Below are positions 1 to 64,000 of a DNA stretch of 64,000 bases, one piece after another. The position numbers and the translations under genes were made by a program. This DNA is from Candidatus Krumholzibacteriia bacterium (GTDB lineage Bacteria; Krumholzibacteriota; Krumholzibacteriia; JAJRXK01), in contig JBGPIA010000002.1 of the NCBI GenBank assembly GCA_041484665.1, positions 42,045 through 106,044 of the forward strand, read 5' to 3'. The notes below the pieces were generated by a model, which saw only the letters and a list, made by a program, of their open reading frames with translations, made no database searches and was not told where the DNA came from. How positions within the stretch are numbered: the stretch's first letter is position 1; each line of letters begins with the position of its first letter.

Positions 1-899
1 CCGTCGCTGGCATAGCCTCCTGCCTGATCCACGATGTACGCCAACGGGGCCGCCTCGTACAGCAGGCGCAGCTTCGGCTTGGGTGACTCACCCGGATGGC
101 GCGCGACCGCCGGATAGAGGAACACGCCGCCCCGCAGCAGATTGCGGTGGAAGTCGGCGACCAGGCTCCCCGCGTAGCGCGCGGTCAGCGGCGGGTGGCC
201 CTCCCAACCGCGCCGGAGCTGGTCCACGATCGCGCCCACGCGCGGGTCGGCCAGGGGCAGGTTGGCGTCGTTGACGCTGTAGATACGGCCTTGGCGGGGG
301 ATGCGGATGTCCTCGTGGGAAAGGAGGAACTCCCCGACGGAGGGATCGAGCGTGAAGCCGTGCACGCCCGTCCCGGCCGTGTAGACGAACATCGTACTGC
401 TGCCGTAGACCACGTAGCCCGCCGCCACCTGGCGATAGCCGCCCTGCAGCAGATCCTGCAGCGTGCCCGGCCCCTCGCGCGTGACGCGCCGGAAGATGGA
501 GAAGATCGTCCCGATGGAGATGTTGACGTCGATGTTGCTGGATCCATCGAGCGGGTCGAACACCAGCACGTAGCGGCCGCAAGGATAGCCCGGCTCGATG
601 GCGACGGGCTGCTCCCACTCCTCGCTGGCCATGACGCAAACGTGCCCGCTGCGCCCGGCGATGCGCGCGAGGGTCTCGTGGGCGTAGACGTCGAGTTTCT
701 GCACGCGCTCGCCCTGGACGTTCTCGCCGCCCGCCTCGCCCAGGATATCCACCAGGCCGGCGCGATTGACGTGGGCCGCGATCACCTTGGCGGCGAAGGC
801 CACGTCGCTCAGCAGACCCGAGAACGCCCCCCGCGCTTCCGGGTAGCGCCGCTGCGCGTCCATGATCTGGCGTTCGATCGTGATGATGTTGGGTCCCAC
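1..899 (-). CDS. fbp: Fructose-1,6-bisphosphatase class 1, 3'-truncated at the window edge
   Basis: Reverse-strand translation from GTG ~899 (or ATG 863) reads ...[27 protein letters not shown]...[28 protein letters not shown]...[14 protein letters not shown]..., the characteristic FBPase I motifs. It runs off position 1 with no stop. It is absent from the ORF track because it is unterminated. Confidence 0.85.
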
Positions 900-1192
900 G
901 CCCCGCCTTCACCCGGCCTTCCGCGCACCATCCCGTCGCGCAGCATCGCGCGGCACGCCATTCGACCGCGCCGGTGCCCACTCGCCCGCGCGCAACCGCT
1001 CCATGATAACAAAGGCTGCCCGCAGTGTCTCGCCGCAGGGTTCTCGCGCGGGCGTCCGGCAGGGCCGCCACACGGCCGCGCCGGAGCCGGGTCGCCCTCG
1101 CCCGGCCAGCGCCGGCACGCAAACGGGTGACTCCGCCGCGTTGTTCCACTATCCTGGCAGCCCGCCGCCCCCCGAGGCGGGGAGGAGCCGCG

Positions 1193-2080
1193 ATGGTCAA
1201 GCTGCGCAAGACGTACGACCGCTGGCTCGAGGCGCTGTGCCTCGACATGGAGGACAAGTTCGTGGCGTTCCTCCGCCAGACGGGGCGCGCGGTGGAGATC
1301 GACAACGTGGTGGTCGATTCCCAGGAGTTGTTCGCGCGCCACTTCACCTGTGATACGACGACCTGCGACCCGACCCTGCGTGGCCGCGCCATGCGCTCCT
1401 GTTGCTGCGAGCTCACCGTCGACCTGACCTGGGACGAGGCGCGCCGGATCGAGGAGCACCTGCCGGACATCCGGGCAGTCATGGAGGAGGCGGCGCAAGC
1501 GCCAGGGCTCGCGGTCCTCGACCGCGGCGCGTTCCACGTCATGGCCGACGACTTCTCGCCGCAGCTGGCCAAGCACCGCTGGGGCTGCGTATTCGCCTAC
1601 CGCGAGGAGGGCCGCTCGTTCCGTTGCGCCGTGCACGCGGCGGCGCTGCGCTTGGGCCTGCCCATCACAGCGCTCAAGCCCAACATCTGCAGTCTGTGGC
1701 CGCTGGCGCTCATCGAATACCAGACGGGTCAGTACGTCCTCACGGCCCTCACCGACGAGACCGGGGGGCTGCTGGAGGACGACGAGCAGCACGCGCGCTA
1801 CGCCTGCCTGAAGAATGACCGCAAGGGCCCGCCCCTCTATCGTGAGTTCACGGGGCTGCTCGCCGAGCTGTTCGGAGCGGAGTTCATCGCGCGCCTGGAC
1901 GCGGAGTACGAGCGTTGGGAGGAGCGGGAGCGGTCGCAGCCCGCTGCCACCGCCGTGCCGGCGCAGCCGCCGCCGACGCCGGTGCGGCGCCCGCGCAACG
2001 GCGGGCGGCCGGCCGAATCTCATCCTACGGATACGCAGCCGCCGCGAGGGCGCCGCGCTGCGGATGCGCGTCACCGGTAG
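1193..2080 (+). CDS. Cys-rich conserved hypothetical protein with a Pro/Arg-rich C-terminal tail
   Basis: ATG at 1193 follows a GGGAGGAG Shine-Dalgarno sequence. It contains the Cys cluster CDTTTCDPTLRGRAMRSCCCE and further Cys residues. It is divergent from fbp, and its 3' end overlaps the convergent gene by 10 nt. Confidence 0.55.
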   Translation: MVKLRKTYDRWLEALCLDMEDKFVAFLRQTGRAVEIDNVVVDSQELFARHFTCDTTTCDPTLRGRAMRSCCCELTVDLTWDEARRIEEHLPDIRAVMEEAAQAPGLAVLDRGAFHVMADDFSPQLAKHRWGCVFAYREEGRSFRCAVHAAALRLGLPITALKPNICSLWPLALIEYQTGQYVLTALTDETGGLLEDDEQHARYACLKNDRKGPPLYREFTGLLAELFGAEFIARLDAEYERWEERERSQPAATAVPAQPPPTPVRRPRNGGRPAESHPTDTQPPRGRRAADARHR

Positions 2081-4080
2081 TTGGCGCTCAGCTCGCCGGC
2101 TCCCTGTGGCAGCGCGACCAGGCGCAGCTCGCGGCCAAACGACGAGGAGCGGCGGCTCTCCGCAGGCTGCCAGGACGCTTCCCAGCTGGTAAGCGTCAAC
2201 CGGCGCCAGTGCAGCGGCAGCGCCACGGCCAGTCCCGCCTGCGCGGCGCCGGCCGGGGCCTCCACATGGACGCGCAGCAGGCCGCCGCCGTAGACCCAGC
2301 GCACGTGCGCCTGGGCGCGCAGCTCCCAGAAGTCCAGGAGCGCGGTCATCGTCGCCAACTGGTGGTTGCGACGCTGCGCGAGCTCCGGTAGCGCATCCCA
2401 CATCCGGAACAGCTCCGCCGACGGGGTCTCCCCGAAGACGTCGGGGTGGAAGAGCAGCGCGACCGGACCGTGTCCGCCGACGGCATTGGTTCGCAGCCAG
2501 CGGTCCACCCGCGCGCGATCGACGCCCCCATCGGTGTCGCCCCAGAGGAACGGTACCTCCCAGAGCGGGTAGGCGAGCCCGCGCCGATCGATGGGGCGGA
2601 AGGGGACGGCGCTGCCGAACAGCCAGCCCGCGGCACCGTGGTCCGGGCCGTAGCTCGAGTCGCCGCGGAAGCCCGCGCCCACCAGCCATCGCCAGCCGCG
2701 GTCCACGTCGTCGGGCCAGAGCAGGGAGTGGTTGCGATTGAGCGTCAGCGGCGTCCCGGCGGGTAGGCGCGCCACGAGGCCCTCTCGCTGCTCCACGATC
2801 GACGGCAGCTGGGCGAGCGGCTGGAAGCGCCACGCGCCGATCCGCCGGCGGGGCGAACGCTCGTCCTTCCAGGTGGCCCCCACCGGCAGCCGTGCCTGTA
2901 GCCCAATCTCGGCGCCGTCGGCCAGCGGCCCCCCCTCACCTTCTACCGTGAGCCGCGCATCGGGCGCCATCAAGTACAGCGTGGACGGAGCTCCGCGTCC
3001 GGCCTGGGCGCGCGTCATCCAGCGGGACGTGTCGCGCCAGCCGTCGTCGTCGTGCGTCAGGAGCACCCATCCGTCGCGCGCCAGCGGGGCCGGCCAGACG
3101 CTGGCCCACGGAGCGGGAGCGAGCTCGGCATCAAACAACGCCGCGATCCAGGCGTCCAGCCATGGTGCGTCGGCCTGCAGCAGCGACCGCGTTGCGACGA
3201 GGTCGTTGGTCTCGCCGGGGCCGGCGAGCACGCCCGCGTAGCGATCCGGCAGATGGAAGCCGGGGTCCGGCACGCCCTGGCGAATGCTCAGCGCGAGGTC
3301 GCCGACGTCCAGCGCGCAGATGAGCCACGCACCCGCCCCTTCGTCCAGCCGCCACAGCGCGGGGCGGCCTCCCATGTCCAGGATGGGGCGGGCGAGGGCG
3401 CGCGCCGAGGCCGCGGGCGCATAGCGGGACACGCGCACGGGCAGCGGCAGCGGTGGTGGGTCGGGCAACGGCACGTCGAGCGTGGGAGCCCGCAGGCGTG
3501 GCGCGGGCGCCCAGGTCAGCTCGGGCACGACCTCCTCGCCCTGCAGGTCCAGGCCCATCTCCTTGGCCCAAAGCGGGGGCGGGGCCTCCAGCACCACGAC
3601 CAGTCCCTGCGAAACGTGTGGGCGCAGCGCCGATACCCACCCCGCGTCCAGTCCGGCCAGCGTCCGGCGCGGTAGCACCAGCACCGCGCGGTTCTGCAGC
3701 GCTGCGTCGATGTCGCGCCCGACCTCTTCGGTGGCCAGCACGTCGCAACCACCAAAGGCCTGGGTGAGGACGTTGGACCACTCGAGGTCCGCCGCGCGCT
3801 GTGCCGGTGTGCGCGGAGCGCGGCCCTTGTACGTCTCCCAGCGCACCGCCAGGAGCACGGGATGGTCCGTCGCGCGGCGCGGGAAGGCGGCACCGCCTTG
3901 CGGCTGACGGGTGGGCAGGTGGATCGGATGGGCGTCGCACCAGAGCGCAGCGGCGCACAGCACCAGCAGCACGCCGCTCAGTCGCGCCCGTGCGCGTCGG
4001 CGCCGGCCGGCGGGCTGCGGGCGGGTCCGGGCCGGACCCGCAACTCCCGCACCGCGCGAGCTCGGCTCGAAGCCGATCAT
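2071..4080 (-). CDS. Exported ~669-aa protein, paralog B of a tandem pair, with a possible deacetylase-like domain
   Basis: N-terminal hydrophobic anchor LSGVLLVLCAAALW. Blocks are shared with the neighbouring paralog (LLTHDDDGWRDTS; NRNHSLLW; LDSSYGP; LFHPDVF) and loosely recall CE4/NodB deacetylase motifs. It has a 4-nt ATGA overlap with the upstream gene. Confidence 0.6.
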   Translation of the reverse strand: MIGFEPSSRGAGVAGPARTRPQPAGRRRRARARLSGVLLVLCAAALWCDAHPIHLPTRQPQGGAAFPRRATDHPVLLAVRWETYKGRAPRTPAQRAADLEWSNVLTQAFGGCDVLATEEVGRDIDAALQNRAVLVLPRRTLAGLDAGWVSALRPHVSQGLVVVLEAPPPLWAKEMGLDLQGEEVVPELTWAPAPRLRAPTLDVPLPDPPPLPLPVRVSRYAPAASARALARPILDMGGRPALWRLDEGAGAWLICALDVGDLALSIRQGVPDPGFHLPDRYAGVLAGPGETNDLVATRSLLQADAPWLDAWIAALFDAELAPAPWASVWPAPLARDGWVLLTHDDDGWRDTSRWMTRAQAGRGAPSTLYLMAPDARLTVEGEGGPLADGAEIGLQARLPVGATWKDERSPRRRIGAWRFQPLAQLPSIVEQREGLVARLPAGTPLTLNRNHSLLWPDDVDRGWRWLVGAGFRGDSSYGPDHGAAGWLFGSAVPFRPIDRRGLAYPLWEVPFLWGDTDGGVDRARVDRWLRTNAVGGHGPVALLFHPDVFGETPSAELFRMWDALPELAQRRNHQLATMTALLDFWELRAQAHVRWVYGGGLLRVHVEAPAGAAQAGLAVALPLHWRRLTLTSWEASWQPAESRRSSSFGRELRLVALPQGAGELSANYR

Positions 4081-6011
4081 GGCTGCCCCGCGCCGCCGTA
4101 CACGGCGACGATGGTGTGTTCGCCCGCTGGAAGCGGGATCTGCACCCAGCCCCAGCGCTCCGCCGGCGGCGCCGGCAGCGTCCCACCATCGAGTTCGATG
4201 GCGCGCAGCAGCCCCAAGCCCGCCGCGCTCGGAGTGAGCTCGAGCGCTTGGCCTTCTCCCACGACGTGGAGCTGGAAACGGCGCCGACCGCGGCCCGCGT
4301 CCGCCTCCACCAGGAGCGCGCGTCCCTGCAGGCGAGCGTGGCGGAAGGCGAGGTAGTGGCTCATGCTCATGACCGGATGGCGGTGATGGGCCGCCGCCGA
4401 GAAGCTCTGCAGCAGGCCGCGCATGCGGAACGCGTCGGGGTTTCGCTGCATGGTCGCCGTGTGGAAGATCGGCGTCAACACGCAGTGGTAGCCGGCCTCC
4501 GAGTCGGCCAGCAGCTGCTCCTGGAGCGCCGGATCGTAGCGCTTGTCATCCTGGAAGCAGAACGGCAGCTCCAAAAGCGCGAACGGGTACCCGGTGACGT
4601 CGAGCGGGTGGTAGGGACGGCCGGTCTCAAATACGTAGCCGAATCGACCCTCAGCGGGCCCGTAGCTGGAGTCCAGCTCGAAGTGCTGCGCCTGCAAGAT
4701 GCGCAGCGTGCGCGTCCAGTGACCGTCCCAGAGCAGTGCGTGAGTGCGGTTCATCGTCACCGCCGGGGCACCCGCGGGCAGGCGCCGCTGCAGCGCCTGC
4801 ACCTGGTCGGCGAGATTGAGCTCCTTGGCCAGGGGGCGCCAGGGCCCCACGCCGATGCGCCGGACCTGGTGGAGCCAGGAACCGCGGTTCCACTGCAGCT
4901 GCACGTCGCAGCCGGCCTGGAGCATGGCCGACGTCCCGGCCACCGTGATCCGATCGGGGATGGCGAAGAATGTGCTACTGGCGCCCTCGCTCGCCGCGAG
5001 ATCGCTCAAGAACGTCGAGCGATCGCCGAAACTGTCCTCGTCGTGCGTCATGACGAAGAGCCCGGCCGTTCCGGCGGGCAGCGGGCTGAGGCGTGCGGTG
5101 GGCGCCAGCGCGAACCCAGATGCGAGCACCGTGCGCGCCAGCAGGTCGGCCCGCGGCACCCAGGCCACTACGCGCGTAGGGTCGGCCACGAGATCGTCGG
5201 GCTCCACGCCGCGCTCCGGGCCATGGCTGTTGTGCGTTCCGTGTACCGAGAAATCGTCCTGGGGCACACCCTGCCACAGGGCGGTGAGCCAGCGGCCCAG
5301 GTCGCAGGCGAGCACGACAACCGCACCGCGCTCCCACGCCAGACGCCACGCGGCCGCGCCGCCGTCGAGCCAGAGCAGTGCCTGGTCGTCCGGGGGGCAC
5401 GCCGACGGTCGCTGGCACGTCGTGATCACGGGCATCCCGTCCGCCCAACCCGGCGGCGCGTAGGGAAGCATGGGGGCGACGCGGGTCAGGCGGCGCGGCG
5501 CAAACGCCTGCGCCGACAGCCCAACGCGCGTCGGTCGCAACACGCTGTCGTCGGGTTGCTCGAGGATGAGGAGCGAGCCCTGCTCCGCCAACTGGAACAG
5601 AGCAGTCGTGAGGTCGGCGGCCAGCGCACCGCAGGACCGGGTGACCACCGCGACCAGGGGGCGCCCGCGCTCCGTGGTCTTCCGGAGATCCGCCGCCCCC
5701 GCCAGGCGGACGTCGAGGCAGCGCGTGGCTCCGGCCTCTTCCTCGAGCACTGACAGCCAGGCCAGGCTGCAGTCCAGTTGCGCGGAGGATCCCCCGGCCG
5801 CCGCGGCCTCGACCCTGGCGCCGTCGTAGAGGAGCAGCGCCGAGGGTGCTGCGACGGCGGCGGGCGGCTCGGCCGGCTGCTCGGCGTCGGGGTTGTCGAG
5901 CCAGACTGGTTTGCGGCCGTAGTGCTGCGCCACCACGGCCGCAGCGCCGCACAGTGCAAGCAGCGACGCCGCGAGCGCCTTGCGCCTCAACACTCCCCGC
6001 CGCGCGACCAT
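4077..6011 (-). CDS. Exported ~644-aa protein, paralog A of the tandem pair
   Basis: Signal peptide MVARRGVLRRKALAASLLALCGAAAVVA. Blocks homologous to paralog B: VMTHDEDSFGDRS, NRTHALLW, LDSSYGPAEG, IFHTATM. Confidence 0.6.
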   Translation of the reverse strand: MVARRGVLRRKALAASLLALCGAAAVVAQHYGRKPVWLDNPDAEQPAEPPAAVAAPSALLLYDGARVEAAAAGGSSAQLDCSLAWLSVLEEEAGATRCLDVRLAGAADLRKTTERGRPLVAVVTRSCGALAADLTTALFQLAEQGSLLILEQPDDSVLRPTRVGLSAQAFAPRRLTRVAPMLPYAPPGWADGMPVITTCQRPSACPPDDQALLWLDGGAAAWRLAWERGAVVVLACDLGRWLTALWQGVPQDDFSVHGTHNSHGPERGVEPDDLVADPTRVVAWVPRADLLARTVLASGFALAPTARLSPLPAGTAGLFVMTHDEDSFGDRSTFLSDLAASEGASSTFFAIPDRITVAGTSAMLQAGCDVQLQWNRGSWLHQVRRIGVGPWRPLAKELNLADQVQALQRRLPAGAPAVTMNRTHALLWDGHWTRTLRILQAQHFELDSSYGPAEGRFGYVFETGRPYHPLDVTGYPFALLELPFCFQDDKRYDPALQEQLLADSEAGYHCVLTPIFHTATMQRNPDAFRMRGLLQSFSAAAHHRHPVMSMSHYLAFRHARLQGRALLVEADAGRGRRRFQLHVVGEGQALELTPSAAGLGLLRAIELDGGTLPAPPAERWGWVQIPLPAGEHTIVAVYGGAGQP

Positions 6012-6021
6012 GGTGGAGCCC

Positions 6022-6393
6022 TCAACCGCTCAGGCTCACCAGCAGCACTCCGGCCACGATCAGGGCACTGCCCAACAGGCGCGGGCGCGTGACGGCCTCG
6101 CCGAACGCCATCCGCGCGGCCAGCATGATCCCCACGTAGCTCAGGCTGATGAACGGGAACGCAAAGCTCAGCTCCACGAGAGCGAGCGCAGAGAGCCACA
6201 TGAAGGTGGAGACCCCGTAGAGGCAAAGGCCCAGCACCAGGCGGGAGGCTCCCTGGCGCCAGTGGCGCCTGGAGGTCGTCCGGCCGACGCGCCCGACGCG
6301 GATCATGGCGCTCTTGAGGCAGACCTGCGCCAGCACCGCGGAGCCAACGCTGGCCAGGATGAAGGGGAGCGCGGCGTGCGGGTCGTGCGTCAT
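6022..6393 (-). CDS. SMR/EamA-type 4-TM small membrane protein, ArnE-like
   Basis: 123 aa with four hydrophobic helices. ...AVLAQVCLKS... and ...AFPFISLSYVGIMLAA... match the ArnE pattern (QLCQK; AYPxLSL). Confidence 0.6.
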   Translation of the reverse strand: MTHDPHAALPFILASVGSAVLAQVCLKSAMIRVGRVGRTTSRRHWRQGASRLVLGLCLYGVSTFMWLSALALVELSFAFPFISLSYVGIMLAARMAFGEAVTRPRLLGSALIVAGVLLVSLSG

Positions 6394-6836
6394 GACTGCG
6401 GTCCGCTCGCTGCGGATTCGGCTCCGCCGGCTGCGCCAGCCGGCCCACCAGAGCCAGCGTAAGCCTCGTCACCGGGCCGCTGCCGCCCCCGCTCACCGCG
6501 CGCCACGACCATGATTCCGGTGAGGATCAGCGCTGTGCCGATCCATCGCAAAAGGGGAACCTGCTCGTGCAGCAGCGCCGCCGACAAGAGCGTGACCAGG
6601 ACGTAGCTCAGCGAACCCAAGGGATAGGCGACGGCCAGATCGACGCGCGAGAGCACGAGCAGCCACACTGCCGTCCCCGTGGCGAACACGAGCAGCCCGC
6701 CCACCACCCAGCCGGAGAGCGCGGCGCTGCGCAAGAGCGCCAGCCCGTGCGAGCCTGCGGCCTGCGCCATGCCGCGGCGCAGCATCAGCTGGGCGGTCAC
6801 GCTCATCACGACGCTCACGCCCACCAGCTGCACGGT
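6390..6836 (-). CDS. SMR/EamA-type 4-TM small membrane protein, ArnF-like; start uncertain (GTG ~6836 or ATG 6806)
   Basis: ...VQLVGVSVVMSVTAQLMLRRG...AVAYPLGSLSYVLVTLLSA...GTALILTGIMVVA. The long ORF 6390..7472 in the track is over-extended through an Arg-rich low-complexity frame. It has a 4-nt overlap with the ArnE-like gene. Confidence 0.5.
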   Translation of the reverse strand, partial: TVQLVGVSVVMSVTAQLMLRRGMAQAAGSHGLALLRSAALSGWVVGGLLVFATGTAVWLLVLSRVDLAVAYPLGSLSYVLVTLLSAALLHEQVPLLRWIGTALILTGIMVVARGERGRQRPGDEAYAGSGGPAGAAGGAESAASGPQS

Positions 6837-7293
6837 GCGCGCATCCAGCCCGCCGCGCGCGCGCGTCACGCCGTCCTCCCGGCCGCGATCCCGGCCATGA
6901 CGGCGCTTGCGGCGCCCGGGCAGCTTGTTGCCCTCACCGTGAGCGCGACGAGCGGCATCGCCCGAGGGGGCGGGCGCAGGGGACGGGCGCTGTCGGATAC
7001 GGTCACGGCATCGAGCTCCATGAAGGGCGTCCAGGGTGCCGCGGGGCAGCCGCCGCCGGAGCGGGTTCCCTCCCCGCGCGGGCCCAATCCGGCGGGCCCA
7101 CATCGCGCTGCAGTCTAGAGCGGGTGGGCTCCGGCGGCGAGGCCCGCGTCTCCGCCGGGCCTTACCCTCGGCGGGTACGTCCGCTGCGCTTGCCGAGAGC
7201 GCCGCTCGCACGTACCGTTGCGCGACGGCACGGTCGGCCGCCGCGGACGGCCCCGGTCGCGCGTACGATTCCGCGCGCAGGAGGTGAATCGGC

Positions 7294-7710
7294 GTGATGG
7301 CGACCGGCCGTCCGCGGGGACGGGCGTTGCGGCGGCGACCGGGGCTCCACTGGCGGCGGTTCCTGCCGCTGCTGGTCGCCGTGGGCGTGGCGGCGTGCGG
7401 CCGCCATGGTCGCGAGTCCGCCGCGACGGTGCGTGCCGCAACGCCGCTCCCGCCGGTACGCTGGCGCGGCATCGCGCGCGCGCAGCGCTACGTCGTGCGC
7501 GGCTGGTCGGGCGATCAGTTGCTCTTCGAGCTGACGACACGCGACACGCTGCTGGCGCTCAGCCCGTCGCTGCAACAGACGCTGGCGGCGTTCGACTCCG
7601 CTGCGGTCGAAGTGCTGGGGATGGGAGAGCAGGGTCTGATCGGTCGGCAGGCAGTCGTGCTGCGTAGCCCCGGACAACGGGACGGGGGTGGTGCCGGAGG
7701 TGGGATTTGA
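7294..7710 (+). CDS. Small putative lipoprotein (hypothetical)
   Basis: AGGAGG lies 9 nt before GTG 7294 / ATG 7297. It has a lipobox-like LLVAVGVAACG. Its 3' end overlaps the 3' end of tRNA-Leu on the opposite strand by ~22 nt, which lowers confidence. Confidence 0.35.
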   Translation: MMATGRPRGRALRRRPGLHWRRFLPLLVAVGVAACGRHGRESAATVRAATPLPPVRWRGIARAQRYVVRGWSGDQLLFELTTRDTLLALSPSLQQTLAAFDSAAVEVLGMGEQGLIGRQAVVLRSPGQRDGGGAGGGI

Positions 7711-7775
7711 ACCCACACGAGCCGAAGCCCACGGGATTTTGAGTCCCGCACGTCTGCCAGTTCCGCCACTCCGGC
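7689..7775 (-). tRNA. tRNA-Leu (anticodon CAA), 87 nt with a long variable arm and encoded CCA
   Basis: The reverse complement reads GCCGGAGTGGCGGAACTGGCAGACGTGCGGGACTCAAAATCCCGTGGGCTTCGGCTCGTGTGGGTTCAAATCCCACCTCCGGCACCA. Anticodon stem CGGGA/TCCCG flanks the loop CTCAAAA. The T-loop is GTTCAAATC. Confidence 0.9.
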
Positions 7776-7816
7776 ATCGCAGCGCCAAAACCAGCGTCGG
7801 GCGGCGCGCGGCAGCC

Positions 7817-7845
7817 AGGGTAGGGAGCGCACCGGCAGATGTCAA
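7817..7845 (-). promoter_or_regulatory. Putative sigma-70 promoter for tRNA-Leu (TTGACA-N17-TACCCT)
   Basis: Reverse complement of 7840-7845 is TTGACA; 17-nt spacer; TACCCT at 7817-7822; ~40 nt upstream of the tRNA 5' end. Confidence 0.45.
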
Positions 7846-7857
7846 ATGGCGCCTCCC

Positions 7858-7885
7858 TTGACAAGCCCGCGGGAACCAATAAACT
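7858..7885 (+). promoter_or_regulatory. Putative sigma-70 promoter for tRNA-Ala (TTGACA-N16-TAAACT)
   Basis: TTGACA at 7858-7863; TAAACT at 7880-7885; ~20 nt upstream of the tRNA 5' end. It is divergent from the tRNA-Leu promoter. Confidence 0.45.
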
Positions 7886-7905
7886 GGGTCGGCCCAGCAC
7901 GATGT

Positions 7906-7981
7906 GGGGCCATAGCTCAGCTGGGAGAGCGCATGACTGGCAGTCATGAGGTCACGGGTTCGAGCCCCGTTGGCTCCACCA
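7906..7981 (+). tRNA. tRNA-Ala (anticodon GGC), 76 nt with encoded CCA
   Basis: GGGGCCATAGCTCAGCTGGGAGAGCGCATGACTGGCAGTCATGAGGTCACGGGTTCGAGCCCCGTTGGCTCCACCA. It has the G3:U70 Ala identity pair. Anticodon loop CTGGCAG. Confidence 0.9.
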
Positions 7982-8051
7982 ACTCCCCTCGCACAGCGCC
8001 GCCGTTCCCACCCTCCTCGACGCCGCCGTGGCGCCAGCGCGCGGTCGAGCC

Positions 8052-9395
8052 ATGAGCGCGAGCGCGCCTACCGTCGTCTTCTTCGAGGACGCTGGTGTCG
8101 CAGGCCTCTTCCCGCTCACGCTGACCCGACCGGCCTTCGAGCTGCGCAGTGGGGCGCTCAATCTGCGCGAGCGCGTGCAGCTGTGCGCCGGCCCGCGTGC
8201 CGTTGCGGCCTGCGTGCGTCCGGCGCTGCAACCCTTGTTGAGCGCCACGCTGCCCGGCCTGGCCGGCGCAGCGCTCGCCGCGGCCGGACCTGCCGTGTGG
8301 ATCAACGGCCGGCTGCGCGCGAGCGTTGAGACCCTGCGCCGCATGCTGACCCTCCCAGCGGCGCCCTCCCGCGCGCTGCGTGTGGATGGGATGGTGGCCA
8401 TGGCGTGGATCGACGCCGACGCTTCCCTGGCGCTGCGACCGGCCGCCGGCCCCACGCCGCTGCTCGCGCTGCTGGAGTCGTTGCCGCCGGCGGAGGCGAT
8501 CACGGACGTGGGGCTCTTCTCCCATCCGTGGGAAATCGTCCAGGCCAACGGTCGGCTGCTGTGCGACGACTTCCGTACGCTGCGCGACGGCACCCCGATC
8601 GCGCGCGAGATCTTCGGCGTCCGCTTCGAGCCCGGGGCGGGCGCCCGCGCGCTACTGGCCCGCGACGCGTACGGCGCGGCGCAGCAGGCCATCCTGTACC
8701 CTGGGGTGCACGTGCTGGAGGAGGAGAACGTACGGTTCGGGGCCGGCTGCCAGCTCAAGCCTGGCGTGGTCCTGGACGCGCAGCAGGGCCCGATCCTGAT
8801 CGGCGCCGGCGCGCTCCTTGCGCCCAACGTCGTGGTGGAAGGCCCGGCGTACATTGGCCCGGGCTGCACCATCAACCCGGGCGCGCGCCTGCGCGAGGGA
8901 ACGAGTCTGGGAGCGCTCTGCAAGGTGGGCGGAGAGGTTGAGGAGTCGGTCGTGCTCGACCTGAGCAACAAGCAGCACGATGGCTTCCTGGGGCACGCCG
9001 CCCTGGGCTCCTGGGTGAACCTGGGCGCCGACACCAACGGGAGCGACCTCAAGAACAACTACGGGACGGTGAAGGTCGATCTCGGGGAAGGGGAGATCGA
9101 CAGCGGACTGCGCTTCGTCGGGCCCACTATCGGCGATCACTCCAAGACCGGCATTAATACGATGCTCACCACTGGGGCCGTGATCGGTGTCTGTTGCAAT
9201 GTGTACGGAGGCGGCTTTCCTCCTCGGTTCGTACCGAGCTTCCGCTGGGGCGGCCCCGAGGGCTGGGTTGAGCACCGGCTGCCGGCGGCGTTGGGTACGG
9301 CCCGCACGGTGATGGGGCGGCGTCAGGCGGTCTGGCTTCCCGAGCACGAGGCGCTGCTTGCCGACGTGCACGCCGCCACCGCGCGCCAGCGCTGA
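8052..9395 (+). CDS. GlmU-like putative sugar nucleotidyltransferase with a C-terminal left-handed beta-helix (hexapeptide repeats)
   Basis: N-terminus MSASAPTVVFFEDAGVAGLFPLTLTRPAFEL (nucleotidyltransferase-like). C-terminus has imperfect hexapeptide repeats: GPAYIGPGCTINPGARLREGTSLGALCKVGGEVEESVV...LGSWVNLGADTNGSDL. Alternative ATG at 8028. Confidence 0.6.
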   Translation: MSASAPTVVFFEDAGVAGLFPLTLTRPAFELRSGALNLRERVQLCAGPRAVAACVRPALQPLLSATLPGLAGAALAAAGPAVWINGRLRASVETLRRMLTLPAAPSRALRVDGMVAMAWIDADASLALRPAAGPTPLLALLESLPPAEAITDVGLFSHPWEIVQANGRLLCDDFRTLRDGTPIAREIFGVRFEPGAGARALLARDAYGAAQQAILYPGVHVLEEENVRFGAGCQLKPGVVLDAQQGPILIGAGALLAPNVVVEGPAYIGPGCTINPGARLREGTSLGALCKVGGEVEESVVLDLSNKQHDGFLGHAALGSWVNLGADTNGSDLKNNYGTVKVDLGEGEIDSGLRFVGPTIGDHSKTGINTMLTTGAVIGVCCNVYGGGFPPRFVPSFRWGGPEGWVEHRLPAALGTARTVMGRRQAVWLPEHEALLADVHAATARQR

Positions 9396-9417
9396 CCGCG
9401 CGGCGACGGCGGCGTTG

Positions 9418-10137
9418 ATGCTGCTCATCGGAGAGACTCTCACCAGCAGCAGCCCTGCGGTCAGGACCGCGCTGGTCAGCCGCGACGCTGCCTGGCTCAC
9501 CGCCTGCGCCCGGCGGCAGCTTGCGGCCGGCGTCGAGCTGCTCGACTGCAACGCTGCCGTGCTGGGAGCCGGGGAGCGCGCGGCGCTGGTGTGGTTGGCG
9601 GAGCTGCTGGAGGGAGCGGTGGCGGCACCGCTGTGCCTGGACAGCTCCGATGTGGCGGTGCTGGCGGCGGCCGGCTGCGGCCGCCGGTTCCCACCCGTGC
9701 TGAACTCGGTGGCCGCCACTCCGCCGTGGCCCGAGCTGATCGTGGAGCTGGTGGGCGCGGGGGCGCGGCTGATCGTGCAGCTGCGCGAAGGGCGCCAGCT
9801 GCCCCACGACGCAACCACGCGACTGCGCTGGGCGGAGCGGGCGCTGGCAGGCGCGGCGCGGGCGGGTCTGCCTGCGGAGCGGATCCTGCTCGATCCCGTG
9901 CTGCTACCGTGGGGACACGACCTGGTGCAGGGCGCGCCGCTTCTGGCATTCGTGGAGGATGCGGCCACGCGCTGGCCCGCCGTGGCGACCATCGTGGGGC
10001 TCTCCAACGCGTCGTTTGGCGCCGCCGGCCGCTCGGAGATCCACCGCGCCTGGCTGCGCGCTCTCAAGACAGCCGGGCTGGGCGCGGTCATCCTGAACCC
10101 GTTCGACGCCGAGCTGATCGCGATCGCCCGGACCTGA
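9418..10137 (+). CDS. Pterin-binding (DHPS-like TIM-barrel) protein of the methyl-THF:corrinoid methyltransferase family (MtrH/AcsE/MetH pterin domain-like)
   Basis: MLLIGETLT... compares with the AcsE N-terminus MLIIGERIN. LCLDSSD compares with LCLDSTN. LLDPVLLP compares with YIDPLILP. IVGLSNASFG compares with GLSNVS(F)G. The ORF in the track extends to 9358, but the family start is at ATG 9418. Confidence 0.65.
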   Translation: MLLIGETLTSSSPAVRTALVSRDAAWLTACARRQLAAGVELLDCNAAVLGAGERAALVWLAELLEGAVAAPLCLDSSDVAVLAAAGCGRRFPPVLNSVAATPPWPELIVELVGAGARLIVQLREGRQLPHDATTRLRWAERALAGAARAGLPAERILLDPVLLPWGHDLVQGAPLLAFVEDAATRWPAVATIVGLSNASFGAAGRSEIHRAWLRALKTAGLGAVILNPFDAELIAIART

Positions 10138-10455
10138 GTCAGTTTACCGACCCCTCGCGGAATCTGGCGTATCGGGCCTTGGCCGGACACCGCGGCTCCG
10201 TACCCGTCGTAGCCAGTAACCAATTACCCCCTTTCAAGATACGCGTTCGTGCCTGGAAGTCGGTGCTCGCCGTTCGATGCGGCACGGGACTTGATGCTGT
10301 AGGGCTCTGCGTCGCCTGCGTGGCGCGCGACTTGCCGGGCGGCTCCTTCATCTTCGGTCTTCGACCAGCCATTGCCGGCACGCGGCCGCCGCGGACGACG
10401 CACAACTTCTACTTCCGGTCCGGCGCGCTCCAGTGCGCCGTGCGACCGCCGATCC

Positions 10456-10481
10456 GGCCCCGCGCCCTCCGTCGCGGGGCC
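10456..10481 (+). terminator. Perfect 9-bp GC hairpin (GGCCCCGCG-N8-CGCGGGGCC) followed by GTTTCGTT, abutting the -35 of the BMC promoter
   Basis: Seen directly in the sequence. It is terminator-like but lies 320 nt downstream of the nearest stop codon, so its function is unclear. Confidence 0.3.
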
Positions 10482-10487
10482 GTTTCG

Positions 10488-10517
10488 TTGACACCCGCGC
10501 GCGACCGCTGGTAGGGT
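10488..10517 (+). promoter_or_regulatory. Putative sigma-70-type promoter of the BMC operon (TTGACA-N18-TAGGGT)
   Basis: TTGACA at 10488-10493; TAGGGT at 10512-10517; ~85-nt GC-rich leader before the BMC-H start. Confidence 0.4.
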
Positions 10518-10600
10518 GCCTTTGTGCGTGCAGCCGCGCGCGCCCGCGCGGGCCGGCGTCACGCCAGCGGTCGCTCATCAGGCAAGGAGCAAGTACGGCG

Positions 10601-10891
10601 ATGAAGGAAGCTCTGGGGATGGTCGAGACGCGCGGCTTCGCCGCGATGGTCGAGGCGGCGGACGCCATGGTGAAGGCGGCCAACGTGGTGCTGATCGGCT
10701 ATGAGAAGATCGGCGCCGGCTACTGCACGGCGATCGTGCGCGGCGACGTCGCGGCGGTGAAGGCCGCCACCGATGCCGGCGCGGCGGCAGCGGCGAAGGT
10801 TGGCGAGTTGATCACCGTGCACGTCATCCCGCGCCCGCACACCAACGTGCAGGAGCGGTTGCCGATCGGCGGGGTCGCCGATGGCAAGTGA
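10601..10891 (+). CDS. Bacterial microcompartment shell protein, BMC-H hexamer (PduA/EutM/CcmK family)
   Basis: [60 protein letters not shown]...VHVIPRPH is a canonical Pfam00936 BMC domain. RBS AAGGAGC upstream. Confidence 0.9.
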
Positions 10892-10912
10892 CAGCGCGGG
10901 CAGGAACGACCC

Positions 10913-11200
10913 ATGCAGCTCGCCGAGGTGATCGGCACGGTGGTGGCCACGCGCAAGGAGCCGACCCTTGCCGGCATGAAGCTGCTCGTGCTCAAGGTGA
11001 TCGACCTGCAACGCCAGCCGCTGGGGCAGTATCTGGTGGCGGCCGACGCAGTGGGCGCCGGGACGAGCGAGATCGTTCTGTTCGCCGCCGGAAGCTCGGC
11101 CCGCCTCACCGAGATCACGAAGGACCGTCCGGTGGACGCCGTCGTGATGGCGATCGTGGACGCCCTCGAGGTAGGTGGCACGTTCCTCTACGAGAAGTAA
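10913..11200 (+). CDS. BMC vertex protein, BMC-P pentamer (EutN/CcmL/PduN family), copy 1
   Basis: MQLAEVIGTVVATRKEPTLAGMKLLVLKVID...YLVAADAVGAGTSEIVLFAAGSSAR...VDAVVMAIVDALEV matches the EutN/CcmL fold pattern. Confidence 0.85.
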   Translation: MQLAEVIGTVVATRKEPTLAGMKLLVLKVIDLQRQPLGQYLVAADAVGAGTSEIVLFAAGSSARLTEITKDRPVDAVVMAIVDALEVGGTFLYEK

Positions 11201-11297
11201 TCTGCAGCGCGACGGCACTCCGGGCGGGCGCCGCGCCGTCGACCGGTCTCCTCCCGCCGGCGCCCGGCGCCCGCGGACGCAAGGGCGGGCAGGCGCC

Positions 11298-12806
11298 ATG
11301 TCGCTGAGCGAAGAGCGCATCTCCGAGATCGTGCAGGCGGCGCGAGCGCGGGCGGGGCTTGACGCGCCGTTGCGCGCCCCGGCGGCGCACGCGCCGGCCG
11401 GCTCCGGCCCGGCCCACGGCGGCGAGGCCGGCGGCCTTGGCCGCTCGCTGCCCGGCGGCGGCCACGGGCCCGACAGCGCCATGCAGGGCATCTTCCCCAC
11501 GCTCGAGGAGGCGGTGCGCGCCGCGGCGCACGCCTTCGAGCAGTTCCGCGGCTTCCCGCTGGAATCGCGCAAGGCGATGATCGATTCGATCCGCCGCAAG
11601 CTGCGCGCGAATGTCGACCTGCTCGCGCGCCTGGCCGTGGAGGAGACCGGCCTGGGGCGCGCCGAGGACAAACGGGCCAAGAACCTCCTGGTGATCAACA
11701 AGTCACCCGGCCCGGAGATCCTCGTGCCCGAGTGCCAGACCGGCGACGATGGTCTGGTGCTCACCGAATGGGCTCCGTACGGCGTGATCGGCGCGATCAC
11801 CCCGGTGACCAACCCCAGCGAGACGGTGATCAACAACGGGATCGGGATGCTCGCCGCCGGCAACGCCGTCGTGTTCAACGGGCACCCCGGCGCCAAGGAC
11901 GTCACGCGGCTGGCGATCTCGCTGATGAACGAGGCAGCCCAGGAGGCCGGCGCGCCGCGCAACCTGCTCACCGCAGTGCGCGAGCCCACCATCGAGACGG
12001 CCCAGGCGCTCATGCGCCACCGGGACGTACGGTTGCTGGTGGTGACGGGAGGCGCGGCGGTGGTTAAGGCGGCGCTGCAGTCAGGCAAGCGCTGCATCAC
12101 GGCCGGACCCGGCAACCCGCCGGCCGTCGTGGACGAGACCGCCGATCTGGCGGCCGCCGCCCGCGACATCACGCTGGGGGCCTCCCTGGACAACAACATC
12201 ATCTGCACGGCCGAGAAGCTCGTGATCGTGGTCGAGGCGGTGCGCGACGCGCTGCTGCGCGAGCTAGGTAGACTGGGCAACGTGATCTTGCGCCAGGACC
12301 AGATCCCCCTGCTCTCCAAGGTAATCTTCGAGGAGATGGCGGGACCACGGCAGCGCGCCCGCATCGACCGGCAGTACGTGGGCAAGAACGCCCGCGTAAT
12401 CCTGGCCAAGCTCGGCATCCAGGCGACCGACAGCTGCCGGCTGGCGATCGTGCCGGTCGACAACGATCATCCGTTGCTGTGGACCGAGCAGATGATGCCG
12501 GTCCTGCCCGTCACCTCGGCGCCGGACGCTGAGACGGCCATGGATCTGGCCGTGGCCATGGAGGGGGGCAACCGGCACACGTTCATCATGCACAGCAAGC
12601 GTGTGGACCGTCTCAGCGCCATGGCGCGCAAGTGCGACGCGTCGATCTTCGTGAAGAACGGCCCGAACATCGCCGGGCTGGGCCAGGGCGGCGAGGGCCC
12701 CACGAGCTTCACCATCGCGACGCCGACGGGGGAGGGGATGACCGATGCCCGCTCCTTCTCGCGGCGCCGGCGCTGCACGTTGGTGGGCGAATTCCGCATC
12801 GTCTGA
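11298..12806 (+). CDS. CoA-acylating aldehyde dehydrogenase (EutE/PduP type) with an N-terminal encapsulation peptide
   Basis: ALDH core: GNAVVFNGHPGAKDV...NNIICTAEK (catalytic Cys). The N-terminus MSLSEERISEIVQAARARAGL is an amphipathic helix. It is followed by a ~45-residue Ala/Gly/Pro linker before the catalytic domain starts at MQGIFPTLEEAV. The track ORF starts at 11175, but the ATG at 11298 is the likely start. Confidence 0.88.
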   Translation: MSLSEERISEIVQAARARAGLDAPLRAPAAHAPAGSGPAHGGEAGGLGRSLPGGGHGPDSAMQGIFPTLEEAVRAAAHAFEQFRGFPLESRKAMIDSIRRKLRANVDLLARLAVEETGLGRAEDKRAKNLLVINKSPGPEILVPECQTGDDGLVLTEWAPYGVIGAITPVTNPSETVINNGIGMLAAGNAVVFNGHPGAKDVTRLAISLMNEAAQEAGAPRNLLTAVREPTIETAQALMRHRDVRLLVVTGGAAVVKAALQSGKRCITAGPGNPPAVVDETADLAAAARDITLGASLDNNIICTAEKLVIVVEAVRDALLRELGRLGNVILRQDQIPLLSKVIFEEMAGPRQRARIDRQYVGKNARVILAKLGIQATDSCRLAIVPVDNDHPLLWTEQMMPVLPVTSAPDAETAMDLAVAMEGGNRHTFIMHSKRVDRLSAMARKCDASIFVKNGPNIAGLGQGGEGPTSFTIATPTGEGMTDARSFSRRRRCTLVGEFRIV

Positions 12807-12846
12807 GCCGCGGCGGGAGCCACCTGCCGTCGGCGACCGGGGGAGC

Positions 12847-13458
12847 ATGGACGGGCGTACCGCGCTGGGGCTGATCGAGTGTCGGAGCATGGCGCGGGGA
12901 ACGGTTGTCGCCGACGCCATGCTCAAGACCGCGCGCGTGCACCTGCTACTGTGCGCGCCCGTTTCGCCGGGCAAGCTGCTGGTGGGCCTGCGCGGCGGCG
13001 TCGCCGATGTGGAGGCCGCGATGGCGGCGGGCCTGCACGTGGCGGGCGACTGGCTGGAGGACGCGCTCTTCATCCCGCGCCTGCACGACGAGGTGGCTGC
13101 TGCGTTGTTGCGGCCGCTGGGGCAGGGCGTGCTCGAGTCCCTGGGGATCGTCGAGACCGCCACGGTGGCGGCAGCGTTGCGTGCTGCCGACGCATCGCTC
13201 AAGGCGGCGGGCGTGCGGCTGCTCTCGATCCGGTTGGCCGCGGGGATTGGGGGCAAGGCCATCTACTTCGTCACCGGAGCGCTGCCCGACGCGCAGGCGG
13301 CCGTCGACGCGGGATGTGTCGCGGTACAGCACGCGGCGCTGCTCGTGCACTGCGAGGTCATCCCGCAGCCCCACCCCGATCTGGCCTGGTACCTGGCCCA
13401 GGGTCCGGGGCAGGCGTCCGCCCCCGGCGGAGTGTGGACCCTGCCGCAGGAGGAGTGA
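12847..13458 (+). CDS. Tandem-domain BMC shell protein (BMC-T, PduT-like)
   Basis: Two Pfam00936-like domains. Domain 1: ALGLIECRSMARGTVVADAMLKTARVHLL...SPGKLLVGLRGGVADVEAAMAAG (compare the PduT segment [24 protein letters not shown]). Domain 2: SLGIVETATVAAALRAADASLKAAGVRLL...AGIGGKAIYFVTGALPDAQAAVDAG. 203 aa. Confidence 0.8.
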   Translation: MDGRTALGLIECRSMARGTVVADAMLKTARVHLLLCAPVSPGKLLVGLRGGVADVEAAMAAGLHVAGDWLEDALFIPRLHDEVAAALLRPLGQGVLESLGIVETATVAAALRAADASLKAAGVRLLSIRLAAGIGGKAIYFVTGALPDAQAAVDAGCVAVQHAALLVHCEVIPQPHPDLAWYLAQGPGQASAPGGVWTLPQEE

Positions 13459-13459
13459 G

Positions 13460-13870
13460 GTGCAGCTGGCGCGCGTGCTGGGGACCTGCGTGGCCACGCG
13501 CAAGGTGGAGAGCCTGCGCGGACTGCGCCTCTTGATCCTACAGCCGCTCACGTTCGACCTGGAGCCGCGCGGACCGCACGTGATCGCCGCCGACGTGGTG
13601 CGGGCGGGGCGGGGCGAGCTGGTGTTCTTCGTACGTGGGCGCGAGGCCGCCAATTCGTTGCCGCAGCCCTTCTGCCCCATCGACGCTGCGTGCGTGGGAA
13701 TCGTGGACGAGCTGGGCATGGTGGCGCTGACCGGGGCCACGGACAACGCATCGCGCGAGGCTGCGGGGCGCCCCGTGGCCGCCGTGCGGGCGCAGGATGC
13801 CGCGGCCGCCGGCACGCCACAGGCCGCTGCGCTTGTCTGGAGGGTGCGCCAGGGAGGGGAGATGCCGTGA
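13460..13870 (+). CDS. BMC-P pentamer (EutN/CcmL family), copy 2, GTG start
   Basis: VQLARVLGTCVATRKVESLRGLRLLILQPL...HVIAADVVRAGRGELVFFVRG...IDAACVGIVDELGMV. The start lies 2 nt after the BMC-T stop. It has an Ala-rich C-terminal extension. Confidence 0.8.
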   Translation: MQLARVLGTCVATRKVESLRGLRLLILQPLTFDLEPRGPHVIAADVVRAGRGELVFFVRGREAANSLPQPFCPIDAACVGIVDELGMVALTGATDNASREAAGRPVAAVRAQDAAAAGTPQAAALVWRVRQGGEMP

Positions 13871-14127
13871 AGGTCGCCCGCGTGGTGGGCCAGGTGGTCG
13901 CCACCCTCAAGCACCCGGACCTGGAGGGGTACCACCTGCTGGTCGTCCAACCCGAGCCGGTCGGCGGCCTGGCGGGTGGGCCCGCGCTGATCGCCATCGA
14001 CCGCATCGGGGTCGGTGTCGGCGAGCGCGTCCTGCTGGTGGACGACGGGGCTGCCGCCCGTGGACTGTTGGGCAAGAGCGGACCGGTCCGCAGCATGATC
14101 GTCGGGGTCATCGACGCGGTGGGGTAG
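13867..14127 (+). CDS. BMC-P pentamer (EutN/CcmL family), copy 3, GTG start overlapping the previous stop
   Basis: VKVARVVGQVVATLKHPDLEGYHLLVVQPE...LIAIDRIGVGVGERVLLVDDGAAAR...VRSMIVGVIDAVG. Confidence 0.8.
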   Translation: MKVARVVGQVVATLKHPDLEGYHLLVVQPEPVGGLAGGPALIAIDRIGVGVGERVLLVDDGAAARGLLGKSGPVRSMIVGVIDAVG

Positions 14128-14173
14128 AGGTAGGCAGGGGAGCCATCCGAATCAGCCAACGTCCATTTTTGCA

Positions 14174-14202
14174 TTGACTTGCCCACGCCCCGCTGCTATC
14201 TA
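14174..14202 (+). promoter_or_regulatory. Putative sigma-70 promoter for the IHF/HU gene (TTGACT-N17-TATCTA)
   Basis: TTGACT at 14174-14179; TATCTA at 14197-14202. The ~90-nt leader contains the hairpin GGAGGAGCGGCGGGGCCCTCCTC. Confidence 0.4.
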
Positions 14203-14292
14203 GGGACGGGTTTGCCTCGCGAAGGAGGAGCGGCGGGGCCCTCCTCGCCGCCCCGGGAGTGGGGACGACGCCTGGCCGGAAGGGGTTTTCGC

Positions 14293-14646
14293 ATGACCAA
14301 GGCCGACCTGGTCGAAGTGATCGCCGAAGGCACTGGCCTCTCGAAGAAGGACACGGGGGTCGTGGTCGACCTGATCCTCGAGAACATCTGCAAGGCGCTG
14401 TGCGAAGGGGACAAGGTGGAGCTGCGCGGCTTCGGGAGCTTCAAGGTCAAGGAGCGGAGGTCGCGCAAGGCGCGCAACCCGAGAACGGGCGACGGGGTCG
14501 ACGTTCCTTCCAAGCTGGTCCCCTACTTCAAATCGTCCAACGAGCTTAAGATGCTCGTGGACAGCAACGCGGCCCGCGCCGCGGCTGGCCCGCGCGCAGG
14601 CAGAGCCCACGCCGAAAGTGGAAGCGGAAGCGGCGCGGGCTCGTGA
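14293..14646 (+). CDS. HU/IHF-family DNA-binding protein (IHF beta-like) with an Ala/Gly-rich C-terminal tail
   Basis: MTKADLVEVIAEGTGLSKKDTGVVVDLILENICKALCEGDKVELRGFGSFKVKERRSRKARNPRTGDGVDVPSKLVPYFK has the RNPxTG arm motif. Confidence 0.8.
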   Translation: MTKADLVEVIAEGTGLSKKDTGVVVDLILENICKALCEGDKVELRGFGSFKVKERRSRKARNPRTGDGVDVPSKLVPYFKSSNELKMLVDSNAARAAAGPRAGRAHAESGSGSGAGS

Positions 14647-14767
14647 GCGCGGCGGCTCTGGCCGCGCGCCTGGTCACGGATCCACATCCATGCGCCCCGC
14701 GCGCTCAACCCGCGCGGTGCCATCCAAGACGGGTCGGCTCGGCCCGCCCGACTGAAGGAGTTCGCAC

Positions 14768-14863
14768 ATGCCCTGCGGCCGCAAGCGCAAGCGCAAGAAG
14801 ATCGCCACCCACAAGCGCAAGAAGCGCCTGCGCAAGAACCGTCACAAGAAGAAGGGCAAGTGA
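14768..14863 (+). CDS. 31-aa highly basic peptide, likely ribosomal protein bS22 family (AURKAIP1/DUF1713-like); absent from the ORF track
   Basis: AAGGAG lies 8 nt before the ATG. MPCGRKRKRKKIATHKRKKRLRKNRHKKKGK resembles mycobacterial bS22 (..[25 protein letters not shown]..), as recalled from memory. It ends 28 nt before the rnr start. Confidence 0.45.
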   Translation: MPCGRKRKRKKIATHKRKKRLRKNRHKKKGK

Positions 14864-14890
14864 TCCAGCCCCTGGTGAGGGCCCACGTCC

Positions 14891-17074
14891 TTGAGTGATT
14901 GGGAGCTGGAGGTCAAGAGCTACCTCAGCGCGCATCCGCATCGTAGTTTCAAGGTCAAGGAGCTGCAGCGGGCGTTGCGCGTGCCCGGATCCCGTTACCG
15001 GCAGTTTCGCGCGCACGTGCTCGGCATGGCCCGCGATGGTCGCATCGCGCTCCTGCCGCGCCGGCGCGTGCAGACGCTGACGACGGCTCCCGTGCTCGAA
15101 GGCACCGTGGCGGGAGTCGGTGAGCTCGCCACGCACGTCTTGCTGGACGTGGGCGAGCGGATGCCCCTGGCCGAGGGCGAGAGCGCCGAGGTCGTGCCCG
15201 GGGACCGGGTGCGCGTTCGCCGCCTGCGCGTGCACGGCGTGCGGGTCGCGCAGATCCAGCGCGTGCTCTTGGCCGGACCGCGCACCGTGTTCGGCGAGCT
15301 GCGGCGCGCCGGGCCGCGCTGGATGCTCATCCCCGACACGCGCGTCCCCGGGCTCTCCGGTGGCGTGTTCGTCGATGAGGATGCCGCAGTGCCGGCCGCC
15401 GGTGATGGGCTGCTCGCACGGGCGCAGCTCCCCGCGTTCGATCCGGCGACCACGCGTCCGACTGCGCCGGCAGTGACGCTGCTGGGCGCCGCCGATCACC
15501 CCCGCGCCGCCATGGCGCGGCTGATCGGCCGCAGCGGATGGCCGCAGGAGTTCTCGGCGCGAGCCCGCGAGGAAGCCCGCGCGACCTTGGACCCGGCGCC
15601 AGCGCGGCGCGATCTGGGCGCCGAGGTCGTCTTCACCATCGATCCGCTCGATGCCAAGGACCACGACGACGCCGTCTCGATCGCGCGTCTGCCCGACGGG
15701 GCGGGCTTCGTGCTCGGCGTGCACATCGCCGACGTCGCCAGCTACGTGCCGCGCGACAGCGCGCTCGACCAGGAGGCTCTCGCGCGCGCCACGAGCGTCT
15801 ATCCACCCGGCGGGGTGCTCCCCATGCTGCCCGCGGAGCTTTCCAGCGGCGAGTGCAGCCTGCACCACGGAGTGGCCCGCCGCGCGGCGAGCGTGACGAT
15901 CCGCTACGACGGCTCGGGACGGCGCCGCGGCTTCGACCTGGGGCTCACTTGGATCCGCAGCCGGGCCTCCTTGGCGTACGAGCAGGCCGAGGAGCTGATG
16001 GAAAACGGCGCGCCGCCGCCGCCGGAGCGCGTCGACGGCGCCACGTCCGAGGAGCTGCGGTCGGCGCTCTGCGAGATGCTCGAGCTGGCGACCCTGCTGC
16101 GAGAGCGCCGCCGCGACGTAGGAAGCCTGTTCGTGGAGCGGCCCGAGCGCACCTTCACCTTCGATGTCGACGGACACGTTGCGCAGGTGGCGTGGCGGCC
16201 GCAGCTGCGCACGCACTGGATCATCGAGGAGTTCATGCTGGAGGCAAACCGGGCCGTCGCGCAGGCGCTGCACGCCGCGGAGCTTCCGCTGCTCTGGCGG
16301 GTGCACGAGGAGCCCGACGAGCTGAAGGTGGCCGAACTGGTGGAGATCCTCAAGGTCCTGGGCGTGCGCTGGAAGCCCCGCGAGCCAATCTCCGGGCACG
16401 ACTACGGTCAGCTGCTGGCGCAGGTGCAGGGCAGCCCGCTGGCCTCGCTGGTGAGCCTGCTCACGCTGCGCTCGCTCATGAAGGCCCGTTACCGCGCCGG
16501 CTGGAACCGTCACTTCGGGCTCGCCTTCGAGGAGTACACCCATTTCACGTCACCTATCCGCCGCTACCCGGACCTGCACAACCAGCGCTGGGTGCACCGG
16601 CTGGTGGCGCGCGCCGGCCGCGGGGGATGGGTGGACGACGCCCTGCACGCCGCCGCCGCGCTGGGCCGGGAGCGGCCGAGCGTGGCCGCCGACCACGAGG
16701 AGGCCCGGCGGCTCGCGGACCACTGCAGCGAGCAGGAGCGGCGGGCCATGGGGGTGGAGCGGGCGGCCGCCGACATCTGCGCCGCCGATGCCTTGCGCGG
16801 CCGGGAGGGGGAGGTGCTCGACGGCATGATCGTGAGCGTCGTGGGCAGCGGGCTGTTCGTGGAGATCGACGGCACGGGCTTGGACGGGTTCGTGGCAGTT
16901 GAACACCTGGCGGGCGACTGGTATACGTTCGATGCCCGGCGCCAGCTGCTCATGGGACAGCGGACCGGCCGCACCTGGCACATGGGCCAACGGGTGCGCG
17001 TCTTGCTGGAGCACGTTGACGTGGCCAGCGGCCGGGTATGGCTGGGCGGGGTGGAGCCGCCTGCCAGGGGATAG
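14891..17074 (+). CDS. rnr: Ribonuclease R (RNase II/R family 3'-5' exoribonuclease), TTG start per the track
   Basis: RNB-domain motifs: VVFTIDPLDAKDHDDAVSIARLPDGAGFVLGVHIADVASYV. C-terminal S1-like region. 727 aa. Confidence 0.85.
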   Translation: MSDWELEVKSYLSAHPHRSFKVKELQRALRVPGSRYRQFRAHVLGMARDGRIALLPRRRVQTLTTAPVLEGTVAGVGELATHVLLDVGERMPLAEGESAEVVPGDRVRVRRLRVHGVRVAQIQRVLLAGPRTVFGELRRAGPRWMLIPDTRVPGLSGGVFVDEDAAVPAAGDGLLARAQLPAFDPATTRPTAPAVTLLGAADHPRAAMARLIGRSGWPQEFSARAREEARATLDPAPARRDLGAEVVFTIDPLDAKDHDDAVSIARLPDGAGFVLGVHIADVASYVPRDSALDQEALARATSVYPPGGVLPMLPAELSSGECSLHHGVARRAASVTIRYDGSGRRRGFDLGLTWIRSRASLAYEQAEELMENGAPPPPERVDGATSEELRSALCEMLELATLLRERRRDVGSLFVERPERTFTFDVDGHVAQVAWRPQLRTHWIIEEFMLEANRAVAQALHAAELPLLWRVHEEPDELKVAELVEILKVLGVRWKPREPISGHDYGQLLAQVQGSPLASLVSLLTLRSLMKARYRAGWNRHFGLAFEEYTHFTSPIRRYPDLHNQRWVHRLVARAGRGGWVDDALHAAAALGRERPSVAADHEEARRLADHCSEQERRAMGVERAAADICAADALRGREGEVLDGMIVSVVGSGLFVEIDGTGLDGFVAVEHLAGDWYTFDARRQLLMGQRTGRTWHMGQRVRVLLEHVDVASGRVWLGGVEPPARG

Positions 17075-17101
17075 GTTCTTCCGTAGCATGGAGTTGCGGC
17101 C

Positions 17102-17485
17102 ATGACCAAGCCCGTGGGACTGGAGCGTCGCAGGGCCGAGCGCGTCAGCGCCCGTCTCAATCTGAACGTGCACCTGCGCTTGCCCGGATCGGGCGGCTCT
17201 GTGGACGACCTGGAGACCCTCAACGTGAGCAGCTCCGGGGTCTACTTCAAGAGCAGCCGCTTCATCGAGCCGATGACCAAGCTGGCGCTGCGCCTGGAAG
17301 TGCCCACCGAACGCGACGATCCCGACGTCACACGCCCGATCTCCTGCGAGGGGATTGTGGTGCGTACCCTCCCCGAGCAGCCGGACGAGTCCGTGGAGGC
17401 CTACGAGGTCGCGGTCTTCTTCACCACGATCGACGCCGAGAGCCTCCACAACCTGGAGAGCTACATCACCAACCTGCTGGCCTAG
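17102..17485 (+). CDS. PilZ-domain protein (c-di-GMP receptor)
   Basis: RxxxR motif (RRRAERVSAR) and (D/N)xSxxG motif (NVSSSGVYF) at the correct spacing. 127 aa. Confidence 0.75.
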   Translation: MTKPVGLERRRAERVSARLNLNVHLRLPGSGGSVDDLETLNVSSSGVYFKSSRFIEPMTKLALRLEVPTERDDPDVTRPISCEGIVVRTLPEQPDESVEAYEVAVFFTTIDAESLHNLESYITNLLA

Positions 17486-17593
17486 ACGCGGGCCGGCGCC
17501 GGGCCCGGGCGACCGCCCTGGCCCTTCCCGCTGTCAAGATCCGGCGCCTCGTGCCGATCCCCTGGTGGCCGAACAGTCTCTGGGGAGGGGTCC

Positions 17594-19090
17594 GTGGCGC
17601 ATACCCGCGAGCGCTATAGCGGTCGCCTGCTGGTCATCGACGACTCGGTGACGTTCTGCCGCCAATTCCAGCAGCTCCTGGAGCGGCTGGGATACCGCGT
17701 GGACGTAGCCCACGATCCGCGCAAGGGTCTGCAGTTCGTCCTGGCCGAGCCGGTCGATGCCGTGCTGCTCGAGAAGCACCTACCGGGCATGGACGGCTAC
17801 GCCCTGTGCCGCCTGCTCAAGAAGTACCCGCAGACGAGCGGGCTGCCGGTCGTCCTGCTCAGCAACGACGACGCCCTCAGCAGCCGCGTGGAGGGGCTGA
17901 GGGCAGGGGCTGACGAGTACCTGAGCAAGCGTATCTCCCCCGAGGAGCTCGACGGCCGGCTACAGTCGCTGCTGCGCGCGCAACGGCTGCGTGGCCAGAT
18001 CGAGGATCAGCATCAGCAGCTCATGGCCGTGCTGGAGGGACTCTCCGACGGCGTGATCCTGGTCGACCGCGACGGGGTGGCGCAGCTTGCCAACCGGGCC
18101 GCGCTGAGCCTGCTGCGCCTGGACCAGGACATCCTGCGCCTGCGCAGCATGCGTCAGATCCTCTCCACGCTGCGCTTCCCCCAGGCCCTGGCGGACCGGC
18201 TGCTGGCTACGGCCGAGCCGTTCACCGACGAGATCGAGGTGGAGATCGACGGGCAACCGCGCCTGCTGGCGGTGCGGTGCGCCCGGGTCACGCGCGCCGC
18301 TGGACAGGGGCTGCTGACCGTGCTGGTCCTGCAGGACGTCACCGAGCGCCGCGAGACCGAGCGCCTGAAAGCCGACTTCCATTCCATGATCGCCCACGAC
18401 CTGCGCAGCCCGTTGAGCGTGATCCAGGGTTACCTGTCGCTGTTGCTCAAGGAGAAGGCGGGCGCGCTGACGCCGCACCAGGAGGAGTTCCTGTGCAGCG
18501 TCCAGGAGAAGGTGTGGGACGTGAGCCGGCTGCTGGACGATTTCCTCGACATGTCGAAGCTCGACGCGGGCTGCATCGTGCTCGACCGCCGGCCGACCGA
18601 CCTGCGCATGCTGCTGTGCGCGTCGCTGCACGACGTGGCGCTCCTGGCGCGTGACCGGGGACTCACGACGCACCTGCGGATCGCGCCGCCGCTGGATGGA
18701 GCGCAGGTGGTGTGCGACGGCAGCCGCATCAAGCAGGTGCTCCAGAACCTCCTCAGCAACGCCGTGAAGTACAACCGCCTGCACGGCCGCATCGACGTCC
18801 GGGCGCGGCTGGAGGGCAACGAGCTGCTGGTCGAGGTGCAGGACGAAGGCATCGGCGTGCCGCCGGAGAAGCACCAGGAGATCTTCGAGCGCTACGTCCG
18901 GCTCAAGGAGGGGCCCGATGCTCCGGAAGGGCTGGGGCTGGGGCTGTTGATCGTGCGCAAGATCGTCGAGGCGCACGGCGGCCGCTCGGGGGTCCGCAGC
19001 GCCGCCGGCGAGGGCGCCACGTTCTGGTTCACGCTGCCCGCCGAGCTCCCGGCGTGCGAAGTCCCGCTGGAGCCACAGCTCACGGGCTGA
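17594..19090 (+). CDS. Hybrid two-component protein: N-terminal receiver - PAS - HisKA - HATPase_c histidine kinase
   Basis: REC: LLVIDDS...VLLEKHLPGMDGYAL...VVLLS. PAS: LEGLSDGVILVDRDG. H-box: MIAHDLRSPLS. N/G boxes: LLSNAVKYN...GLGLGLLIVRKIVEAHGG. Confidence 0.8.
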   Translation: MAHTRERYSGRLLVIDDSVTFCRQFQQLLERLGYRVDVAHDPRKGLQFVLAEPVDAVLLEKHLPGMDGYALCRLLKKYPQTSGLPVVLLSNDDALSSRVEGLRAGADEYLSKRISPEELDGRLQSLLRAQRLRGQIEDQHQQLMAVLEGLSDGVILVDRDGVAQLANRAALSLLRLDQDILRLRSMRQILSTLRFPQALADRLLATAEPFTDEIEVEIDGQPRLLAVRCARVTRAAGQGLLTVLVLQDVTERRETERLKADFHSMIAHDLRSPLSVIQGYLSLLLKEKAGALTPHQEEFLCSVQEKVWDVSRLLDDFLDMSKLDAGCIVLDRRPTDLRMLLCASLHDVALLARDRGLTTHLRIAPPLDGAQVVCDGSRIKQVLQNLLSNAVKYNRLHGRIDVRARLEGNELLVEVQDEGIGVPPEKHQEIFERYVRLKEGPDAPEGLGLGLLIVRKIVEAHGGRSGVRSAAGEGATFWFTLPAELPACEVPLEPQLTG

Positions 19091-19170
19091 GGGCGCGGGC
19101 GGCGGCAATCCCTTCCCCCGGCGCGGCGCGGGCTGCCGCCCAAGGCTCCCGCTGCGCCCTACGCGCGCCT

Positions 19171-19182
19171 GCAACGCGTTGC
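19171..19182 (+). promoter_or_regulatory. Perfect 12-bp palindrome GCAACGCGTTGC ~30 nt upstream of the flgF sigma-54 element (candidate activator or IHF-region site)
   Basis: Seen directly. Its function is inferred only from position. Confidence 0.25.
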
Positions 19183-19211
19183 GCGGCAGCGAAGTCCGTT
19201 CGCTGAGCCCA

Positions 19212-19227
19212 TGGCACATCAGTTGCC
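19212..19227 (+). promoter_or_regulatory. Sigma-54 (RpoN) -24/-12 promoter upstream of flgF: TGGCAC-N5-TTGCC
   Basis: TGGCACATCAGTTGCC at 19212-19227 matches the TGGCAC-N5-TTGCW consensus. AGGAGGA RBS at 19243-19250. GTG start at 19256. Confidence 0.65.
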
Positions 19228-19255
19228 GATGGCTGCCGGTCGTAGGAGGACGACC

Positions 19256-20065
19256 GTGCTGCGTTCATTGCAAGTCTCCAAGACCGGAATGCTGGCCCAA
19301 GAGGCCCGGCTCGAGGTCATCGCCAACAACCTCGCCAACGCCGCCACCACCGGGTTCAAGCGCCTGATCGCTTCGTACGAGGAGCTGCCCGCGCCCACGA
19401 CTGCGGTGCCGGCGAGGTCGCCCACGCCGGCCGAGGCGCTGGCGGCCGCCACGGGCGGCGCGACGCCCGCCGGGGCGCTGGCCCGGCGGCCAGCGCCACG
19501 CCGCAGCGACGGCCCAGCACTGTTGACGCGCGTGGATCTGCGCCAGGGGGCGCTCGAGCAGACCGGCAACCCCCTGGACCTGGCTGTGTCGGGCGACGGG
19601 TTCTTCGTCGTGCGCGTCGGCTCGGCCGAGCGCTACACGCGCGCGGGCACCTTCCGCCTCGACGCGCAGGGCACGCTGGTGGACGCGCAGGGGCATCCCC
19701 TGGTGGGTGGGGGCGGCCCGATCCAGCTTGCGCCCGGCAGCGTGGCCATCGCGAGCGACGGGACGGTCAGCGTCAACGGCGCCGCGGTCGACCGGCTGCG
19801 GGTGGTGCGCTTCCCGGATCCCACCCACGTCCGTCCGGTGGGAGACAGTTTGTTGGCGCTCCCCGATGGCGAGGCGCCCCAGGACCTCCCGCCGGCCCAG
19901 GCGCAAGTCGCCCAGGGTTTCCTCGAGCGCAGCAACGCAAATCCGGTCCACGAGCTGATCTCATTGATCATGGCGCAGCGCGTCTTCGAAGCCGGCCAGC
20001 GACTGCTGGTCACGACCGACGACTCGTTGAGCCGCGCCATCAACCAGGTGGGCCGCGTCCGCTAG
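19256..20065 (+). CDS. flgF: Flagellar basal-body rod protein FlgF
   Basis: VLRSLQVSKTGMLAQEARLEVIANNLANAATTGFK...; C-terminus ...ERSNANPVHELISLIMAQRVFEA (rod/hook family N- and C-terminal domains). Confidence 0.85.
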   Translation: MLRSLQVSKTGMLAQEARLEVIANNLANAATTGFKRLIASYEELPAPTTAVPARSPTPAEALAAATGGATPAGALARRPAPRRSDGPALLTRVDLRQGALEQTGNPLDLAVSGDGFFVVRVGSAERYTRAGTFRLDAQGTLVDAQGHPLVGGGGPIQLAPGSVAIASDGTVSVNGAAVDRLRVVRFPDPTHVRPVGDSLLALPDGEAPQDLPPAQAQVAQGFLERSNANPVHELISLIMAQRVFEAGQRLLVTTDDSLSRAINQVGRVR

Positions 20066-20091
20066 CGGCCTGCCGCAAGGGGGAGTCGAGC

Positions 20092-20883
20092 ATGCTCCGT
20101 GCGATGTCCACGGCCGCCAGCGGGATGCGCGCCCAGCAGACGCGCATCGACACGATCGCCAACAACCTCGCCAATGCGAACACGGCGGGGTTCAAGGCCA
20201 GCCGCGTGGAGTTCCAGGACCTGCTCTACGAGGATGTCCTGCCCGCGGGCGGCACGCGGGCCGACGGCAGCGTCGAGCCGGTGCGCATGGAGGTGGGGCA
20301 TGGGGTGCGGCTGGCGGCCTCCACCCGTTCGCTGGGCGAGGGAACGGTGGAGCAGACGGGCAATCCGACGGACTTCGCCATCGAGGGCGATGGCTTCTTC
20401 CAGATCCGTATGCCCGACGGCAGCATCGCCTATTCCCGCGATGGCAGCTTCAAGGTCGACGCCGACCGTAACCTCGTCACCAGCGCCGGATACCGCTTGG
20501 AGCCGGCGATGACCATCCCGCAAGACGCGGTCGAGGTCTCGCTGGCGCGTGACGGGACGGTGAGCGTGCTGCTGGCCGGCCAGAACGACACCCCCCAAGC
20601 CATCGGCCAGCTGGAGCTGGCGCGCTTCGCCAACCCGGCTGGGATGCGCCAGGAGGGCGGCAACCTGATGCGCTCGTCCGCCAACAGTGGCCCGCCGCTC
20701 TTGGGGCAGCCGGGGACCGTTGGGTACGGCGAGACGACCCAGGGCTTCCTGGAGAGGAGCAACGTGCAGGTGGTGGTGGAGCTCGTGGACATGATCACCG
20801 CGCAGCGCGCCTACGAGCTCAACAGCAAGGCGATCCAGGTCGCCGACGAGATGCTCTCCACCGTGAACGGGATCCGGAGGTAG
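20092..20883 (+). CDS. flgG: Flagellar distal rod protein FlgG
   Basis: MLRAMSTAASGMRAQQTRIDTIANNLANANTAGFK...GFLERSNVQVVVELVDMITAQRAYELNSK. Confidence 0.9.
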   Translation: MLRAMSTAASGMRAQQTRIDTIANNLANANTAGFKASRVEFQDLLYEDVLPAGGTRADGSVEPVRMEVGHGVRLAASTRSLGEGTVEQTGNPTDFAIEGDGFFQIRMPDGSIAYSRDGSFKVDADRNLVTSAGYRLEPAMTIPQDAVEVSLARDGTVSVLLAGQNDTPQAIGQLELARFANPAGMRQEGGNLMRSSANSGPPLLGQPGTVGYGETTQGFLERSNVQVVVELVDMITAQRAYELNSKAIQVADEMLSTVNGIRR

Positions 20884-20886
20884 CCG

Positions 20887-21933
20887 GTGCGTACGCTGCA
20901 AGGGCTGGTGCTGGTGCTCGCGGTCGCGGGGGGAACCTCGCGCGCACCGGCGCAGGGGGCCGCGCCCGGCGCGCCGGCGCAGATCACGCTGCGCGCGCAG
21001 GCGGTCGTCCAGGGGCCGGATGTGCGGCTGACCGACCTGGTGGAGGAACGCCTGCCCGCGGCCTGGGCGCAGCTCGCGATCGCCCCGGCCCCGCCCGCCG
21101 GCCAGAGCATGGAGATCTCCCAGGCGCGCGTGCGGCGGACGCTCGCGCTGGGCGCGGTCGCGTCGCCACCCGCGGTGCGCGGCGCCGCGAGCTGCCGCGT
21201 GCGCAATGACGCAGCCTTGGCCGACGACGGCGCCTTGACGGGGAGCCTTCACGAGCTGCTCGACGCCCTGCCGCTGCCCGCCGGCGCGCTCGGCCAACGC
21301 TTCCAGGTCACCTCGATGCCCAGCCTCGTGGCTGTGGCCGGCAAGCTCTGCGCCCGACTGCAGGGCGACGCCCCGCTGGTGGGGCCGGGCAGCGTGCGCG
21401 TGGAGTTCCTGCGCGGTGGCGCGATGCTCGTGGCCGCCCACGTCGGCGTGGTGCGGGAGCTGCGCGCGGTGGTCTGCACCGCGGCCCGCTCGCTGCCGGC
21501 CGGCACGGCGCTTTCGCCCAGCGATGTCGTCCTCGACACCCTGTGGATCGACCGCCCCGCGCTCTGGGAGCAGGCGCTGCGCCCGCCGCATGCGCCCGGC
21601 ATCACGACGGCGCACGCCGTCGCGGCAGGCGAGGTGCTGCAGTCGGGTAGCCTGCGGCGCACGCCGCTGGTCGTGCGTGGCGCGCCGCTCGAGTGGGTAG
21701 TCTGGCGCGGCGCGTTGCTCGTAGTCGTGCACGCCACCGCGCGGGAGAGCGGCGCGTTGGGCGACTGGGTATGGGTCGAGAGTCCCTTCAACCGCAAGCT
21801 CGCCCGCGTGCAGGTGACGGGCCCGGGCCGAGTGGGAGATCCCCTGCCCGCTGCCTGCGAGCTGGCCCGCGCCCACAGCGGGCCCAACCCAGCGGCGGGC
21901 ACGTCGGACGCTGCACCAGGAGAATTGCCGTGA
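20887..21933 (+). CDS. flgA: Flagellar P-ring assembly chaperone FlgA (long, Ala-rich N-terminal region)
   Basis: Signal peptide. The C-terminal ChapFlgA/SAF-like region is GEVLQSGSLRRTPLVVRGAPLEWVVWRGALLVVVHATARESGALGDWVWVESPFNRKLARVQVTG. Confidence 0.7.
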   Translation: MRTLQGLVLVLAVAGGTSRAPAQGAAPGAPAQITLRAQAVVQGPDVRLTDLVEERLPAAWAQLAIAPAPPAGQSMEISQARVRRTLALGAVASPPAVRGAASCRVRNDAALADDGALTGSLHELLDALPLPAGALGQRFQVTSMPSLVAVAGKLCARLQGDAPLVGPGSVRVEFLRGGAMLVAAHVGVVRELRAVVCTAARSLPAGTALSPSDVVLDTLWIDRPALWEQALRPPHAPGITTAHAVAAGEVLQSGSLRRTPLVVRGAPLEWVVWRGALLVVVHATARESGALGDWVWVESPFNRKLARVQVTGPGRVGDPLPAACELARAHSGPNPAAGTSDAAPGELP

Positions 21934-22550
21934 GCGCCACCACCAAACTCTCGCTCCGCCACCGCGCGCCCGCGTGCACCGCGCTGCTGGCTCTGGCCTG
22001 CGCCGTCGCGGCGCTGCCCGCCGCCGCGCGCGCCGTGCAGCCGCTCATCGACCTGGGCACTGGGCGCGGACTCTTCCACGACGTCAAGGCCGTCGAGGTC
22101 GGGGACATCGTCACGATCGTCATCGAGGAGTCGGCGACGGCCGACACGCGCGCCACCACCGATACCAACAACAAGACCGAGGTATCGGGCGGTCCTGGCC
22201 TCGGGCTGCTCGACCTGGTGCCGAAGTGGGGGCTGGACAGCGAGAACAAGTACAAGGCCGACGGCAAGAGCACGCGCGGGGGCAGCCTCAGCGCGCGCAT
22301 CAGCGCCCGGGTGGTCGAGGCGCTCTCCAACGGCCTGCTGCGCATCGAGGGCACGCGGCTGGTGGAGGTCAACAACGAGAAGCAGCTGATCAGCCTCACC
22401 GGGCTGATCCGCACCCGGGACCTCCGCGCCGACAACACGATCGCCTCGACCTACGTGGCCGACGCGCAGATCCACTATAGCGGCCGCGGGCCCATTACCA
22501 ACGCCCACGAGCCCGGCCTGTTCACGCGCATCGTGAACTGGGTCTTCTAG
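21930..22550 (+). CDS. flgH: Flagellar L-ring lipoprotein FlgH
   Basis: Lipobox LLALAC. ...DIVTIVIEESATADTRATTDTNNKTEVS...LLRIEGTRLVEVNNEKQLISLTGLIRTRDL... Confidence 0.85.
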   Translation: MSATTKLSLRHRAPACTALLALACAVAALPAAARAVQPLIDLGTGRGLFHDVKAVEVGDIVTIVIEESATADTRATTDTNNKTEVSGGPGLGLLDLVPKWGLDSENKYKADGKSTRGGSLSARISARVVEALSNGLLRIEGTRLVEVNNEKQLISLTGLIRTRDLRADNTIASTYVADAQIHYSGRGPITNAHEPGLFTRIVNWVF

Positions 22551-22560
22551 GAGGACGACG

Positions 22561-23682
22561 TTGACCCGCACGCTCAAGATGCGAGCGGCCTTTGTGCTGG
22601 CCGGCGCGTCGCTCTTGCTGGCGTCCGCCGCCGGCGTGGCGCTCGCCGACCGCATCAAGGACATCGCCGCGTTCCAGGGGGACCGCCCGCTGCCGCTGGT
22701 GGGCTACGGTCTAGTGGTGGGCCTCTCGGGGACGGGCGACGGTGGGGGGTCGCAGTTCACCAGCCAGAGCCTGGCGGCGATGCTCGAGCAGCTGGGGCTT
22801 ACCGTGGACCCGGCGCGGCTGCGCGCGCGCAATGTGGCAGCGGTGATCGTGACCTGCGATCTCTGGCCGGGCGTCAACGAGGAGACCGCCGTGGACGTGG
22901 CGGTGGCCTCCATCGGCGACGCCAGCAGCCTGCAGGGCGGTACCCTGCTCATGACTCCGATGCGTGGGCCCGACGGGGATGTCTACGTCGTGGCGCAGGG
23001 AGCGGTCTCCATCGGCGGCTACAACGCCGAGGGGGGCGCCAACAACCGCATCCAGAAGAACCACAGCACCGCCGGCCAGGTCCCCTCCGGGGGACGGGTC
23101 GCCCGGCGGGCGCTCGGCTACGAGATCTTGGCCGGGATGGTTCGCCTGGCGCTGCACCACCCCGACCTCAACACCGCCCAGCGCATCGCCGAGTGCGTGA
23201 ACGGCCGGTTCACCGGCGCAGCGCTGGCCCAGGACGCGGGCACCGTGCAGCTGAACGTGCCCGTGGCCTACGCCGCGAACCCGGTGGCGTTCCTGGCCGA
23301 GGTGGGGGAGCTGCGCGCCGAACCCGACGCGCGCGCCCGCGTCGTGATCAACGAGAAAACCGGGACGATCGTCGTGGGTGCCGGCGTCACCCTGGGCGAG
23401 GCTGCGCTGGCCCACGGCAGCCTCAGCATCGAGATCCGCACGCAGTACGGTGTGAGCCAGCCCAACTCGTTCAATGAGAGCGGCAAGACGGTCGTGGTGC
23501 CCGACGTGCAGACCTCCGTGGAGGAGGGCGCGGCGCACGTCATGCGGGTAGGGGCCTCGACCACGATCAACGACGTGGTCAACGTGCTCAACGAGATGGG
23601 CGCTACACCGCGCGACATCATCGCGATTCTCGAGGCGCTGCGCGCCAGTGGCGCGCTGCAGGCGGAGCTGGTGGTGCTGTGA
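22561..23682 (+). CDS. flgI: Flagellar P-ring protein FlgI
   Basis: Signal peptide, then DRIKDIAAFQGDRPLPLVGYGLVVGLSGTGDG. AGGAGGA RBS 5 nt before TTG 22561. Alternative ATG at 22579. Confidence 0.88.
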   Translation: MTRTLKMRAAFVLAGASLLLASAAGVALADRIKDIAAFQGDRPLPLVGYGLVVGLSGTGDGGGSQFTSQSLAAMLEQLGLTVDPARLRARNVAAVIVTCDLWPGVNEETAVDVAVASIGDASSLQGGTLLMTPMRGPDGDVYVVAQGAVSIGGYNAEGGANNRIQKNHSTAGQVPSGGRVARRALGYEILAGMVRLALHHPDLNTAQRIAECVNGRFTGAALAQDAGTVQLNVPVAYAANPVAFLAEVGELRAEPDARARVVINEKTGTIVVGAGVTLGEAALAHGSLSIEIRTQYGVSQPNSFNESGKTVVVPDVQTSVEEGAAHVMRVGASTTINDVVNVLNEMGATPRDIIAILEALRASGALQAELVVL

Positions 23683-24242
23683 GCCCGCCGCCGATGCACG
23701 GCCTGTGCTTGCCGGCGGGCGCGCCCGGCGCCGCCCCAGGCCCCGGGCCCTCCGCGGTCCGCGCCGTGGGCGCCGCGGCGAATGCAGAGGTGCGCGGCGG
23801 GCCGCCGGCGCCGGTGGACCCGCGCCTGCACGCCGCAGCCCAGGACTTCGAGGGGCTGCTGCTGAACCTGCTGCTGTCGGCCATGCGTCAGACCGTTCCG
23901 CGCGGCGCGCTGTTTGGCAATAGCAACGAGCTGCGCATGTACGAGCAATTGCGCGACGAGGATCTCTCCGCCGGGATGGCCCGCGCGGGCGGGCTGGGTC
24001 TGGCACCGCTCATCGAGCAGCAGCTGGCCGGCCAGCCCGCTGCCGCGCAGCAGCTACGCGTGGCGCTGGCCGCCGCGCACGACGCAGGACGGCGGTCGTT
24101 GGTCCTGGATGCCGCGGGGCGCAGCCCCGCGCTGGCGCCCGCCCCCGCGGTGGGCGCGCCGGCGCTGTCGGCGGCTGCGCTCGCGCTTGCGCCCGACCCG
24201 GACCCAGACCAGGACGCGCCCGGAGCGGATGCGCCATGGTAG
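23679..24242 (+). CDS. flgJ: FlgJ-like rod-binding protein (N-terminal Rod_binding domain only; no muramidase domain)
   Basis: AAAQDFEGLLLNLLLSAMRQTVPRGALFGNSNELRMYEQL matches the FlgJ N-terminal rod-binding motif. 187 aa. Confidence 0.6.
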   Translation: MSPPPMHGLCLPAGAPGAAPGPGPSAVRAVGAAANAEVRGGPPAPVDPRLHAAAQDFEGLLLNLLLSAMRQTVPRGALFGNSNELRMYEQLRDEDLSAGMARAGGLGLAPLIEQQLAGQPAAAQQLRVALAAAHDAGRRSLVLDAAGRSPALAPAPAVGAPALSAAALALAPDPDPDQDAPGADAPW

Positions 24243-24745
24243 CCCCGTCGCCTTTGGCGCTGGACGCGCTGCTGGCCGCCACCGAGGACGAGACCCGCGC
24301 CTTCGCCGGCTTGTTGCGCCTGGCTCACCGGCAGCGCCGCTACATGGTGCGCCAGGACGTCCGGCGGCTGGCCACGGTCGCCGAGGCGATCGCCGCCCGC
24401 GTGCTGCGGGCGCGGGAAGTCGCGGCGCGGCGGCAGGCCGCGCTGCAGGAGATAGCGGCCGGACTGGGCCGCCCGCCCCACGAGATCGAGCTTCAGCAGC
24501 TGGCGCCGGGGGCCGAAAACCCTCAGCGGGTCCGCTTGGAGGCCGCTCTGCGCCGGCTGTCCGAGGTGGGTGGGCGGCTCTACCGGGCGAACACGCAGAA
24601 TCACCTGCTCGCCCGCTTCTCCCTGGACCTGCTCGCCGAGCAGCAGCGCCTGGTGCTGGGGGAGACCGGTGCAGCAGGCCACTACGATTGCAGCGGTGCG
24701 GCGACGCGCCCCGCCGCCCGGGGCGCCATCGACGGGAGGGCCTAG
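24236..24745 (+). CDS. FlgN-like flagellar export chaperone (all-helical, Gln/Leu-rich)
   Basis: The position immediately upstream of flgK/flgL matches the Bacillus flgN-flgK-flgL arrangement. The helical-repeat composition matches, but there are no strong motifs. Confidence 0.4.
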   Translation: MVAPSPLALDALLAATEDETRAFAGLLRLAHRQRRYMVRQDVRRLATVAEAIAARVLRAREVAARRQAALQEIAAGLGRPPHEIELQQLAPGAENPQRVRLEAALRRLSEVGGRLYRANTQNHLLARFSLDLLAEQQRLVLGETGAAGHYDCSGAATRPAARGAIDGRA

Positions 24746-24746
24746 C

Positions 24747-26129
24747 GTGCTGGGAGCCAGCCTGTTCGAGATCATGGACGTGGGCATCAGCGGCATGTTC
24801 GCCAGCGGGTTGGCCACGGGTCTGCTCAACCACAACATCGCCAACGCCAACACGCCGGGGTACTCGCGGCAGCGCCTGCAGATCTCCGCCGCCCATCCGT
24901 TGCGCACGCTCGTGGGATCGCTGGGGCGCGGCGTCGAGATCACGGGCGTGAACCGCGTCACCGACGACTTCCTGCAACGCCAGCTCCTGGAGCAGACCTC
25001 GGCGCTGGGCACCTACTCTGCCATCAATGGCTCGCTCTCCTCGGTGGAGGAGATCATGGGGTCGGTGCAGGACGACCGCATCGGCGGCGCGATGTCGGCC
25101 TTCTTCAACGCCTGGTCTGACCTCTCGACCCCGCCCGTGGACGCCGCCGCTAAACAGTCGGTGGTGAACGCGGCGGACGCGCTCGCGCTGCAGCTGCGTG
25201 AGGTCGATACCGGGCTCAAGCAGGTCATCCAGCAGACGCGCGACGCGGTGGCCGGGAAAGTCAACGACGTCAACCGCCTGCTCACCCAGGTCGGCGTCTT
25301 CAACCAGCGCATCCTCGAGCAGAGCTCCGCGGGCTCGCCCCCCAACGACCTGCTCGACCAGCGCGACCAGGTCATCGCCGAACTCTCCCAGCAGATGCGC
25401 CTGCGGGTGCTCCCGCGCGGTGACGGCTCCGTCGACGTCGTGATGGAGGGCCGCACCGTCGTGACGCGCGACCAGGTCACGCCACTACGGCTGGTCTCCA
25501 CGATCGAGTCCAACGGGAGCACCACGCTCGGAGTGCGCGTCGGGAGCGCCGAGGGCCAGCCCGTGACCACCGTGCAAGGGGAGATCGCGGGCCTGCTGCG
25601 CGTGCACAACGATGGTCTGGCACGGATGCAGCAGGGGCTCGACGACCTGGCGCAGCGGCTGATCAGCGGCGTGAACGCACTGCAGCGCCAGGGCCGCGTG
25701 CCCGGCGGGGCAGGCGTGGACCTCTTCGAGGGCACGGGTGCGGGGGACATCGCGGTGCGCAAGGAGGTGGCCGACGACGCTTCCCTGATCGCCACCGGAC
25801 GCAGCGGCGAGCCGGGAGACAACTCCATCGCCCTGGAAATCGCCCAGCTGGGCGATGTGGCGGACGCTTCGGATGGCCTCTCCCTCCACGAGCGGTACAA
25901 CAAGGTGTTGGTGGACCTGGCGTCGCAGCGCAGCACATTCTCGACGCTGGCGGACGCGCAACGCAACATCGTCCAGGGCGTCTCGAGCCGGCTGGAGAGC
26001 GTGCGTGGCGTGAGCATCGATGAGGAGACGGCCGACCTCATCCGCTTCCAGAAGTCCTTCGAGGCCAACGCGCGCGTGATCAGCGCCGTCAACGAGATGC
26101 TCGACACGATCATCAACCAGATGATCTGA
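24747..26129 (+). CDS. flgK: Flagellar hook-associated protein 1, FlgK
   Basis: VLGASLFEIMDVGISGMFASGLATGLLNHNIANANTPGYSRQRL...; C-terminus ...ADLIRFQKSFEANARVISAVNEMLDTIINQMI. GGGAGGG RBS. Confidence 0.88.
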   Translation: MLGASLFEIMDVGISGMFASGLATGLLNHNIANANTPGYSRQRLQISAAHPLRTLVGSLGRGVEITGVNRVTDDFLQRQLLEQTSALGTYSAINGSLSSVEEIMGSVQDDRIGGAMSAFFNAWSDLSTPPVDAAAKQSVVNAADALALQLREVDTGLKQVIQQTRDAVAGKVNDVNRLLTQVGVFNQRILEQSSAGSPPNDLLDQRDQVIAELSQQMRLRVLPRGDGSVDVVMEGRTVVTRDQVTPLRLVSTIESNGSTTLGVRVGSAEGQPVTTVQGEIAGLLRVHNDGLARMQQGLDDLAQRLISGVNALQRQGRVPGGAGVDLFEGTGAGDIAVRKEVADDASLIATGRSGEPGDNSIALEIAQLGDVADASDGLSLHERYNKVLVDLASQRSTFSTLADAQRNIVQGVSSRLESVRGVSIDEETADLIRFQKSFEANARVISAVNEMLDTIINQMI

Positions 26130-26163
26130 CGGCGCCCCGCGGCGCAGGCAGGCGAGAGAACCG

Positions 26164-27690
26164 ATGCGGATCACGCAGTCCCAATTGGCGCAGCAGGCGG
26201 TCTTCGACATCGGCCAGGCGCTCAGCCGTCTGACCGAGTACCGGCTGCAGCTCTCCTCCCAGCGGCGGATCAACAGCTTCGCCGACGATCCGCGCGGCGT
26301 CGGTGCCGCGCAGCGCTACCGCATCCTCACCTCGAGCAACGACCAGTACCTGCGCAACGCGTCCAGCGCGACGACCTTCCTCGATGCCACGGACAGCGCC
26401 CTGCAGCAGATGGCCGACGCCGTCAGTGGTCTGCGCGAGCTGGTGCTGCGCCAGACGGGACCGGTGGCCAACGATCAGACGCGCTCGGCGGCCGCCGGAG
26501 AGGCGGCGCAGCTGCGCGACCAGGTGCTGGCGATCGTCAACCAGACCGTCGAGGGCGGCTACCTGTTCGGCGGCTTCCGCACCCGCAACGCACCATTCGT
26601 GCTGCAGGGCGGTCAGGTGACCTACGCCGGGGACGACGGCGTCCAGATGGTCCAGATCGGACCGACGCTGCGCGTGATGGCAAACCTGCCGGGCAGCGCG
26701 CTGCTGGGCAGCGACCACGCGGCGCTGTCGGGCAGCGTCGACCTGCGGCCGCGGCTGGCCGGCACGACGCTCCTGACTTCGATGGGCGGCGGTGCGGGGT
26801 TCTCCGGAGGCTCCCTCCACGTTACCGACGGCCTGGGCGCTGGCGCCGACATCAACTTGAGCGGAGCGGCCACGGTGCAGGACGTGCTGGACGCCTTCAA
26901 CGGCTCCGGCCTGGCCGTGACGGCCCGCATCTCCGACGATGAGACCGGGATTACGCTGGAGGGCAGCGGGTCGCTCACGGTGGCCGAGGTGGCGGGAGGC
27001 AGCGCTGCCCAGCAACTGGGGCTGCTGGGCACCACATCCAGCGGAGCGCTGGTCGGGCGCGACGTCCGCGCCGCGCTCACGCTGGCCACCCCCTGGGCGC
27101 AGATGCGGGCGCTGGACGGCAAGTCGCTCGGGACGCTGCGCATCATCATCGGTGGCGTCGCAACCGACGTCGATCTGAGCGCAGCGGCCAACCTGGGCGA
27201 TGCGCGCAACGCCATCCGGGCGCTGAATCCCGACATGGACCTGCAGATCGACCGCGGCGCGGTGCGCCTGGTCTACGCCCAGGCCAAACCGTTCCAGGTG
27301 TCCAGCCCCAGCGGCGACACCACGGCGGATGCCCTGGGCGTGGTGGGCAACGCGACCCCCACGCGCCTGTTCGGAGCGTTCGCGGACGTGATCGCCGCGC
27401 TGCAATCCGGCGACGTGTCCGCTCTCCGGCAGACGCTCGCCGAGATCGAGGACGTGCACGCCGGGTTGTTGCGTCAGGATGTGTCGATCGGCGCGCATCA
27501 GAACCTCGTGGCGAACGCCGGCCAGCTGCTGCGCGCCCGCAACGAGTCGCTGCAGCTGCGCCGCAGCTCCATTGAGGACGCCGATCTGGTGGACGCTGCC
27601 ACGAATGCGTCGTTCGCGGAGGCCGCCTATCAAGCGGCGCTGGCCGCCAGCTCGCGCATCTTCAACCTGTCCCTGGCCAGCTACCTCTAG
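26164..27690 (+). CDS. flgL: Flagellar hook-associated protein 3, FlgL (flagellin-like termini)
   Basis: MRITQSQLAQQAVFDIGQALSRLTEYRLQLSSQRRINSFADDP...; C-terminus ...AYQAALAASSRIFNLSLASYL. Confidence 0.85.
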   Translation: MRITQSQLAQQAVFDIGQALSRLTEYRLQLSSQRRINSFADDPRGVGAAQRYRILTSSNDQYLRNASSATTFLDATDSALQQMADAVSGLRELVLRQTGPVANDQTRSAAAGEAAQLRDQVLAIVNQTVEGGYLFGGFRTRNAPFVLQGGQVTYAGDDGVQMVQIGPTLRVMANLPGSALLGSDHAALSGSVDLRPRLAGTTLLTSMGGGAGFSGGSLHVTDGLGAGADINLSGAATVQDVLDAFNGSGLAVTARISDDETGITLEGSGSLTVAEVAGGSAAQQLGLLGTTSSGALVGRDVRAALTLATPWAQMRALDGKSLGTLRIIIGGVATDVDLSAAANLGDARNAIRALNPDMDLQIDRGAVRLVYAQAKPFQVSSPSGDTTADALGVVGNATPTRLFGAFADVIAALQSGDVSALRQTLAEIEDVHAGLLRQDVSIGAHQNLVANAGQLLRARNESLQLRRSSIEDADLVDAATNASFAEAAYQAALAASSRIFNLSLASYL

Positions 27691-27717
27691 GCGGCGCTTC
27701 TAGAGCGAAAGGACGCC

Positions 27718-28206
27718 ATGCGCATCGAGACGCTGCGCTTTGGAACACTGGAGATCGATCCGGCTGTGCTGATCACGCTGCCGTCGGGCCTGATCGGCTT
27801 GCCGCAGCGCAAGCGCTTCGTGGTGCTCGAGCTGGAGGGTGGCGCGCCGCTTGGCTGGCTGCAGTGCGTCGACGACCCGTCGTTCGGCGTGCCGGTGGCC
27901 GATCCCGGGGTCTTCCGTGCCGACTACCGCATCGCAGTCGCGGCGGAGGAGGTCGCCGAGATCACACTCGACACCGTCGAGGACGCCGCGATCCTGATCG
28001 TGACGACCATCGCGCCCGGTGGCACGCAGGTCACGGGCAACCTGCGCGCGCCCATCCTGATCAACGCGCACAAGCGCCTCGGGCGCCAGGTGGTGCTCGA
28101 CCGCCCCGACCTGGAGTTCCGCGTGCCCGTGGACCCGGTGCTGTTCGCCGCCGCCAGCGGCCGGTTCGAGCCGAGCCTCGCCGCCGCGCCGGCCGCCGCA
28201 CGCTAG
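27718..28206 (+). CDS. fliW: Flagellar assembly factor FliW (CsrA antagonist)
   Basis: MRIETLRFGTLEIDPAVLITLPSGLIGLPQRKRFVVLELE matches the FliW N-terminus. Confidence 0.88.
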   Translation: MRIETLRFGTLEIDPAVLITLPSGLIGLPQRKRFVVLELEGGAPLGWLQCVDDPSFGVPVADPGVFRADYRIAVAAEEVAEITLDTVEDAAILIVTTIAPGGTQVTGNLRAPILINAHKRLGRQVVLDRPDLEFRVPVDPVLFAAASGRFEPSLAAAPAAAR

Positions 28207-28242
28207 CCCCAGCCCCCGCGCACCCGCGACAGGGAGGTCGTG

Positions 28243-28521
28243 GTGCTCGTCCTGAGTCGCAAGCGCAACGAGAAGATCATGATCGGCGACTCGATCACGA
28301 TCGTCGTGCTCGACGTCCACGGCGACCAGGTGCAACTGGGAATCGACGCGCCGCGGGAGATCCCTGTCCACCGCTACGAGATCTACCAGACGATCCGCCG
28401 CGTCACGGAGGAGGCGGCGCGCTCGGCGCGGGAGGATCTGGAGCGGCTCAAGCCGAAGGGACCCGACACGCCCGCCGCGCCACCGTCTTTGGCCGACGAC
28501 TCCGCGCCGGGGGAGCGCTAG
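28243..28521 (+). CDS. csrA: Carbon storage regulator CsrA
   Basis: (M)[47 protein letters not shown] is canonical CsrA. The alternative GTG at 28240 has poor RBS spacing. Confidence 0.9.
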
Positions 28522-28868
28522 ACGCGCTGATCGAGCAGCTCGGGCGAGCTGTGGGCTTCGCGCCAGGGATTGCCGCGGCGTGCCCGCAGCGCGCCCAGCG
28601 CGGCGACGATCTCCGCCTTGCCCACCACCAGCATCCCCAGCAGCTCATTCTCCAGCGCGCGCAAGGAGGCTCCCAGCGCGGCGTCCGCGGGATCCGGTGC
28701 CGCGCCCGACGCGCGGGCGCCCTCCGCAGCGGCCAAGAGCGCGCCACGGGCCTCCAAGAGCGTCGCGCAGGCCGGCAGATCGCCCGCCCGCGCACAGTCC
28801 AGCATCCGCTGGGTGAGCTCGACGGCTCGCCGCACTGGCGCGTGCGGGCTGCCGGGGTGCGCGCTCAT
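28518..28868 (-). CDS. FliT-like flagellar chaperone (hypothetical; downstream of fliS)
   Basis: 116-aa helical protein in the fliD-fliS-(fliT) position. No diagnostic motif. Confidence 0.4.
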
Positions 28869-29311
28869 GCGCGCAGCGACAGCCCCGCGTGCTCGGCGAT
28901 GGAGGCCGGCGCCGCGGCGGGCAGGGGCGGGGGTGCTTGCTCGAGGCAGTCGATCGCCTTGCGCCAGCCCGCCAGCAGGGTGCTCAGGACCTCAATTGCG
29001 GCGCGCAGCGGTTTCGCATCGTTGCCTACGTTGGCCAGGGCGAGCTGGCGATCGACGAAGTCATAGAGGGCGGCCAGGCGCTCCGCGAGCTCGCCGCCCA
29101 CCTCGTGGTCGAGGGCGTTGCGCAGCTCGTGGACGATGCGGCTCGCGCGGTTGATCATCATGCCGCGCTGCGGGATGTCGCCCTGGGCGATGGCCTGCGC
29201 GGCGTGCTCGGCGAAGCGGATGGCCCCCTCGTAGAGCAGCACGATCAGTCGCTGTTGGGACTGCGTCTCCACGTTGGTCTCGTGGTAGATCGCGACGTGG
29301 TTCGCGTACAT
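28865..29311 (-). CDS. fliS: Flagellin-specific chaperone FliS
   Basis: ...QQRLIVLLYEGAIRFAEHAAQAIAQGDIPQRGMMINRASRIVHELRNAL matches the FliS family. Confidence 0.85.
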   Translation of the reverse strand: MYANHVAIYHETNVETQSQQRLIVLLYEGAIRFAEHAAQAIAQGDIPQRGMMINRASRIVHELRNALDHEVGGELAERLAALYDFVDRQLALANVGNDAKPLRAAIEVLSTLLAGWRKAIDCLEQAPPPLPAAAPASIAEHAGLSLRA

Positions 29312-29377
29312 CGACCCGTCCTTCTGCCGGCATCGTCCCCGCGAGCGGACGCGCCGATCGCTTCCGACTCGCGCCGC

Positions 29378-30706
29378 CTAGCCGGTGGTCGACCTGGAGC
29401 TCAGGAAGCTGCTCTGGGCCTGCAGCCCGCTGATGATGCTCTCCATCGCGGCGAACTTGCGCCTGAGGTACTCCTCGTAGTCGCTGGCGCTCTGCTCCTG
29501 CCGATTGATCGTCTGATCGAGCTGCTTGATCCGCTCGTTCATGGAGTCGGTGCTGTTCTTGAACAGGCCGCTCGCGAGATCGGTGATGCTGCCGATGGCC
29601 GTATCCATCTGGGCCGCCATGCCCGAGACGCCGCCCTCGGACACGAACAGCCGGACGGCGCTCTCGAAGTCCTTGCCGAGCGCGTCGTCTAGCTTTTGGC
29701 TGTCGATCTTGAGGGTGCCATCGTTCTCGAGCTTGAGGCCCACGTCGCCCACGATGCGGAAGTCCCCACCGGTTGCGACGACGCCGATCGTGATGCCACC
29801 CAGCGTGTTTTGCACCGTGCGCAGCAGCGAGTCGCCCTGCAACGTGCTGCCCTTCGCCGACTGGTCGTTGATCAGCTTGACCACATCGTTGTAGGCGCTG
29901 ACGAAGTCCTGCAGCTTGGTCTTGAGCGCGGCATCGTTGCGGCCAACGCCGAGGATCACCGGTTCGGTATCCAGCGTGTCCTTCTTGAGCGTGAGGGTCA
30001 CGCCATCGATCGCTCCGGCGATGGTGTTGGATGCGCTGGTGACGGTGATGCCATCGATGTCGAGCTCCGCGTCGGCCGCGCTCACGGTTTCGCTGAAGGC
30101 GGGGACCGTTCCACCGCTCAGGCCGCTGGCATCGAAGGTGATGGCGTTGGCCTGCCCCGTCTGCTTGCCCGTGACCACGAGACGGTAGGGGTTGGTGCCG
30201 CCCACATTGATGATCGAGGCCGTCACCGCGGCGCCGCTCTGGTTGAGCTTGTCGCGCAGATCGGTCAGGGCGCTGGCGCCCAAGTCGAGGGTGACGGTGG
30301 TGGTGGTGCCGTCGATGGTCAGCTTGAAGGTGCCGGCGCCGACGCTGTTACTGACGGCCGCGAAGCCCTGGCTGATGCTACGCTCGGCCGTGGCCAGCTG
30401 CACGACGTCGATCTCGTAGCTGCTCATGGCAGCGCCGGTGGTGGCCGTGGCCGTGAGCGATGTCTCGTCACTGCTCGAGGCGGTGGTGCTCACGAACTCG
30501 GCGCGCGTATCCAGCGCCTTGGCCTTGTCGCGCAGCGCCAGCAGCTTGCTCTTGAGGCTGTCGAGGATGGTCTGGCGCTTGCCCAGTTGGGTCTTGGTGT
30601 TCTGGAGGGTCGTGATGGGCTGGCGGCGCAGCTCCATCAGCTTCGTGATGATCAGATTGGTGTCCAGGCCGCTGGCCAGGCCGCCGAATGTGACGGGCGA
30701 GGGCAC
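29378..30706 (-). CDS. fliD: Flagellar filament cap protein FliD
   Basis: N-terminus (V/M)PSPVTFGGLASGLDTNLIITKLMELRRQPITTLQNTKTQL; C-terminus ...EEYLRRKFAAMESIISGLQAQSSFLS. Confidence 0.88.
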   Translation of the reverse strand: MPSPVTFGGLASGLDTNLIITKLMELRRQPITTLQNTKTQLGKRQTILDSLKSKLLALRDKAKALDTRAEFVSTTASSSDETSLTATATTGAAMSSYEIDVVQLATAERSISQGFAAVSNSVGAGTFKLTIDGTTTTVTLDLGASALTDLRDKLNQSGAAVTASIINVGGTNPYRLVVTGKQTGQANAITFDASGLSGGTVPAFSETVSAADAELDIDGITVTSASNTIAGAIDGVTLTLKKDTLDTEPVILGVGRNDAALKTKLQDFVSAYNDVVKLINDQSAKGSTLQGDSLLRTVQNTLGGITIGVVATGGDFRIVGDVGLKLENDGTLKIDSQKLDDALGKDFESAVRLFVSEGGVSGMAAQMDTAIGSITDLASGLFKNSTDSMNERIKQLDQTINRQEQSASDYEEYLRRKFAAMESIISGLQAQSSFLSSRSTTG

Positions 30707-30768
30707 GGTGATTCCTCCTGGGCTCTAAGCCGGCGTGCGCGCTCTACCTAGGCGCCGCTGCGCCCTGT

Positions 30769-31101
30769 TCAGCTCTTGCCATCGAACAGCAGACCGCGCA
30801 GCGATTCCAGCTGGGCCGCCACATCCAGGAGCGCCTGGGGCGGGATCTGCTCGATCACCTGGTCGGTCGTGCCGTCGATGATCTCGAACACGTAGCGCGC
30901 GGCGCTTTCGTCGTAATGGACCCGCACGCCCTTGCCTTCCGAACGTGGCCGTTCGTCCTGGGCACGCTGCTCCGCCACCGACGGCGCGGGGGTGGCGGCG
31001 GGTCCCTCCGCTGCGGACGCGCCGTGGGCTTGGGGGCCGATGGTCGGGTGGGGGGCCGCCACCTGACCGCTGAGGCGGGGCATGACGCTGAGGCTGTTCA
31101 T
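30769..31101 (-). CDS. flaG: FlaG-family flagellar protein
   Basis: ...VHYDESAARYVFEIIDGTTDQVIEQIPPQALLDVAAQLESLRGLLFD matches the FlaG C-terminal pattern. Confidence 0.7.
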   Translation of the reverse strand: MNSLSVMPRLSGQVAAPHPTIGPQAHGASAAEGPAATPAPSVAEQRAQDERPRSEGKGVRVHYDESAARYVFEIIDGTTDQVIEQIPPQALLDVAAQLESLRGLLFDGKS

Positions 31102-31125
31102 CTCGTCCCTCCTGGCCGAAGGCGG

Positions 31126-31151
31126 CCCCCGGGCCCTGGCGGGCCCGGGGG
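31126..31151 (-). terminator. Perfect 11-bp GC hairpin (CCCCCGGGCCC-GCCA-GGGCCCGGGGG on the mRNA strand) between the fliC stop and the flaG start; likely partial terminator/attenuator
   Basis: Seen directly. It has no U-tract and lies 23 nt after the fliC stop. Confidence 0.4.
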
Positions 31152-31173
31152 GAGTCGGACCGCAGCCAACGTG

Positions 31174-32016
31174 TTAGCGCAGCAGAGCCAGGGCAGCCTG
31201 GGGAACCAGGTTGGCCTGGGCCAGCACGGAGATGCCCGCCTGGTTCAGCACCTGCAGCGACGTCATCTTGGCGGCCTCCTCGGCCACATCCACGTCACGG
31301 ATCCGCGAGTTGGCGGCCGTGAGGTTCTCCACCGAGATCCCGAGGTTGCGCACCGTCGACTCCAGACGGTTCTGGACGGCACCGAACGAGGCGCGGGTCC
31401 TGGAGATGCTGGTCAGCGCGGTCTCGATCTTGGCGATGGCAGCCAGCGCGTTGGTGGCGTTGCTGCCCGTCAGGCTGACCGTCGTCCCCGGGGTCAGGCC
31501 CAGGGCCGAGGCGCTGATCGTGGTCGTGAAGGCGACCGAGATGCGGTCGTTGCTCGTGTTGCCGGTGCCGACCTGCAGGTCGATCGTCCCGCCCTGGCCG
31601 TCCAGCAGCTTGGCGCCGTTGAAATCGGCGGTGGCGCCGATCCGCGTCACTTCAGCCAGCAGCGCCTGGAACTCGTCGTCGAGGAAGCCGCGCTCCGCCG
31701 ATCCGACCGTTCCGTTCGCCGCCTGCTCCGAGAGCTCGCGCAGGCGGATCATCATGCTGCTGACTTCGTTCAGGCTGCCTTCTGCAGTCTGGACCATCGA
31801 GATGCCGTCGTTCGCGTTGCGGGACGCCTGCTGGAGGGCCCGGACATCGCTGCGCAGGCTCTCGCTGATCGCCAGCCCAGCGGCGTCGTCACCCGCGCGA
31901 TTGATGCGCAGGCCGCTGCTGAGCTTCTCCAGCGACTTGCCCAACATCACGCCCGTGTTGTACAGGTTGCGCTGCGCGTTGATGGAGGCAACGTTGGTGT
32001 TTACCCGCAGTCCCAT
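31174..32016 (-). CDS. fliC: Flagellin (280 aa)
   Basis: MGLRVNTNVASINAQRNLYNTGVMLGKSLEKLSSGLRINRAGDDAAGLAISE...; C-terminus ...KMTSLQVLNQAGISVLAQANLVPQAALALLR. AAGGAGG RBS. The track ORF is extended to 32154. Confidence 0.92.
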   Translation of the reverse strand: MGLRVNTNVASINAQRNLYNTGVMLGKSLEKLSSGLRINRAGDDAAGLAISESLRSDVRALQQASRNANDGISMVQTAEGSLNEVSSMMIRLRELSEQAANGTVGSAERGFLDDEFQALLAEVTRIGATADFNGAKLLDGQGGTIDLQVGTGNTSNDRISVAFTTTISASALGLTPGTTVSLTGSNATNALAAIAKIETALTSISRTRASFGAVQNRLESTVRNLGISVENLTAANSRIRDVDVAEEAAKMTSLQVLNQAGISVLAQANLVPQAALALLR

Positions 32017-32122
32017 GTCTTCCTCCTTGAAGGTGGGCGAGGGTCCGATTCCGAACTTCGCTCGCAGGGGGCGCTGCCGGTCCGTGGCGTCTCCCCCCGG
32101 GGCGGTCGTCGTTGTGCCCGGG

Positions 32123-32149
32123 ATATCGGCCGGGGGCGGTCGGACTTGA
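32123..32149 (-). promoter_or_regulatory. Sigma-28 (FliA)-type promoter for flagellin: TCAAGTCC-N11-GCCGATAT
   Basis: The reverse complement matches the TAAAGTTT-N11-GCCGATAA consensus with exact spacing. The ~100-nt leader carries several GGA motifs (CACGGAC, UCGGAAUCGGAC, CAAGGAGGAAG), the last overlapping the Shine-Dalgarno sequence. Confidence 0.55.
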
Positions 32150-32195
32150 GCCACAGTTTCGGCGCGGCACGGGCCTTGAGAGGGCCTTCCCCGGC

Positions 32196-33104
32196 ATGTC
32201 CGTCGCCGCCGTCACCCTCGCGCTGCGTCGCGCCCAGGCGCGGGACTACGAGGCCGTTCTGGCCCTCGTGGACGCCGCGTTCGGGGTAGCGCCCAAGGCA
32301 TCCCTGCGGCAGACGTTTCCCACCGCGCTAGGAAGATCCAACCTCTCCGGCCTGTTCGTGGGCGAGCACGAAGGCCAGCTGGTGTGCGCCGGCGCGGCGC
32401 TGGTGCGCGACTGGGTCACCTCCGCGGGGGTGCTGCGGACGGCCTGCTTGGGCTGTTTCGCGACGGCACCCGCGCACCGCGGGCGCGGGCACAGCTCCCG
32501 CCTGCAGGAGTGGATGCTGCAACAGATGAAGGACGACGGGGCCGACTGGGCCGTGCTCTTCACCGACCGTCCCTGGATCTACCGCGGGCGCGGCTTCGCG
32601 CCGGCCGGGCACGAGCGGCTGGGGTGGCTGGAGCCAGCCGTCTGGCCTGCGCTGCCGGCCGGTGCCCACCTGCGCCAGGCCGAAGCGGCGGACGCCGCGG
32701 CCATCCTGCATCTCTACGCGGAGCATCCCTACCGCGCGGCGCGCAGCGAGGGCGACCTGGCGGTCCACCTCGATCCGGCCGTCAGCCGCGTGCTGGTGCT
32801 GGAGGAAGCCGGCACCGTCGCCGCCTACGTGGCCATCGGCAAGGGCGTTGACTTTCCCGCCACCGTGCACGAATACGGCGGCAGCCCGTCGCACGTGCAC
32901 GCCTTGTGGGGCTGGGCGGTGCGCGCGGAAGGAGCGCGGGCGGTGCTGTTGCCGCAAGGCACAGAGCGTTACCTCACGGGTCCCGCGGCAGGCATGCCCG
33001 GCCGTCCGCAGTCGGCGGCGCAGGCTCGCGTCCTGCGCCCACAGCGAGTGCGCGGGGGTCTCGATCGGCTGCAATGGGCAGCCTGGGGGTTCGACTCGGC
33101 ATGA
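32196..33104 (+). CDS. GNAT-family N-acetyltransferase (two acetyltransferase-like halves)
   Basis: ...FATAPAHRGRGHSSRLQEWMLQQMKDDGADWAVLFT... (acetyl-CoA binding-like R/Q-x-x-G-x-G/A). It is divergent from fliC. ATG at 32196. Confidence 0.65.
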   Translation: MSVAAVTLALRRAQARDYEAVLALVDAAFGVAPKASLRQTFPTALGRSNLSGLFVGEHEGQLVCAGAALVRDWVTSAGVLRTACLGCFATAPAHRGRGHSSRLQEWMLQQMKDDGADWAVLFTDRPWIYRGRGFAPAGHERLGWLEPAVWPALPAGAHLRQAEAADAAAILHLYAEHPYRAARSEGDLAVHLDPAVSRVLVLEEAGTVAAYVAIGKGVDFPATVHEYGGSPSHVHALWGWAVRAEGARAVLLPQGTERYLTGPAAGMPGRPQSAAQARVLRPQRVRGGLDRLQWAAWGFDSA

Positions 33105-34756
33105 GTGCGCAAGACGGCGGCGGCGGGCCTCGGCTCTCCGTGTGCATGATCGCGCGCAACGAGGCCGCCATCCTCGGCCAGGCGCTGGAGTCGGTGCGCT
33201 CGCTGGCCGATGAGATCGTCGTGGTGGACACCGGCAGCGAGGACGATACGGCGCAGCTTGCCCGTTCGCTGGGGGCGGTGGTGGCCCATTTCCCGTGGAC
33301 CAACGACTTCAGCGCCGCGCGCAACGCCTCGCTGCAGGCGGCCACCGGCGATTGGGTGCTGATCCTGGACGCCGACGAGCTGATCCAGGAGCAGGACCAC
33401 GCGCTGATCGCCGCCCTGCTGCGCGGCCCGCGTACGGCGGCCTACATGCTCGAGCAACGCAGCTACACCGATCGCACCGATGTCCTGGATTGGATCCCCA
33501 ACGACGGGCGCCATTCTGGCAGCTGCGCGTACGCGGGCTACGTGAGCATCTGGCAGGTGCGCCTGGTGCCACGCGACCTGCGCGTGCGCTACGCGGGCGC
33601 GGTGCACGAGGAGACGGACGCCAGTCTGCGTGCCGCCGGCTACGCCATCGAGCACCGTCCGATCGTCGTGCACCATTTCGGCAAGGTGCGCGAAGCGGCG
33701 GTGATGGCGCGCAAGCAGGAGCTCTACACCCGCCTGGGCGAGCAGAAGGTCCTGCACAGCCCCCAGAGTCCGCGCGCTCTTTACGAGCTGGCGGTGCAGT
33801 ACGCCGAGGTGGGGCGCCGCGACGAGGCCCAGGCGGCCCTGGAGCGCTTTCTCACGATGGGGGCCGAGCCCTTCTTTCGGGGGCGCGCCGCCGCCATCCT
33901 CGGGCAGCTCTACCTGCAGCGCGGCGAGCCTGCCCGCGCCGTTGACGTGCTGGAGCGCGGCGTGCGCGAGCATCCCGTCCTGGTGAGCCTCTGGCATACG
34001 CTGGCCCACGCGCTGGATCAGTCGGGACAGCGCGCGCGCGCCGTGCTGGTCCTCGAGCAGGCCCTCGCCATCTTCGAGGACCACGTGACGCTGCGCGCCT
34101 ACCTGGGGATGCTCTATCTGGAGTTGCGCCAGTGGGACGTCGCCCACGCCTGCTTCACGGCCGTGCGCGAGCGCTTCCCGGCCAGCCCCGCGGCGCGCGC
34201 GGGGCTCGCGCTGCAGCCGCTGTTGCGGCGCGGGGTCGCGGGTCTGACGCTGGCCCGGCCGTGGCTGCAGGAGACATCCGCTGCGCAGCGCCAGACCATT
34301 GCGCAGATGCTGGTGCGCGCGGGCCAGACGCCGGCGGCCCTCGCCGTGCTGCTCGACGCCTCTGCGGCGGACCGGGCGGCGCTGCTGCCGGAGCTGGAGC
34401 GCGTCGCCGGCTGCGCCGGCGATCCGTGGAGCGCGGCCGCGGCCGCCTGCGCTCGGTCGCTGCACGAAACGCTCACAGGAGCGGAACGGGCGGCGACGGC
34501 GCGCCGGTGGCTTGGCGCTTCGACGTTGGGCAGCGGTCTGGCCCTGCTCCATCCGGCGGGGGAGGTCGAGCCGGGCTTGTTGGGCCTGCGCGCGGCCGCG
34601 CTGGCGCGGCTGGGGTGCCCGGCGCTCGCGCGGGCCGGGCTGTCCGCGCTGCGCGCCCGGCCGGGCTGGGCCGATGCCGCCGACCGGATCCTGGCCACGC
34701 TGCCCAGCGGCGCACCCGCGAGCCCGGGGTCAAGCCGCGGAGCCTCCGGCCGATAA
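33101..34756 (+). CDS. Family-2 glycosyltransferase with a C-terminal TPR-repeat domain
   Basis: GT2 N-terminus LSVCMIARNEAAILGQALESVRSLADEIVVVDTGSEDDTAQLAR...WVLILDADE. Long Ala/Leu TPR-like repeats follow. It has an ATGA overlap with the GNAT gene. Confidence 0.75.
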   Translation: MSAQDGGGGPRLSVCMIARNEAAILGQALESVRSLADEIVVVDTGSEDDTAQLARSLGAVVAHFPWTNDFSAARNASLQAATGDWVLILDADELIQEQDHALIAALLRGPRTAAYMLEQRSYTDRTDVLDWIPNDGRHSGSCAYAGYVSIWQVRLVPRDLRVRYAGAVHEETDASLRAAGYAIEHRPIVVHHFGKVREAAVMARKQELYTRLGEQKVLHSPQSPRALYELAVQYAEVGRRDEAQAALERFLTMGAEPFFRGRAAAILGQLYLQRGEPARAVDVLERGVREHPVLVSLWHTLAHALDQSGQRARAVLVLEQALAIFEDHVTLRAYLGMLYLELRQWDVAHACFTAVRERFPASPAARAGLALQPLLRRGVAGLTLARPWLQETSAAQRQTIAQMLVRAGQTPAALAVLLDASAADRAALLPELERVAGCAGDPWSAAAAACARSLHETLTGAERAATARRWLGASTLGSGLALLHPAGEVEPGLLGLRAAALARLGCPALARAGLSALRARPGWADAADRILATLPSGAPASPGSSRGASGR

Positions 34757-34828
34757 CCACCACGCTGGGACGGGGCAGCCGCGCGGACACGCCGCGCGCT
34801 GATTCCCTCGCCCGGCCGAGGTGGGACG

Positions 34829-35155
34829 GTGAACTCGAAGGTGGCTCTGCTCCAGCAGGTGCTGGCCGTCGCGCGGCGCCAAGTCATGGCGTTTGCCGAG
34901 ATGGACCTGGATTTGCTAGAGCGGCTTGCGCAGGAGCGAGCCGATCTGTCGCGGCGCCTGGATTGCCTGGCCGAGCTGCCGGCGGCGTCGGCCGAGGGCG
35001 CCGACGTGCCCACCGCGCGCCTGCTCCACGAGATCCACGACGTCGACCTGCAGCTCAAGGACGGGATCGACGCCCGGATCCGCGACTGCACGCGACGGCT
35101 GCAGCAGCTCACCTGGCGGGTGCAGGATCTCGCCGCGCCGGCGCTGGCGCGCTAG
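34829..35155 (+). CDS. Small helical protein upstream of flgM (possible FlgN/FliT-like flagellar chaperone)
   Basis: 108 aa with coiled-coil composition and position next to flgM. No diagnostic motif. Confidence 0.35.
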   Translation: MNSKVALLQQVLAVARRQVMAFAEMDLDLLERLAQERADLSRRLDCLAELPAASAEGADVPTARLLHEIHDVDLQLKDGIDARIRDCTRRLQQLTWRVQDLAAPALAR

Positions 35156-35198
35156 ACTGGGCTGCGGCATGCGGACGCAATCTGGCATGGAGGAGAGC

Positions 35199-35636
35199 AT
35201 GGCCACCCAACCGATTCCTGGCCAGGGCCCGGTGCAACCCAGCCAGATGCGGACCTCCGCGCAGAAGGGGGACGCGGCGGCGACGCCCGCGGTTCCCGTG
35301 GATGCCCCGGCCAGGTCGCCCGAGGCAGCGCCGGGCAAAGCCGCGCCGCCGAGCACCGACCGCGTCGAGATCTCCCCCGAGGCGCGCCGCCTGCTGGAGA
35401 TCAACGATGTGCTGCGTTCCGGCCGTGGCGCTCAGGACGAGCAGCCCGAGGTCCGCGAAGAGCGCTTGCGCCAGGTGCGCCAGCGTCTGGACGCCGGCGT
35501 GTACCAGACGGGCGGCGTCCGCGAGGAGCTCGCCCACCGCCTGACTCCGGTGCTGCGCGGCATGGACGCCCTGCTGGCCGCCCACGACGAGTCACCCGAC
35601 GAGGACAGCGCGTCCGCTGATCCGCCGAAGGGCTGA
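35199..35636 (+). CDS. flgM: Anti-sigma-28 factor FlgM
   Basis: ...VEISPEARRLLEIND...EERLRQVRQRLDAGVYQTGGVREELAHRL is the characteristic FlgM C-terminal region. GGAGGAG lies 5 nt before ATG 35199. Alternative in-frame ATG at 35187. Confidence 0.75.
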   Translation: MATQPIPGQGPVQPSQMRTSAQKGDAAATPAVPVDAPARSPEAAPGKAAPPSTDRVEISPEARRLLEINDVLRSGRGAQDEQPEVREERLRQVRQRLDAGVYQTGGVREELAHRLTPVLRGMDALLAAHDESPDEDSASADPPKG

Positions 35637-35716
35637 CACCGGCGGGGGCTCCGCCCGCCGCCGCAATCCCGCAAAAGCGCTGGACCCGCTGCCGGCCGCA
35701 TGGTAAGAAACGCGCC

Positions 35717-37855
35717 ATGCCGGTTCGTCACGGCGCCAGCAGGCCGCCCTCCGGCGAGCCGGCGCCTTCCCCTCAGACCGTCCTGCTCATCTCCGGGGAT
35801 CCGGCTCTTGCCGCTCTGCTCTCCACATGCGGAGTGACCGTCGAGCGCGATGTGCACACGGCGCCGGCCGTCGTGCTGCTGGATCTCGACGGCAGCGCCG
35901 AGCCCGCGGGAGCGCGGGTGGCGCACACGCGGGCGGCGCATCCAGACGCGCTCGTGCTGGCCGTCGGTGAAGGCAACCCCGGGCGCGCCGTGGCCGAAGC
36001 GCTGCGCGCCGGTGCCAGCGACTGGATCTTCCGCCCGCTGGACCGCTGCGAGCTCGCGCGGGCGCTGGACGCCGCGCTGCTCCGCCAAAACCTGGGACGC
36101 CAGGGGCGCAACGTCCTGGAATTCCTCCAGGAGCAGGGCCGCCGCGTCGAGGAGGAGCGCCGCCGCTTGACGCGTCGAATCGCGGCCATGGGCGAGGAGC
36201 TGGAGGCGGCGCATGCGGAGCTGGCGGGGGCGCACCGCGCCCTGCGCGCGCGCGTCGCGCAGCTAGCCATGCTCTACCGGATCGGACGCGACCTGAGTCA
36301 CGATCACAACTGGGACGCGGCGCTGGCGCGGCTTCTGGCGAGCCTGCGCGAGTTCCTGGTGGCGCGCGGTGCCGGCCTGTTGCTGGCCAGCTCGGGCGGC
36401 CGGCGGCTCGCCTTGCGCAGCGCCGACGCCCTCGATGGCACAGTGGTCGAGCGCGCCACCCGGCTCCTGCTGCGCAGCGGCCTGCAGCGCCACCGTGAGC
36501 CGTACCTGTATCCGCTCGAGCAGCTCGAGCGGGAGACGCCGCTGCCGTGCGTCGACCACGCGGGACCGTGGGACGTCACGGTGCTGCCGCTGCAGCGCGG
36601 CGAGGAGGTGCTGGGCTTCCTGCTGCTGGACAAGCCGTATGCCGGCAGCGCCGCCATCGCCGAGGATCTGCATTTCCTGATCACGATCCAGACGATTCTG
36701 ACCGAGGAGGTGGCCGGCGCGCAGGCTTTCTTCGAGCTGCAGCGCCTGCAGGGATTTCAGGAGCGGACGCTGGACCAGGTCGAGAGCGGAATCATCACGC
36801 TGACGGGCGACGGCGGGATGGTCTACGCCAACCGCAAGGCGCGGGATCTGCTCGCCGGATTGCCCGAGCCCGAGGGCGTGGCGCACGCGCTGCGGGTCGG
36901 GACGGACGGCGTACCGCTGCTCACCTGGCTGCTGGCGCAGGCGGACGAAGGGAGCGCCCAAGGCGAGGGCTGGCTGGCCGGCGCGGCCGCGCAGGGGCCG
37001 ATCCCGCTCGCGCTGCGCGCGTCGCGCTGGCGCGGGGAGGCGCCAGGGCAGACCTATCACGTGGTCATCCTCGAGGATCAGCGGGCCACGCGGCGACTGG
37101 AGGCGGAGCGCAGGCGCGCCGCTCGGCAGCAGGAGCTGCTGGTGATGGCCGCCGAGTGGGCGCACGACGTGCGCACGCCGCTGACGGGGATCCTCCACAG
37201 CGCGGAGCTGCTGGCCGAGGCGAGCGGCGCCACGGGCGGGCGCGACCGTCACCTGCAGGTGATCCGTGGCGAGGTGGACCGTCTCAACGGCCTCGTCTCC
37301 AATTTCCTGGACTTCGCGCGACCGGTGCGTCTGGAGCGCCGGCCAGCGGATCTGGCGGACGTCGCGGCCGGCGCGGTGGAGCTGATGCAGGCCAAGGCCT
37401 CCCAGCGCGCGGTGACGCTCGCGTTGGCGCCGCCCGCAGGCGGCGGACTGATGGCCGAGGTGGACGTCGACCAGATCAAGCAGGTGCTTCTCAACCTCAT
37501 CGACAACGCGCTCGACGCTTCGCCGCCGGGGCGCGCCGTGGTGGTCGAGGTGCGCCGCGATCCGCCATCGCCGACGCCGCTGGAGGCCGTGGTGAGCGGC
37601 CCGGGGATCGCGCTGGTGGTGGTCGACGAGGGATCCGGGGTCAGCGCCGAGCACATCGAGCGCCTGTTCGTGCCGTTCTTCACCACCAAGACGAAGGGCA
37701 ACGGGCTGGGGCTGGCCATCTCCGAGAAGATCGTGCGCGGGCACGGCGGCCACCTGCGCTACGAACGTCGTGAAGGCCGCACCTACCTCTGGGCGCTGTT
37801 GCCGGCGGCTGTGCCGGCGGGTGCCGCGACCGAGACCCTGCAAGCAAGAGGCTGA
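35717..37855 (+). CDS. Cytoplasmic sensor histidine kinase (pseudo-receiver - GAF/PAS - HisKA - HATPase_c), NtrB/FleS-like
   Basis: H-box AAEWAHDVRTPLTGI. N/G boxes LLNLIDNALDAS...GLGLAISEKIVRGHGGHL. No TM segments. Confidence 0.8.
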   Translation: MPVRHGASRPPSGEPAPSPQTVLLISGDPALAALLSTCGVTVERDVHTAPAVVLLDLDGSAEPAGARVAHTRAAHPDALVLAVGEGNPGRAVAEALRAGASDWIFRPLDRCELARALDAALLRQNLGRQGRNVLEFLQEQGRRVEEERRRLTRRIAAMGEELEAAHAELAGAHRALRARVAQLAMLYRIGRDLSHDHNWDAALARLLASLREFLVARGAGLLLASSGGRRLALRSADALDGTVVERATRLLLRSGLQRHREPYLYPLEQLERETPLPCVDHAGPWDVTVLPLQRGEEVLGFLLLDKPYAGSAAIAEDLHFLITIQTILTEEVAGAQAFFELQRLQGFQERTLDQVESGIITLTGDGGMVYANRKARDLLAGLPEPEGVAHALRVGTDGVPLLTWLLAQADEGSAQGEGWLAGAAAQGPIPLALRASRWRGEAPGQTYHVVILEDQRATRRLEAERRRAARQQELLVMAAEWAHDVRTPLTGILHSAELLAEASGATGGRDRHLQVIRGEVDRLNGLVSNFLDFARPVRLERRPADLADVAAGAVELMQAKASQRAVTLALAPPAGGGLMAEVDVDQIKQVLLNLIDNALDASPPGRAVVVEVRRDPPSPTPLEAVVSGPGIALVVVDEGSGVSAEHIERLFVPFFTTKTKGNGLGLAISEKIVRGHGGHLRYERREGRTYLWALLPAAVPAGAATETLQARG

Positions 37856-37860
37856 ATGTC

Positions 37861-39264
37861 ATGTCCGAGAAATACACGATCCTCATCTGCGACGACGAGG
37901 CGACCATCCGCACCTCGCTGCGCGAAGCGCTCGAGGGGCAGGGCTACCAGGTGCTCGAAACGGGCGATGGCGCTGGGGCACTGGCGAGCTTGCGGGAGGC
38001 CCGGCCGGATCTGATGCTGCTGGATCTGAAGCTGCCCGACACCACGGGCGTCGAGCTGCTGCGCACATTGCGCGGCGACGGCTACGCGTCCCCCGTGATC
38101 CTGATGACCGCCTATGGGGACATGCCCACGGCCGTGGAGGCCATGCGGCTGGGCGCGTACGACTTCGTCCAGAAGCCCTACAGCTTGGCGGACATGAAGC
38201 TGAAGGTGAAGGCTGCCCTCAAAGTCCATGAGCGGCAGGAAGTTGCCCGTTCGAAAGCAGGCAGGGCCACAGCGCGCGAAGGACGCTATCTTTCGCTGCT
38301 GCGCCTCTCACCGGGCCTCGCCGAGGTCGTTGAGCGGATCGACAAGGTGGGGCGCAGCCGAGCGGGCAACGAGGTGTCGGTGCTCATCCAGGGTGAGAGC
38401 GGCTCGGGCAAGGAGCTCGTGGCGCGCGCCATCCACGAGGTGAGCCTGCCCGGCGAGCCCTTCATGGAGATCAACTGCGCCGCCGTCCCCGAGGCGCTGC
38501 TGGAAAGCGAGTTGTTCGGCCATGAGAAGGGCGCCTTCACCGACGCGCGCGCGGCCAAGGAGGGATTGTTCGAGCTGGCGGGCCAGGGGACGATCTTCCT
38601 CGACGAGATCGGTGAAATGGGGGTGACCCTGCAGAGCCGCCTGCTGCGCGTGATCGAGAACCGGCGCTTCCGCCGCGTGGGCGGCAAACAGGACCACGAG
38701 GTGCGGGCCCGCATCGTCGCGGCCACCAACCGCGAGCTCCAGCGCGCCATCGAGGATGGCATCTTCCGCAACGACCTCTACTACCGTCTGCAGGTGATCG
38801 AGATCCACATCCCGCCCCTACGCGAGCGGGCGGCCGACATCCCGGCGCTCACGAATATCTTCATCGCGGCCTTCAACGAGGAGCTGGGCCTCGCGTGCAA
38901 GCCGGCCAGCGCTGCGCTGTGCGAGATCCTCCAGACCTATCCGTGGCCGGGCAACGTCCGCGAGCTGCGCAACATGATCCGGCGGATCATGATCCTGGAG
39001 GAGCCCCCTGAGATCCTGCCCGTCCACCTGCCGCGCCACGTCCAGATCGGCGAGAACCCGCGGTCGCGAGCCGGCGGTGGCCTCGAGCGCATCGGTCGCG
39101 AGCTGCTGCCGCTGGCCGAGGTGGAACGCATCCACCTCGTGCACACGCTCGCCTCGGTGGACAACAACAAGAGCAAGGCGGCGCGCATCCTGGGCATCAG
39201 CCGCCAGACGCTCCGCGAGAAGCTGAAGGCCTACCAGGCAAGCGCCGGGGCGGACGAGGACTGA
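37861..39264 (+). CDS. Sigma-54-dependent response regulator (REC - AAA+ sigma-54 activator - Fis HTH), NtrC/FleR/FlgR-like
   Basis: REC: ILICDDE...LMLLDLKLPDTTG. Walker A: GESGSGKELVARAIH. GAFTDA (GAFTGA-like). ESELFGHEKGAFT. C-terminal HTH: AARILGISRQTLREKLK. Confidence 0.88.
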   Translation: MSEKYTILICDDEATIRTSLREALEGQGYQVLETGDGAGALASLREARPDLMLLDLKLPDTTGVELLRTLRGDGYASPVILMTAYGDMPTAVEAMRLGAYDFVQKPYSLADMKLKVKAALKVHERQEVARSKAGRATAREGRYLSLLRLSPGLAEVVERIDKVGRSRAGNEVSVLIQGESGSGKELVARAIHEVSLPGEPFMEINCAAVPEALLESELFGHEKGAFTDARAAKEGLFELAGQGTIFLDEIGEMGVTLQSRLLRVIENRRFRRVGGKQDHEVRARIVAATNRELQRAIEDGIFRNDLYYRLQVIEIHIPPLRERAADIPALTNIFIAAFNEELGLACKPASAALCEILQTYPWPGNVRELRNMIRRIMILEEPPEILPVHLPRHVQIGENPRSRAGGGLERIGRELLPLAEVERIHLVHTLASVDNNKSKAARILGISRQTLREKLKAYQASAGADED

Positions 39265-39470
39265 CCTCGCGTCTGCCAATTTTCCAGCCAAGCGCGTCGC
39301 GGGCGCGCCCCCACGGGCTCGCCGGCGATGCCCGCCCGTACCCGCGGCAAGCACCTGTCACCCCGCGGGCCTCGCTGCGGTTGCGGTCGCCCGCCCGCCC
39401 GAGGGTCTAGCGGCGAATCGGCGCTGCGCGTGCGGCTTCGCGCCCGTGCAGAGGTCGCCGGCTCGGCGGC

Positions 39471-39494
39471 GCGCAGCGCCCACGGCCGCTGCGC
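39471..39494 (+). promoter_or_regulatory. Inverted repeat GCGCAGCG-N8-CGCTGCGC ~65 nt upstream of the sigma-54 element (candidate enhancer-binding-protein site)
   Basis: Seen directly. Its function is inferred from position only. Confidence 0.25.
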
Positions 39495-39544
39495 CGGCGC
39501 CGGCGCAGCCGCCGCCGTGCCGCCCGCCTCCGGAAGAACTTGCA

Positions 39545-39560
39545 TGGCATTGCTCTTGCG
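39545..39560 (+). promoter_or_regulatory. Sigma-54 -24/-12 promoter: TGGCAT-N5-TTGCG
   Basis: TGGCATTGCTCTTGCG at 39545-39560. It lies immediately upstream of the secreted-protein / histidine kinase / NtrC-type regulator / flgB operon. The ATG at 39579 would leave only a ~8-nt leader, so the true start may lie downstream. Confidence 0.55.
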
Positions 39561-39578
39561 CCAGCCGGCGTGTCCGCC

Positions 39579-40619
39579 ATGCGTACGACCCTTGGCATCG
39601 CCGTCTTCTGCGCGCTCCTGTGCGCGCATCCGTGTGCCGCGGCGCAGCCGCTCACCGTCGAGGAGTTCCATGCCTTCCAGGACGGCCTGCAGCGCTTGGG
39701 CACCCACGCGCTGCCCGGTGCCGCCCTCCTGGACAGCACGGTCGTCGTGCCCCCGCCGCTGGCGGCGCCGGCGGGTGCCCCGCTGCAGAGCATGGCACGG
39801 TCGCTGCGCGCGATCTCGGCGAACGTCGACTCCGCGCGGGTGGTGACCGACCACAACTGGCTGGGCGCCATCGCGCTGGCCCGCAGCCTGCGCGACCTGG
39901 GCTTCCGCCAGCGCTCCCTGCAGTGGTACGAGCGCGCGCTGGACTCCGATCCCGACGGGACGTTCACCAGCGAGGCCGTCGAGGAGATGGCTGCCGTCGT
40001 GATCGCGAGTGCCGACAGCGCGGTGCTGGTGCAGCGCATCCGTGAGTTCGCTGGGCGGCGCGACGCGGCTCTGCACGGCGATGCATTGGCGACGCTGCTG
40101 GAAGCGCTGCTGACCTGGCGGGTGGGCGACGCGACGCTTGCTCTGTGCAGTCGCCTGGAGACGGTGGCCGCGCCGGCTCCAAGCCTGCGTCTAGCCATCG
40201 CCCGCGCGCGCGAGCTGGGTGGTGACCCGGCCACAGCGCTCTCGGGTTACCGGGCGCTGCTGGGCGAGAGCGCGTTGGACACCCGCTCGTTGTGCCGCGT
40301 CCGCTGCGGGGTGGCCGACTGCGCCTTCGCGCTGCGCGATCTCGGCGAGGCACAGCGCCTCTACGGCGAGATCCAGCGTACCAACGCGGGCGACCTCAGC
40401 GCCTGGGCCACCTACCAGCTCGGGTCCATTGCCGGCCTGCAGGGACGCTACGGCGAGGCCCTCGTCCATTTCCGCAGCCTGTGCGAGCGCGGGCGTCCGA
40501 CGCGCTGGCAGCAGGAAGCCTGTTGGCAGCGCGCGCGCGCCGAGGAGCTCCTGGCCATCCGCGCGGGGGACCGGGCGCCGGCCGCTGCCGCCGCGCATTC
40601 CCCGGGAGGCGGCTCGTGA
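39579..40619 (+). CDS. Secreted hypothetical protein with TPR-like helical repeats; first gene of the sigma-54-driven flagellar operon
   Basis: Signal peptide MRTTLGIAVFCALLCAHPCAAAQP. Helical repeats. No recognisable flagellar family. Confidence 0.55.
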   Translation: MRTTLGIAVFCALLCAHPCAAAQPLTVEEFHAFQDGLQRLGTHALPGAALLDSTVVVPPPLAAPAGAPLQSMARSLRAISANVDSARVVTDHNWLGAIALARSLRDLGFRQRSLQWYERALDSDPDGTFTSEAVEEMAAVVIASADSAVLVQRIREFAGRRDAALHGDALATLLEALLTWRVGDATLALCSRLETVAAPAPSLRLAIARARELGGDPATALSGYRALLGESALDTRSLCRVRCGVADCAFALRDLGEAQRLYGEIQRTNAGDLSAWATYQLGSIAGLQGRYGEALVHFRSLCERGRPTRWQQEACWQRARAEELLAIRAGDRAPAAAAAHSPGGGS

Positions 40620-41005
40620 GCGCCGCCTTGACACGGCTGCTGTCCGCCTACCGCGAGCAGGCGCACGCCTACGAAGCGGTGCTGGAGCTTGCGCAGGAGG
40701 GCGTGGCGGCAGTGCGCGCCGGCGCGCCGCTTTTGCTGCTGCACGAGCTCAATGTGCGCAAGCGGGGCTGCCTCGAGCACATCGAGCAGATCGAGGCGGG
40801 GATCGCCGCCGACAAGCAGGCCTGGCGCGCCGGAGCGCGCGCTGGACGGGAGGCCCTGGAGCTGGAGCGCCTGCTGGCGGAGCTGACCGATCTGATCGAG
40901 CAAATCCTCGCCTGCGAGCGCGAGACGGATCGTTGGGTCGTGCAGGGGGCCGGCGAGCTTCCAGCGGACGTGGCGAGTCTGGCCGCGGCCGCGGAGCCGG
41001 CGTGA
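40616..41005 (+). CDS. Small helical hypothetical protein (possibly FlgN/FliT-like), GTG start
   Basis: 129 aa: LSAYREQAHAYEAVLELAQEGVAAVRAG...LEHIEQIEAGIAADKQAWR. GTG overlaps the previous stop. Confidence 0.45.
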   Translation: MSAALTRLLSAYREQAHAYEAVLELAQEGVAAVRAGAPLLLLHELNVRKRGCLEHIEQIEAGIAADKQAWRAGARAGREALELERLLAELTDLIEQILACERETDRWVVQGAGELPADVASLAAAAEPA

Positions 41006-41019
41006 CGGCAGGAGGCGCG

Positions 41020-41784
41020 ATGGCACAAGGACTCCTGCTTCCCCTGCCGTCCGGTGCGCCGCCGGCGCCTTCGCCGGAGCTCGCCCTGGTGCTCAGCGGC
41101 GCGTTGCACAGCAGTCGCAACCTCGTCATGGCGATGCGCGGCTACGCCGAGCTGATCCGCAAGCGCGACGACGCGGTGGACCGCCATGCCGAATGGGCGG
41201 ACAAGATCATCCATCAGCTCGATCGGCTCAACGAGCTCTATACGCGCGTGTCGGCGCTGTCGGCGCCGCCCTCGGCCTGGCGTCCGGTGGCGGTGGAGCT
41301 GCTGCTGCGCGGCGCCGAGACGCAGGCGCGCCAGCGCTTCGCCGGCGGTCGGAGCGACGTGGGAATGCGGCTGCGCGTGGCTGGCGCGGCGTGCCTCCAC
41401 GGCGACGCGCAGGAGCTCACGCGCTCGCTCTCGGCGGTGCTGGAGAACGCGCTGGAAGCCTCGCCCGCGGGCGCGGCCATCGCCGTGGAGGCGGTGGCCG
41501 ACGCGGCCGGCCGCCTGCATCTAGCCGTCGAGGACCAGGGCAGCGGGCTCACGCCAACGCAGCTGGAGCGCGCCGGCCAGCCCTTCTACACGACCAAGCC
41601 CGACCGGCTGGGGCTGGGGCTGTTCCTGGCCCGCTCGATCCTGGGCCGCTACGGGCTTGGTTTGACCATCGAGAACCGCGCCGTGGGCGGCGCGCGCGTG
41701 GTCATCACCGCGGTCGCCCTTGCGACCACACCGGCCACGTTCGCGAGCGCCGGGACCTCGGATCTTCAGGGAGGAACCCAATGA
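41020..41784 (+). CDS. Soluble histidine kinase (HisKA-like + HATPase_c)
   Basis: GGCAGGAGG RBS. ...AVLENALEASPAGAAIAVEAV...DQGSGLTPTQLERAGQPFYTTKPDRLGLGLFLARSILGRYG (N/G boxes). Confidence 0.7.
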   Translation: MAQGLLLPLPSGAPPAPSPELALVLSGALHSSRNLVMAMRGYAELIRKRDDAVDRHAEWADKIIHQLDRLNELYTRVSALSAPPSAWRPVAVELLLRGAETQARQRFAGGRSDVGMRLRVAGAACLHGDAQELTRSLSAVLENALEASPAGAAIAVEAVADAAGRLHLAVEDQGSGLTPTQLERAGQPFYTTKPDRLGLGLFLARSILGRYGLGLTIENRAVGGARVVITAVALATTPATFASAGTSDLQGGTQ

Positions 41785-43154
41785 GAGAACGCCGCCGCAT
41801 CCTGGTCATCGAGGACGAGAAGGCGACGCAGGACTTGTTGCGCAGCGAGCTCGAGACGCGCTACGCCGTGGCGTGCGCCGGCAATGGGGAGGAGGGACTC
41901 GAGCTCCTGCAGCGAGACGGGGCCGACATCGTCTTGCTGGACCTCAGCCTGCCGGGGATGCACGGGTTGCAGGTGCTGCAGGAGATAGCGCGGCGGATGC
42001 CCCAGCCACCTGCCGTGGTGGTGATCACCGCCGACGAGCAGCTCTCCTCGGCCGTGGAGGCGGTGCGCGCCGGCGCCTACGATTACCTCACCAAGCCATT
42101 CCCCCTCGACCGGCTGTGCACGGCCATCGAGCGGGCCGACGAGCGCCTCCGCCTGCTGCGCGAAAACGTCTCGCTGCGGCAGACGCTCTCCGCCGCTCGG
42201 CAGTTCCGCGGACTGCTCGGCAACAGCCAACCCATGCAGAGCCTCAAACGCGATGTCGAGAAGATCGCGGACTCGCGCGGGACCGTGCTGCTCACCGGTG
42301 AGTCCGGAACGGGCAAGGAGCTGGTAGCGCGCGCCGTCCACGAGCTCTCCATGCGCCGCAACGGTCCGTACATCCGGATCAACTGCTCGGCGGTGCCCGA
42401 AGGGCTGCTGGAGAGCGAGCTGTTCGGGCACGAGAAGGGATCGTTCACCAGCGCCATCGCCCGCCGCGAGGGCATGTTCGAGCTGGCCGACAGCGGCACG
42501 CTGCTGCTGGACGAGATCAGCGAGATCAACACCGGGATGCAGTCGCGGCTGTTGCGCGTGCTGCAGGAGCGGGAGTTCATGCGCGTGGGCGGCAAGGTCC
42601 CCATCAAGGTGGACGTGCGCGTAATTGCCACCACCAACAAGGAGCTCAAGGCCCTGGTGCGCGAGGGGAAGTTCAAGGACGACCTGTATTACCGCCTCAA
42701 CGTCATCCCGTTGCACATCTGTCCGCTGCGCGAGCGGGTGGAGGACATCCCGGTCCTGGCACGCTTCTTCATCGAGCGCGCCTGCGCGGAGAACGGGCGG
42801 TCGCTCATGGCGCTCACGCCGGCGGCGATGAAGACGCTCTGCGCCCACTCGTGGCCGGGCAACGTGCGCGAGCTGGAGAACAGCCTGGAGCGCACGGTGA
42901 TCCTCAACGACCGCGACGCGATCGACGTGAGCGATCTGCACCTGGACACCGACGCGCTCTTCCCACCGCCGTCGACGCGCCTGGACAAGGACGACCTGAC
43001 GCTGCGCGAGCTGGAGAAGGAGCTGATCCTGCGTCGGCTGTCCATCACCGGTGGAAACCGCACCCGGGCCGCGCAGCTCCTGGGGATCAGCGTGCGCACT
43101 CTGCGCAACAAGATCAATCTGTACCGCGGTGAGGGGATCCGCATCCCCGGCTGA
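41781..43154 (+). CDS. Second sigma-54-dependent response regulator (REC - AAA+ - HTH), immediately upstream of flgB
   Basis: ILVIEDE...IVLLDLSLPGMHG; GESGTGKELVARAVH; ESELFGHEKGSFTSA; ...AAQLLGISVRTLRNKI. AGGGAGG RBS. Confidence 0.88.
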   Translation: MRERRRILVIEDEKATQDLLRSELETRYAVACAGNGEEGLELLQRDGADIVLLDLSLPGMHGLQVLQEIARRMPQPPAVVVITADEQLSSAVEAVRAGAYDYLTKPFPLDRLCTAIERADERLRLLRENVSLRQTLSAARQFRGLLGNSQPMQSLKRDVEKIADSRGTVLLTGESGTGKELVARAVHELSMRRNGPYIRINCSAVPEGLLESELFGHEKGSFTSAIARREGMFELADSGTLLLDEISEINTGMQSRLLRVLQEREFMRVGGKVPIKVDVRVIATTNKELKALVREGKFKDDLYYRLNVIPLHICPLRERVEDIPVLARFFIERACAENGRSLMALTPAAMKTLCAHSWPGNVRELENSLERTVILNDRDAIDVSDLHLDTDALFPPPSTRLDKDDLTLRELEKELILRRLSITGGNRTRAAQLLGISVRTLRNKINLYRGEGIRIPG

Positions 43155-43193
43155 CACACGGCGCGCCCGGCTCGCCGCGCGGCGCACGCGCGC

Positions 43194-43619
43194 ATGGAGG
43201 AGATGATGATCGCTGCGACGCTTTTCGACCAGCCCCACATGGAGCTGCTGAAGCGGGCTCTGTCGGCCTATTCGCTGCGCCACCGGGTGGTGGCCGACAA
43301 CCTCAGCAACGTGGGGACGCCCGGCTACCAGGCGCAGGCCGTGGACTTCGAGACGGCGCTTGCCAACGCCGCGCCGCCGTTTCGCCTGCGTGGAACGGTG
43401 ACCGCCCCAGGCCATCTGCCGTTGGGCGTGGCCGCGGAGCCGTCCGCGGCGCGCACGCAGCCGGTGGGCGAGCCGTTCGACAACGGCGTCAACGACGTGA
43501 ACGTCGATCGCGAGATGGGCGAGCTGGTGAAGAACGACCTGGCCTTCCGCATGGCCACCCGCCTGCTCTCCCGGCGTTACCAGGGGCTGCGCATCGCCAT
43601 CACCGGACGCACGCAGTGA
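43194..43619 (+). CDS. flgB: Flagellar proximal rod protein FlgB
   Basis: ...LRHRVVADNLSNVGTPGYQAQAVDFE...VNVDREMGELVKNDLAFRMATRLLS. Confidence 0.88.
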   Translation: MEEMMIAATLFDQPHMELLKRALSAYSLRHRVVADNLSNVGTPGYQAQAVDFETALANAAPPFRLRGTVTAPGHLPLGVAAEPSAARTQPVGEPFDNGVNDVNVDREMGELVKNDLAFRMATRLLSRRYQGLRIAITGRTQ

Positions 43620-43656
43620 CGGGACGCGCGGACCGCCGCGCACCCCGTAGGAGGTC

Positions 43657-44169
43657 TTGACCATGACCATGCGCTTGTTCGGCGCCATCGACCTGAGCGC
43701 GAGCGGCCTGCGCGGCCAGCGCGCCAAGCTGGAGGTGGTGGCCGAGAACATCGCCAATGCCCAGACCACGCGCACGCCGGAAGGGGGCCCCTACCGGCGC
43801 AAGCAGACGGTGTTCACCGCCGCGGCGCCCGAGCAGGCGGAGACGACCCTGCTGCCCTACGGCGGGAACGACTTCTTCCGCCTGCTGCTCACCAACGAGC
43901 GGCACATGGATCGCGGCCGCGAGGCCAGCCAGATCGAGCTGCCGCGCGGCTCGGAGGTGGGCGTGGAGGAGGCGCCGGACGCGACCCGCTTCAAGCTGGT
44001 CTACGACCCCGGGCATCCCGACGCGGACGAGGAGGGCTACGTGCTCATGCCCAACGTGAACATGGTGTCGGAGATGGTGGACATGATCGCGGCCTCGCGC
44101 GCCTACGAGGCGAACGTGAGCGCGATCGAGAGCGCCAAGGACATGTTCCTGCAGGCGCTGGAGATCTAG
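43657..44169 (+). CDS. flgC: Flagellar rod protein FlgC
   Basis: ...FGAIDLSASGLRGQRAKLEVVAENIANAQTTRTPEGGPYRRKQTVF...NVNMVSEMVDMIAASRAYEANVSAIES. Confidence 0.9.
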   Translation: MTMTMRLFGAIDLSASGLRGQRAKLEVVAENIANAQTTRTPEGGPYRRKQTVFTAAAPEQAETTLLPYGGNDFFRLLLTNERHMDRGREASQIELPRGSEVGVEEAPDATRFKLVYDPGHPDADEEGYVLMPNVNMVSEMVDMIAASRAYEANVSAIESAKDMFLQALEI

Positions 44170-44179
44170 GGAGGCCGTC

Positions 44180-44500
44180 GTGAGCGCCGTCAAGGGTATC
44201 ATCGGCGCGGCCCCGGAGCTCGTCGCCAAGGCCTACGAGGCCGCGGCGGGCGTGGGCCCGCAGGTCGAGGCCAGAGCCGCCGGCGGCTTCGGCCAGACGC
44301 TGGCGCGGCTGGTCGGCGACGTCGACCGGCTGCAGGACCATTCCGGCGAGGTGACGCGCCGCCTGGTGGCCGGCGAGCCCACCGACGCCCACGAAGTGAT
44401 GGTCGCCACCGAGGAGGCCGGCCTGGCCTTCAGCCTGATGGTGGAAGTGCGCAACAAGCTCCTCGAGGCGTACCAGGAGCTCATGAGGATGCAGGTCTGA
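44180..44500 (+). CDS. fliE: Flagellar hook-basal body protein FliE
   Basis: ...GGFGQTLARLVGDVDRLQDHSGEVTRRLVAGE...HEVMVATEEAGLAFSLMVEVRNKLLEAYQELMRMQV. Confidence 0.85.
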   Translation: MSAVKGIIGAAPELVAKAYEAAAGVGPQVEARAAGGFGQTLARLVGDVDRLQDHSGEVTRRLVAGEPTDAHEVMVATEEAGLAFSLMVEVRNKLLEAYQELMRMQV

Positions 44501-44550
44501 CGTCGCGGGCGCGAGCCGGCCGCGGCGCGTGAGGCAGAGAGAAAGCGGGC

Positions 44551-46029
44551 ATGGATTCCCTGCAAGCGGTTCTGGAGCGGCTGCGCCGCGTCTGGGCGAG
44601 CTTCTCATTCAACCAGAAGGCGATCCTGGTGATCGTCTTGGGCGCGGCCTTGGTCAGCTCGCTGGTGTTCGTGCGCTGGCTGCGCCAGGACGACATGGTC
44701 GTGCTCTCCAGCGACCTGTCCGCCGAGGACGCCGCCGAGATCCTCGACCAGGTCTCCAAGGCGGGCGTGCGTGCCGAGCTGGGCAACGCCGGCCACACGA
44801 TCCTGGTGCCGGCCAGCGAGGTAGACCGGTTGCGGGTGGGGATCGCCAGCCAGGGGCTCCCTCGCCAGGGGCGCATCGGCTGGGAGATCTTCAACAAGGG
44901 CAACTACGGGATGACGGAGTTCCAGGAGAACGTCACCCTGCGCCGGGCCCTGGAGGGCGAGCTGGCGCGCACCATCGAGAGCATCCAGGGCGTCAAGAGC
45001 GCCCGCGTCCACATCACGCTGCCGCAGCAGAGCCTGTTCTTGCGCGACGAGCGCGCGGCCACGGCGGCCGTGTTGCTCACGCTGCGCGGGCGGGGGCGCC
45101 CGGGGCGGGAGCAGATCGAGGGGATCCAGCACCTGGTGGCCAACGCGGTGGAGGGGCTGCAGCCGGGCAAGGTGACGGTGGTGGACAACTCGGGGGCCGT
45201 GATGAGCAGCGACGACAGCGACGACGCGGCCGGGCTTTCCAGCAAGCAGCTCCGCGTGCGCAAGGAGGTCGAGGACTACCTCGGCGGCAAGGCGGCCGAC
45301 ATGCTGGCTGCGGTGTTGGGCCCGGGGCACTCCATGGTGCGCGTCAACGCCGAGCTGGATTTCGACCGCATCGAGCGCACGACCGAGCAGTACGACCCCC
45401 AGACCGTCGTGCGCAGCGAGGAGCGGACCGACGAGTCCAACCCGGGCGCCGGCGGAACGACCGAGCGATCGCTGACCAACTACGAGGTGAGCCGCACCGT
45501 CCAGAAGGTCCTCAACACCGGTGGCGGCGTCCACAAACTCGACGTAGCGGTCTTCGTCGACGGCAAGCACGCGCCAGCCGCCGATGCCAAGGGCGGCCAG
45601 CCCGCCAGCTACACCCCCCGCACCAGCGAGGAGCTGGACCAGATCCAGCGCATCGTCGCCAAGTCGGTGGGAGTCGACCCCACGCGCGGGGACCTGATCG
45701 AGGTCGTGAACATGCAGTTCGACGTGCCGCAAGCGCCCAAGACCACGCTGCTGGAGAACCCGATGCTGCAGACCGCACCGTCGTTGATCGGTCGCCTGGC
45801 TCTGTTCGCCGTGGCGGCCGTGCTGATCCTGGGGCTGCGCCGCAGCCTGGGCAAGATGGTGCGCGAGGTGTCGCGCCCACTGCCCGACGTGGGTCCGGTG
45901 CGCGGCGCCGCGCTGGCCAGGGCCAAGGCCGAGGCGCGCACGCCGGTGGCCGACATGGAGGACTGGGCCCGCGGTGACCCCGAAGAGGTCGCCAACCTGA
46001 TCAAGGCCTTCGCCAGCTCCGAGGAGTAG
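44551..46029 (+). CDS. fliF: Flagellar MS-ring protein FliF
   Basis: MDSLQAVLERLRRVWASFSFNQKAILVIVLGAALVSSLVFVRWL...GVKSARVHITLPQQSLFLRDE... 492 aa, with a second TM near the C-terminus. Confidence 0.9.
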   Translation: MDSLQAVLERLRRVWASFSFNQKAILVIVLGAALVSSLVFVRWLRQDDMVVLSSDLSAEDAAEILDQVSKAGVRAELGNAGHTILVPASEVDRLRVGIASQGLPRQGRIGWEIFNKGNYGMTEFQENVTLRRALEGELARTIESIQGVKSARVHITLPQQSLFLRDERAATAAVLLTLRGRGRPGREQIEGIQHLVANAVEGLQPGKVTVVDNSGAVMSSDDSDDAAGLSSKQLRVRKEVEDYLGGKAADMLAAVLGPGHSMVRVNAELDFDRIERTTEQYDPQTVVRSEERTDESNPGAGGTTERSLTNYEVSRTVQKVLNTGGGVHKLDVAVFVDGKHAPAADAKGGQPASYTPRTSEELDQIQRIVAKSVGVDPTRGDLIEVVNMQFDVPQAPKTTLLENPMLQTAPSLIGRLALFAVAAVLILGLRRSLGKMVREVSRPLPDVGPVRGAALARAKAEARTPVADMEDWARGDPEEVANLIKAFASSEE

Positions 46030-46033
46030 ACGC

Positions 46034-47035
46034 GTGACGCCGATGACCTCGACGCGTAAGACGGCCATCGTGCTGATCTCGATGGGCTCGCGCATCGCCG
46101 GGGAGATCCTCAAGCGCATGCCCGAGGCGCTGGTGGAGCAGATCACCGCCGAGATCGCCAGCATCAAGCAGGTCACGCCCGAGGAGCGCCGGCTGGTCTT
46201 CAAGGAGCTGCGGGAGTTCCAGGCCAAGATCTCCGCCTTCGACAAGGGCGGCACCGACTTCGCCCGCGAGATGCTCGAGCAGGCGGTGGGCACCCACCGC
46301 GCCAGCACGCTGATCAGCCGCGCCACGGGCTTCGGCGACACCGCAAGCTTCGAGATGCTCAAGAAGGCCGATCCGCTGACGGTGGCCAACTTCCTCAAGG
46401 CCGAGGCCGCCCAGACCGTCGCCCTGGTGCTGGCCCACGTGGACCCGCGGTGGGCGGGGCCGATCCTCGCCCGCCTGCCCAGCACCATGCAGGCCGAGGT
46501 GGCCTTCCGCATGGCGTCCCTCGGCCAGCCCAACCCGGAGTTCGTGCGCGAGGTGGAGCTCGCCCTGGCCAAGGGGGTCAAGGGCGAGTACGAGGCCACC
46601 GTGAAGCAGTACGGCGGCACCAAGCAGGTGGCCGACCTGTTCAACCAGATCGACCAGGAGGTCTGGGGCGAGATCCTCGAGGATATGAAGCGGCTGGACA
46701 ACGACACCGCCGCGCAGGTGAAGAACCTCATGTTCGTGTTCGAGGACATCGTGACGCTCGATGACAAGTTCGTGCAGGAGATGCTCAAGGAGGTCGACAG
46801 CCGCGAGCTGGGGCTCGCGCTGAAGGCCGCCAGCGACATCGTGAAGCAGAAGATCTTCAGCAACATGTCCAAGCGAGCCGCCGCGGGTATCAAGGAGGAC
46901 ATGGAATACACCGGTGCGGTGCGTCTGTCCGAGGTACAGGAGGCGCAGCAGCGCGTGGTCGACGTGCTGCGCCGCCTGGAGGAGGCCGGCACGGTGGTGC
47001 TCAGCGGCGGCAAGGGCGGCGATGTCCTCGTCTAG
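46034..47035 (+). CDS. fliG: Flagellar motor switch protein FliG
   Basis: ...KTAIVLISMGSRIAGEILKRM...QVKNLMFVFEDIVTLDDKFVQEMLKEVDSRELGLALKAASD... (MFxF/EDI region). Confidence 0.92.
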   Translation: MTPMTSTRKTAIVLISMGSRIAGEILKRMPEALVEQITAEIASIKQVTPEERRLVFKELREFQAKISAFDKGGTDFAREMLEQAVGTHRASTLISRATGFGDTASFEMLKKADPLTVANFLKAEAAQTVALVLAHVDPRWAGPILARLPSTMQAEVAFRMASLGQPNPEFVREVELALAKGVKGEYEATVKQYGGTKQVADLFNQIDQEVWGEILEDMKRLDNDTAAQVKNLMFVFEDIVTLDDKFVQEMLKEVDSRELGLALKAASDIVKQKIFSNMSKRAAAGIKEDMEYTGAVRLSEVQEAQQRVVDVLRRLEEAGTVVLSGGKGGDVLV

Positions 47036-47720
47036 CGCGACCGCGGCAACGCCGGCGCACGGCTTCGCGCCCAACGCGGCACCACAGCCAGCGCCCGCCG
47101 CGCCCTTCGTCGAAGAATTCAGCCGGCACGCCTCCGCCCCCTTCCGGGAGCTGTTGGCCGAGACCGCGGCGATGGCCACCGGCAAGGCACTCCTCCCCAG
47201 CGCCGCCGCGCGCGAGGATGTACTGCTGGCCGAACTGGAGCGCATGCAGGGCGCTCTGGTGCGCGCACAGCACGAGAGTGCCGACCTGCGCGCTCAGTGG
47301 GAGGCCGAGCGGGACGGGATTCTGGCCTCCATCGTCCAGGAGCTCCGCACGAACTTCCAGACGCAGATGGAGGAGATCGCGGCGGCCGCACTGCGGCTGA
47401 CGCTGGAGGCGGCCGAGCGGATCGTTCGCCGCGAGCTGGCGGTGGACCCCGAGGCGATCGAGCGCCTGCTGCGCGACGTGCTCTGGCGGCTGGCCGACGC
47501 GCGGTCACTGCGCCTGCGGGTCAGCCCGCAGGACGCGCAGCTGCTGGAGTCGCGCGCGGCGCTGCTGGCGGAGCTGCACGTGGCCGAGGTGGTGCGCGAT
47601 CGCCGCGTCACCTCTGGCGGCTGCTTGCTGGAGTCGGGCGACCGGGCCTGGGATGCCACCGTGGAGGGCCAGCTGGAGCAACTGCGTCTCGCGCTGGCGC
47701 GCCTGCTGGAGAAAGCGTGA
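47022..47720 (+). CDS. fliH: Flagellar assembly protein FliH
   Basis: Position between fliG and fliI. Ala/Glu-rich coiled coil, then ...AERIVRRELAVDPEAIERLLRDVLWRLADARSLRLRVSPQDAQLL. It overlaps fliG by 14 nt. Confidence 0.7.
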   Translation: MSSSSATAATPAHGFAPNAAPQPAPAAPFVEEFSRHASAPFRELLAETAAMATGKALLPSAAAREDVLLAELERMQGALVRAQHESADLRAQWEAERDGILASIVQELRTNFQTQMEEIAAAALRLTLEAAERIVRRELAVDPEAIERLLRDVLWRLADARSLRLRVSPQDAQLLESRAALLAELHVAEVVRDRRVTSGGCLLESGDRAWDATVEGQLEQLRLALARLLEKA

Positions 47721-49045
47721 CCTCCGCGTTGCTGGACGCCGCGCGCTCGGCGGTGCGCAGCGCCGACCTCGTCCGCGGTCGCGGCCGCCTCACGCAGGTG
47801 GTGGGCCTGGTGCTCGAGGTCCGGGGGCTGTGCGCCTCCATCGGCGATCTCTGCTGGATCGAGGTGGGCCGCCAGCTGCCCGAGGTGCCCGCCGAGGTGG
47901 TGGGCTTCCGCGAGGACGCGCTGCTGCTGATGCCCTACGGCTCGCTGATCGGCATCGCCGCCGGGAGCCGCGTGCGCACCCATGGTGAGCGCTTGCGCGT
48001 GCCCGCCGGAGTGGAGCTGCTGGGGCGCGTCCTCAACGCCGTGGGCGAGCCCATCGATGGAGGGCCACCGCTCTCCTGCCGCGAGACCACCAGTCATCTC
48101 GGCCGGGTGCCGCCGCCCTTGGCCCGCCAGCGCATCCGGGAGGTGCAGCCCACCGGCGTGCGCGCCATCGACGCGTTCGTGACCTGCGCGCGGGGCCAGC
48201 GCGTGGGGATCTTCGCCGGCAGCGGCGTGGGCAAGAGCGTGCTGCTGGGGATGATCAGCCGCCACAGCGCGGTGGACGTCAACGTCGTGGCCCTGATCGG
48301 CGAGCGAGGCCGCGAAGTGCGCGAGTTCATCGAGGAGGATCTGGGGCAGGATGGCCTGGCGCGCAGCGTGGTGGTGGTGGCCACCAGCGACGAGAGCGCG
48401 GTCCTGCGCGTGCGGGCCGCCCAGAGTGCCATGGCCATCGCCGAGTGGTTCCGCGAGCACGACCGCAACGTGATGTTCCTGATGGACTCCACCACCCGCT
48501 ACGCCATGGCGCTGCGGGAGATCGGGCTGGCGGTGGGGGAGCCCCCCACGACCAAGGGCTACACGCCGTCCTCCTTCGCCGAGCTCCCGCGGCTGCTGGA
48601 GCGCGCCGGCACCAGCCGCGTCAACGCCATGACCGGCTTCTTCACCGTGCTGGTCGAGGGGGACGATCTCAACGATCCGGTGGGCGACGCGGTGCGTGCC
48701 ATCGTCGACGGGCACATCGTCCTGGCGCGCGACCTGGCCCGGCGCGGGCACTACCCAGCCATCGACGTGCTGGGCAGCGTCAGCCGGCTCATGCCCCAGG
48801 TGACCACGCCCGAACACCGCGCGAGCTCCGCCCGCGTGCTCAACTGGCTGAAGCTGCTGGAGGACCACCAAGACCTGATCACGATCGGCGCCTACACGCG
48901 CGGCCACCACGCCGAGCTGGATATCGCCCTCGATCTGCGGCCGCGCCTGGACGCGTTCCTGCGGCAGGGGATCGGCGAGAAGGCCGATCTCAGCGCCACG
49001 CTGGCGCAGCTTGCCCAGCTGGCCACGCCGGGCGCCACCGGCTGA
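47717..49045 (+). CDS. fliI: Flagellum-specific ATPase FliI
   Basis: Walker A GSGVGKSVLLGMI. ...VVALIGERGREVREFIE...LMDSTTRYAMALREIGLAVGEPPTTKGYTPS. GTG start overlapping the fliH stop. Confidence 0.92.
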   Translation: MTSALLDAARSAVRSADLVRGRGRLTQVVGLVLEVRGLCASIGDLCWIEVGRQLPEVPAEVVGFREDALLLMPYGSLIGIAAGSRVRTHGERLRVPAGVELLGRVLNAVGEPIDGGPPLSCRETTSHLGRVPPPLARQRIREVQPTGVRAIDAFVTCARGQRVGIFAGSGVGKSVLLGMISRHSAVDVNVVALIGERGREVREFIEEDLGQDGLARSVVVVATSDESAVLRVRAAQSAMAIAEWFREHDRNVMFLMDSTTRYAMALREIGLAVGEPPTTKGYTPSSFAELPRLLERAGTSRVNAMTGFFTVLVEGDDLNDPVGDAVRAIVDGHIVLARDLARRGHYPAIDVLGSVSRLMPQVTTPEHRASSARVLNWLKLLEDHQDLITIGAYTRGHHAELDIALDLRPRLDAFLRQGIGEKADLSATLAQLAQLATPGATG

Positions 49046-49086
49046 CCGCGAGCACGTGCCCCCGGCGCTCGCCCAAGAGGATTCGC

Positions 49087-49554
49087 GTGTTCCGGTTCCG
49101 CCTGCAGAAGCTCCTCGACTATCGCCTCGACCAGCTCGAGCAAGCACGGCTGGCCCTGGCCAAAGCCGAGCAGGCGCTGGCGCGCCGGTTCGAGGAACTG
49201 GACGAGGCCAGCCGGGAGCGGGCTCGCCTCGAGCTGACCTATCGCGAGCTCGCGGCCGAGGTGACGGTCCTGCAACTGCAGCGCGCTCTGGCGCAGACGC
49301 GCGCCGCGACCGCGGCGCAAGAGCGTGCCCGCCACGCGGTGCTCGCCGCCGAGCAGGTACGCGCGGCCGCGCACGAGCAGCTCACGCGCTGCCATCGGCA
49401 AGCCCGCATGCTCGAGAAGCTCCGCGAGCGCAGGCTCGCCGTCCATCAGGCCGCGATTCGTGCTCAAGAACGCCGCGCGATGGACGATGTCGGAGGGCGT
49501 ACGCGGGGAGCCCGCTCCCAGCCGGCGGCACTTCCTGCAGGTCGCCGCCGGTAA
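49087..49554 (+). CDS. fliJ: Flagellar export protein FliJ (coiled coil)
   Basis: VFRFRLQKLLDYRLDQLEQARLALAKAEQALARRFEELDEASRERARLELTYRE; position after fliI. Confidence 0.65.
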   Translation: MFRFRLQKLLDYRLDQLEQARLALAKAEQALARRFEELDEASRERARLELTYRELAAEVTVLQLQRALAQTRAATAAQERARHAVLAAEQVRAAAHEQLTRCHRQARMLEKLRERRLAVHQAAIRAQERRAMDDVGGRTRGARSQPAALPAGRRR

Positions 49555-49694
49555 CGCGTGCCTGCGGCCGCGCGCGGTCGGACCGGGCCGGCGCGTCAAC
49601 TCCATCCTTCCCAACCACTTGCGCGAGGTCGAACTCGCGCTGACCCGTGGCATGTGCGTTGCGCTGGGCCGCCCGGGCCCTGGGAGGCGCACGC

Positions 49695-50270
49695 ATGAAG
49701 ACCATCCTGCTCGCCAGCACCGTCAGCTTCCTCCTGATCATGGGAGGCCTGACGCTGTACGCCCGTGGCAAGCGGGCCGTGCCGGTGGCTATGGACGCGA
49801 CGTCGCCCGCGCAGGCACAGGGTCAGGGACCGTCCGCGACGCCGGTGGACGCTGCAGCTGCAGAGCTGGCATTCGCCGCCGTGGAGAACGAGCGCCAGCA
49901 GCTGCAGAAGGAGCGCGACCAGCTCGCCGCGCTGCGCGGCGAGCTGGCGCTGCGCGAGGCGACGCTGCAGACCCAGCGCGATCAGTTGCAGAAGCTGATC
50001 GCCACTCTGCAGCAGGCGCAAACCACCGCCACGACGGCGCAGGCCGCGAGCGCGACGAAGCTGGCGAAGATGTTCGATGCGATGAAGGCCGACGGTGCCG
50101 CCCAGATCCTTGCGACCCTCGACCAAGACACCGCCTTGCAGATCCTCGTGCGCATGAAGGAGCGCGCCGCGGCGAAGGTGCTGGCGGCGCTGCCGTCGGC
50201 CACCGCCGCCGCGCTGAGCGAGCGCCTCACCGAGAAGGGCACCACGCTGGGCATGAAGGGGGAGGGATGA
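49695..50270 (+). CDS. MgtE_N-like flagellar protein (B. subtilis YlxF family), TM-anchored coiled coil
   Basis: MKTILLASTVSFLLIMGGLTLYA (TM), a coiled coil, then ...AKMFDAMKADGAAQILATLDQDTALQILVRMKERAAAKVLAAL. It sits in the same fliJ-ylxF-fliK position as in Bacillus. Confidence 0.5.
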   Translation: MKTILLASTVSFLLIMGGLTLYARGKRAVPVAMDATSPAQAQGQGPSATPVDAAAAELAFAAVENERQQLQKERDQLAALRGELALREATLQTQRDQLQKLIATLQQAQTTATTAQAASATKLAKMFDAMKADGAAQILATLDQDTALQILVRMKERAAAKVLAALPSATAAALSERLTEKGTTLGMKGEG

Positions 50271-52126
50271 CCCTCCCGCTTGCGCTGCTGCTGCCCGCGG
50301 ACGCGGCGGCGTCGGCCGCGCCCCCGTGGGGCGTTGCCGCGCCGGCCGCCGGCGCGCTGCTTCCAGTCTCCGGTGACGGCGCACTGCGGCCCGCGCTAAC
50401 CGACGTCGGCAGTCAGCTGCTGGATCCCGGCGCCATCCTGCCGTTCTCCGCAGTGCTCGCGGGGTTGGGCTCGCGACCGGGCGGCGCATCGCCCGCCGCG
50501 GCCGGCGGGACACAGCCGCTGCCCAGCGCGGTCGGCGCTGGCGACGCTGCGCGTGATGCTCGGCCCCGCTGTGGTGCGCTGGCCGCGAGCGCCGCCCAGG
50601 CGGCGGTGCTCATGCCCCTGCTGCAGCTGCTGCAGCCTGCCTGGGCACAGGGCGATCCCGCGGCCTGCGCGCAGGGTGGCACGCAGCCAGAGCCCGGCGG
50701 TCCTTTGATACCGCGGGACTGCGCGCCGGCGATCGCGCCGTTCTCGCCGCCCTCCGCGACTGCCGCACCTTCGCTCCCGCCGCCCAGCGCCGAGCTTCCA
50801 CTGCCACCGGCGAGTGCGGCGCCTTCGCTCGCGCTGCTGCCCACGACTGCCGCGCCTTGGATTCCGGCAGCCAGCGCCGAGCTCGTAGCGCCGCCCGCGC
50901 GTGTGCCGGAAGAGACGAACGCGCAGGCCGCGACGACGGCTGTGGGTGTGGCCCCCGCGCCCGCCGGGACGACCGCGCCCTGCCCGATGACGACGGCACC
51001 CCCACTGCCCGGCGCGCCTGGCGCGACGCCGGCGGCATCCCCGGCACCGGCCGCGGACGTTGCGCGGGACGCATCGCCCGCGCACGCGGCTCCCGCTGGA
51101 GGCACCCCCCCGACCGCGGGCGCTCTGCTTGCGCCAGCGGCATCGCCCGGCGTGCTCGATCGCGACCCAACGGCCGGTCTGGGGATGGCGGAGCAGGACG
51201 CCGGCCACGCGCTCGACGCGGCGGCGCTGGCCCGGCCCGCATCGCCCGCGATCGCCGGCCCGCCGCTTCCGCTCGTAGCGCCGGGGCCGGGAACATCACA
51301 GCGCGAGACCCTGCCGGCCGCAACGCTGATGCTGCGCTCCGCGCTGCTGGGACAGACGGCTCCTTTGGCCCCGGGGGTGGCGGCTGCGACTACGCTCCAC
51401 GCGCCCCCAGCGGGGGAGGAGGTCGACGCGGATGCCGTCGCGTTGCCGGCACCGTCGGCTTGGATGGCCGCACCCGCGCGCGTCGCACCGGTGGTGGCGG
51501 CCGCGGGCAGCGCGCGAGCGCCGGCTCGCCAAGCGATCGCGCCGATCGACGCCGACCTTGACGGTGATGCCGCCGCGGCCGCCGCCCTGCAGGGCGGGCC
51601 GAGGCTCGGCGCGCCGCCGTCCACGACCGCCGTCGGGGCCGCCCCGGGCGCCGCCGCCAACGCCACTTCCGACGCGCTCGTGCGTCAGCTCGCCGACGGG
51701 GTGGTGCTCGCGGGTCGCGATGCGCTGTTGCAGTCGGTGGGCGCGGCCGAGGCGCGCGTGGAGCTCGATCCGCCGCATCTGGGGCCGCTGCGCGTGCGGG
51801 TGACGCTGGATGCCGAGGGTGGGCTCCAGGTCGCGCTGCTGGCCCGCGACACGGTGGTACGCGATCGCCTGCGTGCGGAGGTGGATGAGCTCTCGTTGGC
51901 TCTCAGCGGTCGCGGGCTGCGGTTGACCACCGTGGCGGTGCACGCCATGGGGACGGGGGGGGCCCAGGGGCAGCTCGATCCCCGGATGACTCCGCGCGAG
52001 GAGCCCACAGGGAGCGGGTACGACGGCGGCCGCGGCCAGAAGCGCCAGGGCGATCGCGAGGGCGAGCAGCCTGCAGGAGGCCGCCGTCAGGACGGCAGCG
52101 GCCGCAACGTGGACACGCAAGCGTAG
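50267..52126 (+). CDS. fliK: Flagellar hook-length control protein FliK (619 aa, Pro/Ala-rich)
   Basis: The C-terminal Flg_hook domain is ...VELDPPHLGPLRVRVTLDAEGGLQVALLARDTVVRDRLRAEVDELSLALSGRGLRLTTVAV. A long low-complexity Pro/Ala-rich ruler region lies upstream. Confidence 0.75.
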   Translation: MTLPLALLLPADAAASAAPPWGVAAPAAGALLPVSGDGALRPALTDVGSQLLDPGAILPFSAVLAGLGSRPGGASPAAAGGTQPLPSAVGAGDAARDARPRCGALAASAAQAAVLMPLLQLLQPAWAQGDPAACAQGGTQPEPGGPLIPRDCAPAIAPFSPPSATAAPSLPPPSAELPLPPASAAPSLALLPTTAAPWIPAASAELVAPPARVPEETNAQAATTAVGVAPAPAGTTAPCPMTTAPPLPGAPGATPAASPAPAADVARDASPAHAAPAGGTPPTAGALLAPAASPGVLDRDPTAGLGMAEQDAGHALDAAALARPASPAIAGPPLPLVAPGPGTSQRETLPAATLMLRSALLGQTAPLAPGVAAATTLHAPPAGEEVDADAVALPAPSAWMAAPARVAPVVAAAGSARAPARQAIAPIDADLDGDAAAAAALQGGPRLGAPPSTTAVGAAPGAAANATSDALVRQLADGVVLAGRDALLQSVGAAEARVELDPPHLGPLRVRVTLDAEGGLQVALLARDTVVRDRLRAEVDELSLALSGRGLRLTTVAVHAMGTGGAQGQLDPRMTPREEPTGSGYDGGRGQKRQGDREGEQPAGGRRQDGSGRNVDTQA

Positions 52127-52137
52127 AGAGGAACGCC

Positions 52138-52878
52138 ATGGCCATCGCCGGTGTCGGTGCCAGTAGCAGCCCGAGCGCGTCAACCAGCGCGGATTCCGGG
52201 CCCAGCGCCGCGAGCAGCGCCGGGCAGCTGCAGTCCACGTTCCTGCAGCTGCTGCTCAAGCAGATGCAGAACCAGGACCCCTTCTCGCCGATGGACAACA
52301 CCCAATTCGTCCAGCAGCTGGCTACCTTCGCCAACCTCGAGCAGCTGCAGGGCCTCAACGACCGGATGCAGCAGAGCCTCGGGCTGGCCGACACGCTCGG
52401 GCAGCTGACGGGCACCATGAACGACAACATGGCCCAGACGCTCAACGCCGCGATGATGAACCTCGTGGGCAAGCGCGTGGCCGTGCCGGGCAACGCGATG
52501 CAGGTGTCGGTCGATCCAAAGACCCAGGAGCCGGTCGTGGGGCGGGTCCTCGTGCGCAGCCCCAGCCCAGGCACGGTGACGGCCGTGGTTCGCGACGATC
52601 AAGGGAAGATCGTCAAGGACCTGGGCGAGATCACACTGACGGCAGGTTTCACCCCGATCCGCTGGGACGGTCGCGACAAGGACAACGTCGCGGTCCCACC
52701 GGGCCGCTACACCGTGCAGGTCACCGACTCCCAGCAAAAGGACATGGGGAGCGCGCTGTTCAGCTCGGGCATCGTGGAGGCCGTGCAGTTCGATACCGGG
52801 TTCACCCGGCTGGTGGTGGGCGGCAAGACGTTTCTGCCCAACCAGGTGGTGGAGGTGGGATTGCCCGACGGCGCGTGA
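52138..52878 (+). CDS. flgD: Flagellar hook capping/assembly protein FlgD
   Basis: ...QLQSTFLQLLLKQMQNQDPFSPMDNTQFVQQLATFANLEQLQGLNDRMQQ... Confidence 0.88.
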   Translation: MAIAGVGASSSPSASTSADSGPSAASSAGQLQSTFLQLLLKQMQNQDPFSPMDNTQFVQQLATFANLEQLQGLNDRMQQSLGLADTLGQLTGTMNDNMAQTLNAAMMNLVGKRVAVPGNAMQVSVDPKTQEPVVGRVLVRSPSPGTVTAVVRDDQGKIVKDLGEITLTAGFTPIRWDGRDKDNVAVPPGRYTVQVTDSQQKDMGSALFSSGIVEAVQFDTGFTRLVVGGKTFLPNQVVEVGLPDGA

Positions 52879-53032
52879 GCGCCGCCGATCCCGCCCGGGC
52901 GGTTTGCATGCGGAGTGCGCCCCCCGCCCGCAGCCGCGCCAGGAACGGAACGTCGTTGCGAGCGCGGCGTCTTGGCGCCGCGCGCAGAGCAAGACCGTGA
53001 GAGCCTAACTCGAGACAGGAGCCGGAACGCCT

Positions 53033-55096
53033 ATGCTTCGATCCCTCTTCGCGGCCGTGAGCGGCCTCAGCACGAACATCGTCGAGCTGGACGTGGTGGG
53101 GAACAACATCAGCAACGTCAATACCGTGGGCTTCAAGCAAGCCCGCGTGACGTTCCAGGAGATCCTCACCCAGAACCTCAAGCCCGCCACGCGCCCCGTG
53201 TCGGGCGGGCTGGGCGGCACCAACCCGCAGCAGATCGGCCTGGGCACGGTGGTCGCCAGCATCGACAGCCAGTTCTCCCAAGGCAACCTGCGGACCACCG
53301 GCGGGAAGACCGACCTCGCCATCCAGGGCGACGGCTTCTTCATCCTCAGCGATGGGCGCAGCCAGAGCTACACACGCGCCGGCAACTTCACCTTCGACGC
53401 GAACAACTTCCTGGTGGACGCCAGCACCGGCAAGCGCGTGCAGGGATTGTTGGCCGACGTGAACGGGACGTTCCTCAGCGGCGCCAACGGCGACCTCCAG
53501 ATCGACCCCAGCACGGTCGTGCCGGCCAAGGCCAGCAGCGAGGTGAAGGTCTTCGGCAACCTCAGCAGCAAGAGTGACGCCGTGGGCACCCACCTCGTGA
53601 GCAAGGGCGCCTTCCTGGCGATCGCCCAAGGCGGGAGCTCGTTGCTGACGCTTCACGGCAGCGTCGCAGGGAACGACCTCAACATCGGCAACGGCAACAA
53701 GGTCTCCCTCACGGGCCTGGTCAACGGAATCCCCATCACCAGCCAGACCTTCGAGGTGGGCGTCAACGGGACCACCGTCACCGACCTGGTGGGGTTCATG
53801 CAGAACGGGCTGGTCGCCTCCGGAGCGGCCGGCGTCACCGCCACGCTGCAGCCCGACGGAACGATCAGTATCAACAACGGCGGCGCCACCAGCCTGCAGA
53901 ACCTCAAGCTGGAGATCGGCGGCGCGGTCGACTTCAACCAGACCATGCTGTTCAACGACGTCCCTGCGGGTGGCACCAGCGTGAGCGCGGGAGCGCTGCT
54001 CACCCCGGCCACCCGGGCCGACACCCTCGACAGCCTCTACAACGCCGCCGGAAAGAAGCTGAACATCGCCTTCGATCCCGTCAGCAACCAGACCGTGCTG
54101 CAGGTCGGCGGGACCCGTGGTGGCGAAGCCATCACCTCGCTCTCGATGCTGGCGACGCGCGGCGTGACCACCCTCGGCGACCTGCTCGACCGTATCACGG
54201 ACGCGTTCGCGATCTCCAACGCGCAGGGCGTCAGCGTGACCAACGAGGGCTTCATCGACGTGGTGGGCGACACCGAGCTCAGGAACTCTTTGGACAACAT
54301 CTCGATCCAGGAGCCCAAGAACGACGTCAGCAATCTGTCGACGTCGTTCGACTTCCGCACCCTGGCCGCGGCGCAGGACGCCAAGACCTACTCGGTCACG
54401 ACCACGGTGTACGACAGCCTGGGCGACACCCACAACCTCACCCTGAACTTCACCAAGCGGACCGGTTTCAACATCTGGGACTGGAAGGCCAGCTTGGACA
54501 AGGGCGAGGAGGTCCTCAACGGCGAGACGGGCACGGTCACCTTTGACGAGAAGGGGAGCCTGGTGTCGTTCCTGTACACCGACGGCGGCGGGCAGATCTC
54601 CTTCCGGCCGCAGGCCACCGGGACGCAGGGCGCAGAGGTCGTGAACCTCGCGGTCAACCCCGGGACGACCAACGGAGTGAACGGCCTCACCCAGTTCGCG
54701 CCCGCCGACCAGCTCCAGTCGCTGGCCAATGGCTATACGGTCGGGCGCCTGAGCGACTTCGACATCGACCGGCGCGGGGTGATCTCGGGACGCTTCAGCA
54801 ACGACACCGTGCTGGCGCTGGCGCGCATCGCCATCTCCCGCTTCAGCAACCCCAACGGCCTGGTGCGCGTCGGCAACAACTCGTTCACGATCTCGGGCAA
54901 CAGCGGGCAGGCCATCTTCGGCTTCGCCGGCGAGGGCAGCGCGGGGGAGATCAATCCCGGGGCGCTGGAGGCGAGCAACGTCGACCTGGCCGAGCAGTTC
55001 ACGCGCCTGGTGGTAGCACAGCGCGCCTTCCAGGCCAACGCGCGCGTGATCACCACGGGCGACCGCGTGCTGCAGGACCTGGTGAACATCGTCTAG
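53033..55096 (+). CDS. flgE: Flagellar hook protein FlgE (unusually long, 687 aa)
   Basis: MLRSLFAAVSGLSTNIVELDVVGNNISNVNTVGFKQARVTFQE...; C-terminus ...LEASNVDLAEQFTRLVVAQRAFQANARVITTGDRVLQDLVNIV. Large central insertion domains. Confidence 0.9.
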   Translation: MLRSLFAAVSGLSTNIVELDVVGNNISNVNTVGFKQARVTFQEILTQNLKPATRPVSGGLGGTNPQQIGLGTVVASIDSQFSQGNLRTTGGKTDLAIQGDGFFILSDGRSQSYTRAGNFTFDANNFLVDASTGKRVQGLLADVNGTFLSGANGDLQIDPSTVVPAKASSEVKVFGNLSSKSDAVGTHLVSKGAFLAIAQGGSSLLTLHGSVAGNDLNIGNGNKVSLTGLVNGIPITSQTFEVGVNGTTVTDLVGFMQNGLVASGAAGVTATLQPDGTISINNGGATSLQNLKLEIGGAVDFNQTMLFNDVPAGGTSVSAGALLTPATRADTLDSLYNAAGKKLNIAFDPVSNQTVLQVGGTRGGEAITSLSMLATRGVTTLGDLLDRITDAFAISNAQGVSVTNEGFIDVVGDTELRNSLDNISIQEPKNDVSNLSTSFDFRTLAAAQDAKTYSVTTTVYDSLGDTHNLTLNFTKRTGFNIWDWKASLDKGEEVLNGETGTVTFDEKGSLVSFLYTDGGGQISFRPQATGTQGAEVVNLAVNPGTTNGVNGLTQFAPADQLQSLANGYTVGRLSDFDIDRRGVISGRFSNDTVLALARIAISRFSNPNGLVRVGNNSFTISGNSGQAIFGFAGEGSAGEINPGALEASNVDLAEQFTRLVVAQRAFQANARVITTGDRVLQDLVNIV

Positions 55097-55162
55097 TCCC
55101 GCCCTGCGGGCTGATCGGAGCGCGGCGCCCGCGGGGCGCCGCGTCCGCCACGGAGGGCAGCG

Positions 55163-55402
55163 ATGATCCACCTGACGCGACGCAGCGGGCAGGACCTGGT
55201 TCTCAATGCCGACCTGATCGAGTCCATCGAGGCCAGCCCCGAGACTTTAGTCGCGCTCGTCACCGGCCGAAAGATGCTGGTGCAAGAGTCGCTCGAGGAA
55301 GTCGTTCGCCGGGTTCTGGAATACCGCCGCCGGATGCGCGCCTATCCGGTGCCGGTGGCGGGCATCCCGGAGTCCGGCGCGGCGGGCGAAGCGGAGCAAT
55401 GA
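55163..55402 (+). CDS. flbD: Flagellar protein FlbD (SwrD-like)
   Basis: MIHLTRRSGQDLVLNADLIESIEASPETLVALVTGRKMLVQESLEEVVRRVLEY matches the FlbD family. Confidence 0.75.
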   Translation: MIHLTRRSGQDLVLNADLIESIEASPETLVALVTGRKMLVQESLEEVVRRVLEYRRRMRAYPVPVAGIPESGAAGEAEQ

Positions 55403-55549
55403 GCCCCGCGTTGCGGCCGCCTGCGGGCGGACGGCGGCGCGGCGCGCGCGGCAGGCGACGCGGATCCGGTCGCCCCTGCCGTCTTCTCGTCCAGGTGCGG
55501 GGCACCGCGGCGCCAGGACGCGCCGCGCGACCGCGCGGGAGGTCATGAC

Positions 55550-56089
55550 GTGGCGCAGGAGCAGTCCCCGGAGGGCGCCGAGCCCGCTAAGAAGGGCAAG
55601 TCGCTGCTGGAGAACAAGCTGTTGGTCATCGCCGCCATCGTGCTGGCGCAGGGCGGCATGGGCTTTGCTGCCGCGAAGTTCCTGATCGCTCCTGCTTTTG
55701 CTCCGCCGGCAGCGCCGGGCGCGGCGCAGGGTGCGGGTCATGGAGGGGGCGAGCCCGGCCCGGACGGGGCCGCCGCAGCGCCCGCCAGCGGACCTTTGGT
55801 GAGCCTCAACGAGATGGTCATCAGTCTCAGCGCTACAGGCAAGCCACGCTACCTGCGCACGACCATCGCGCTGGAGGCGCGTGACGCTGCCGTGGCCAAG
55901 GAGATCGAAGAGCGCCTGGCGAAGTTCCGCGACATCGCCATCATGCGCCTCTCCAGCCACGCGCCCGGCGACCTGGACACCTTCGAGGGCAAGGAAGCGG
56001 TGAAGGCAGACATCAAGACGGCGCTCGCCGGCGACTTCAAGCCGGGCGACCTCCTCAACATCTACTTCTCCGACTTCGTGGTCCAGTAG
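55550..56089 (+). CDS. fliL: Flagellar basal body-associated protein FliL
   Basis: Single TM (LLVIAAIVLAQGGMGFAAAKFLIA), then ...LVSLNEMVISLSATGKPRYLRTTIALEARDAAVAKEIEERLAKFRDIAIMRLSS. GTG start. Confidence 0.8.
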   Translation: MAQEQSPEGAEPAKKGKSLLENKLLVIAAIVLAQGGMGFAAAKFLIAPAFAPPAAPGAAQGAGHGGGEPGPDGAAAAPASGPLVSLNEMVISLSATGKPRYLRTTIALEARDAAVAKEIEERLAKFRDIAIMRLSSHAPGDLDTFEGKEAVKADIKTALAGDFKPGDLLNIYFSDFVVQ

Positions 56090-56104
56090 GAGGGGAGGAC
56101 CCGC

Positions 56105-57112
56105 GTGGAAAACCTCTCGCAGGTCGAGCTCGACGCGCTGATCGGTGCCGCAGCGCAGCAGGCCGGCGGGGAGGACCCTGCCGCGGCCGAGGCCGCCGAT
56201 CTTGGGGGGCAGGGGCAGCCGGCCGGGCAGGCGGCGGTCCGCAACTTCGATTTCAACCAACCCAACACCCTCAGCCGCTCGTTCGAGCGCAATCTGCGCA
56301 GCCTGTGCGAGAGCTTCAGCAAGATCGCCTCGCTGTCCTTCACCAATCAGGTGCGCACCAGCTGCGTCGTCTCGTTCGTGAACCTGCGCGTGTTCTCCTT
56401 CGGCGAGGCCTACGCCGGAGTGGAGAATCCCAGCTGCATCGCCGTCTCGACCATGCCCCCGCTCAAGGGCACCATGCTGCTGGTGATCGACGCGGGCATG
56501 ATGTTCTCCCTGTTCACGCGACTGTTGGGCGGGGGGGTGGAGGAGCCGACGCAGATTCGCGACTTCACCGAGCTGGAGATGGGGATGTCGCGGCGCATCG
56601 TCGAGCGCGTGCTGGACCACTTCCGGTCCGCCTCCGAGCGCATCGTGGCGCTCAAGCCGACCGTGTCCCACATCGAGAACAACCCCAGCTACGTGCAGGC
56701 CCTCAGCGACACCGAGATGGTGCTCGCCCTGCAACACTCCATCGGGTTGGATACCCTGCGGGGAACGCTGACGTTCATCCTGCCGCTGGCCGCCTTCGAA
56801 CCGGTGCGCAACCTTTTCGACCCCAAGGAATCCATCGAGCTGCGCGGCTCCGCCGAGAAGAGCCGCGACCGTCGCCTGGTGAGGGCGGCGCTGCAGCGGA
56901 CGGAGGCGACGCTCACCGTCCACTTCGTGCCGCGGCGCGCGCGGCTGCGGGAGGTCCTGGCCCTGAAGGTGGACGACGTGCTGCCGCTGGGCCATCCAGC
57001 GAACCGCCCGCTCACGGTCAATGTGGAACGCAAGCACATGTTCGACGCCGTGGCCGGACGGTCGGGCCAGGCGCGCGCCGTCCGCATCGTGCGCAGGCTG
57101 AAGGAGTCCTAG
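56105..57112 (+). CDS. fliM: Flagellar motor switch protein FliM
   Basis: ...AVRNFDFNQPNTLSRSFERNLRSLCESFSKIASLSFTNQVRT... with a C-terminal SpoA-like domain. GTG start. Confidence 0.88.
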   Translation: MENLSQVELDALIGAAAQQAGGEDPAAAEAADLGGQGQPAGQAAVRNFDFNQPNTLSRSFERNLRSLCESFSKIASLSFTNQVRTSCVVSFVNLRVFSFGEAYAGVENPSCIAVSTMPPLKGTMLLVIDAGMMFSLFTRLLGGGVEEPTQIRDFTELEMGMSRRIVERVLDHFRSASERIVALKPTVSHIENNPSYVQALSDTEMVLALQHSIGLDTLRGTLTFILPLAAFEPVRNLFDPKESIELRGSAEKSRDRRLVRAALQRTEATLTVHFVPRRARLREVLALKVDDVLPLGHPANRPLTVNVERKHMFDAVAGRSGQARAVRIVRRLKES

Positions 57113-57496
57113 ATGGCTCAGGATCCCGCAGGCACCGGCATGGCCCACGAGGATGACGCCTCCAGCTCGGCCGCCACCGCGCAGGCTGTGGTGAGTGCCG
57201 CACAGGCGGTCGGCCGCCAGGCTGCGGCCGACGACGACGGCAGCTTCGACCTCCTGCAGGATGTCGAGCTGACGGTCACCGTCGAGCTCGGACGGGCGCA
57301 CATGGAGATCCGCGACATCCTCAACGTGGGCAGCGGCACGATCGTCGAGCTGGGCAAGCTCGTGAGCGAGCCGGTGGACGTGCTGGTCAACGGCACCCCC
57401 TTCGCGCAGGGCGAGGTGGTAGTGGTGGACGACGCCTTCGCGGTGCGCATTACGCGCCTGCTCGACCGCAACCACCTCGTGGCCAAGAGCAACTGA
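57113..57496 (+). CDS. fliN: Flagellar motor switch protein FliN (SpoA domain)
   Basis: ...LQDVELTVTVELGRAHMEIRDILNVGSGTIVELGKLVSEPVDVLVNGTPFAQGEVVVVDDAFAVRITRLL. Confidence 0.9.
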   Translation: MAQDPAGTGMAHEDDASSSAATAQAVVSAAQAVGRQAAADDDGSFDLLQDVELTVTVELGRAHMEIRDILNVGSGTIVELGKLVSEPVDVLVNGTPFAQGEVVVVDDAFAVRITRLLDRNHLVAKSN

Positions 57497-57498
57497 CC

Positions 57499-57846
57499 AT
57501 GGCCGGTGCGGCCCTCACCTGGATCAGCGGCACCCTAGCCGTGCTGGCCCTGGTGCTCCTGCTGGGCCGGTTGGGCCAGTGGGCGCTGCGCCGTGGCGCC
57601 GCCGCGCATCTGGCGGCCGCTACGGTCGGCCAATGGCGCGTCGGGGCCGACGCGCGCGTGCGCGCTGTGCGCGTGCTCGGCTGTGTCTACGTGCTCTACG
57701 AGCGCGGGCGCGAGACCACGCTGCTCACCGCGCTGGCAGCTGCGGACTTCGACACGGCGCTGCAGGGTTCCGCGCCGGCGGGCCCGCTGGCCGGGATCCT
57801 CGGGCTCGCGCCCGGCAAGGGCCGCTCGCGGGTGGCTGCTCCCTAG
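57499..57846 (+). CDS. fliO: FliO/FliZ-like flagellar biosynthesis protein (single TM)
   Basis: Position between fliN and fliP. N-terminal TM ISGTLAVLALVLLLG, then ...RVRAVRVLGCVYVLYERGRETTLLTAL. Confidence 0.5.
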   Translation: MAGAALTWISGTLAVLALVLLLGRLGQWALRRGAAAHLAAATVGQWRVGADARVRAVRVLGCVYVLYERGRETTLLTALAAADFDTALQGSAPAGPLAGILGLAPGKGRSRVAAP

Positions 57847-57991
57847 ACAAGGTTGGCTCGCCGCTGTGCGGTGGAGGCCACCCCGCTCCACGCTCGCGGC
57901 CCCAGCGCGCCCGCAACCCCCTTTCCTTGATCGGGTTGACGGCGGCTGTGGCGCCCCGGGGCGCGGCACACCGGTTGCGCTGGCGCCCAGC

Positions 57992-58963
57992 ATGCGCGCG
58001 CCGATCCGCCGAGCATTTCCGCTGGTCGTGGGCGCCCGGGTGCCGGGTGTCCATGTCGCCGTGCCCCTGCTGGTGGCGGCATTGCTGCTGTGGGGAGCAT
58101 CGCTCACCTTTGCCCAGGCGCCGGCCGCCAAAGCCGCGCGGCCACCGGCGGCGTCCCTTCCCCAGAGCGCGCCACCCGCCGTCGCCGCCCCGGCGGCACA
58201 GCCTTCGGCCGAGGCGGCGACGGCTACGGGCGCGGGGGGCGCCGTCGCTGCTGGCCAGGCCACGCCGCCCAAGCCGGCCAAGGGCGGCGGCGGCAAGGTG
58301 GTGCTGTCAGTCGAAGGCGCCGATGACGGTCAGCTGGGCCTGACGGTCCAGATCGTCCTGCTCATGACGGTGCTGAGCCTGGCGCCGGCCATCGTCATGC
58401 TCACCACCAGCTTCACCCGCATCCTGATCGTGCTGGCGTTCCTGCGCCAGGCCATTGGCACGCAGCAGATGCCCAGCAATCAGATCCTGGTGGGGCTCTC
58501 GCTCTTCCTGTCGCTGGTGGTGATGGGTCCGGTGGCCGAGCAGATCAAGGGCAGCGCGCTCGATCCCTACCTGGCCAAGGAGATCACCCAGAAGGAGGCG
58601 GTGCACCGCGCGGTGGAGCCGATCCGCCACTTCATGCTGCACAACACCAGGGAGAAGGACCTGCAGCTGTTCGTGGACCTGAGTCACGCGCCTCGCCCCG
58701 ACTCGCCCGAGGCGCTGCCCATGTCGGTGGTGGTGCCGGGCTTCCTCACCAGCGAGCTCAAGACCGCGTTCCAGATGGGCTTCCTCATCTACCTGCCATT
58801 CCTGGTCGTGGACATGGTCGTGGCATCGGTGCTCATGAGCATGGGGATGATGATGCTGCCGCCGGTCTTGATCTCGCTGCCGTTCAAAGTGCTGCTGTTC
58901 GTCATGGTCGACGGATGGCACCTGGCCATCAAGAGCCTGGTGAGCAGCTTCCACACGACCTGA
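57992..58963 (+). CDS. fliP: Flagellar export apparatus protein FliP (with N-terminal signal peptide and Ala/Pro-rich insertion)
   Basis: ...GLTVQIVLLMTVLSLAPAIVMLTTSFTRILIVLAFLRQAIGTQQMPSNQILVGLSLFLSLVVMGPV...FLIYLPFLVVDMVVASVLMSMGMMMLPP. Confidence 0.9.
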   Translation: MRAPIRRAFPLVVGARVPGVHVAVPLLVAALLLWGASLTFAQAPAAKAARPPAASLPQSAPPAVAAPAAQPSAEAATATGAGGAVAAGQATPPKPAKGGGGKVVLSVEGADDGQLGLTVQIVLLMTVLSLAPAIVMLTTSFTRILIVLAFLRQAIGTQQMPSNQILVGLSLFLSLVVMGPVAEQIKGSALDPYLAKEITQKEAVHRAVEPIRHFMLHNTREKDLQLFVDLSHAPRPDSPEALPMSVVVPGFLTSELKTAFQMGFLIYLPFLVVDMVVASVLMSMGMMMLPPVLISLPFKVLLFVMVDGWHLAIKSLVSSFHTT

Positions 58964-58989
58964 GCCGCCCGCGGGCGGTGGGAGGTGAC

Positions 58990-59262
58990 ATGAACGCCGA
59001 GGCTGTGATCGACGTGGCGCGCGACGCACTGTGGACGCTGCTGTTGGTCTCCATGCCGATGCTGCTGGTGGGGATGCTGGTGGGCCTGGTGATCTCGATC
59101 CTGCAGGCTGCCACCCAGATCAACGAGATGACCATGACATTCGTGCCGAAGATGATCGCGGTGTTCCTCACGATGCTGCTGCTGCTGCCGTGGCTGCTGT
59201 CGCACATGATGGCCTTCACCGAGCGCATCTTCGCCCGCATCGCCGCGGTGGGCGGACCGTGA
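58990..59262 (+). CDS. fliQ: Flagellar export apparatus protein FliQ
   Basis: MNAEAVIDVARDALWTLLLVSMPMLLVGMLVGLVISILQAATQINEMTMTFVPKMIAVFLTMLLLLPWL. Confidence 0.9.
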   Translation: MNAEAVIDVARDALWTLLLVSMPMLLVGMLVGLVISILQAATQINEMTMTFVPKMIAVFLTMLLLLPWLLSHMMAFTERIFARIAAVGGP

Positions 59263-60044
59263 CCCTCACCCTGGATCTCGCGCCGCTGCTGCTGGGAGGA
59301 CTCGCCGCCGTGCGGGTCCTCACCTTCTTGATGGCGGTGCCCGCGCTGGGCATCAAAGCGGTGCCCGTGGCGGTGAAGGTCGGGCTGGCCCTGTGGGTCA
59401 CCGCCGGCCTGTTGCCGCAGGTGGTGGCCCAGGGCGCCGCCGTTCCCAGCGCGCCCGGGCCGCTGGCCTTGGCCGTGGCGGCGGAATTCGCCATCGGGCT
59501 GCTGCTGGCCATGGTCGTGGCGTTCGCCATCGGCGCGGTGCAGCTGGCGGGGGAGATCGTCGGGCTGCAGATCGGCTTTGGGATCGTCAACGTGATCGAC
59601 CCGATGAGCCAGCTGCAGGTTTCGGTGCTGGGTCAGCTGTACTACATGCTGGCCGCGCTGGTGTTCGTCGGGATGGACGGGCCTGCCATCGTGCTGCGCG
59701 GCATCGCCGCCAGCTTCTCCGCCCTGCCTCCCGGCGGCATGGCGGTGCGTAGCGCCGGCGTGGCCGCGCTGGTTCTCTCGTTCTCGGGCGTGTTCAGCGC
59801 GGCGCTGCGCATGTCCCTACCGCCGGTCGTGGCGCTGCTGCTGGTGAGCCTGGCCATGGGCATCGTGGGGCGCACCGTCCCGCAGCTCAACATCCTGGTC
59901 GTGGGCTTTCCCGTCCGCATCGCCGTGGGTCTCTTGATCCTGGCGGCGAGTCTGCCGCTGCTGACGCGGGCGGTGTCCGCCGCCCTGGGTGGCCTCGACG
60001 GGCAGCTGGTGGGGATGGCCTGGGGTCTGGCCCCCGCGAGGTAG
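59259..60044 (+). CDS. fliR: Flagellar export apparatus protein FliR
   Basis: GTG overlapping the fliQ stop. Multi-TM. ...AVAAEFAIGLLLAMVVAFAIGAVQLAGEIVGLQIGFGIVNVIDPMSQLQVSVLGQLYYMLAALVF. Confidence 0.85.
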   Translation: MTLTLDLAPLLLGGLAAVRVLTFLMAVPALGIKAVPVAVKVGLALWVTAGLLPQVVAQGAAVPSAPGPLALAVAAEFAIGLLLAMVVAFAIGAVQLAGEIVGLQIGFGIVNVIDPMSQLQVSVLGQLYYMLAALVFVGMDGPAIVLRGIAASFSALPPGGMAVRSAGVAALVLSFSGVFSAALRMSLPPVVALLLVSLAMGIVGRTVPQLNILVVGFPVRIAVGLLILAASLPLLTRAVSAALGGLDGQLVGMAWGLAPAR

Positions 60045-60050
60045 TCGAGG

Positions 60051-61193
60051 ATGGCCGAGGATCTGGCCGGCGACCGCACCGAGCAGGCGACCCCAAAACG
60101 CCGCGACGAGGCGCGCGAGCGCGGGCAGGTGCCGCGCAGCCAGGAGGTCAATTCCACCATCGTGCTCCTGGGTGGTGGGCTGGTGACGCTGGCATGCTTG
60201 GGCTGGATGGGTCAGGGCTTCGCTCGATTGAGCCGCGTGTGCTTCGGCGGGCTGGACGGGGTCCGGCTGGAAAGCCGTGGGGATGGCGTGACCGCGCTTC
60301 GACTATTGGCCAGGGAATCGGGCGTCATCCTGTGGCCGGTGCTGCTCGCGACCCTCGTGTTCGCCACTGGATCGGCCGCTGCGCAGGTGGGTTGGCGCTT
60401 CTCCACCAAGGCGCTGGCGTTTCGTACGGAGCGCCTCAATCCGCTCGAGGGCCTCAAGCGCATGGTCAGCCGTCAGGTGCTGTTCGAGCTGGCCAAGAAC
60501 TTGGCCAAGACGGCGCTGCTCGGCTGGATCGCGGCCGCCACCCTCCAGACTTCGCTGCCCCACGTGCTGGACCTGACTGGCATGGGCGAGCACGACGGCT
60601 GGATGGAAGTCGCCGCCATGGTGCGCACGCTGATGCTGCGCACGCTGCTCGTGCTCGCGGTGCTGGCCACCGCCGACCTGGTGTGGCAGCGCCGGCGTCA
60701 CGAGGAATCGCTGAAGATGAGCAAGACCGAGCTGCGGCAGGAGGCCAAGGACAGCGAAGGCGATCCCCAGATCAAGGCGCGGCTGCGGGCGCTGCAGCTG
60801 GACGCGGCACGCCGGCGCATGATGGCCGACGTGAAGAAGGCCGACGTCGTGGTGGTCAATCCGACGCATCTGGCCGTCGCGCTGCTCTATGACCGCGGCG
60901 AGCCCGCGCCACAGGTGGTGGCCAAGGGCCGGGGTCTGCTGGCCGCGCGCATCGTTTCGGTCGCGCATGAGGCGCGCGTGCCGGTGATCCAGAACATTCC
61001 GTTGGCGCAGGCCCTGTTCAAGGCCTGCCGTATCGGTGACTTCGTCCCGGTGAAGCTGTACCAGGCCGTGGCGGAGGTGCTGGCGGCGGTCTACCGCGCC
61101 AGCCGCAAAGCCGGCCGCCCCGCCAGCCCCGCCGCGCCACGCGCGACCGGCAGGCCGGGCCGGCGCGCGGCGCGGCAGGCGCGGGGAGCGTAG
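60051..61193 (+). CDS. flhB: Flagellar export apparatus protein FlhB
   Basis: MAEDLAGDRTEQATPKRRDEARERGQVPRSQEV...; autocleavage motif VVVNPTHLAV; ...AQALFKACRIGDFVPVKLYQAVAEVLAAVYR. Confidence 0.9.
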   Translation: MAEDLAGDRTEQATPKRRDEARERGQVPRSQEVNSTIVLLGGGLVTLACLGWMGQGFARLSRVCFGGLDGVRLESRGDGVTALRLLARESGVILWPVLLATLVFATGSAAAQVGWRFSTKALAFRTERLNPLEGLKRMVSRQVLFELAKNLAKTALLGWIAAATLQTSLPHVLDLTGMGEHDGWMEVAAMVRTLMLRTLLVLAVLATADLVWQRRRHEESLKMSKTELRQEAKDSEGDPQIKARLRALQLDAARRRMMADVKKADVVVVNPTHLAVALLYDRGEPAPQVVAKGRGLLAARIVSVAHEARVPVIQNIPLAQALFKACRIGDFVPVKLYQAVAEVLAAVYRASRKAGRPASPAAPRATGRPGRRAARQARGA

Positions 61194-61196
61194 GCG

Positions 61197-63344
61197 ATGG
61201 CCGGCGAGCCCCGCGGTCTCACCAGCGACCTGATCCTGTCCCACACCAACGTGTTCGCGGCGCTGGCGTTGGTGGGCGTGCTGGCGCTCATGATCGTCCC
61301 GATCCCCACACCGCTCCTGGACGTGCTGCTGACGTTCGACATCGCCGTGGCGATGGTGGTGCTGCTGGTCACCGTCTACCTCAAGCAGCCGCTGGAGTTC
61401 TCCGTCTTCCCGTCGCTGTTACTGATCGTCACGCTGTTCCGCCTGTCGCTCAACATCGCCAGCACGCGCCTGATCCTCACCAACGGCGACGCGGGGCGGG
61501 TGATCGAGGCCTTCGGCCACTTCGTCGTGGGCGGCAACTATGTCATCGGCACCATCGTGTTCGTGATCCTGGTCGTGGTGAACTTCGTCGTGATCACCAA
61601 GGGCGCGGGCCGCATCGCCGAGGTCGCCGCCCGCTTCACCCTCGACGCCATGCCTGGCAAGCAGATGGCCATCGACGCCGATCTCAACTCCGGACTGATC
61701 ACCGAGGCGCAGGCGCGTACGCGCCGCGAGCGCATCGCGCGCGAGGCGGAGTTCTACGGCGCCATGGACGGCGCGAGCAAGTTCGTGCGCGGCGACGCTG
61801 TGGCCGGCATCGTCATCACCCTGGTCAACGTGGTCGGCGGGCTGGTGATCGGGGTCGTGCAGCACGGGCTGCCGCTGGGCGAGGCCGCGCGCCGCTACAC
61901 GCTGCTGACGATCGGCGACGGGCTGGTCACCCAGGTGCCTGCGCTGGTGGTGAGCACCGCGGCCGGAATGCTCGTGACCCGCTCGGCCAGCGACTTCAGC
62001 CTGGGCGAAGACATCTCGCGCCAGATCCTGCGCGACCCGCGGGCATTGTTCGCCAGCGCCGGAGCGCTCTTGGCGTTCGCCGCGATCCCCGGACTGCCCG
62101 CCGTGCCTTTCCTGCTGCTGGCGGGGGGCACGGCCGTCGCGGCATACGTCTCGCAGGGCCGGCGCAAGCGCGACGCGCAGCGGGAGCAGAAAGAGCTCGA
62201 GGCGACCGAGGCGGTTGCGGAGCAGGCACCGTCCGCGCCGGCTGGCGAGGAGATCTTCGTGGTGGACCGTCTCGAGCTGGAGATCGGCTACGGCCTGATT
62301 CCGCTGGTGGACGCCACGCGCGGCGGCGACCTGCTCACACGGGTCACGAACGTCCGCCACAAGACCGGCGCCGAGCTTGGCATGCAGGTGGCGCCGATCC
62401 GCATCCGCGACAACCTCCAGCTGTCGCCGCAGGAGTACGCCATCAAGCTCAAGGGCGTGGAGATCGGCCGCTTCGCCCTGCGCACGGACGCGCTGCTGGC
62501 CATGCGCGCCAAGGAAGGTGGGACCCAGATCGAGGGGACTGCGACGACCGAGCCGGCCTTCCATCTGCCCGCACGGTGGATCAAGCCCGAGCATCGCGCT
62601 GCCGCCGAGCTGGCGGGGTACACCGTGGTCGAGCCCAGCGCCGTCGTCGCCACGCACCTCACCGAGGTGATCCGGGCCCACGGCGACGAGATCCTCACGC
62701 GCCAGGACGTCAAGGAGATGATCGAGCGCCTCAAGGCCCACGCGCCCGCCCTGGTCGAGGAGCTGTTCCCCGAGAAGATCAGTCTCACGCTGCTCCACGG
62801 CGTGCTGCGCGGGCTGCTGCACGAGCGTGTGCCGGTGCGCGACATGGTGACGATCCTGGAAACCCTCGCCTCGGCCGTGGGGGCCACCAACAACGTCGAA
62901 GCGCTGGTGGAGCGCGTGCGCGAGGCGCTGGCGCGCAGCCTCTCCAGCCAGCACTGCGACGCCACGCGGACGTTGTGGTCCATCACGGTCCATCCCGAGA
63001 CGGAGCAGGCGCTCTACGTGGCATTCCACGAGTCGGAGCGGACCGGCAGCGTGGTGATGGACCCCGGTCTCGCCGAGCGGTTCGTCACCGCGCTCGGCGC
63101 GTGCGTGGAGCGCACGATCCGCGCCGGGCGCACGCCTTTGCTCTTGGTCTCCAGTCCAATCCGGCCGTTCACGCGACGCCTGATCGAGGCGTCGTTCCCC
63201 ACGGTGGCGGTGCTCGGCTACACCGAGATCGCCGCCGGCTACCAGGTACGTTCGCTTGGGACGGTGATTGCTCATGCCAAGCCAGAATCCACTTCCGCTG
63301 CCCTCCAGCAGGCCGCCGCGTACGCGGGCGGTGCGCGCCGCTAG
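61197..63344 (+). CDS. flhA: Flagellar export apparatus protein FlhA
   Basis: ...VIGTIVFVILVVVNFVVITKGAGRIAEVAARFTLDAMPGKQMAIDADLNSGLI... (FHIPEP motif). 715 aa. Confidence 0.92.
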   Translation: MAGEPRGLTSDLILSHTNVFAALALVGVLALMIVPIPTPLLDVLLTFDIAVAMVVLLVTVYLKQPLEFSVFPSLLLIVTLFRLSLNIASTRLILTNGDAGRVIEAFGHFVVGGNYVIGTIVFVILVVVNFVVITKGAGRIAEVAARFTLDAMPGKQMAIDADLNSGLITEAQARTRRERIAREAEFYGAMDGASKFVRGDAVAGIVITLVNVVGGLVIGVVQHGLPLGEAARRYTLLTIGDGLVTQVPALVVSTAAGMLVTRSASDFSLGEDISRQILRDPRALFASAGALLAFAAIPGLPAVPFLLLAGGTAVAAYVSQGRRKRDAQREQKELEATEAVAEQAPSAPAGEEIFVVDRLELEIGYGLIPLVDATRGGDLLTRVTNVRHKTGAELGMQVAPIRIRDNLQLSPQEYAIKLKGVEIGRFALRTDALLAMRAKEGGTQIEGTATTEPAFHLPARWIKPEHRAAAELAGYTVVEPSAVVATHLTEVIRAHGDEILTRQDVKEMIERLKAHAPALVEELFPEKISLTLLHGVLRGLLHERVPVRDMVTILETLASAVGATNNVEALVERVREALARSLSSQHCDATRTLWSITVHPETEQALYVAFHESERTGSVVMDPGLAERFVTALGACVERTIRAGRTPLLLVSSPIRPFTRRLIEASFPTVAVLGYTEIAAGYQVRSLGTVIAHAKPESTSAALQQAAAYAGGARR

Positions 63345-64000
63345 CCTGCACCGGGCTCTCGAGCAGGTGCGGCTAGCCTACGGCCCGGACGCGCTGGTCC
63401 TGCAGACGCGCAACGTGGTGTCGCGCGCGCAGCACGGCCTGGCGCCGCAGACGGAGGTCGAGGTGATCGTCGCCGACCCCGCAGCCGGCGAGGAGCTCGG
63501 CCCGTACTCCGTGGCGGGGCCGCTGGTCGCTGCGCCGGTGGACGCCGACGCGCAGGACGGGCCGGATGGGGGCGCGAGCGGGGAGCTTGCGCGCCAGCTC
63601 GCGCGCCTGGAGCGGTTGGCGTACCGCGTGGAGGAGATGTCCGCCGCGCTGTCGCCGGCTGCGGAGCTGGCACAGGGCTACCCGCTTGCCGACCGCCTGC
63701 GGGCCGCAGGCGCCGGTGAGGCGACGGTCCGGCACGTCGCGGCCTCGTTCGCGCTGGCGGCCCGCGGGGCCGCGCCCACCGAGGCGCTGGCCCGCCGGCA
63801 CCTGGGCACCTTCCTGCGCACCACGCGTGCGGCGTCCTTCGCGCAGATCCGCGGCGAGCACTGGCTGCTCGGCCGCGCCGGCGTCGGGAAGACGACGCTC
63901 GCGCTGCACCTGGCGGCCCAGCTGCAGCGCGCCGGGCGCAAGCCGGCGGTCGTGGCACTCGCGCCGCGCCACGATGGGGACGTGCGCCGCATCGAAGCGG
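63274..64000 (+). CDS. flhF: Flagellar GTPase FlhF, 3'-truncated at the window end; start uncertain (ATG 63274 or GTG 63331, overlapping the flhA 3' end)
   Basis: N-terminal B-domain-like AVRAASLHRALEQVRLAYGPDALVLQTRNVVSR...EVEVIVADP; later ...LLGRAGVGKTTLALHLAAQL (P-loop). The frame stays open to the end of the window. Confidence 0.65.
   Translation, partial: MPSQNPLPLPSSRPPRTRAVRAASLHRALEQVRLAYGPDALVLQTRNVVSRAQHGLAPQTEVEVIVADPAAGEELGPYSVAGPLVAAPVDADAQDGPDGGASGELARQLARLERLAYRVEEMSAALSPAAELAQGYPLADRLRAAGAGEATVRHVAASFALAARGAAPTEALARRHLGTFLRTTRAASFAQIRGEHWLLGRAGVGKTTLALHLAAQLQRAGRKPAVVALAPRHDGDVRRIEA

Follow-up and report, generated by a model that had tools for sequence, protein, structure and literature searches.

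Results

Organization of the locus

The window analysed here, a stretch of 64,000 nucleotides from Candidatus Krumholzibacteriia bacterium, carries four co-directional genes on the minus strand (2071-6869) that encode two ArnE/ArnF-like proteins with four TM segments followed by two paralogous proteins of 644 and 669 amino acids, and all four reading frames were found as the original prediction described them. Small membrane protein 1 (6390..6869), an EamA half-size protein, has an ambiguous start, placed by the public gene call at GTG 6869 (159 aa) and by the prediction at GTG 6836 (148 aa). It is followed by small membrane protein 2 (6022..6393; 123 aa), paralog B (4077..6011; 644 aa) and paralog A (2071..4080; 669 aa). 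The 4-nt overlaps that had been claimed for the operon (ATGA) are present at two of the three junctions, between the two small genes and between B and A, but the stop of small protein 2 and the start of B are separated by a gap of 10 nt. Together they make up a single operon with translational coupling.

Around the operon, the window carries DUF3109, FBPase, tRNAs, an alternative GlmU, a pterin-binding protein and BMC genes. A Pfam scan of 39 of the 53 ORFs called in the window (about 15 short ORFs were left out) found as sole glycosyltransferase a GT2-TPR protein within a flagellar cluster (32906-34756), and the earlier statement that no glycosyltransferase is in view is right for the operon neighbourhood. 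None of the 39 scanned ORFs corresponded to arnB, arnC, arnA, arnD or arnT, and no GT-C, ArnC-like GT2 or sugar-nucleotide tailoring genes were found among them near the operon.

The small membrane proteins

The predicted ArnE/ArnF-like identity of the small proteins was borne out. Both passed the Pfam EamA model (33.0 and 29.8 bits for small proteins 1 and 2; GA 28.2), and their best NCBIfam matches are ArnE and ArnF (52.3 and 46.7 bits, respectively, for small protein 1; 44.9 and 58.2 bits for small protein 2), although neither protein reaches the curated equivalog cut-offs of 92 and 99 bits (NF011625 and NF002816, ArnE/ArnF). Drug-SMR models score 30-40 bits below the ArnE/ArnF models. Each protein has four hydrophobic segments in a core of ~110-130 aa with EamA/DMT-SMR homology, and the motifs that had been singled out, QVCLK in small protein 2 and AYPLGSLSY in small protein 1, are both there. 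The two proteins are 38% identical to each other over 66 aa (E 3e-11) and align with Escherichia coli ArnE/ArnF along their full length; the window proteins and those most closely related to them share 28-35% identity with E. coli ArnE, and the protein of a distant locus, L018, shares 22%. In an alignment of 11 proteins, Q17, W54, A66, S71 and G96 are invariant, and P68 and E87 are conserved in 90% or more. All 11 have an uncharged Gln in the middle of TM1 (the E. coli ArnE Q17 column), in the place of the central Glu of proton-coupled SMRs, the loss of which is typical of lipid SMRs (PMC9574504).

Charge distribution in the loops (Lys plus Arg, odd versus even) predicts an N-in orientation for small protein 1 (8 versus 3), like E. 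coli ArnF (5/1), and N-out for small protein 2 (0 versus 11), like E. coli ArnE (0/7). The adjacent genes would then encode proteins of opposite topology, a prediction that mirrors the ArnF/ArnE pair of E. coli.

Paralogs B and A

B and A share 30% identity over 508 aa (BLASTP E 2e-43). The motif blocks listed for them by the original prediction are present in both (THDED/THDDD, NRTHALLW/NRNHSLLW, DSSYGP and IFH/LFH), except that the longer form LDSSYGP is exact in B only, A having GDSSYGP. The N-terminal anchor or signal that had been proposed for each was found as one hydrophobic segment, preceded by 5 Arg/Lys in B and about 10 in A. Because of these positive-inside N-termini, the bulk of both proteins is predicted to lie outside the cytoplasm.

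B is a predicted periplasm-facing protein with a single-pass anchor and a three-domain carbohydrate-esterase fold. Its hydrophobic segment (residues 10-31, 5919..5984, minus strand as all that follow; hydropathy, and helix 2-33 of the model) precedes an alpha/beta/alpha domain (residues ~55-250, 5262..5849) that is GATase1/ThuA/GH42-M/IFT52-like, contains the family-invariant W85, G145 and Q247-G248, and gives a faint DUF4350 match in relatives. Next comes a CE4-like (beta/alpha) barrel (residues ~300-562, 4326..5114) with T322-H-D-E-D326 (5034-5048), Q373 (within 4887-4901; His in the family), N421-R-T-H424 (4740-4751), D447 (4656-4676), E481 (4563-4571) and F516-H517 (4461-4466), and, from the secondary structure of the model, a C-terminal beta-sandwich (residues 564-640, 4092..4322). 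The architecture of A is the same: a TM segment at about residues 34-53 (3922-3981), an alpha/beta domain at about residues 72-270 (3271-3867), a barrel at about residues 320-590 (2311-3123) with THDDD (3043-3057), GLQ (2890-2904; GLH in the family), NRNH (2728-2739), DSSYGP (2644-2661), EVP (2551-2559) and LFHP (2443-2454), and a beta-sandwich at residues 592-668 (2077-2307).

The AF2 model of A has a pLDDT of 90.9 and a pTM of 0.90, and its top Foldseek matches are the CE4-type deacetylases 3rxz and 3s6o, together with GH42-M type domains. For B the top match is PelA (9cgy, E 6.5e-11), a structure that the top 50 for A do not include. The distorted (beta/alpha)7 barrel fold of CE4 is present in the models, which point to membrane-anchored periplasmic proteins with a sugar-deacetylase fold.

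A family linked to flippase genes

A profile search recovered about 1400 cluster representatives of the paralog family, for which there is no Pfam or NCBIfam model. Its genes lie within amino-sugar and glycan clusters, and in 13 of the 17 loci that could be assessed they occur as tandem pairs, the upstream and downstream copies falling in separate clades. In the window, L001, L006 and L014 the family genes come directly after an EamA pair, and L018 (48% GC) has one EamA gene, placed one gene upstream of a family member. L018 is the one locus with a near-complete Arn-like set (DegT, GT2, CE4, EamA, family member and PMT_2 GT-C); as it also encodes a separate ArnD-sized CE4 protein, the ArnD equivalent there is not the large protein. 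Other family members adjoin PMT_2, GT2, GT4, DegT, GFO/hexapeptide or Wzx-like genes. Both tandem pairing and flippase linkage are thus conserved, the latter in at least four loci besides the window; nor do the paralogs fall into an unrelated characterised family, which, with a lack of linkage, the original prediction had named as speaking against it.

These data also bear on the view that there is no functional unit here, the small proteins being generic EamA/SMR exporters and the large ones glycoside hydrolase-like or other periplasmic enzymes whose genes just happen to lie in one operon with theirs. We regard this as very improbable: the linkage is found in five separate loci, one of them distant, the small proteins lack the central Glu that proton-coupled SMR exporters require, ArnE/ArnF models score higher than the drug-SMR ones, and the best structural matches of the large proteins (Foldseek) are deacetylases, not hydrolases.

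Signature residues of the barrel

The resemblance to CE4/NodB metal-binding motifs suggested by the original prediction holds in part. Pfam gave no Polysacc_deac_1 (PF01522) match for A or B at E <= 0.1, and ten further members of the family gave none at E <= 0.01. Only three PDB sequences, all CE4 enzymes, were weakly matched by the catalytic-domain profile (E 0.18-0.48). These align in register, THDE with TFDD (MT1) and GLHW with MT2, so that on these three weak matches D324-E325 would correspond to the Asp-Asp of MT1; in the HD[DE][DE]-bearing subset of the family they are 99% and 81% conserved, respectively. F-H517 and R422 are conserved in the family and occur in both copies; their putative equivalence to the MT5 His (catalytic acid) and to the Arg that positions the base derives from strand order and not from superposition. 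The model predicts strands at or close to the candidate catalytic residues, and the strand list alone suggests that these strands belong to the barrel and which of their ends is nearest. The canonical HxxxH pair of MT2 is absent from the whole family, which has a single His there (LHW), replaced by Gln in the window copies.

A family signature, H-D-E...H...R-x-H...D...E...H, is kept in about half of the family. Both window copies retain nine of its ten positions, including the putative base D324, R422, H424 and the putative acid H517. The MT2-equivalent position is His in 85 of 131 representatives, among them nearly all the otherwise intact ones, and the window copies are the only two of the 131 with Gln as the single change. 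HD[DE][DE] is missing from 48 of the 131 and the full ten-residue signature from 62, i.e. about 40-47% are not intact. Most signature residues have been lost in L014 (both copies; the nearest syntenic relative), L005, L006 and L013. Because these loci nevertheless keep their gene arrangement, the partnership is independent of catalysis. W85, G145, Q247-G248, D289, D447, E481 and R560 are invariant even in degenerate loci.

It could be argued from this pattern of loss, from the Gln of both window copies and from the existence of CE4-fold pseudoenzymes such as BA3943, itself among the structural matches, that B and A are a non-catalytic pair that binds a glycan or glycolipid and works in the periplasm as receptor, chaperone or regulator for the flippase or for a transferase acting downstream; in the degenerate loci the invariant residues and the EamA linkage stay. 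We find this unlikely for the window, since nine signature positions are intact in both copies, Gln could still hold a metal or water, and L001, the closest intact relative, combines the full signature with the same gene arrangement.

Discussion

The closest characterised architecture to B and A is that of the exopolysaccharide deacetylases PelA_DA and PelA, not ArnD, as judged from the models. PelA_DA of Bacillus cereus (BCE_5585, PDB 9ZAU), a Pel biofilm deacetylase of recently solved structure, has been proposed to use its TM helix for docking on the membrane exporter of the neighbouring gene, and an extended polymer groove is made up of its N-terminal domain together with its CE domain (PMC13254593). 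Like B and A, as predicted, it has about 610-670 aa, a single-pass N-terminal TM helix and its bulk outside the cytoplasm, and its published domain order (alpha/beta/alpha, distorted (beta/alpha)7 CE domain, C-terminal beta-sandwich) is that of the models. It is also the second-best PDB match of the family profile (E 0.014), through the N-terminal domain only; the catalytic domain has no significant sequence similarity to the window family. PelA_DA carries an HxxxH zinc motif where the family has one His and the window copies Gln, and its neighbours are pelD/E/F/G, whereas the window genes are tandem-duplicated next to ArnE/ArnF-like genes. Pseudomonas PelA (CE21, PDB 9CGY) differs further in its extra N-terminal GH166 hydrolase domain, the lack of a TM anchor, its D-H-H metal site with HxxxH and its location in the pel operon (PMC12022489). 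The substrates of both are polymers and not carrier-linked monosaccharides (PMC13254593, PMC12022489).

This likeness raises the possibility that B and A are tethered exopolysaccharide de-N-acetylases acting on a long HexNAc-rich polymer during its exit from the inner membrane, in the way PelA_DA works with PelG, the EamA proteins being part of, or supplying, the export machinery and not a flippase for monosaccharide donors. Besides the shared architecture, the groove and the top rank of PelA for B, this would fit the many family members that adjoin GT2 genes also matching Glyco_tranf_2_3, the MatE/Polysacc_synt exporter next to a family member in L020 and the FadL-like outer-membrane protein beside family members in L012, L015 and L017. 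However, the window operon adjoins neither a gene of the pelD/E/F/G type nor one for a synthase-like GT2 or for outer-membrane export, PelA is outside the top 50 structural matches of A, the HxxxH zinc site is missing, and carrier-linked monosaccharides are the known cargo of ArnE/ArnF-type proteins (PMC9574504). Modification of a Pel/PNAG-type polymer is, in our view, possible but doubtful.

We tentatively propose instead that the operon couples a flippase to the periplasmic processing of an amino-sugar glycoconjugate, through de-N-acylation or at least binding, a reading that we consider a real possibility. The two small proteins would form an antiparallel heterodimer of the ArnE/ArnF type (SMR/DMT-like) that takes a polyprenyl-phosphate-linked sugar out of the cytoplasmic leaflet and into the periplasmic one, the most likely cargo being an N-acylated hexosamine derivative. 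B and A, tethered to the same membrane by one N-terminal helix each and probably joined in a hetero-complex, would expose their PelA_DA-like bodies (alpha/beta/alpha domain, CE4-like barrel and beta-sandwich) to the periplasm, take the flipped sugar or short glycan at the outer face of the inner membrane, and strip its N-acyl group by a putative deacetylase chemistry, or at least bind the sugar and pass it on. Attachment of the sugar to an acceptor would be left to a transferase whose gene lies elsewhere. Among the points in favour is the alternative GlmU, an enzyme of UDP-GlcNAc synthesis, which is the divergent neighbour of the operon both in the window and in L014. Against this reading speak the lack of transferase and sugar-nucleotide tailoring genes near the operon among the scanned ORFs, the Gln at the MT2-equivalent position, the decayed signatures of L014, L005, L006 and L013, the separate CE4 protein of L018, the polymer substrates of PelA_DA and PelA, and ArnE/ArnF scores below the cut-offs.

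The arn-type lipid-linked sugar modification module that the original prediction saw here is supported as regards the identity of its parts but not as a pathway. The window has no ArnT/ArnC-type transferase and no ArnA or ArnB (39 ORFs scanned), its small proteins fall below the equivalog cut-offs, and PelA_DA/PelA offers the closest architecture. ArnD acts before flipping, on the cytoplasmic side; the enzyme of E. coli and Salmonella has about 296 aa, whereas B and A are duplicated three-domain proteins of 644-669 aa that are predicted to face the periplasm. Three-component systems, consisting of a polyprenyl-P glycosyltransferase, a small flippase and a GT-C enzyme (e.g., Gtr), share with the window a small flippase for carrier-linked monosaccharides. 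Francisella FlmF2/NaxD/FlmX/FlmK and Bordetella Lgm are lipid A hexosamine systems. To the flippase, hexosamine systems add a deacetylase that unmasks the amine, and members of the window family adjoin PMT_2 GT-C and GT2 genes. In the known three-component systems, however, the deacetylase is small and faces the cytoplasm. In the literature searched we found no description of a flippase partner that, as predicted here, is extracytoplasmic, duplicated and PelA_DA-like.

A broader and more doubtful extension of our proposal is that the tandem pair defines an uncharacterised extracytoplasmic, membrane-tethered CE-fold family, an obligate hetero-complex that docks on a flippase for lipid-linked sugars and carries out a 'process after flipping' step, either de-N-acylation or, in degenerate lineages, capture and hand-over. 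If so, a post-flip processing step would be added to carrier-dependent periplasmic glycosylation, and the repeated decay of the metal site, with the flippase partnership and the invariant residues of the N-terminal domain kept, would represent the change of an enzyme into a receptor inside a single system.

Organization of the operon and the small membrane proteins

The best-supported reading of the four genes, and one that we favour only tentatively, is that they form a flippase-coupled periplasmic processing module. All lie on the minus strand, in the order small protein 1 (6390-6869, with a GTG start in the public gene call and an alternative GTG at 6836), small protein 2 (6022-6393), paralog B (644 aa, 4077-6011) and paralog A (669 aa, 2071-4080). 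ATGA overlaps join the two small genes and the two large ones, and a 10-nt gap lies between small protein 2 and B. The G+C content of the window is ~72%, and third-position G+C, measured on B, A and small protein 2, is high (0.88-0.93). The original prediction was right in its identification of these parts, and had recognised the paralogs as CE4-like from motifs alone.

Both small proteins pass the Pfam EamA model and have four hydrophobic segments each. In NCBIfam they match the ArnE and ArnF models best, with scores 30-40 bits over those of the drug-SMR models and under the curated equivalog cut-offs. Identity to Escherichia coli K-12 ArnE is 28-35% for the window proteins and their closest relatives, and 22% for the protein from L018, a distantly related locus. 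When aligned with ArnE and ArnF of E. coli K-12, residues Q17, W54, A66, S71 and G96 are invariant, and P68 and E87 are kept in at least 90% of sequences. Q17 stands where proton-coupled SMRs have their central Glu; according to a review of these transporters (PMC9574504), this Glu is typically lost in the glycolipid-flippase SMR subtype. The distribution of Lys and Arg between odd and even loops (8/3 in small protein 1, 0/11 in small protein 2) mirrors that of E. coli ArnF (5/1) and ArnE (0/7), which makes an antiparallel heterodimer the natural prediction. The pattern does not reveal substrate specificity.

Predicted structure of the large paralogs

That B and A are paralogs is clear from their 30% identity across 508 aa (E 2e-43). 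Pfam and NCBIfam searches gave no match for either, and sequence searches of PDB chains no significant one. The AlphaFold2 models of B (pLDDT 80, pTM 0.84) and A (pLDDT 90.9, pTM 0.90) both comprise a long N-terminal helix, an alpha/beta/alpha domain, a (beta/alpha) barrel and a C-terminal beta-sandwich. The Arg and Lys residues ahead of the helix, five in B and about ten in A, together with the positive-inside rule, predict an N-in, bulk-out orientation for both. A lipoprotein signal peptide was considered for these N-termini and rejected, since the candidate Cys follows a Leu, making a poor lipobox, and is not kept in relatives.

The original prediction had brought in the CE4 deformylase ArnD for comparison; the closest characterised relatives instead appear to be PelA_DA, the Pel deacetylase of Bacillus cereus (PDB 9ZAU), and PelA, the CE21 enzyme of Pseudomonas (9CGY). 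Foldseek placed P. thermotolerans PelA at the top for B (E 6.5e-11, 727 alignment columns); for A, CE4-type deacetylases and GH42-M domains came first, and PelA was not among the top 50 matches. A profile from alignment A1 retrieved nothing meaningful from the PDB. Global hhalign of the family profile to E. coli ArnD gave no meaningful alignment, and the local alignment, which agrees at GLH and FHP, reached only 12% probability. That the large proteins serve as deacetylases of a Pel- or PNAG-like polymer is somewhat unlikely in our estimate, the PelA match of B speaking for such a role and the ArnE/ArnF-like genes of the same operon for the flippase-coupled module instead.

Conservation of the family and of its putative active site

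An initial view of a very rare family, based on four matches per paralog in word-indexed searches, was overturned by an exhaustive profile search, which found 1411 cluster representatives at E <= 1e-3 and 237 at E <= 1e-30, most of them full length (600-690 aa); one MAG was found by a profile search of genome contigs with alignment A2. Members are annotated as 'hypothetical protein' or unnamed, and their Pfam content is a faint DUF4350 in the N-domain and nothing else.

The full signature H323-D324-[ED]-[ED] ... H373 ... R422-x-H424 ... D447 ... E481 ... H517 (numbering of B) is present in 69 of the 131 aligned representatives, and the remainder have lost H373, H424 and H517 in varying combinations. 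Near-invariant with or without an intact signature are W85, G145, Q247-G248, D289, D447, E481 and R560. Placed by the strand list of the model, the signature residues would lie at or near predicted strands, as for a barrel active site. Against the PDB, the catalytic-domain profile matched only three chains, all CE4 esterases and at non-significant values (E 0.18-0.48), with THDE set on TFDD, STFF on ATFF and GLHW on the first His of the MT2 metal motif. By this mapping D324 would be the base, E325 and H373 metal ligands, R422 the residue that positions the base, and H517 the acid. The second His of MT2, normally HxxxH, is absent from the whole family, and H424 may substitute for it. The window paralogs depart from the signature only in a Gln at 373, and are the sole representatives (2 of 131) with this pattern. 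The original prediction, which had pointed to motifs loosely like those of CE4 metal binding, needs adjusting in that the metal motif is incomplete.

The state of the putative catalytic residues varies widely among related loci. Both copies are intact in the tandem loci L001, L012, L015, L017 and L020 and near-intact in L024 and L026; both are degenerate in L014 and L022, as are the single copies in L005, L006 and L013. The tandem pairs of L014 (8286-11929) and L022 (7822-11905) have lost most of these residues, and in each the whole pair would be pseudoenzymes. The N-domain invariants, D447 and E481 are retained in both pairs. The EamA-linked clade spans this range by itself, from intact L001 through the window, with His replaced by Gln in both copies, to fully degenerate L014 and L006, which indicates that the flippase partnership outlives loss of the putative metal site. 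Either what is conserved is binding or hand-over and catalysis is optional, or the missing residues are dispensable. It is mainly for this reason that our confidence in the term deacetylase is limited for the window proteins. That they are non-catalytic pseudoenzymes in the lineage of the window is unlikely in our view; the Gln at 373 and the degenerate relatives favour it, and the otherwise intact signature weighs on the other side. The occurrence of intact, single-substitution and fully degenerate versions in one gene arrangement provides a natural series for the passage from carbohydrate esterase to pseudoenzyme.

Gene pairing and glycan context in related loci

We examined 43 loci from four sources, screened with purpose-built HMMs and phmmer. 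Tandem family pairs occur in 13 of the 17 assessable non-redundant loci, and a neighbour-joining tree, which carries no support values, puts the upstream copies and the downstream copies into separate clades, suggesting that the duplication is old and that the pair has been retained as a pair. The same tree, again read without support values, groups window A in a divergent clade with L001_D and L014_D (one copy each of the tandem pairs in L001 and L014), L005, L006 and L013.

L001, L006, L014 and the window all have an ArnE/ArnF-like gene pair directly ahead of the family genes. In L004/L018 (48% GC), where the family member is ~30% identical to B, the ArnE/ArnF-like gene is single and sits one gene upstream; a second EamA gene once counted there was dropped, the upstream fragment being the end of a FemAB-like gene. 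L014 shares with the window the order pterin-binding gene, alternative GlmU, EamA, EamA, paralog, paralog, and each of the two has an RNase R gene in its vicinity. The flippase association is specific to the clade of the window plus L018. That a generic exporter is merely co-located with an unrelated periplasmic enzyme is very improbable, given the recurrence of the linkage in these loci.

L018 presents near-complete Arn-like logic: a DegT aminotransferase, a Bac_transf/Polysacc_synt_2 fusion, an epimerase/dehydratase, a 262-aa GT2, an amine-oxidase-like flavoprotein, a 296-aa Polysacc_deac_1 protein, two acyltransferase-type genes, the small EamA gene, a flavodoxin-like gene, the family member, a PMT_2 GT-C transferase, a GT4 and a GH57-like gene. 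The Arn-type module of the original prediction draws its only support from analogy with this distant relative. Other family members neighbour PMT_2, GT2, GT4, DegT, GFO/hexapeptide and B12-radical-SAM genes (L035, 31% G+C), and that of L020 a GT2 and a MatE/Polysacc_synt exporter. In L012 (3918-5700), L015 (14048-15985) and L017 (11991-13942) the tandem pair is followed by a small gene and a FadL/Toluene_X-type outer-membrane protein gene, which may point to passage of a hydrophobic or lipid-linked substrate through the outer membrane. The link to amino-sugar glycoconjugate synthesis and to steps of membrane translocation is thus robust across very different genomes.

The small gene of L012, L015 and L017 is conserved (~135-164 aa) and on the opposite strand, and the one copy scanned, from L017, has no Pfam match. 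In L035, three B12-binding radical SAM genes flank the single family gene (2456-12431), and PMT_2, GT2, GT4 and DegT genes lie in the vicinity. An amine-oxidase/DAO-type flavoprotein gene, absent from the window, lies just upstream of family or EamA genes in four otherwise different loci (L001, 2251-3585; L017, 5666-7489; L018, 4985-6271; L026, 3-848).

A possible function

In the flippase-coupled module that we favour, an antiparallel ArnE/ArnF-type dimer would carry an amino sugar, linked to polyprenyl phosphate and probably N-acylated, to the outer leaflet. There the two PelA_DA-like proteins, tethered beside the dimer and probably forming a hetero-complex, would de-N-acylate or capture the sugar, making it available to a transferase whose gene would lie elsewhere. 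Bacterial surfaces gain positive charge when amino sugars are unmasked by de-N-acetylation, which underlies both resistance to polymyxin and antimicrobial peptides (Arn, NaxD, Lgm) and the function of the biofilm matrix (Pel, PNAG). To our knowledge, deacylation precedes flipping in the known lipid-carrier pathways, and the substrates of known periplasmic deacetylases are polymers from synthase systems. If the reading is correct, a PelA_DA-like pair tied to an ArnE/ArnF-type flippase would join these two themes and a sizeable unannotated family would gain a function. Each component of the operon is an already known kind of protein. In the literature searched we found no description of a flippase-linked periplasmic deacetylase, nor of the family, for which Pfam and NCBIfam have no model, of its conserved duplication in tandem, of its link with an ArnE/ArnF-type flippase or of the graded loss of its catalytic residues.

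Other genes of the window

Upstream of the operon lie tRNA-Leu and tRNA-Ala genes and, beyond them and divergent, two plus-strand genes that together span 8028-10137 and overlap by ~38 nt, one for an alternative GlmU (TIGR03991, 352 bits) and one for a pterin-binding, methyltransferase-like protein. This overlapping pair is the divergent neighbour of the operon in L014 as well (4690-6660, minus strand), and sets a methyltetrahydrofolate-type methyltransferase domain beside a UDP-GlcNAc enzyme, an odd combination. Directly after the pterin-binding gene begins a bacterial microcompartment (BMC) locus on the plus strand, with a BMC-H shell protein (10433-10891), an EutN/CcmL vertex protein (10913-11200) and an aldehyde dehydrogenase (11175-12806); these genes are absent from the equivalent place in syntenic L014.

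Downstream, a DUF3109 gene (1025-2080, plus strand) converges on the operon, and beyond it a class I FBPase gene (3-908, minus strand) is cut by the window start. FBPase immediately follows the family gene in L001, L005, L006 and L013. It was rejected as a partner of the system because the window copy lies beyond the convergent DUF3109 gene with a promoter-like site of its own (1031-1003, minus strand), and we treat it as lineage synteny.

A flagellar cluster (FlgA, FlgI, FlgK, FlgL-like, FliD, flagellin, two sigma-54 activators, FliI, FlgE, FliM, FliP and FlhA) occupies 20887-63344. Inside it, a GT2 + TPR protein (32906-34756), encoded on the strand opposite to flagellin (31174-32154) and ~750 nt from it, may be a flagellin glycosyltransferase. 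Three ORFs have coding-like codon bias (GC3 0.81-0.84) and no Pfam match, encoding 802 aa (44605-47013, minus strand), 334 aa (12946-13950, minus strand) and 138 aa (7294-7710, plus strand); the last, with a hydrophobic N-terminal stretch, sits between the operon and tRNA-Leu and overlaps the tRNA-Leu gene on the opposite strand.

Follow-up and report, generated by a model that had tools for sequence, protein, structure and literature searches.

A compact microcompartment operon of probable MIC7 type, with an SPU3-like core and an aldehyde dehydrogenase as its only enzyme

The published catalogue of bacterial microcompartment (BMC) locus types (Sutter, Melnicki, Schulz, Woyke & Kerfeld 2021, Nat Commun 12:3809) includes a set named MIC, for “metabolosome with incomplete core,” of which MIC7 is an aldehyde dehydrogenase (AldDH)-only type of 6 loci and unknown function (Supplementary Data 2), hosted by Ca. 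Latescibacteria and Ca. Eisenbacteria. MIC7 carries three BMC-P genes, an adjacent grey/orange pair and a green-clade member, and such a “BMC-P triplet” is described as a common pattern that is characteristic of the SPU, HO, ACI, FRAG and MIC types (Sutter et al. 2021). For related types the same catalogue reports satellite loci and further enzymes, including an EutABC+EutL “EUT module” (HO, SPU3, SPU6), a pfam00596 class II aldolase (SPU5, ACI, PVM, MUF2) and, in HO type I loci, two BMC-P that share a satellite locus with an aldolase (Sutter et al. 2021). The DERA/RPI chemistry of SPU compartments has been experimentally characterised (Dwyer, Sutter & Kerfeld 2024, PMC11585597).

A six-gene operon and its upstream signals

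Within the window (the whole 64 kb stretch of DNA analysed), we found a BMC operon of six genes on the + strand at 10601–14127, encoding five shell proteins and one AldDH in the order BMC-H, BMC-P1, AldDH, BMC-T, BMC-P2, BMC-P3. It is flanked by glmU-like and pterin-binding genes on the upstream side and, downstream, by HU, a 31-aa ORF and RNase R. Its features are as follows.

10455–10482, + strand: terminator-like G+C-rich hairpin, then TTTCGTT (terminator scan and sequence reading; consensus match only)
10488–10517, + strand: promoter-like pair TTGACA (10488–10493), 18-nt spacer, TAGGGT (10512–10517) (sequence reading)
10601–10891, + strand: BMC-H, hexameric facet protein, 96 aa (PF00936, E 3.5e-30)
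10913–11200, + strand: BMC-P1, pentameric vertex protein, 95 aa, triplet member adjoining BMC-H (PF03319, E 8.8e-29)
11298–12806, + strand: CoA-acylating AldDH, EutE/PduP family, 502 aa (PF00171, E 7.7e-36)
12847–13458, + strand: BMC-T (BMC-Ts), tandem-domain trimer with PduT-like fold, 203 aa (two PF00936 domains, E 1.7e-36)
13460–13870, + strand: BMC-P2, 136 aa, first of the adjacent P2/P3 pair (PF03319, E 1.8e-25, residues 1–83)
13867–14127, + strand: BMC-P3, 86 aa (PF03319, E 1.5e-22)

All six proteins exceed their Pfam gathering scores, which bears out the identities that a first-pass annotation had given them and passes the domain-model check it had proposed. The spacing is operon-like, with a 1-nt gap between BMC-T and BMC-P2 and a 4-nt overlap between the GTG start of BMC-P3 and the stop codon of BMC-P2, and each of the six start codons is accompanied by a Shine-Dalgarno-like motif. 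Position 10488, where the annotation had begun the locus, is the first base of a promoter-like TTGACA -35 box and not a codon, the BMC-H start being the ATG at 10601, 84 nt 3' of the promoter-like pair. That pair went uncalled in an automatic scan because its -10 hexamer matches at just 3 of 6 positions, and its pattern (GTTGACA followed by TAGGGT, TAGCGT or TAAGTT) is kept upstream of BMC-H in three relatives (L001, L049, L017). From its sequence, the hairpin just before it probably marks where transcription of the upstream glmU-like/pterin-binding unit ends.

Among the shell proteins, the translated BMC-H possesses the standard interface motifs KAAN (‘MVKAANV’) and PRPH (‘IPRPHT’), has the Haliangium ochraceum HO-5815 hexamer 5djb as its best natural PDB match (E 5.6e-37) and is 94% identical to its orthologue in L026. 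The three BMC-P paralogues (PF03319), P1 beside BMC-H and P2 and P3 adjacent to one another, belong to distinct orthologue groups by position: across 65 loci, identity was 55–64% within a positional class vs 32–38% between classes, and the nearest neighbour fell in the same class in 195 of 195 cases. BMC-P2 adds to its pentamer domain a low-complexity C-terminal tail of ~50 aa, its relatives with gene calls being 105–106 aa long.

The AldDH scores 609 bits against NCBIfam NF011927 (cutoff 403), and its best PDB match is 5jfl, a BMC-associated acylating AldDH (E 7e-118). Its catalytic Cys, residue 303, is aligned to the active-site residue that is modified in 5jfn. The N-terminal encapsulation peptide that the annotation had described was recovered at residues 3–20 (LSEERISEIVQAARARAG), followed by a Pro/Ala/Gly-rich linker of ~40 aa, and its pattern (L-S/T-x-E-x-I-x-x-I/V-A/V) is common to the AldDHs of AldDH-only relatives and of SPU3 loci. 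BMC-T had likewise been rightly called PduT-like, its best PDB matches being PduT (3pac, 3n79) and also 5dih, while its score of 103 bits lies below the PduT equivalog cutoff of 250 (TIGR02526). In the alignment to 3pac, Ser40 (‘VSPGK’) stands opposite the PduT Fe-S ligand Cys38 (‘ICPGK’), a position occupied by S, P or T in close relatives; a [4Fe-4S] pore cluster is therefore not expected in this protein, and Pfam revealed no PduS-like gene among the scanned ORFs of the window.

SPU3 loci and AldDH-only relatives

To place the operon, we compared it with the 80 best AldDH matches from a genome scan, essentially all of which keep the order H-P1-AldDH-T-P2-P3. In 62 of these 80, RpiB/DeoC (DERA) and/or BMC-Tdp lie directly upstream of the block, an architecture that matches the SPU3 description in the catalogue; some SPU3 loci have, ahead of the block, a SorC-type sugar regulator that is absent here, and in three SPU3 relatives (L033, L048, L062) P3 is directly followed by a class II aldolase. 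Nine relatives that were assembled separately are without RpiB, DeoC or Tdp, and those of them with names are Krumholzibacteriota MAGs; they include L001, L002, L026, L017 and L049, for each of which the upstream sequence extends over 2.5 kb or more, and also L087, L088 and L090. Searching the first five with the L033 RpiB-DeoC fusion by tblastn gave no match. AldDH-only relatives have a common housekeeping backbone of glmU-like, (pterin-binding), BMC, HU, 31-aa ORF, RNase R and PilZ genes.

In a neighbour-joining tree built without explicit references for other SPU subtypes (e.g., SPU5, SPU7) or for the HO AldDH, the AldDH-only group fell outside all SPU3 sequences, with five of its AldDHs forming one clade and L017 placed beside that clade at the midpoint root. 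Outside its own clade, the best genome matches of the AldDH are all loci with SPU3 architecture. At least 9 independently assembled relatives retain all six ORFs intact and in synteny (AldDH identity 58–72%, BMC-H 72–94%), and both the promoter-like element and the encapsulation peptide persist down to ~58% AldDH identity, such that conservation across divergent genomes points to a functional locus. In one assembly (L082) the AldDH is frameshifted by loss of a single base, a change that the five other assemblies of the same population do not share.

Where the aldehyde may come from

We evaluated the surrounding sequence for cargo and further shell genes. In tblastn searches of the 64 kb window, neither SPU3 accessory proteins nor shell proteins gave a match beyond the six-gene operon; with the L033 RpiB-DeoC fusion as query there was no hit below E = 0.3, and with L033 Tdp no BMC-Tdp was recovered. 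No further PF00936-like ORF that could be a second BMC-H was present in the window (tblastn) or ~9 kb further upstream (gene calls), and the cassettes of relatives likewise show one BMC-H. The other sizeable ORFs of the window that were scanned with Pfam are housekeeping and flagellar genes only, as are those ~9 kb past its left edge. That the operon lacks a phosphotransacylase (PTAC), an alcohol dehydrogenase and a signature enzyme had been claimed in the first-pass annotation, and we can extend this to the window and ~9 kb upstream, where tblastn and Pfam of the scanned ORFs revealed no aldehyde-generating enzyme, PTAC or alcohol dehydrogenase. By the same methods the window holds no class II aldolase or Eut genes, and neither B12 diol dehydratase nor ethanolamine ammonia-lyase is among its Pfam-scanned ORFs.

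Taken together, we favour with moderate confidence a MIC7-type operon of a Krumholzibacteriota-like bacterium, with an SPU3-derived core and an off-locus aldehyde source. The compartment would most likely be an SPU-related, acetaldehyde-oxidising metabolosome whose icosahedral shell has its facets tiled by BMC-H and BMC-Ts and its vertices closed by BMC-P pentamers, and into whose lumen the AldDH would be drawn by its amphipathic N-terminal peptide. There it would convert a short-chain aldehyde, CoA and NAD+ to acyl-CoA and NADH. The substrate may most readily be acetaldehyde by descent from SPU3, a choice suggested solely by the relatedness of the AldDH to SPU3 enzymes (53–61% identity), and its producer would be an enzyme acting within the shell and encoded at another site in the genome, with a DERA-type aldolase as the leading candidate and a class II aldolase as the second. 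With no aldehyde producer in the window or ~9 kb upstream, the central mechanistic step of this model rests on an unseen gene.

That unseen gene might instead make this a compartment for other chemistry, with an off-locus signature enzyme other than DERA, the candidates being a class II aldolase (pfam00596) and the EutABC+EutL “EUT module”, and with a fuculose/rhamnulose-phosphate-type sugar or ethanolamine as its substrate. The satellites reported for related types in the catalogue, the class II aldolase directly after P3 in L033, L048 and L062 and the missing SorC-type regulator would all fit, but the window possesses neither a class II aldolase nor an Eut gene, and SPU3, where DERA is the signature enzyme, is the nearest type for the AldDH and for each of the five shell proteins; we consider such a switch, and either of its substrates, unlikely. 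It is more doubtful still that no partner enzyme exists and that the organelle is a minimal sink that takes up acetaldehyde or some other small aldehyde diffusing in from the cytosol or environment. AldDH is indeed the sole enzyme in the cassette of every clade member seen, the operon has its own conserved promoter-like element with no dedicated regulator, and the arrangement is stable over deep divergence. Yet metabolosomes serve to confine an aldehyde made inside the shell, and enclosing AldDH alone would slow the entry of substrate and leave CoA and NAD+ trapped with no enzymes to recycle them; we know of no characterised BMC that works in this way. Broadening that idea to a self-sufficient minimal metabolosome of Krumholzibacteriota type, be it such a sink or a cassette whose signature enzyme belongs to a family that has so far not been connected with BMCs, leaves it in our judgement quite improbable, and in either version it would, if true, be a mode of BMC function without characterised precedent.

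Decay is the least probable account, and we regard it as very unlikely that the operon is a non-functional SPU3 remnant left after loss of DERA, RPI and Tdp. Relative to SPU3, the signature enzyme, regulator and Tdp are all missing, and the L082 AldDH is broken; against this, the six ORFs are intact and syntenic in those independently assembled relatives, the catalytic Cys, encapsulation peptide, Shine-Dalgarno motifs and promoter-like element are conserved, and the L082 deletion does not recur in the other assemblies of its population.

Comparison with known systems

Compared with the best-known metabolosomes (PDU and EUT), the locus draws on the same families (PduP/EutE, PduT, PduN/EutN, PduA/EutM) and follows the same overall design, in which an acylating AldDH bearing an encapsulation peptide would sit within a BMC-H/T/P shell. 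It differs in having no diol dehydratase or ethanolamine ammonia-lyase, no PTAC (PduL/EutD) or alcohol dehydrogenase, no Fe-S ligand in its PduT-like protein, and three BMC-P vs one. With the HO BMC of Haliangium ochraceum, a model shell (PDB 5v74, 5djb, 5dih), it shares the BMC-P triplet, a PduT-like BMC-T1 and an unknown function; presumably HO BMC-T1 also has Ser at the pore position, while its gene order is, we assume, different from the one seen here. Further differences are that HO has two BMC-Tdp, of which tblastn found none in our window, that its hosts are Myxococcota, and that its AldDH is closest to SPU5/SPU7 according to the catalogue, whereas the AldDH here is nearest to SPU3-type loci.

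SPU3 itself has the core block H-P1-AldDH(EP)-Ts(no Cys)-P2-P3 in identical order, with one standard BMC-H, no PduS partner and, as here, no PTAC or alcohol dehydrogenase in the locus, and identities to it are 53–61% for AldDH, 61–75% for BMC-H and 52–65% for P1. Our locus is without the pfam02502-pfam01791 (RPI-DERA) signature enzyme, the CcmP-like BMC-Tdp and the SorC-type regulator of some SPU3 loci. In evolutionary terms, as read from these sequences, it is the H-P-AldDH-Ts-P-P core block of SPU3 minus its regulator, RpiB-DeoC (RPI-DERA) and BMC-Tdp.

With MIC7 the locus shares AldDH as sole enzyme, bearing an N-terminal encapsulation peptide and closest to SPU3, together with a KAAN/PRPH BMC-H, a BMC-P triplet, a BMC-Ts without the pore cysteine and no PduS partner. 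It departs from MIC7 in that the second, specialised BMC-H and the satellite BMC-Tdp of the catalogue are not in the window or ~9 kb upstream, and in that its nearest named relatives are Ca. Krumholzibacteriota MAGs rather than the catalogued hosts. Matched on the description in the catalogue, not on its shell HMMs or colour clades, the locus is most likely a MIC7-type BMC and a relative of SPU3.

This assignment bears on how the make-up of the locus had been read. The first-pass annotation considered one BMC-H with three BMC-P unusual, which the common BMC-P triplet contradicts (Sutter et al. 2021), and the novelty it implied was overstated, as AldDH-only loci of the same make-up were already catalogued as MIC7. 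Its suggestion that the metabolosome is functionally uncharacterised, or has its signature enzyme at another site, is upheld. Of the alternative it had named, a defined type with the signature enzyme just outside the operon, we found the defined type (MIC7) and no adjacent signature enzyme. We interpret the locus as a fresh example of a catalogued, functionally unsolved organelle rather than as a new kind.

Architecture of the operon

Six closely packed genes on the plus strand (10601-14127) form the microcompartment (BMC) cassette, and, in a window with a G+C content of about 71%, they are preceded by a hairpin and two promoter-like hexamers, as listed here.

Features of the cassette and its upstream region (window positions)
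10455-10482, terminator-like hairpin, just 5' of TTGACA
10488-10493, TTGACA hexamer, from sequence reading
10512-10517, TAGGGT, 18 nt after TTGACA
10601-10891, plus strand, BMC-H (PF00936, E 3.5e-30)
10913-11200, plus strand, BMC-P1 (PF03319, E 8.8e-29)
11298-12806, plus strand, aldehyde dehydrogenase, AldDH (PF00171, E 7.7e-36)
12847-13458, plus strand, tandem-domain BMC-T (two PF00936 domains, E 1.7e-36)
13460-13870, plus strand, BMC-P2 (PF03319, E 1.8e-25)
13867-14127, plus strand, BMC-P3 (PF03319, E 1.5e-22)

Using the Pfam gathering scores as the threshold, we found that all six proteins surpassed it, bearing out the first-pass annotation in its call of shell genes and an aldehyde dehydrogenase, while its start for the locus, 10488, holds no codon but the T of the TTGACA hexamer, with BMC-H beginning at 10601. 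BMC-T and BMC-P2 are separated by 1 nt, BMC-P2 and BMC-P3 overlap by 4 nt, and a purine-rich Shine-Dalgarno-like motif lies 5' of all six start codons. From its match to consensus, we interpret the TTGACA/TAGGGT pair as the cassette's own putative promoter; a similar GTTGACA...TAGGGT pair also lies 5' of BMC-H in three relative loci (L001, L049, L017), with the remaining spacer not conserved. Searching the whole window against Rfam at gathering thresholds returned two tRNAs only, and no riboswitch or regulatory RNA 5' of the operon. A divergent tRNA gene pair (7692-7775, minus; 7906-7978, plus) sits between an EamA transporter gene and a glmU-like gene.

NCBIfam NF011927 places the AldDH in the EutE/PduP-type acylating family (609 bits; cutoff 403). 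Its closest solved structure, 5jfl (E 7e-118), is a BMC-associated enzyme, and in the alignment to 5jfn its Cys303 lies opposite the modified active-site residue. Residues 3-20 (LSEERISEIVQAARARAG), followed by a P/A/G-rich linker of about 40 aa, have the form of a classical encapsulation peptide, as had been claimed from the first reading, and the L-S/T-x-E-x-I-x-x-I/V pattern recurs at the N-terminus of orthologous AldDHs in relatives and in loci of the catalogued type SPU3. One contig of the same population (L082, JGI 3300052992) carries a one-base deletion that splits AldDH into 328 and 174 aa (its positions 10386-11893, equivalent to window 11298-12806); the gene is intact in the other five assemblies, and the frameshift is probably an assembly error or rare variant.

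Evaluating the shell proteins, we found BMC-H to carry the interface motifs KAAN and PRPH, with the Haliangium HO-5815 hexamer as its top natural PDB match. BMC-T is PduT-like (PDB matches 3pac, 3n79, 5dih), with Ser40 at the position of the PduT Fe-S ligand Cys38 and S, P or T there in close relatives. The three BMC-P proteins share only 34-42% pairwise identity. Across 65 loci having a complete triplet, the three positions formed three distinct orthologue classes (55-64% identity within, 32-38% between), the nearest neighbour from another locus falling in the same class in 195 of 195 cases, which argues that the triplet is ancient and no local oddity. The C-terminal tail of BMC-P2, about 50 aa rich in Ala, Gly and Arg, brings the protein to 136 aa (105-106 aa in the relative contigs L087 and L090); the tail differs in length within the lineage and has no evident function.

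A fixed chromosomal site and the search for a signature enzyme

Window-identical proteins occur in GCA_041496785.1 (JBGQFG010000022.1), GCA_041493075.1, JGI metagenomes 3300052992 and 3300053056 and two SRA assemblies, with a DNA identity of at least 99.995% in every case. At species level the nearest relatives are Ca. Krumholzibacteriota MAGs, with an AldDH 72% identical in L026 and 67% in L001 and L002, and a protein search with BMC-T (a BMC-Ts) added about 25 more close relatives in metagenomes, the same cassette lying in the long contigs L087, L088 and L090. One backbone surrounds the cassette in all of these. Upstream lie an alternative GlmU (TIGR03991) and, in some, a stand-alone pterin-binding protein; downstream follow HU, a basic ORF of 31 aa, RNase R, PilZ, a hybrid kinase and flagellar genes. 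The divergent loci L017 and L049, whose neighbours were checked for enzymes, retain this backbone, with PilZ, kinase and flagellar genes.

Several genes along this backbone merit description in their own right. The 31-aa hyper-basic ORF (MPCGRKRKRKKIATHKRKKRLRKNRHKKKGK, 14768-14863, plus) between HU and RNase R is nearly identical in L087 (11907-12002) and L090 (10299-10394), and it may resemble bS22, a small ribosomal protein known from Bacteroidota and mycobacteria. From about 19200 to the window end (64000) runs one long flagellar cluster (FlgF/G-like rod proteins, FlgA, H, I, K, L, flagellin, FliW, S, D, FliF, G, I, L, M, N, P, R, FlhB, FlhA, a sigma-54 activator and kinases), a sign that this member of the candidate lineage is motile. 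Two adjacent minus-strand ORFs (2071-4080 and 4077-6011; 669 and 644 aa) have a good coding signature and no Pfam or NCBIfam match.

Searching the window by tblastn with SPU3 SorC, RpiB-DeoC, BMC-Tdp, class II aldolase, SatD, PyNP and phosphopentomutase gave no match, and its own shell proteins recovered the six known genes only. Among the other sizeable ORFs scanned, Pfam recognised FBPase, DUF3109, RNase R, PilZ, an EamA transporter, kinases and the flagellar genes. Gene calls for about 9 kb past the left edge showed FBPase, a PF01663 phosphodiesterase and an ABC transporter but no enzyme related to BMCs. In none of these searches of window and left flank did a DeoC aldolase (DERA), RpiB (RPI), class II aldolase, Eut/Pdu enzyme, phosphotransacylase, alcohol dehydrogenase, PduS or extra shell gene turn up; the operon had already been described as lacking phosphotransacylase, alcohol dehydrogenase and signature enzyme, and tblastn, Pfam and gene calls agree.

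Two neighbouring genes were considered as hidden cargo and rejected. Scoring 353 bits with TIGR03991, a model of the alternative bacterial GlmU, the NTP_transf_4/hexapeptide protein is therefore housekeeping. The stand-alone pterin-binding gene (9358-10137, plus), directly 5' of the putative BMC promoter, is present in L002, L026 and L090 and missing from L001, L087, L017 and L049, so that we do not consider it a component of the compartment; its product is methyltetrahydrofolate:corrinoid methyltransferase-like (NF005719, 139 bits, under the 259-bit cutoff), and a 29%-identical homologue (12131-12829, minus) lies just after the SPU3 locus of L021. Separately, two divergent genomes (L091 6397-9671, before the window begins; L087 795-4057) conserve a PF01663 phosphodiesterase/nucleotide pyrophosphatase (about 730 aa) beside a class I FBPase, some 4-10 kb upstream of the cassette. 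The nucleic-acid and sugar-phosphate role proposed for SPU compartments makes this pairing suggestive, though plain synteny may account for it.

Relationship to SPU3 and assignment to MIC7

Scanning one genome per species with AldDH and taking the best 80 loci, we found the H-P1-AldDH-T-P2-P3 order kept in essentially all of them once the six window proteins were mapped, across Thermoanaerobaculia/Acidobacteriota, Marinimicrobia, Myxococcota, Planctomycetota, Verrucomicrobiota, Calditrichia and Actinomycetota. RpiB/DeoC and/or Tdp lie upstream in 62 of these 80, as in L033, where a SorC-type regulator, an RpiB-DeoC fusion (PF02502 + PF01791) and a permuted BMC-Tdp precede BMC-H, with a nucleoside phosphorylase and phosphopentomutase farther upstream. 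Another 12 are truncated upstream, and six lack RpiB/DeoC/Tdp although at least 2.5 kb of upstream DNA is present; five of the six (L001, L002, L026, L017, L049) share the window-like arrangement and L071 is laid out differently. A neighbour-joining tree of AldDHs places the AldDH-only loci outside the SPU3 sequences as a whole, with five in one clade and L017 beside it at the midpoint root. Tree and fixed backbone together fit a single origin of the AldDH-only arrangement, which would then have been inherited vertically at a fixed site. One contig (P0030, JGI 3300047160) holds a related BMC-Ts (52% identity) in a fragmented, FRAG-like layout of CsoS1D-like Tdp and BMC-H, four unrelated genes, then AldDH and Ts, with no BMC-P nearby.

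In the catalogue of Sutter et al. 2021 (PMC8217296), an SPU3 locus pairs AldDH with pfam01791/pfam02502, which are often fused. Its shell genes are a standard BMC-H, a CcmP-like BMC-Tdp, a green/grey/orange BMC-P triplet and a BMC-Ts that lacks both PduS and the pore cysteine. MIC7 comprises six loci from Ca. Latescibacteria and Ca. Eisenbacteria, with a standard and a more specialised BMC-H, a BMC-P triplet, a satellite BMC-Tdp and a BMC-Ts from which, in four loci, pore cysteine and PduS are missing (PMC8217296). The catalogue further notes that AldDH stands without an obvious signature enzyme in many metabolosome loci (ACI, FRAG1-7, HO, MIC2-7, MUF2-3; PMC8217296). The window locus fits all MIC7 features tested except the second BMC-H, which appeared neither in this cassette nor in any relative seen, and we file it as MIC7-type, SPU3-related, of a Krumholzibacteriota-like lineage. 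It is no new category, as the 2021 catalogue contains AldDH-only "incomplete core" loci as well as the BMC-P triplet, so that one BMC-H with three BMC-P, called unusual in the first-pass annotation, was already described there. The catalogue comparison thus yielded a defined type, whereas a signature enzyme was found neither in the window nor in about 9 kb upstream. The more cautious earlier wording, of an uncharacterised metabolosome or one whose signature enzyme is encoded elsewhere, was right; we found no functional study in the literature on MIC7 or Krumholzibacteri* microcompartments.

Proposed function and known systems

The shell gene set is complete and conserved, the AldDH is acylating with its catalytic Cys and encapsulation peptide, and the operon is independent. 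The shell would assemble as in the HO model, with AldDH encapsulated and oxidising an aldehyde that a lumenal enzyme, encoded elsewhere, produces. Acetaldehyde would be the most likely substrate, because in SPU compartments DERA converts deoxyribose-5-phosphate to acetaldehyde (PMC11585597) and most SPU AldDHs are placed with the acetaldehyde-using EUT1 branch (Sutter et al. 2021, PMC8217296); Dwyer et al. suggested that acetyl-CoA exits through BMC-Tdp (PMC11585597).

The signature enzyme might instead be a different one encoded off-locus, for example an EUT module or a class II aldolase, which is conceivable, if unlikely. We consider it rather improbable that the cassette is a true AldDH-only aldehyde sink. 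The cassette might even be a decaying remnant, a reading we strongly disfavour because ORFs, encapsulation peptide and putative promoter are intact and conserved across deep divergence.

Compared with SPU3, the cassette is precisely the core block minus DERA/RPI/Tdp, likewise without phosphotransacylase or alcohol dehydrogenase, and it descended from, or is of common origin with, that block. This gives a hypothesis for MIC7 function, namely that DERA or another aldolase is encoded off-locus. To the six catalogued loci we add MIC7-type loci in Krumholzibacteriota-labelled MAGs and several metagenomes, the cassette in this lineage occupying one fixed site (glmU-like ... HU, RNase R, PilZ) with its own conserved promoter-like element and without a regulator. 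With one BMC-H, one BMC-T and three BMC-P, the six-gene operon is, in the manner of the HO system, a compact candidate for synthetic shells.

Follow-up and report, generated by a model that had tools for sequence, protein, structure and literature searches.

The stretch of DNA analysed here (64,000 nucleotides, referred to as the window; 71% GC) is a flagellar supercluster in which flgF is preceded by a 165-nt spacer and followed by a compact run of genes on the same strand. The genes on both sides of this spacer are the following:

14293-14646, plus strand: IHF-like gene of the HU/IHF family (Pfam Bac_DNA_binding, E 4.7e-29), about 5 kb upstream of flgF
Between the IHF-like gene and the PilZ gene in the Pfam listing: RNase R-like gene (Pfam)
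17102-17485: PilZ protein (Pfam)
17594-19090: hybrid receiver-PAS histidine kinase (Pfam), directly 5' of the 165-nt spacer, after which flgF begins
19256-28521, plus strand: putative 11-gene operon (Pfam matches, gaps, synteny), with the members below
19256-20065, plus strand: flgF (Pfam)
20092-20883, plus strand: flgG (Pfam)
20887-21933, plus strand: flgA (Pfam)
21930-22550, plus strand: flgH (Pfam)
22561-23682, plus strand: flgI (Pfam)
23679-24242, plus strand: flgJ, rod-binding domain only (Pfam)
24236-24745, plus strand: flgN (Pfam)
24747-26129, plus strand: flgK (Pfam)
26164-27690, plus strand: flgL (Pfam)
27718-28206, plus strand: fliW (Pfam)
28243-28521, plus strand: csrA (Pfam)

On the 3' side of csrA, the genes that come next are convergent, namely an unassigned ORF and then fliS, fliD, flaG and fliC (Pfam); beyond them lie flgM, the pair of kinase 1 and activator 1, the gene of a secreted TPR protein, the pair of kinase 2 and activator 2, and the genes from flgB through flhF. 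Outside the species, the FlgF closest to this one shares 61% identity with it, and the second closest 46%.

The naming of the flgF-to-csrA genes in the initial annotation agrees with the Pfam assignments, including those of the adjacent fliW and csrA (E values of 3.6e-30 for FliW and 1.6e-23 for CsrA). Its proposal that a single promoter drives the whole block is favoured by the tight gaps between the genes (-7 to +36 nt) and by synteny, the order from flgF to flgL being identical in the related locus L006; the block as then described had, however, overlooked flgN, which overlaps flgJ and abuts flgK. Within the operon, scans for sigma-54, sigma-28 and sigma-70 patterns and for terminators gave no match that stood out, and the next gene after csrA is convergent. 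One 9.3-kb transcript would be the economical reading of this arrangement.

The true start of flgF is GTG 19256. The Shine-Dalgarno sequence AGGAGG (19244-19249) lies 6 nt before this codon; a properly spaced RBS ahead of the flgF start had already been proposed in the earlier reading of the locus, and the start is upheld by the homologues of FlgF, whose N-termini align from residue 1 at this position. Gene calls differ on this point: NCBI and Logan give a FlgF of 269 aa, and IMG one of 284 aa that begins at ATG 19211, inside the -24 box described below. Were the longer form correct, the supposed promoter would be coding sequence. This reading draws on ATG 19211 being in frame here and on the 284-aa annotation in that one source, but in L005 that ATG lies in another reading frame, the homologues begin at the GTG position, the AGGAGG stands ahead of the GTG instead, and the 15 additional codons show a weaker codon bias, with lower GC3 (10/15) and two AGG codons; its likelihood is negligible. 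For the annotation, the flgF start is thereby set (269 aa, not 284 aa) and flgN is added.

The promoter elements and regulators that bear on the expression of flgF are these:

19212-19227, plus strand: sigma-54 -24/-12 element TGGCACATCAGTTGCC (exact consensus match, PWM, orthologous boxes)
39545-39559, plus strand: second sigma-54 box TGGCATTGCTCTTGC, 20 nt (from the -12 C) before ATG 39579 of the secreted TPR protein
49648-49662, plus strand: third sigma-54 box TGGCATGTGCGTTGC, 33 nt (from the -12 C) before ATG 49695 of an FlbB-like gene
37861-39264, plus strand: NtrC-type activator 1 (receiver, sigma-54 AAA+, HTH_8), loop GAFTDA, with its cognate kinase upstream at 35621-37855
41781-43154, plus strand: NtrC-type activator 2 (receiver, sigma-54 AAA+, HTH_8), loop GSFTSA, with a kinase gene upstream

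The box before flgF consists of TGGCAC (19212-19217), ATCAG (19218-19222) and TTGCC (19223-19227). Its portion TGGCACATCAGTTGC matches TGGCAC-N5-TTGC at 10 of 10 positions, and the invariant dinucleotides, GG at 19213-14 and GC at 19225-26, are spaced by exactly 10 nt. The -11 position is occupied by C, not A/T, and likewise at all boxes in this lineage. The box is intergenic and co-oriented with flgF, with its -12 C located 30 nt before GTG 19256; TGGCAC-N5-TTGCC, AGGAGG and the GTG were all found where the initial annotation had placed them. Transcription from this box is predicted to start at about 19238, which would give an 18-nt leader containing the Shine-Dalgarno sequence. With regard to the other two boxes, the TPR gene heads a series comprising a small ORF, kinase 2, activator 2 and the genes from flgB onward (flgB starts 40 nt downstream of activator 2), and the FlbB-like gene heads fliK-flgD-flgE. 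The activator loops GAFTDA and GSFTSA both deviate from the canonical GAFTGA, and rpoN itself is absent from the 64-kb window.

Taken alone, the flgF box could be a chance match, with flgF being transcribed as a continuation of the kinase transcript or from some other kind of promoter. The exact pattern TGGCAC-N5-TTGC occurs once in the window versus 0.16 expected, and at least once in 14 of 100 shuffles. With an approximate sigma-54 PWM, modelled on the published consensus, the box scores 15.7 bits, and at least 15.6 bits are reached in 9 of 30 random Markov windows of 64 kb; since about 30% of random sequences attain such a score, the box by itself is not significant window-wide. Moreover, L168 and L169 (42-44% identity) carry a sigma-28-type promoter, CTAAAGTCC-N11/12-GCCGATA, before flgF instead. 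Against a chance match stands, however, the enrichment of the pattern TGGCAY-N5-TTGC, which is found three times in the window versus 0.19 expected, a number reached in none of the 100 shuffles; all three occurrences lie on the plus strand, 20-33 nt before start codons of the flagellar cluster. Furthermore, the spacer contains neither a sigma-70-like nor a sigma-28-like site, as judged from a sigma-70/terminator scan and a strict sigma-28 pattern.

The comparison with other flgF loci bears on the same alternative. The only moderately close lineage, L005/L171/L172 (FlgF 61% identical), is also the only one usable for base-level footprinting. Its orthologous box, ATGGCACATCCGTTGCC, scores 15.5 bits at an unchanged distance from the start codon, and the stretch CCATGGCACATC-N-GTTGCCG is identical at 19 of 20 positions; the remaining spacer and the flanks have diverged, and no other non-coding block is conserved as well in the closer relatives as the -24/-12 box. 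At greater distance, GGCAC-N6-TTGC is retained 50-52 nt from the start in L006/L173 (FlgF 46%), L167 (42%) and L170 (43%), all of which share the PilZ or kinase synteny. The spacers of the same-species contigs L001-L004 are identical, and likewise that of L173 to that of L006, so that these pairs are uninformative for conservation, and a search with kinase homologues for contigs spanning the spacer returned none closer than 42%. Genome and metagenome scans with FlgF provided, among the matches listed, relatives of at most 40% identity, which were used as a survey and control set. Within 250-280 nt upstream of 163 flgF loci from many phyla among the matches listed, a box of at least 12 bits, the threshold applied, is found in 63 of 163 cases, versus only 1 of 163 on the opposite strand, which served as control.

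With the box conserved across four lineages and the control strand nearly empty, a chance match is very unlikely. The sigma-54 promoter that the initial annotation had proposed for flgF gains from the same evidence: GG-N10-GC is kept in the four related lineages, two further boxes occur in the window, and two bEBP genes are present with cognate kinases. The assignment of the flgF box as a sigma-54-type promoter appears well supported. Taking into account the sequence elements observed in the 165-nt spacer, their conservation and recurrence, and the surrounding gene content, a promoter of this type is probably the best explanation of the spacer as a whole.

Two further features lie between the kinase gene and the -24 box:

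19171-19185, plus strand: promoter-proximal element GCAACGCGTTGCGCG, at about -67 to -53, including a 12-bp palindrome (19171-19182)
19187-19205, plus strand: inverted repeat CAGCGAA-GTCCG-TTCGCTG, separated from TGGCAC by 6 nt and missing in the L005 lineage (14-nt gap)

The perfect palindrome reported earlier, GCAACGCGTTGC, is indeed present at 19171-19182, with 29 nt between it and TGGCAC, but its symmetry as such carries little weight. The 64 kb contain 73 perfect 12-bp palindromes, which corresponds to a chance of ~17% of finding one in a 165-nt spacer, so that the palindrome by itself is unremarkable; in addition, the symmetry is not kept, the central CGCG being CCAC in the L005 lineage. 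The part that recurs is not the palindrome but CAAC-N3-TTGCGCG (CAACNNNTTGCGCG), of which there are exactly two copies in 64 kb, here and at 49612. The second copy, CAACCACTTGCGCG (49612-49625), lies upstream of the third sigma-54 box together with a hairpin at 49621-49640. The aligned counterpart in L005/L171 reads GCAACCACTTGCG(T/C)G (MAFFT, 14-nt gap after the element), and in L171, where it is GCAACCACTTGCGCG, dyad arms GCGCAA/TTGCGC are present. The copies end 26 nt (flgF), 22 nt (49612) and 12 nt (L005/L171) before TGGCA, and together span about -67 to -39. By estimate, 0.04 exact matches of CAAC-N3-TTGCGCG are expected by chance (roughly P 0.001-0.01), but the motif was refined after the data had been seen, and its recurrence is therefore only suggestive. 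The element is absent from the remaining sigma-54 promoter of the window (39545) and from L006, L167 and L170.

It is conceivable, although rather doubtful, that the palindrome has no function and is either a product of chance in a GC-rich spacer or part of a hairpin that ends the kinase transcript. The abundance of such palindromes and the loss of the centre agree with this possibility, as do the variation of the promoter spacing by 14 nt, the folding of the spacer, which is no better than that of shuffles (z -0.27), and the absence from L006, L167 and L170 just noted. The exact recurrence of CAAC-N3-TTGCGCG at a second sigma-54 promoter, even for a motif defined post hoc, and its presence in the ortholog of the L005 lineage are harder to reconcile with it. 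Furthermore, no T-run follows the palindrome, which is consequently not a canonical terminator.

As to what might bind there, NtrC-type enhancers are dyad sites, usually two or more in number, located ~80-150 bp upstream and common to co-regulated promoters. The element before flgF is single and, at about -67 to -53, closer to the promoter than typical enhancers. Its core CAA-N4-TTG, matched at all three copies, is also the core of the IHF consensus WATCAANNNNTTR (PMC5963220), of which the WAT part and the A/T-rich flank are missing here. At the orp promoters of D. vulgaris, the positions are -43 and -79 for IHF and -88 and -131 for the activator (PMC3897727). The element might accordingly be read as a site for an IHF-like bending protein, with the true enhancer further upstream, either within the interval 19090-19160 or in the 3'-terminal part of the kinase gene, a proposal that we regard as credible but unlikely. 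Besides the invariant core, it is favoured by the position from -67 to -53, which matches the usual location of IHF in sigma-54 promoters (PMC3897727), by the sequence AATCACTTCTTGG carried by L006 at about -75 to -63, and by the linkage of an IHF-like gene to PilZ-flgF both here and in L170, where its homologue adjoins this pair. The encoded protein scores 96/88 bits with the IHF-beta/alpha models versus 69/64 bits with HU models, yet these scores remain below the curated cut-offs of the IHF family. The incomplete match to the consensus also weighs against IHF, as does the conserved tail TTGCGCG, which falls outside it; the dyad arms in L171 would suit a homodimeric helix-turn-helix protein, one sigma-54 promoter (39545) carries no element, and no upstream enhancer was identified. 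With low confidence, the element may be considered a protein-binding site, likeliest for a class-specific activator and alternatively for an IHF-like bending protein.

Several other candidates in the upstream regions were rejected. A hairpin abutting the -24 box occurs at two of the three boxes here (P ~0.014 per site), but elsewhere at 4 of 57 boxes versus 22 of 449 controls, and does not represent a general rule. The 10-mers shared among the upstream regions of the three promoters are only GC-rich low-complexity matches, and the common 12-mer ACGCG(C/T)GCCTGC is within chance (~0.5 expected, by estimate). An ECF-type reading of GCAAC...CGT is ruled out by its 21-nt spacer, and the repeat GGCGGCA-N26-TGCCGCC (19100-19139), spotted by eye as a possible distal enhancer, belongs to a kind of GC repeat that is too common for such an assignment.

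Downstream of the box, the predicted leader contains one further feature:

19237-19256, plus strand: leader hairpin CGGTCGT-AGGAGG-ACGACCG, perfect 7-bp stem, covering the whole predicted 5'UTR

The Shine-Dalgarno sequence (19244-19249) occupies the loop of this hairpin, and the last base of the stem is the G of the GTG start codon. The folding energy is -10.6 kcal/mol (z -2.2), and among the genuine gene starts of the window, that of flgF alone has such a hairpin. In L005, the same register is occupied by CGGGCAG-GAGGAGA-CTGCCCG (-13.7 kcal/mol), in which both partners of pairs 4, 6 and 7 differ, i.e., three compensatory changes, and no pair is broken. In L167, L170 and L006 there is either a weak hairpin or none, and neither the spacer nor the leader matches an RNA family in Rfam. 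CsrA typically recognises a short hairpin with a GGA in its loop that overlaps the Shine-Dalgarno sequence, and in most cases another GGA lies 10-63 nt away. At flgF, a second GGA is found at 19286-19288, within a Gly codon, and the leader hairpin is a plausible candidate CsrA site; a role as a 5'-terminal stabiliser or as a translational gate is also possible. The leader of fliC likewise carries GGA motifs, with its Shine-Dalgarno sequence in the small loop of CTTC-AAGGAG-GAAG. The locus thus combines adjacent fliW and csrA genes with a flagellin leader bearing GGA motifs, as in a FliW-CsrA partner switch. In C. jejuni, CsrA also binds the leaders of RpoN-class genes such as flgI, flgA and flaB (PMC4894983).

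The elements described above suggest the following mechanism. RNA polymerase carrying sigma-54 would bind the GG (19213-14) and the GC (19225-26) to give a closed complex; only after remodelling of this complex by an AAA+ enhancer-binding protein would transcription begin near 19238. The protein in question would most likely be either activator 1 or activator 2, the NtrC-type response regulators of the cluster, activator 2 being our guess for the rod/hook class, and CAAC-N3-TTGCGCG, which two of the three sigma-54 promoters carry ~50-65 nt before the start, would most likely be the docking site of the activator. The resulting transcript most likely spans flgF-G-A-H-I-J-N-K-L-fliW-csrA, so that rod, rings, hook-filament junction and FliW-CsrA switch would all belong to the sigma-54 'middle' class, with the flagellin gene fliC on a separate, sigma-28-like promoter. 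The hairpin of the 18-nt leader would probably set the translation or the stability of the flgF mRNA. Altogether, the layout suggests a compact three-promoter sigma-54 arrangement served by two two-component activators, in which the dependence on RpoN is likewise predicted.

A more far-reaching proposal is that the flgF leader is a CsrA operator, providing a FliW-tuned feedback on the translation of rod and ring proteins, while in parallel CAAC-N3-TTGCGCG acts as a promoter-proximal site for a 'middle'-class activator. This combination is speculative and, taken in its entirety, improbable. If it were true, FliW would free or sequester CsrA, the product of the last gene of this sigma-54 operon, depending on flagellin export, and the status of the filament would be coupled to basal-body synthesis; the stability of the polycistronic mRNA that encodes CsrA would perhaps be affected as well.

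Sigma-54 switching of these flagellar genes is ordinary and already known in many bacteria. What the locus would add is a deep-branching, uncultivated lineage of high GC content to those with a sigma-54 'middle-class' flagellar tier, with local twists in the form of fliW-csrA at the operon end, a recurring promoter-proximal element and a covarying leader hairpin. Through the hairpin, early structural genes could be connected to CsrA-FliW, but neither it nor the upstream element alters the general view of flagellar regulation.

The closest parallel is offered by V. cholerae, whose flgF is preceded by the RpoN site TGGCATGCTGCTTGC, which is bound in ChIP-seq and RpoN-dependent (PMC3439928). In that organism flgF belongs to class III, the FlrBC-dependent tier, and, as here, a TGGCAY-N5-TTGC box stands directly 5' of the gene; the cluster contains additional RpoN promoters (flhF, fliK, flgI), and the genes of the flagellin class belong to another tier. 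In contrast, V. cholerae splits flgFGH, flgIJ and flgKL, each with its own box, whereas no further box is found within the block described here, to which fliW-csrA is appended. Moreover, the master regulator FlrA lacks a phosphorylatable receiver, whereas both activators of the present cluster are response regulators with kinases.

More generally, RpoN governs middle-class genes for rod, ring, hook and junction through a two-component activator in Vibrio, Pseudomonas, Campylobacter, Helicobacter and Caulobacter (PMC3930126). The FleSR/RpoN system of Pseudomonas and the FlgSR/RpoN system of Campylobacter and Helicobacter resemble the present locus in combining a two-component activator with sigma-54 for these structures. 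The epsilon-proteobacterial FlgR acts without a DNA-binding domain; unlike it, both activators here retain an HTH_8 domain. With respect to the upstream element, the orp1/orp2 promoters of D. vulgaris show a similar short element between -40 and -80, 5' of the -24/-12 box and with a CAA-N4-TT core, but the element before flgF is GC-rich and dyad-like, lacks an A/T-rich part and comes with no identified distal enhancer. Finally, the adjacency of fliW and csrA after flgK-flgL is shared with the FliW-CsrA-flagellin switch of B. subtilis and C. jejuni. B. subtilis transcribes its flgM-flgN-flgK-flgL-fliW-csrA genes from sigma-D/sigma-A promoters; unlike in B. subtilis and C. jejuni, the FliW-CsrA module here apparently forms the tail of a sigma-54 rod/ring operon.

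For the flgF leader, a 7-bp hairpin (19237-19256) makes up the entire predicted 5'UTR and carries the Shine-Dalgarno sequence in its loop. The same hairpin is retained in the relative whose FlgF is 61% identical (L005, 168-188), with three compensatory pair changes, and it represents a candidate CsrA or translation-control element. In the IMG annotation, flgF encodes 284 aa and starts at an ATG within the -24 box, which adds the stretch 19211-19255; the evidence favours GTG 19256 as the true start, giving a protein of 269 aa.

Two further sigma-54 boxes are found in the window, each ahead of another group of flagellar genes:

39545-39559, sigma-54 box ahead of a gene for a secreted TPR protein, the first gene of the kinase 2/activator 2/flgB stretch
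49648-49662, sigma-54 box before the FlbB-like gene that heads fliK-flgD-flgE

Together, these boxes suggest a two-tier sigma-54 cascade. At the first of them, the start codon of the TPR gene lies just 20 nt past the -12 C and has no Shine-Dalgarno sequence. Farther along the same stretch (40219-41100, from the TPR gene to kinase 2), the TPR gene stops at 40619; a 129-aa ORF in a different frame begins at GTG 40616, which overlaps this stop, and the candidate in-frame starts of kinase 2 lie either deep within the TPR gene or past 40760.

Of the three sigma-54 boxes, two have a perfect 7-bp hairpin (19187-19205 and 49621-49640) ending 6-7 nt short of TGGCA, an arrangement with a chance of about 0.014 per site, and the two hairpins are alike in sequence (GCGAAGTC... 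and GCGAGGTC...). Such a box-abutting hairpin is absent from the L005 lineage, and no enrichment is observed across 57 other lineages.

The canonical sigma-54-contacting loop of the activators is GAFTGA. Both NtrC-type flagellar activators deviate at its fifth residue, reading GAFTDA at residue 224 (37861-39264) and GSFTSA at residue 220 (41781-43154). In the window (17102-19090), as in three more distant lineages (L006, L167 and L170), flgF directly follows a gene for a PilZ-domain protein, one for a hybrid receiver-PAS histidine kinase, or both. These proteins are probably flagellar regulators, and a role as a c-di-GMP brake is conceivable. Two distant lineages share the linkage of an IHF-like gene to PilZ-flgF (window 14293-14646; L170 1215-1502); the product of this gene scores higher with IHF than with HU models, with scores below the family cut-offs. 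Upstream of the flagellar cluster, a bacterial microcompartment locus (10433-13458) encodes BMC shell proteins, EutN/CcmL and an aldehyde dehydrogenase. Within the cluster, the 187-aa flgJ product (23679-24242) consists of the rod-binding domain alone, with no muramidase domain.

Sigma-28-related features are also present:

32124-32148, minus strand, sigma-28-like fliC promoter CAAGTCC-N11-GCCGATAT, its sole occurrence in the window
35199-35636, plus strand, FlgM anti-sigma-28 gene

The fliC leader (31995-32120, minus strand) contains several GGA motifs, and its Shine-Dalgarno sequence sits in a CTTC-AAGGAG-GAAG loop. In two relatives with FlgF identity of 42-44% (L168, 130-165; L169, 2383-2412), a sigma-28-type promoter, CTAAAGTCC-N11/12-GCCGATAA/G, replaces the sigma-54 box before flgF; neighbouring lineages wire the same flgF operon to different sigma factors.

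The top match of the whole window to the approximate sigma-54 matrix is TTGGGACGGTGATTGCT (63256-63272, 16.8 bits), with G in place of C at -23. It falls within the 3'-terminal part of flhA, about 60 nt upstream of the likely flhF start, GTG 63331. This sigma-54-type match before flhF resembles the arrangement in V. cholerae, where an RpoN site precedes flhF (PMC3439928).
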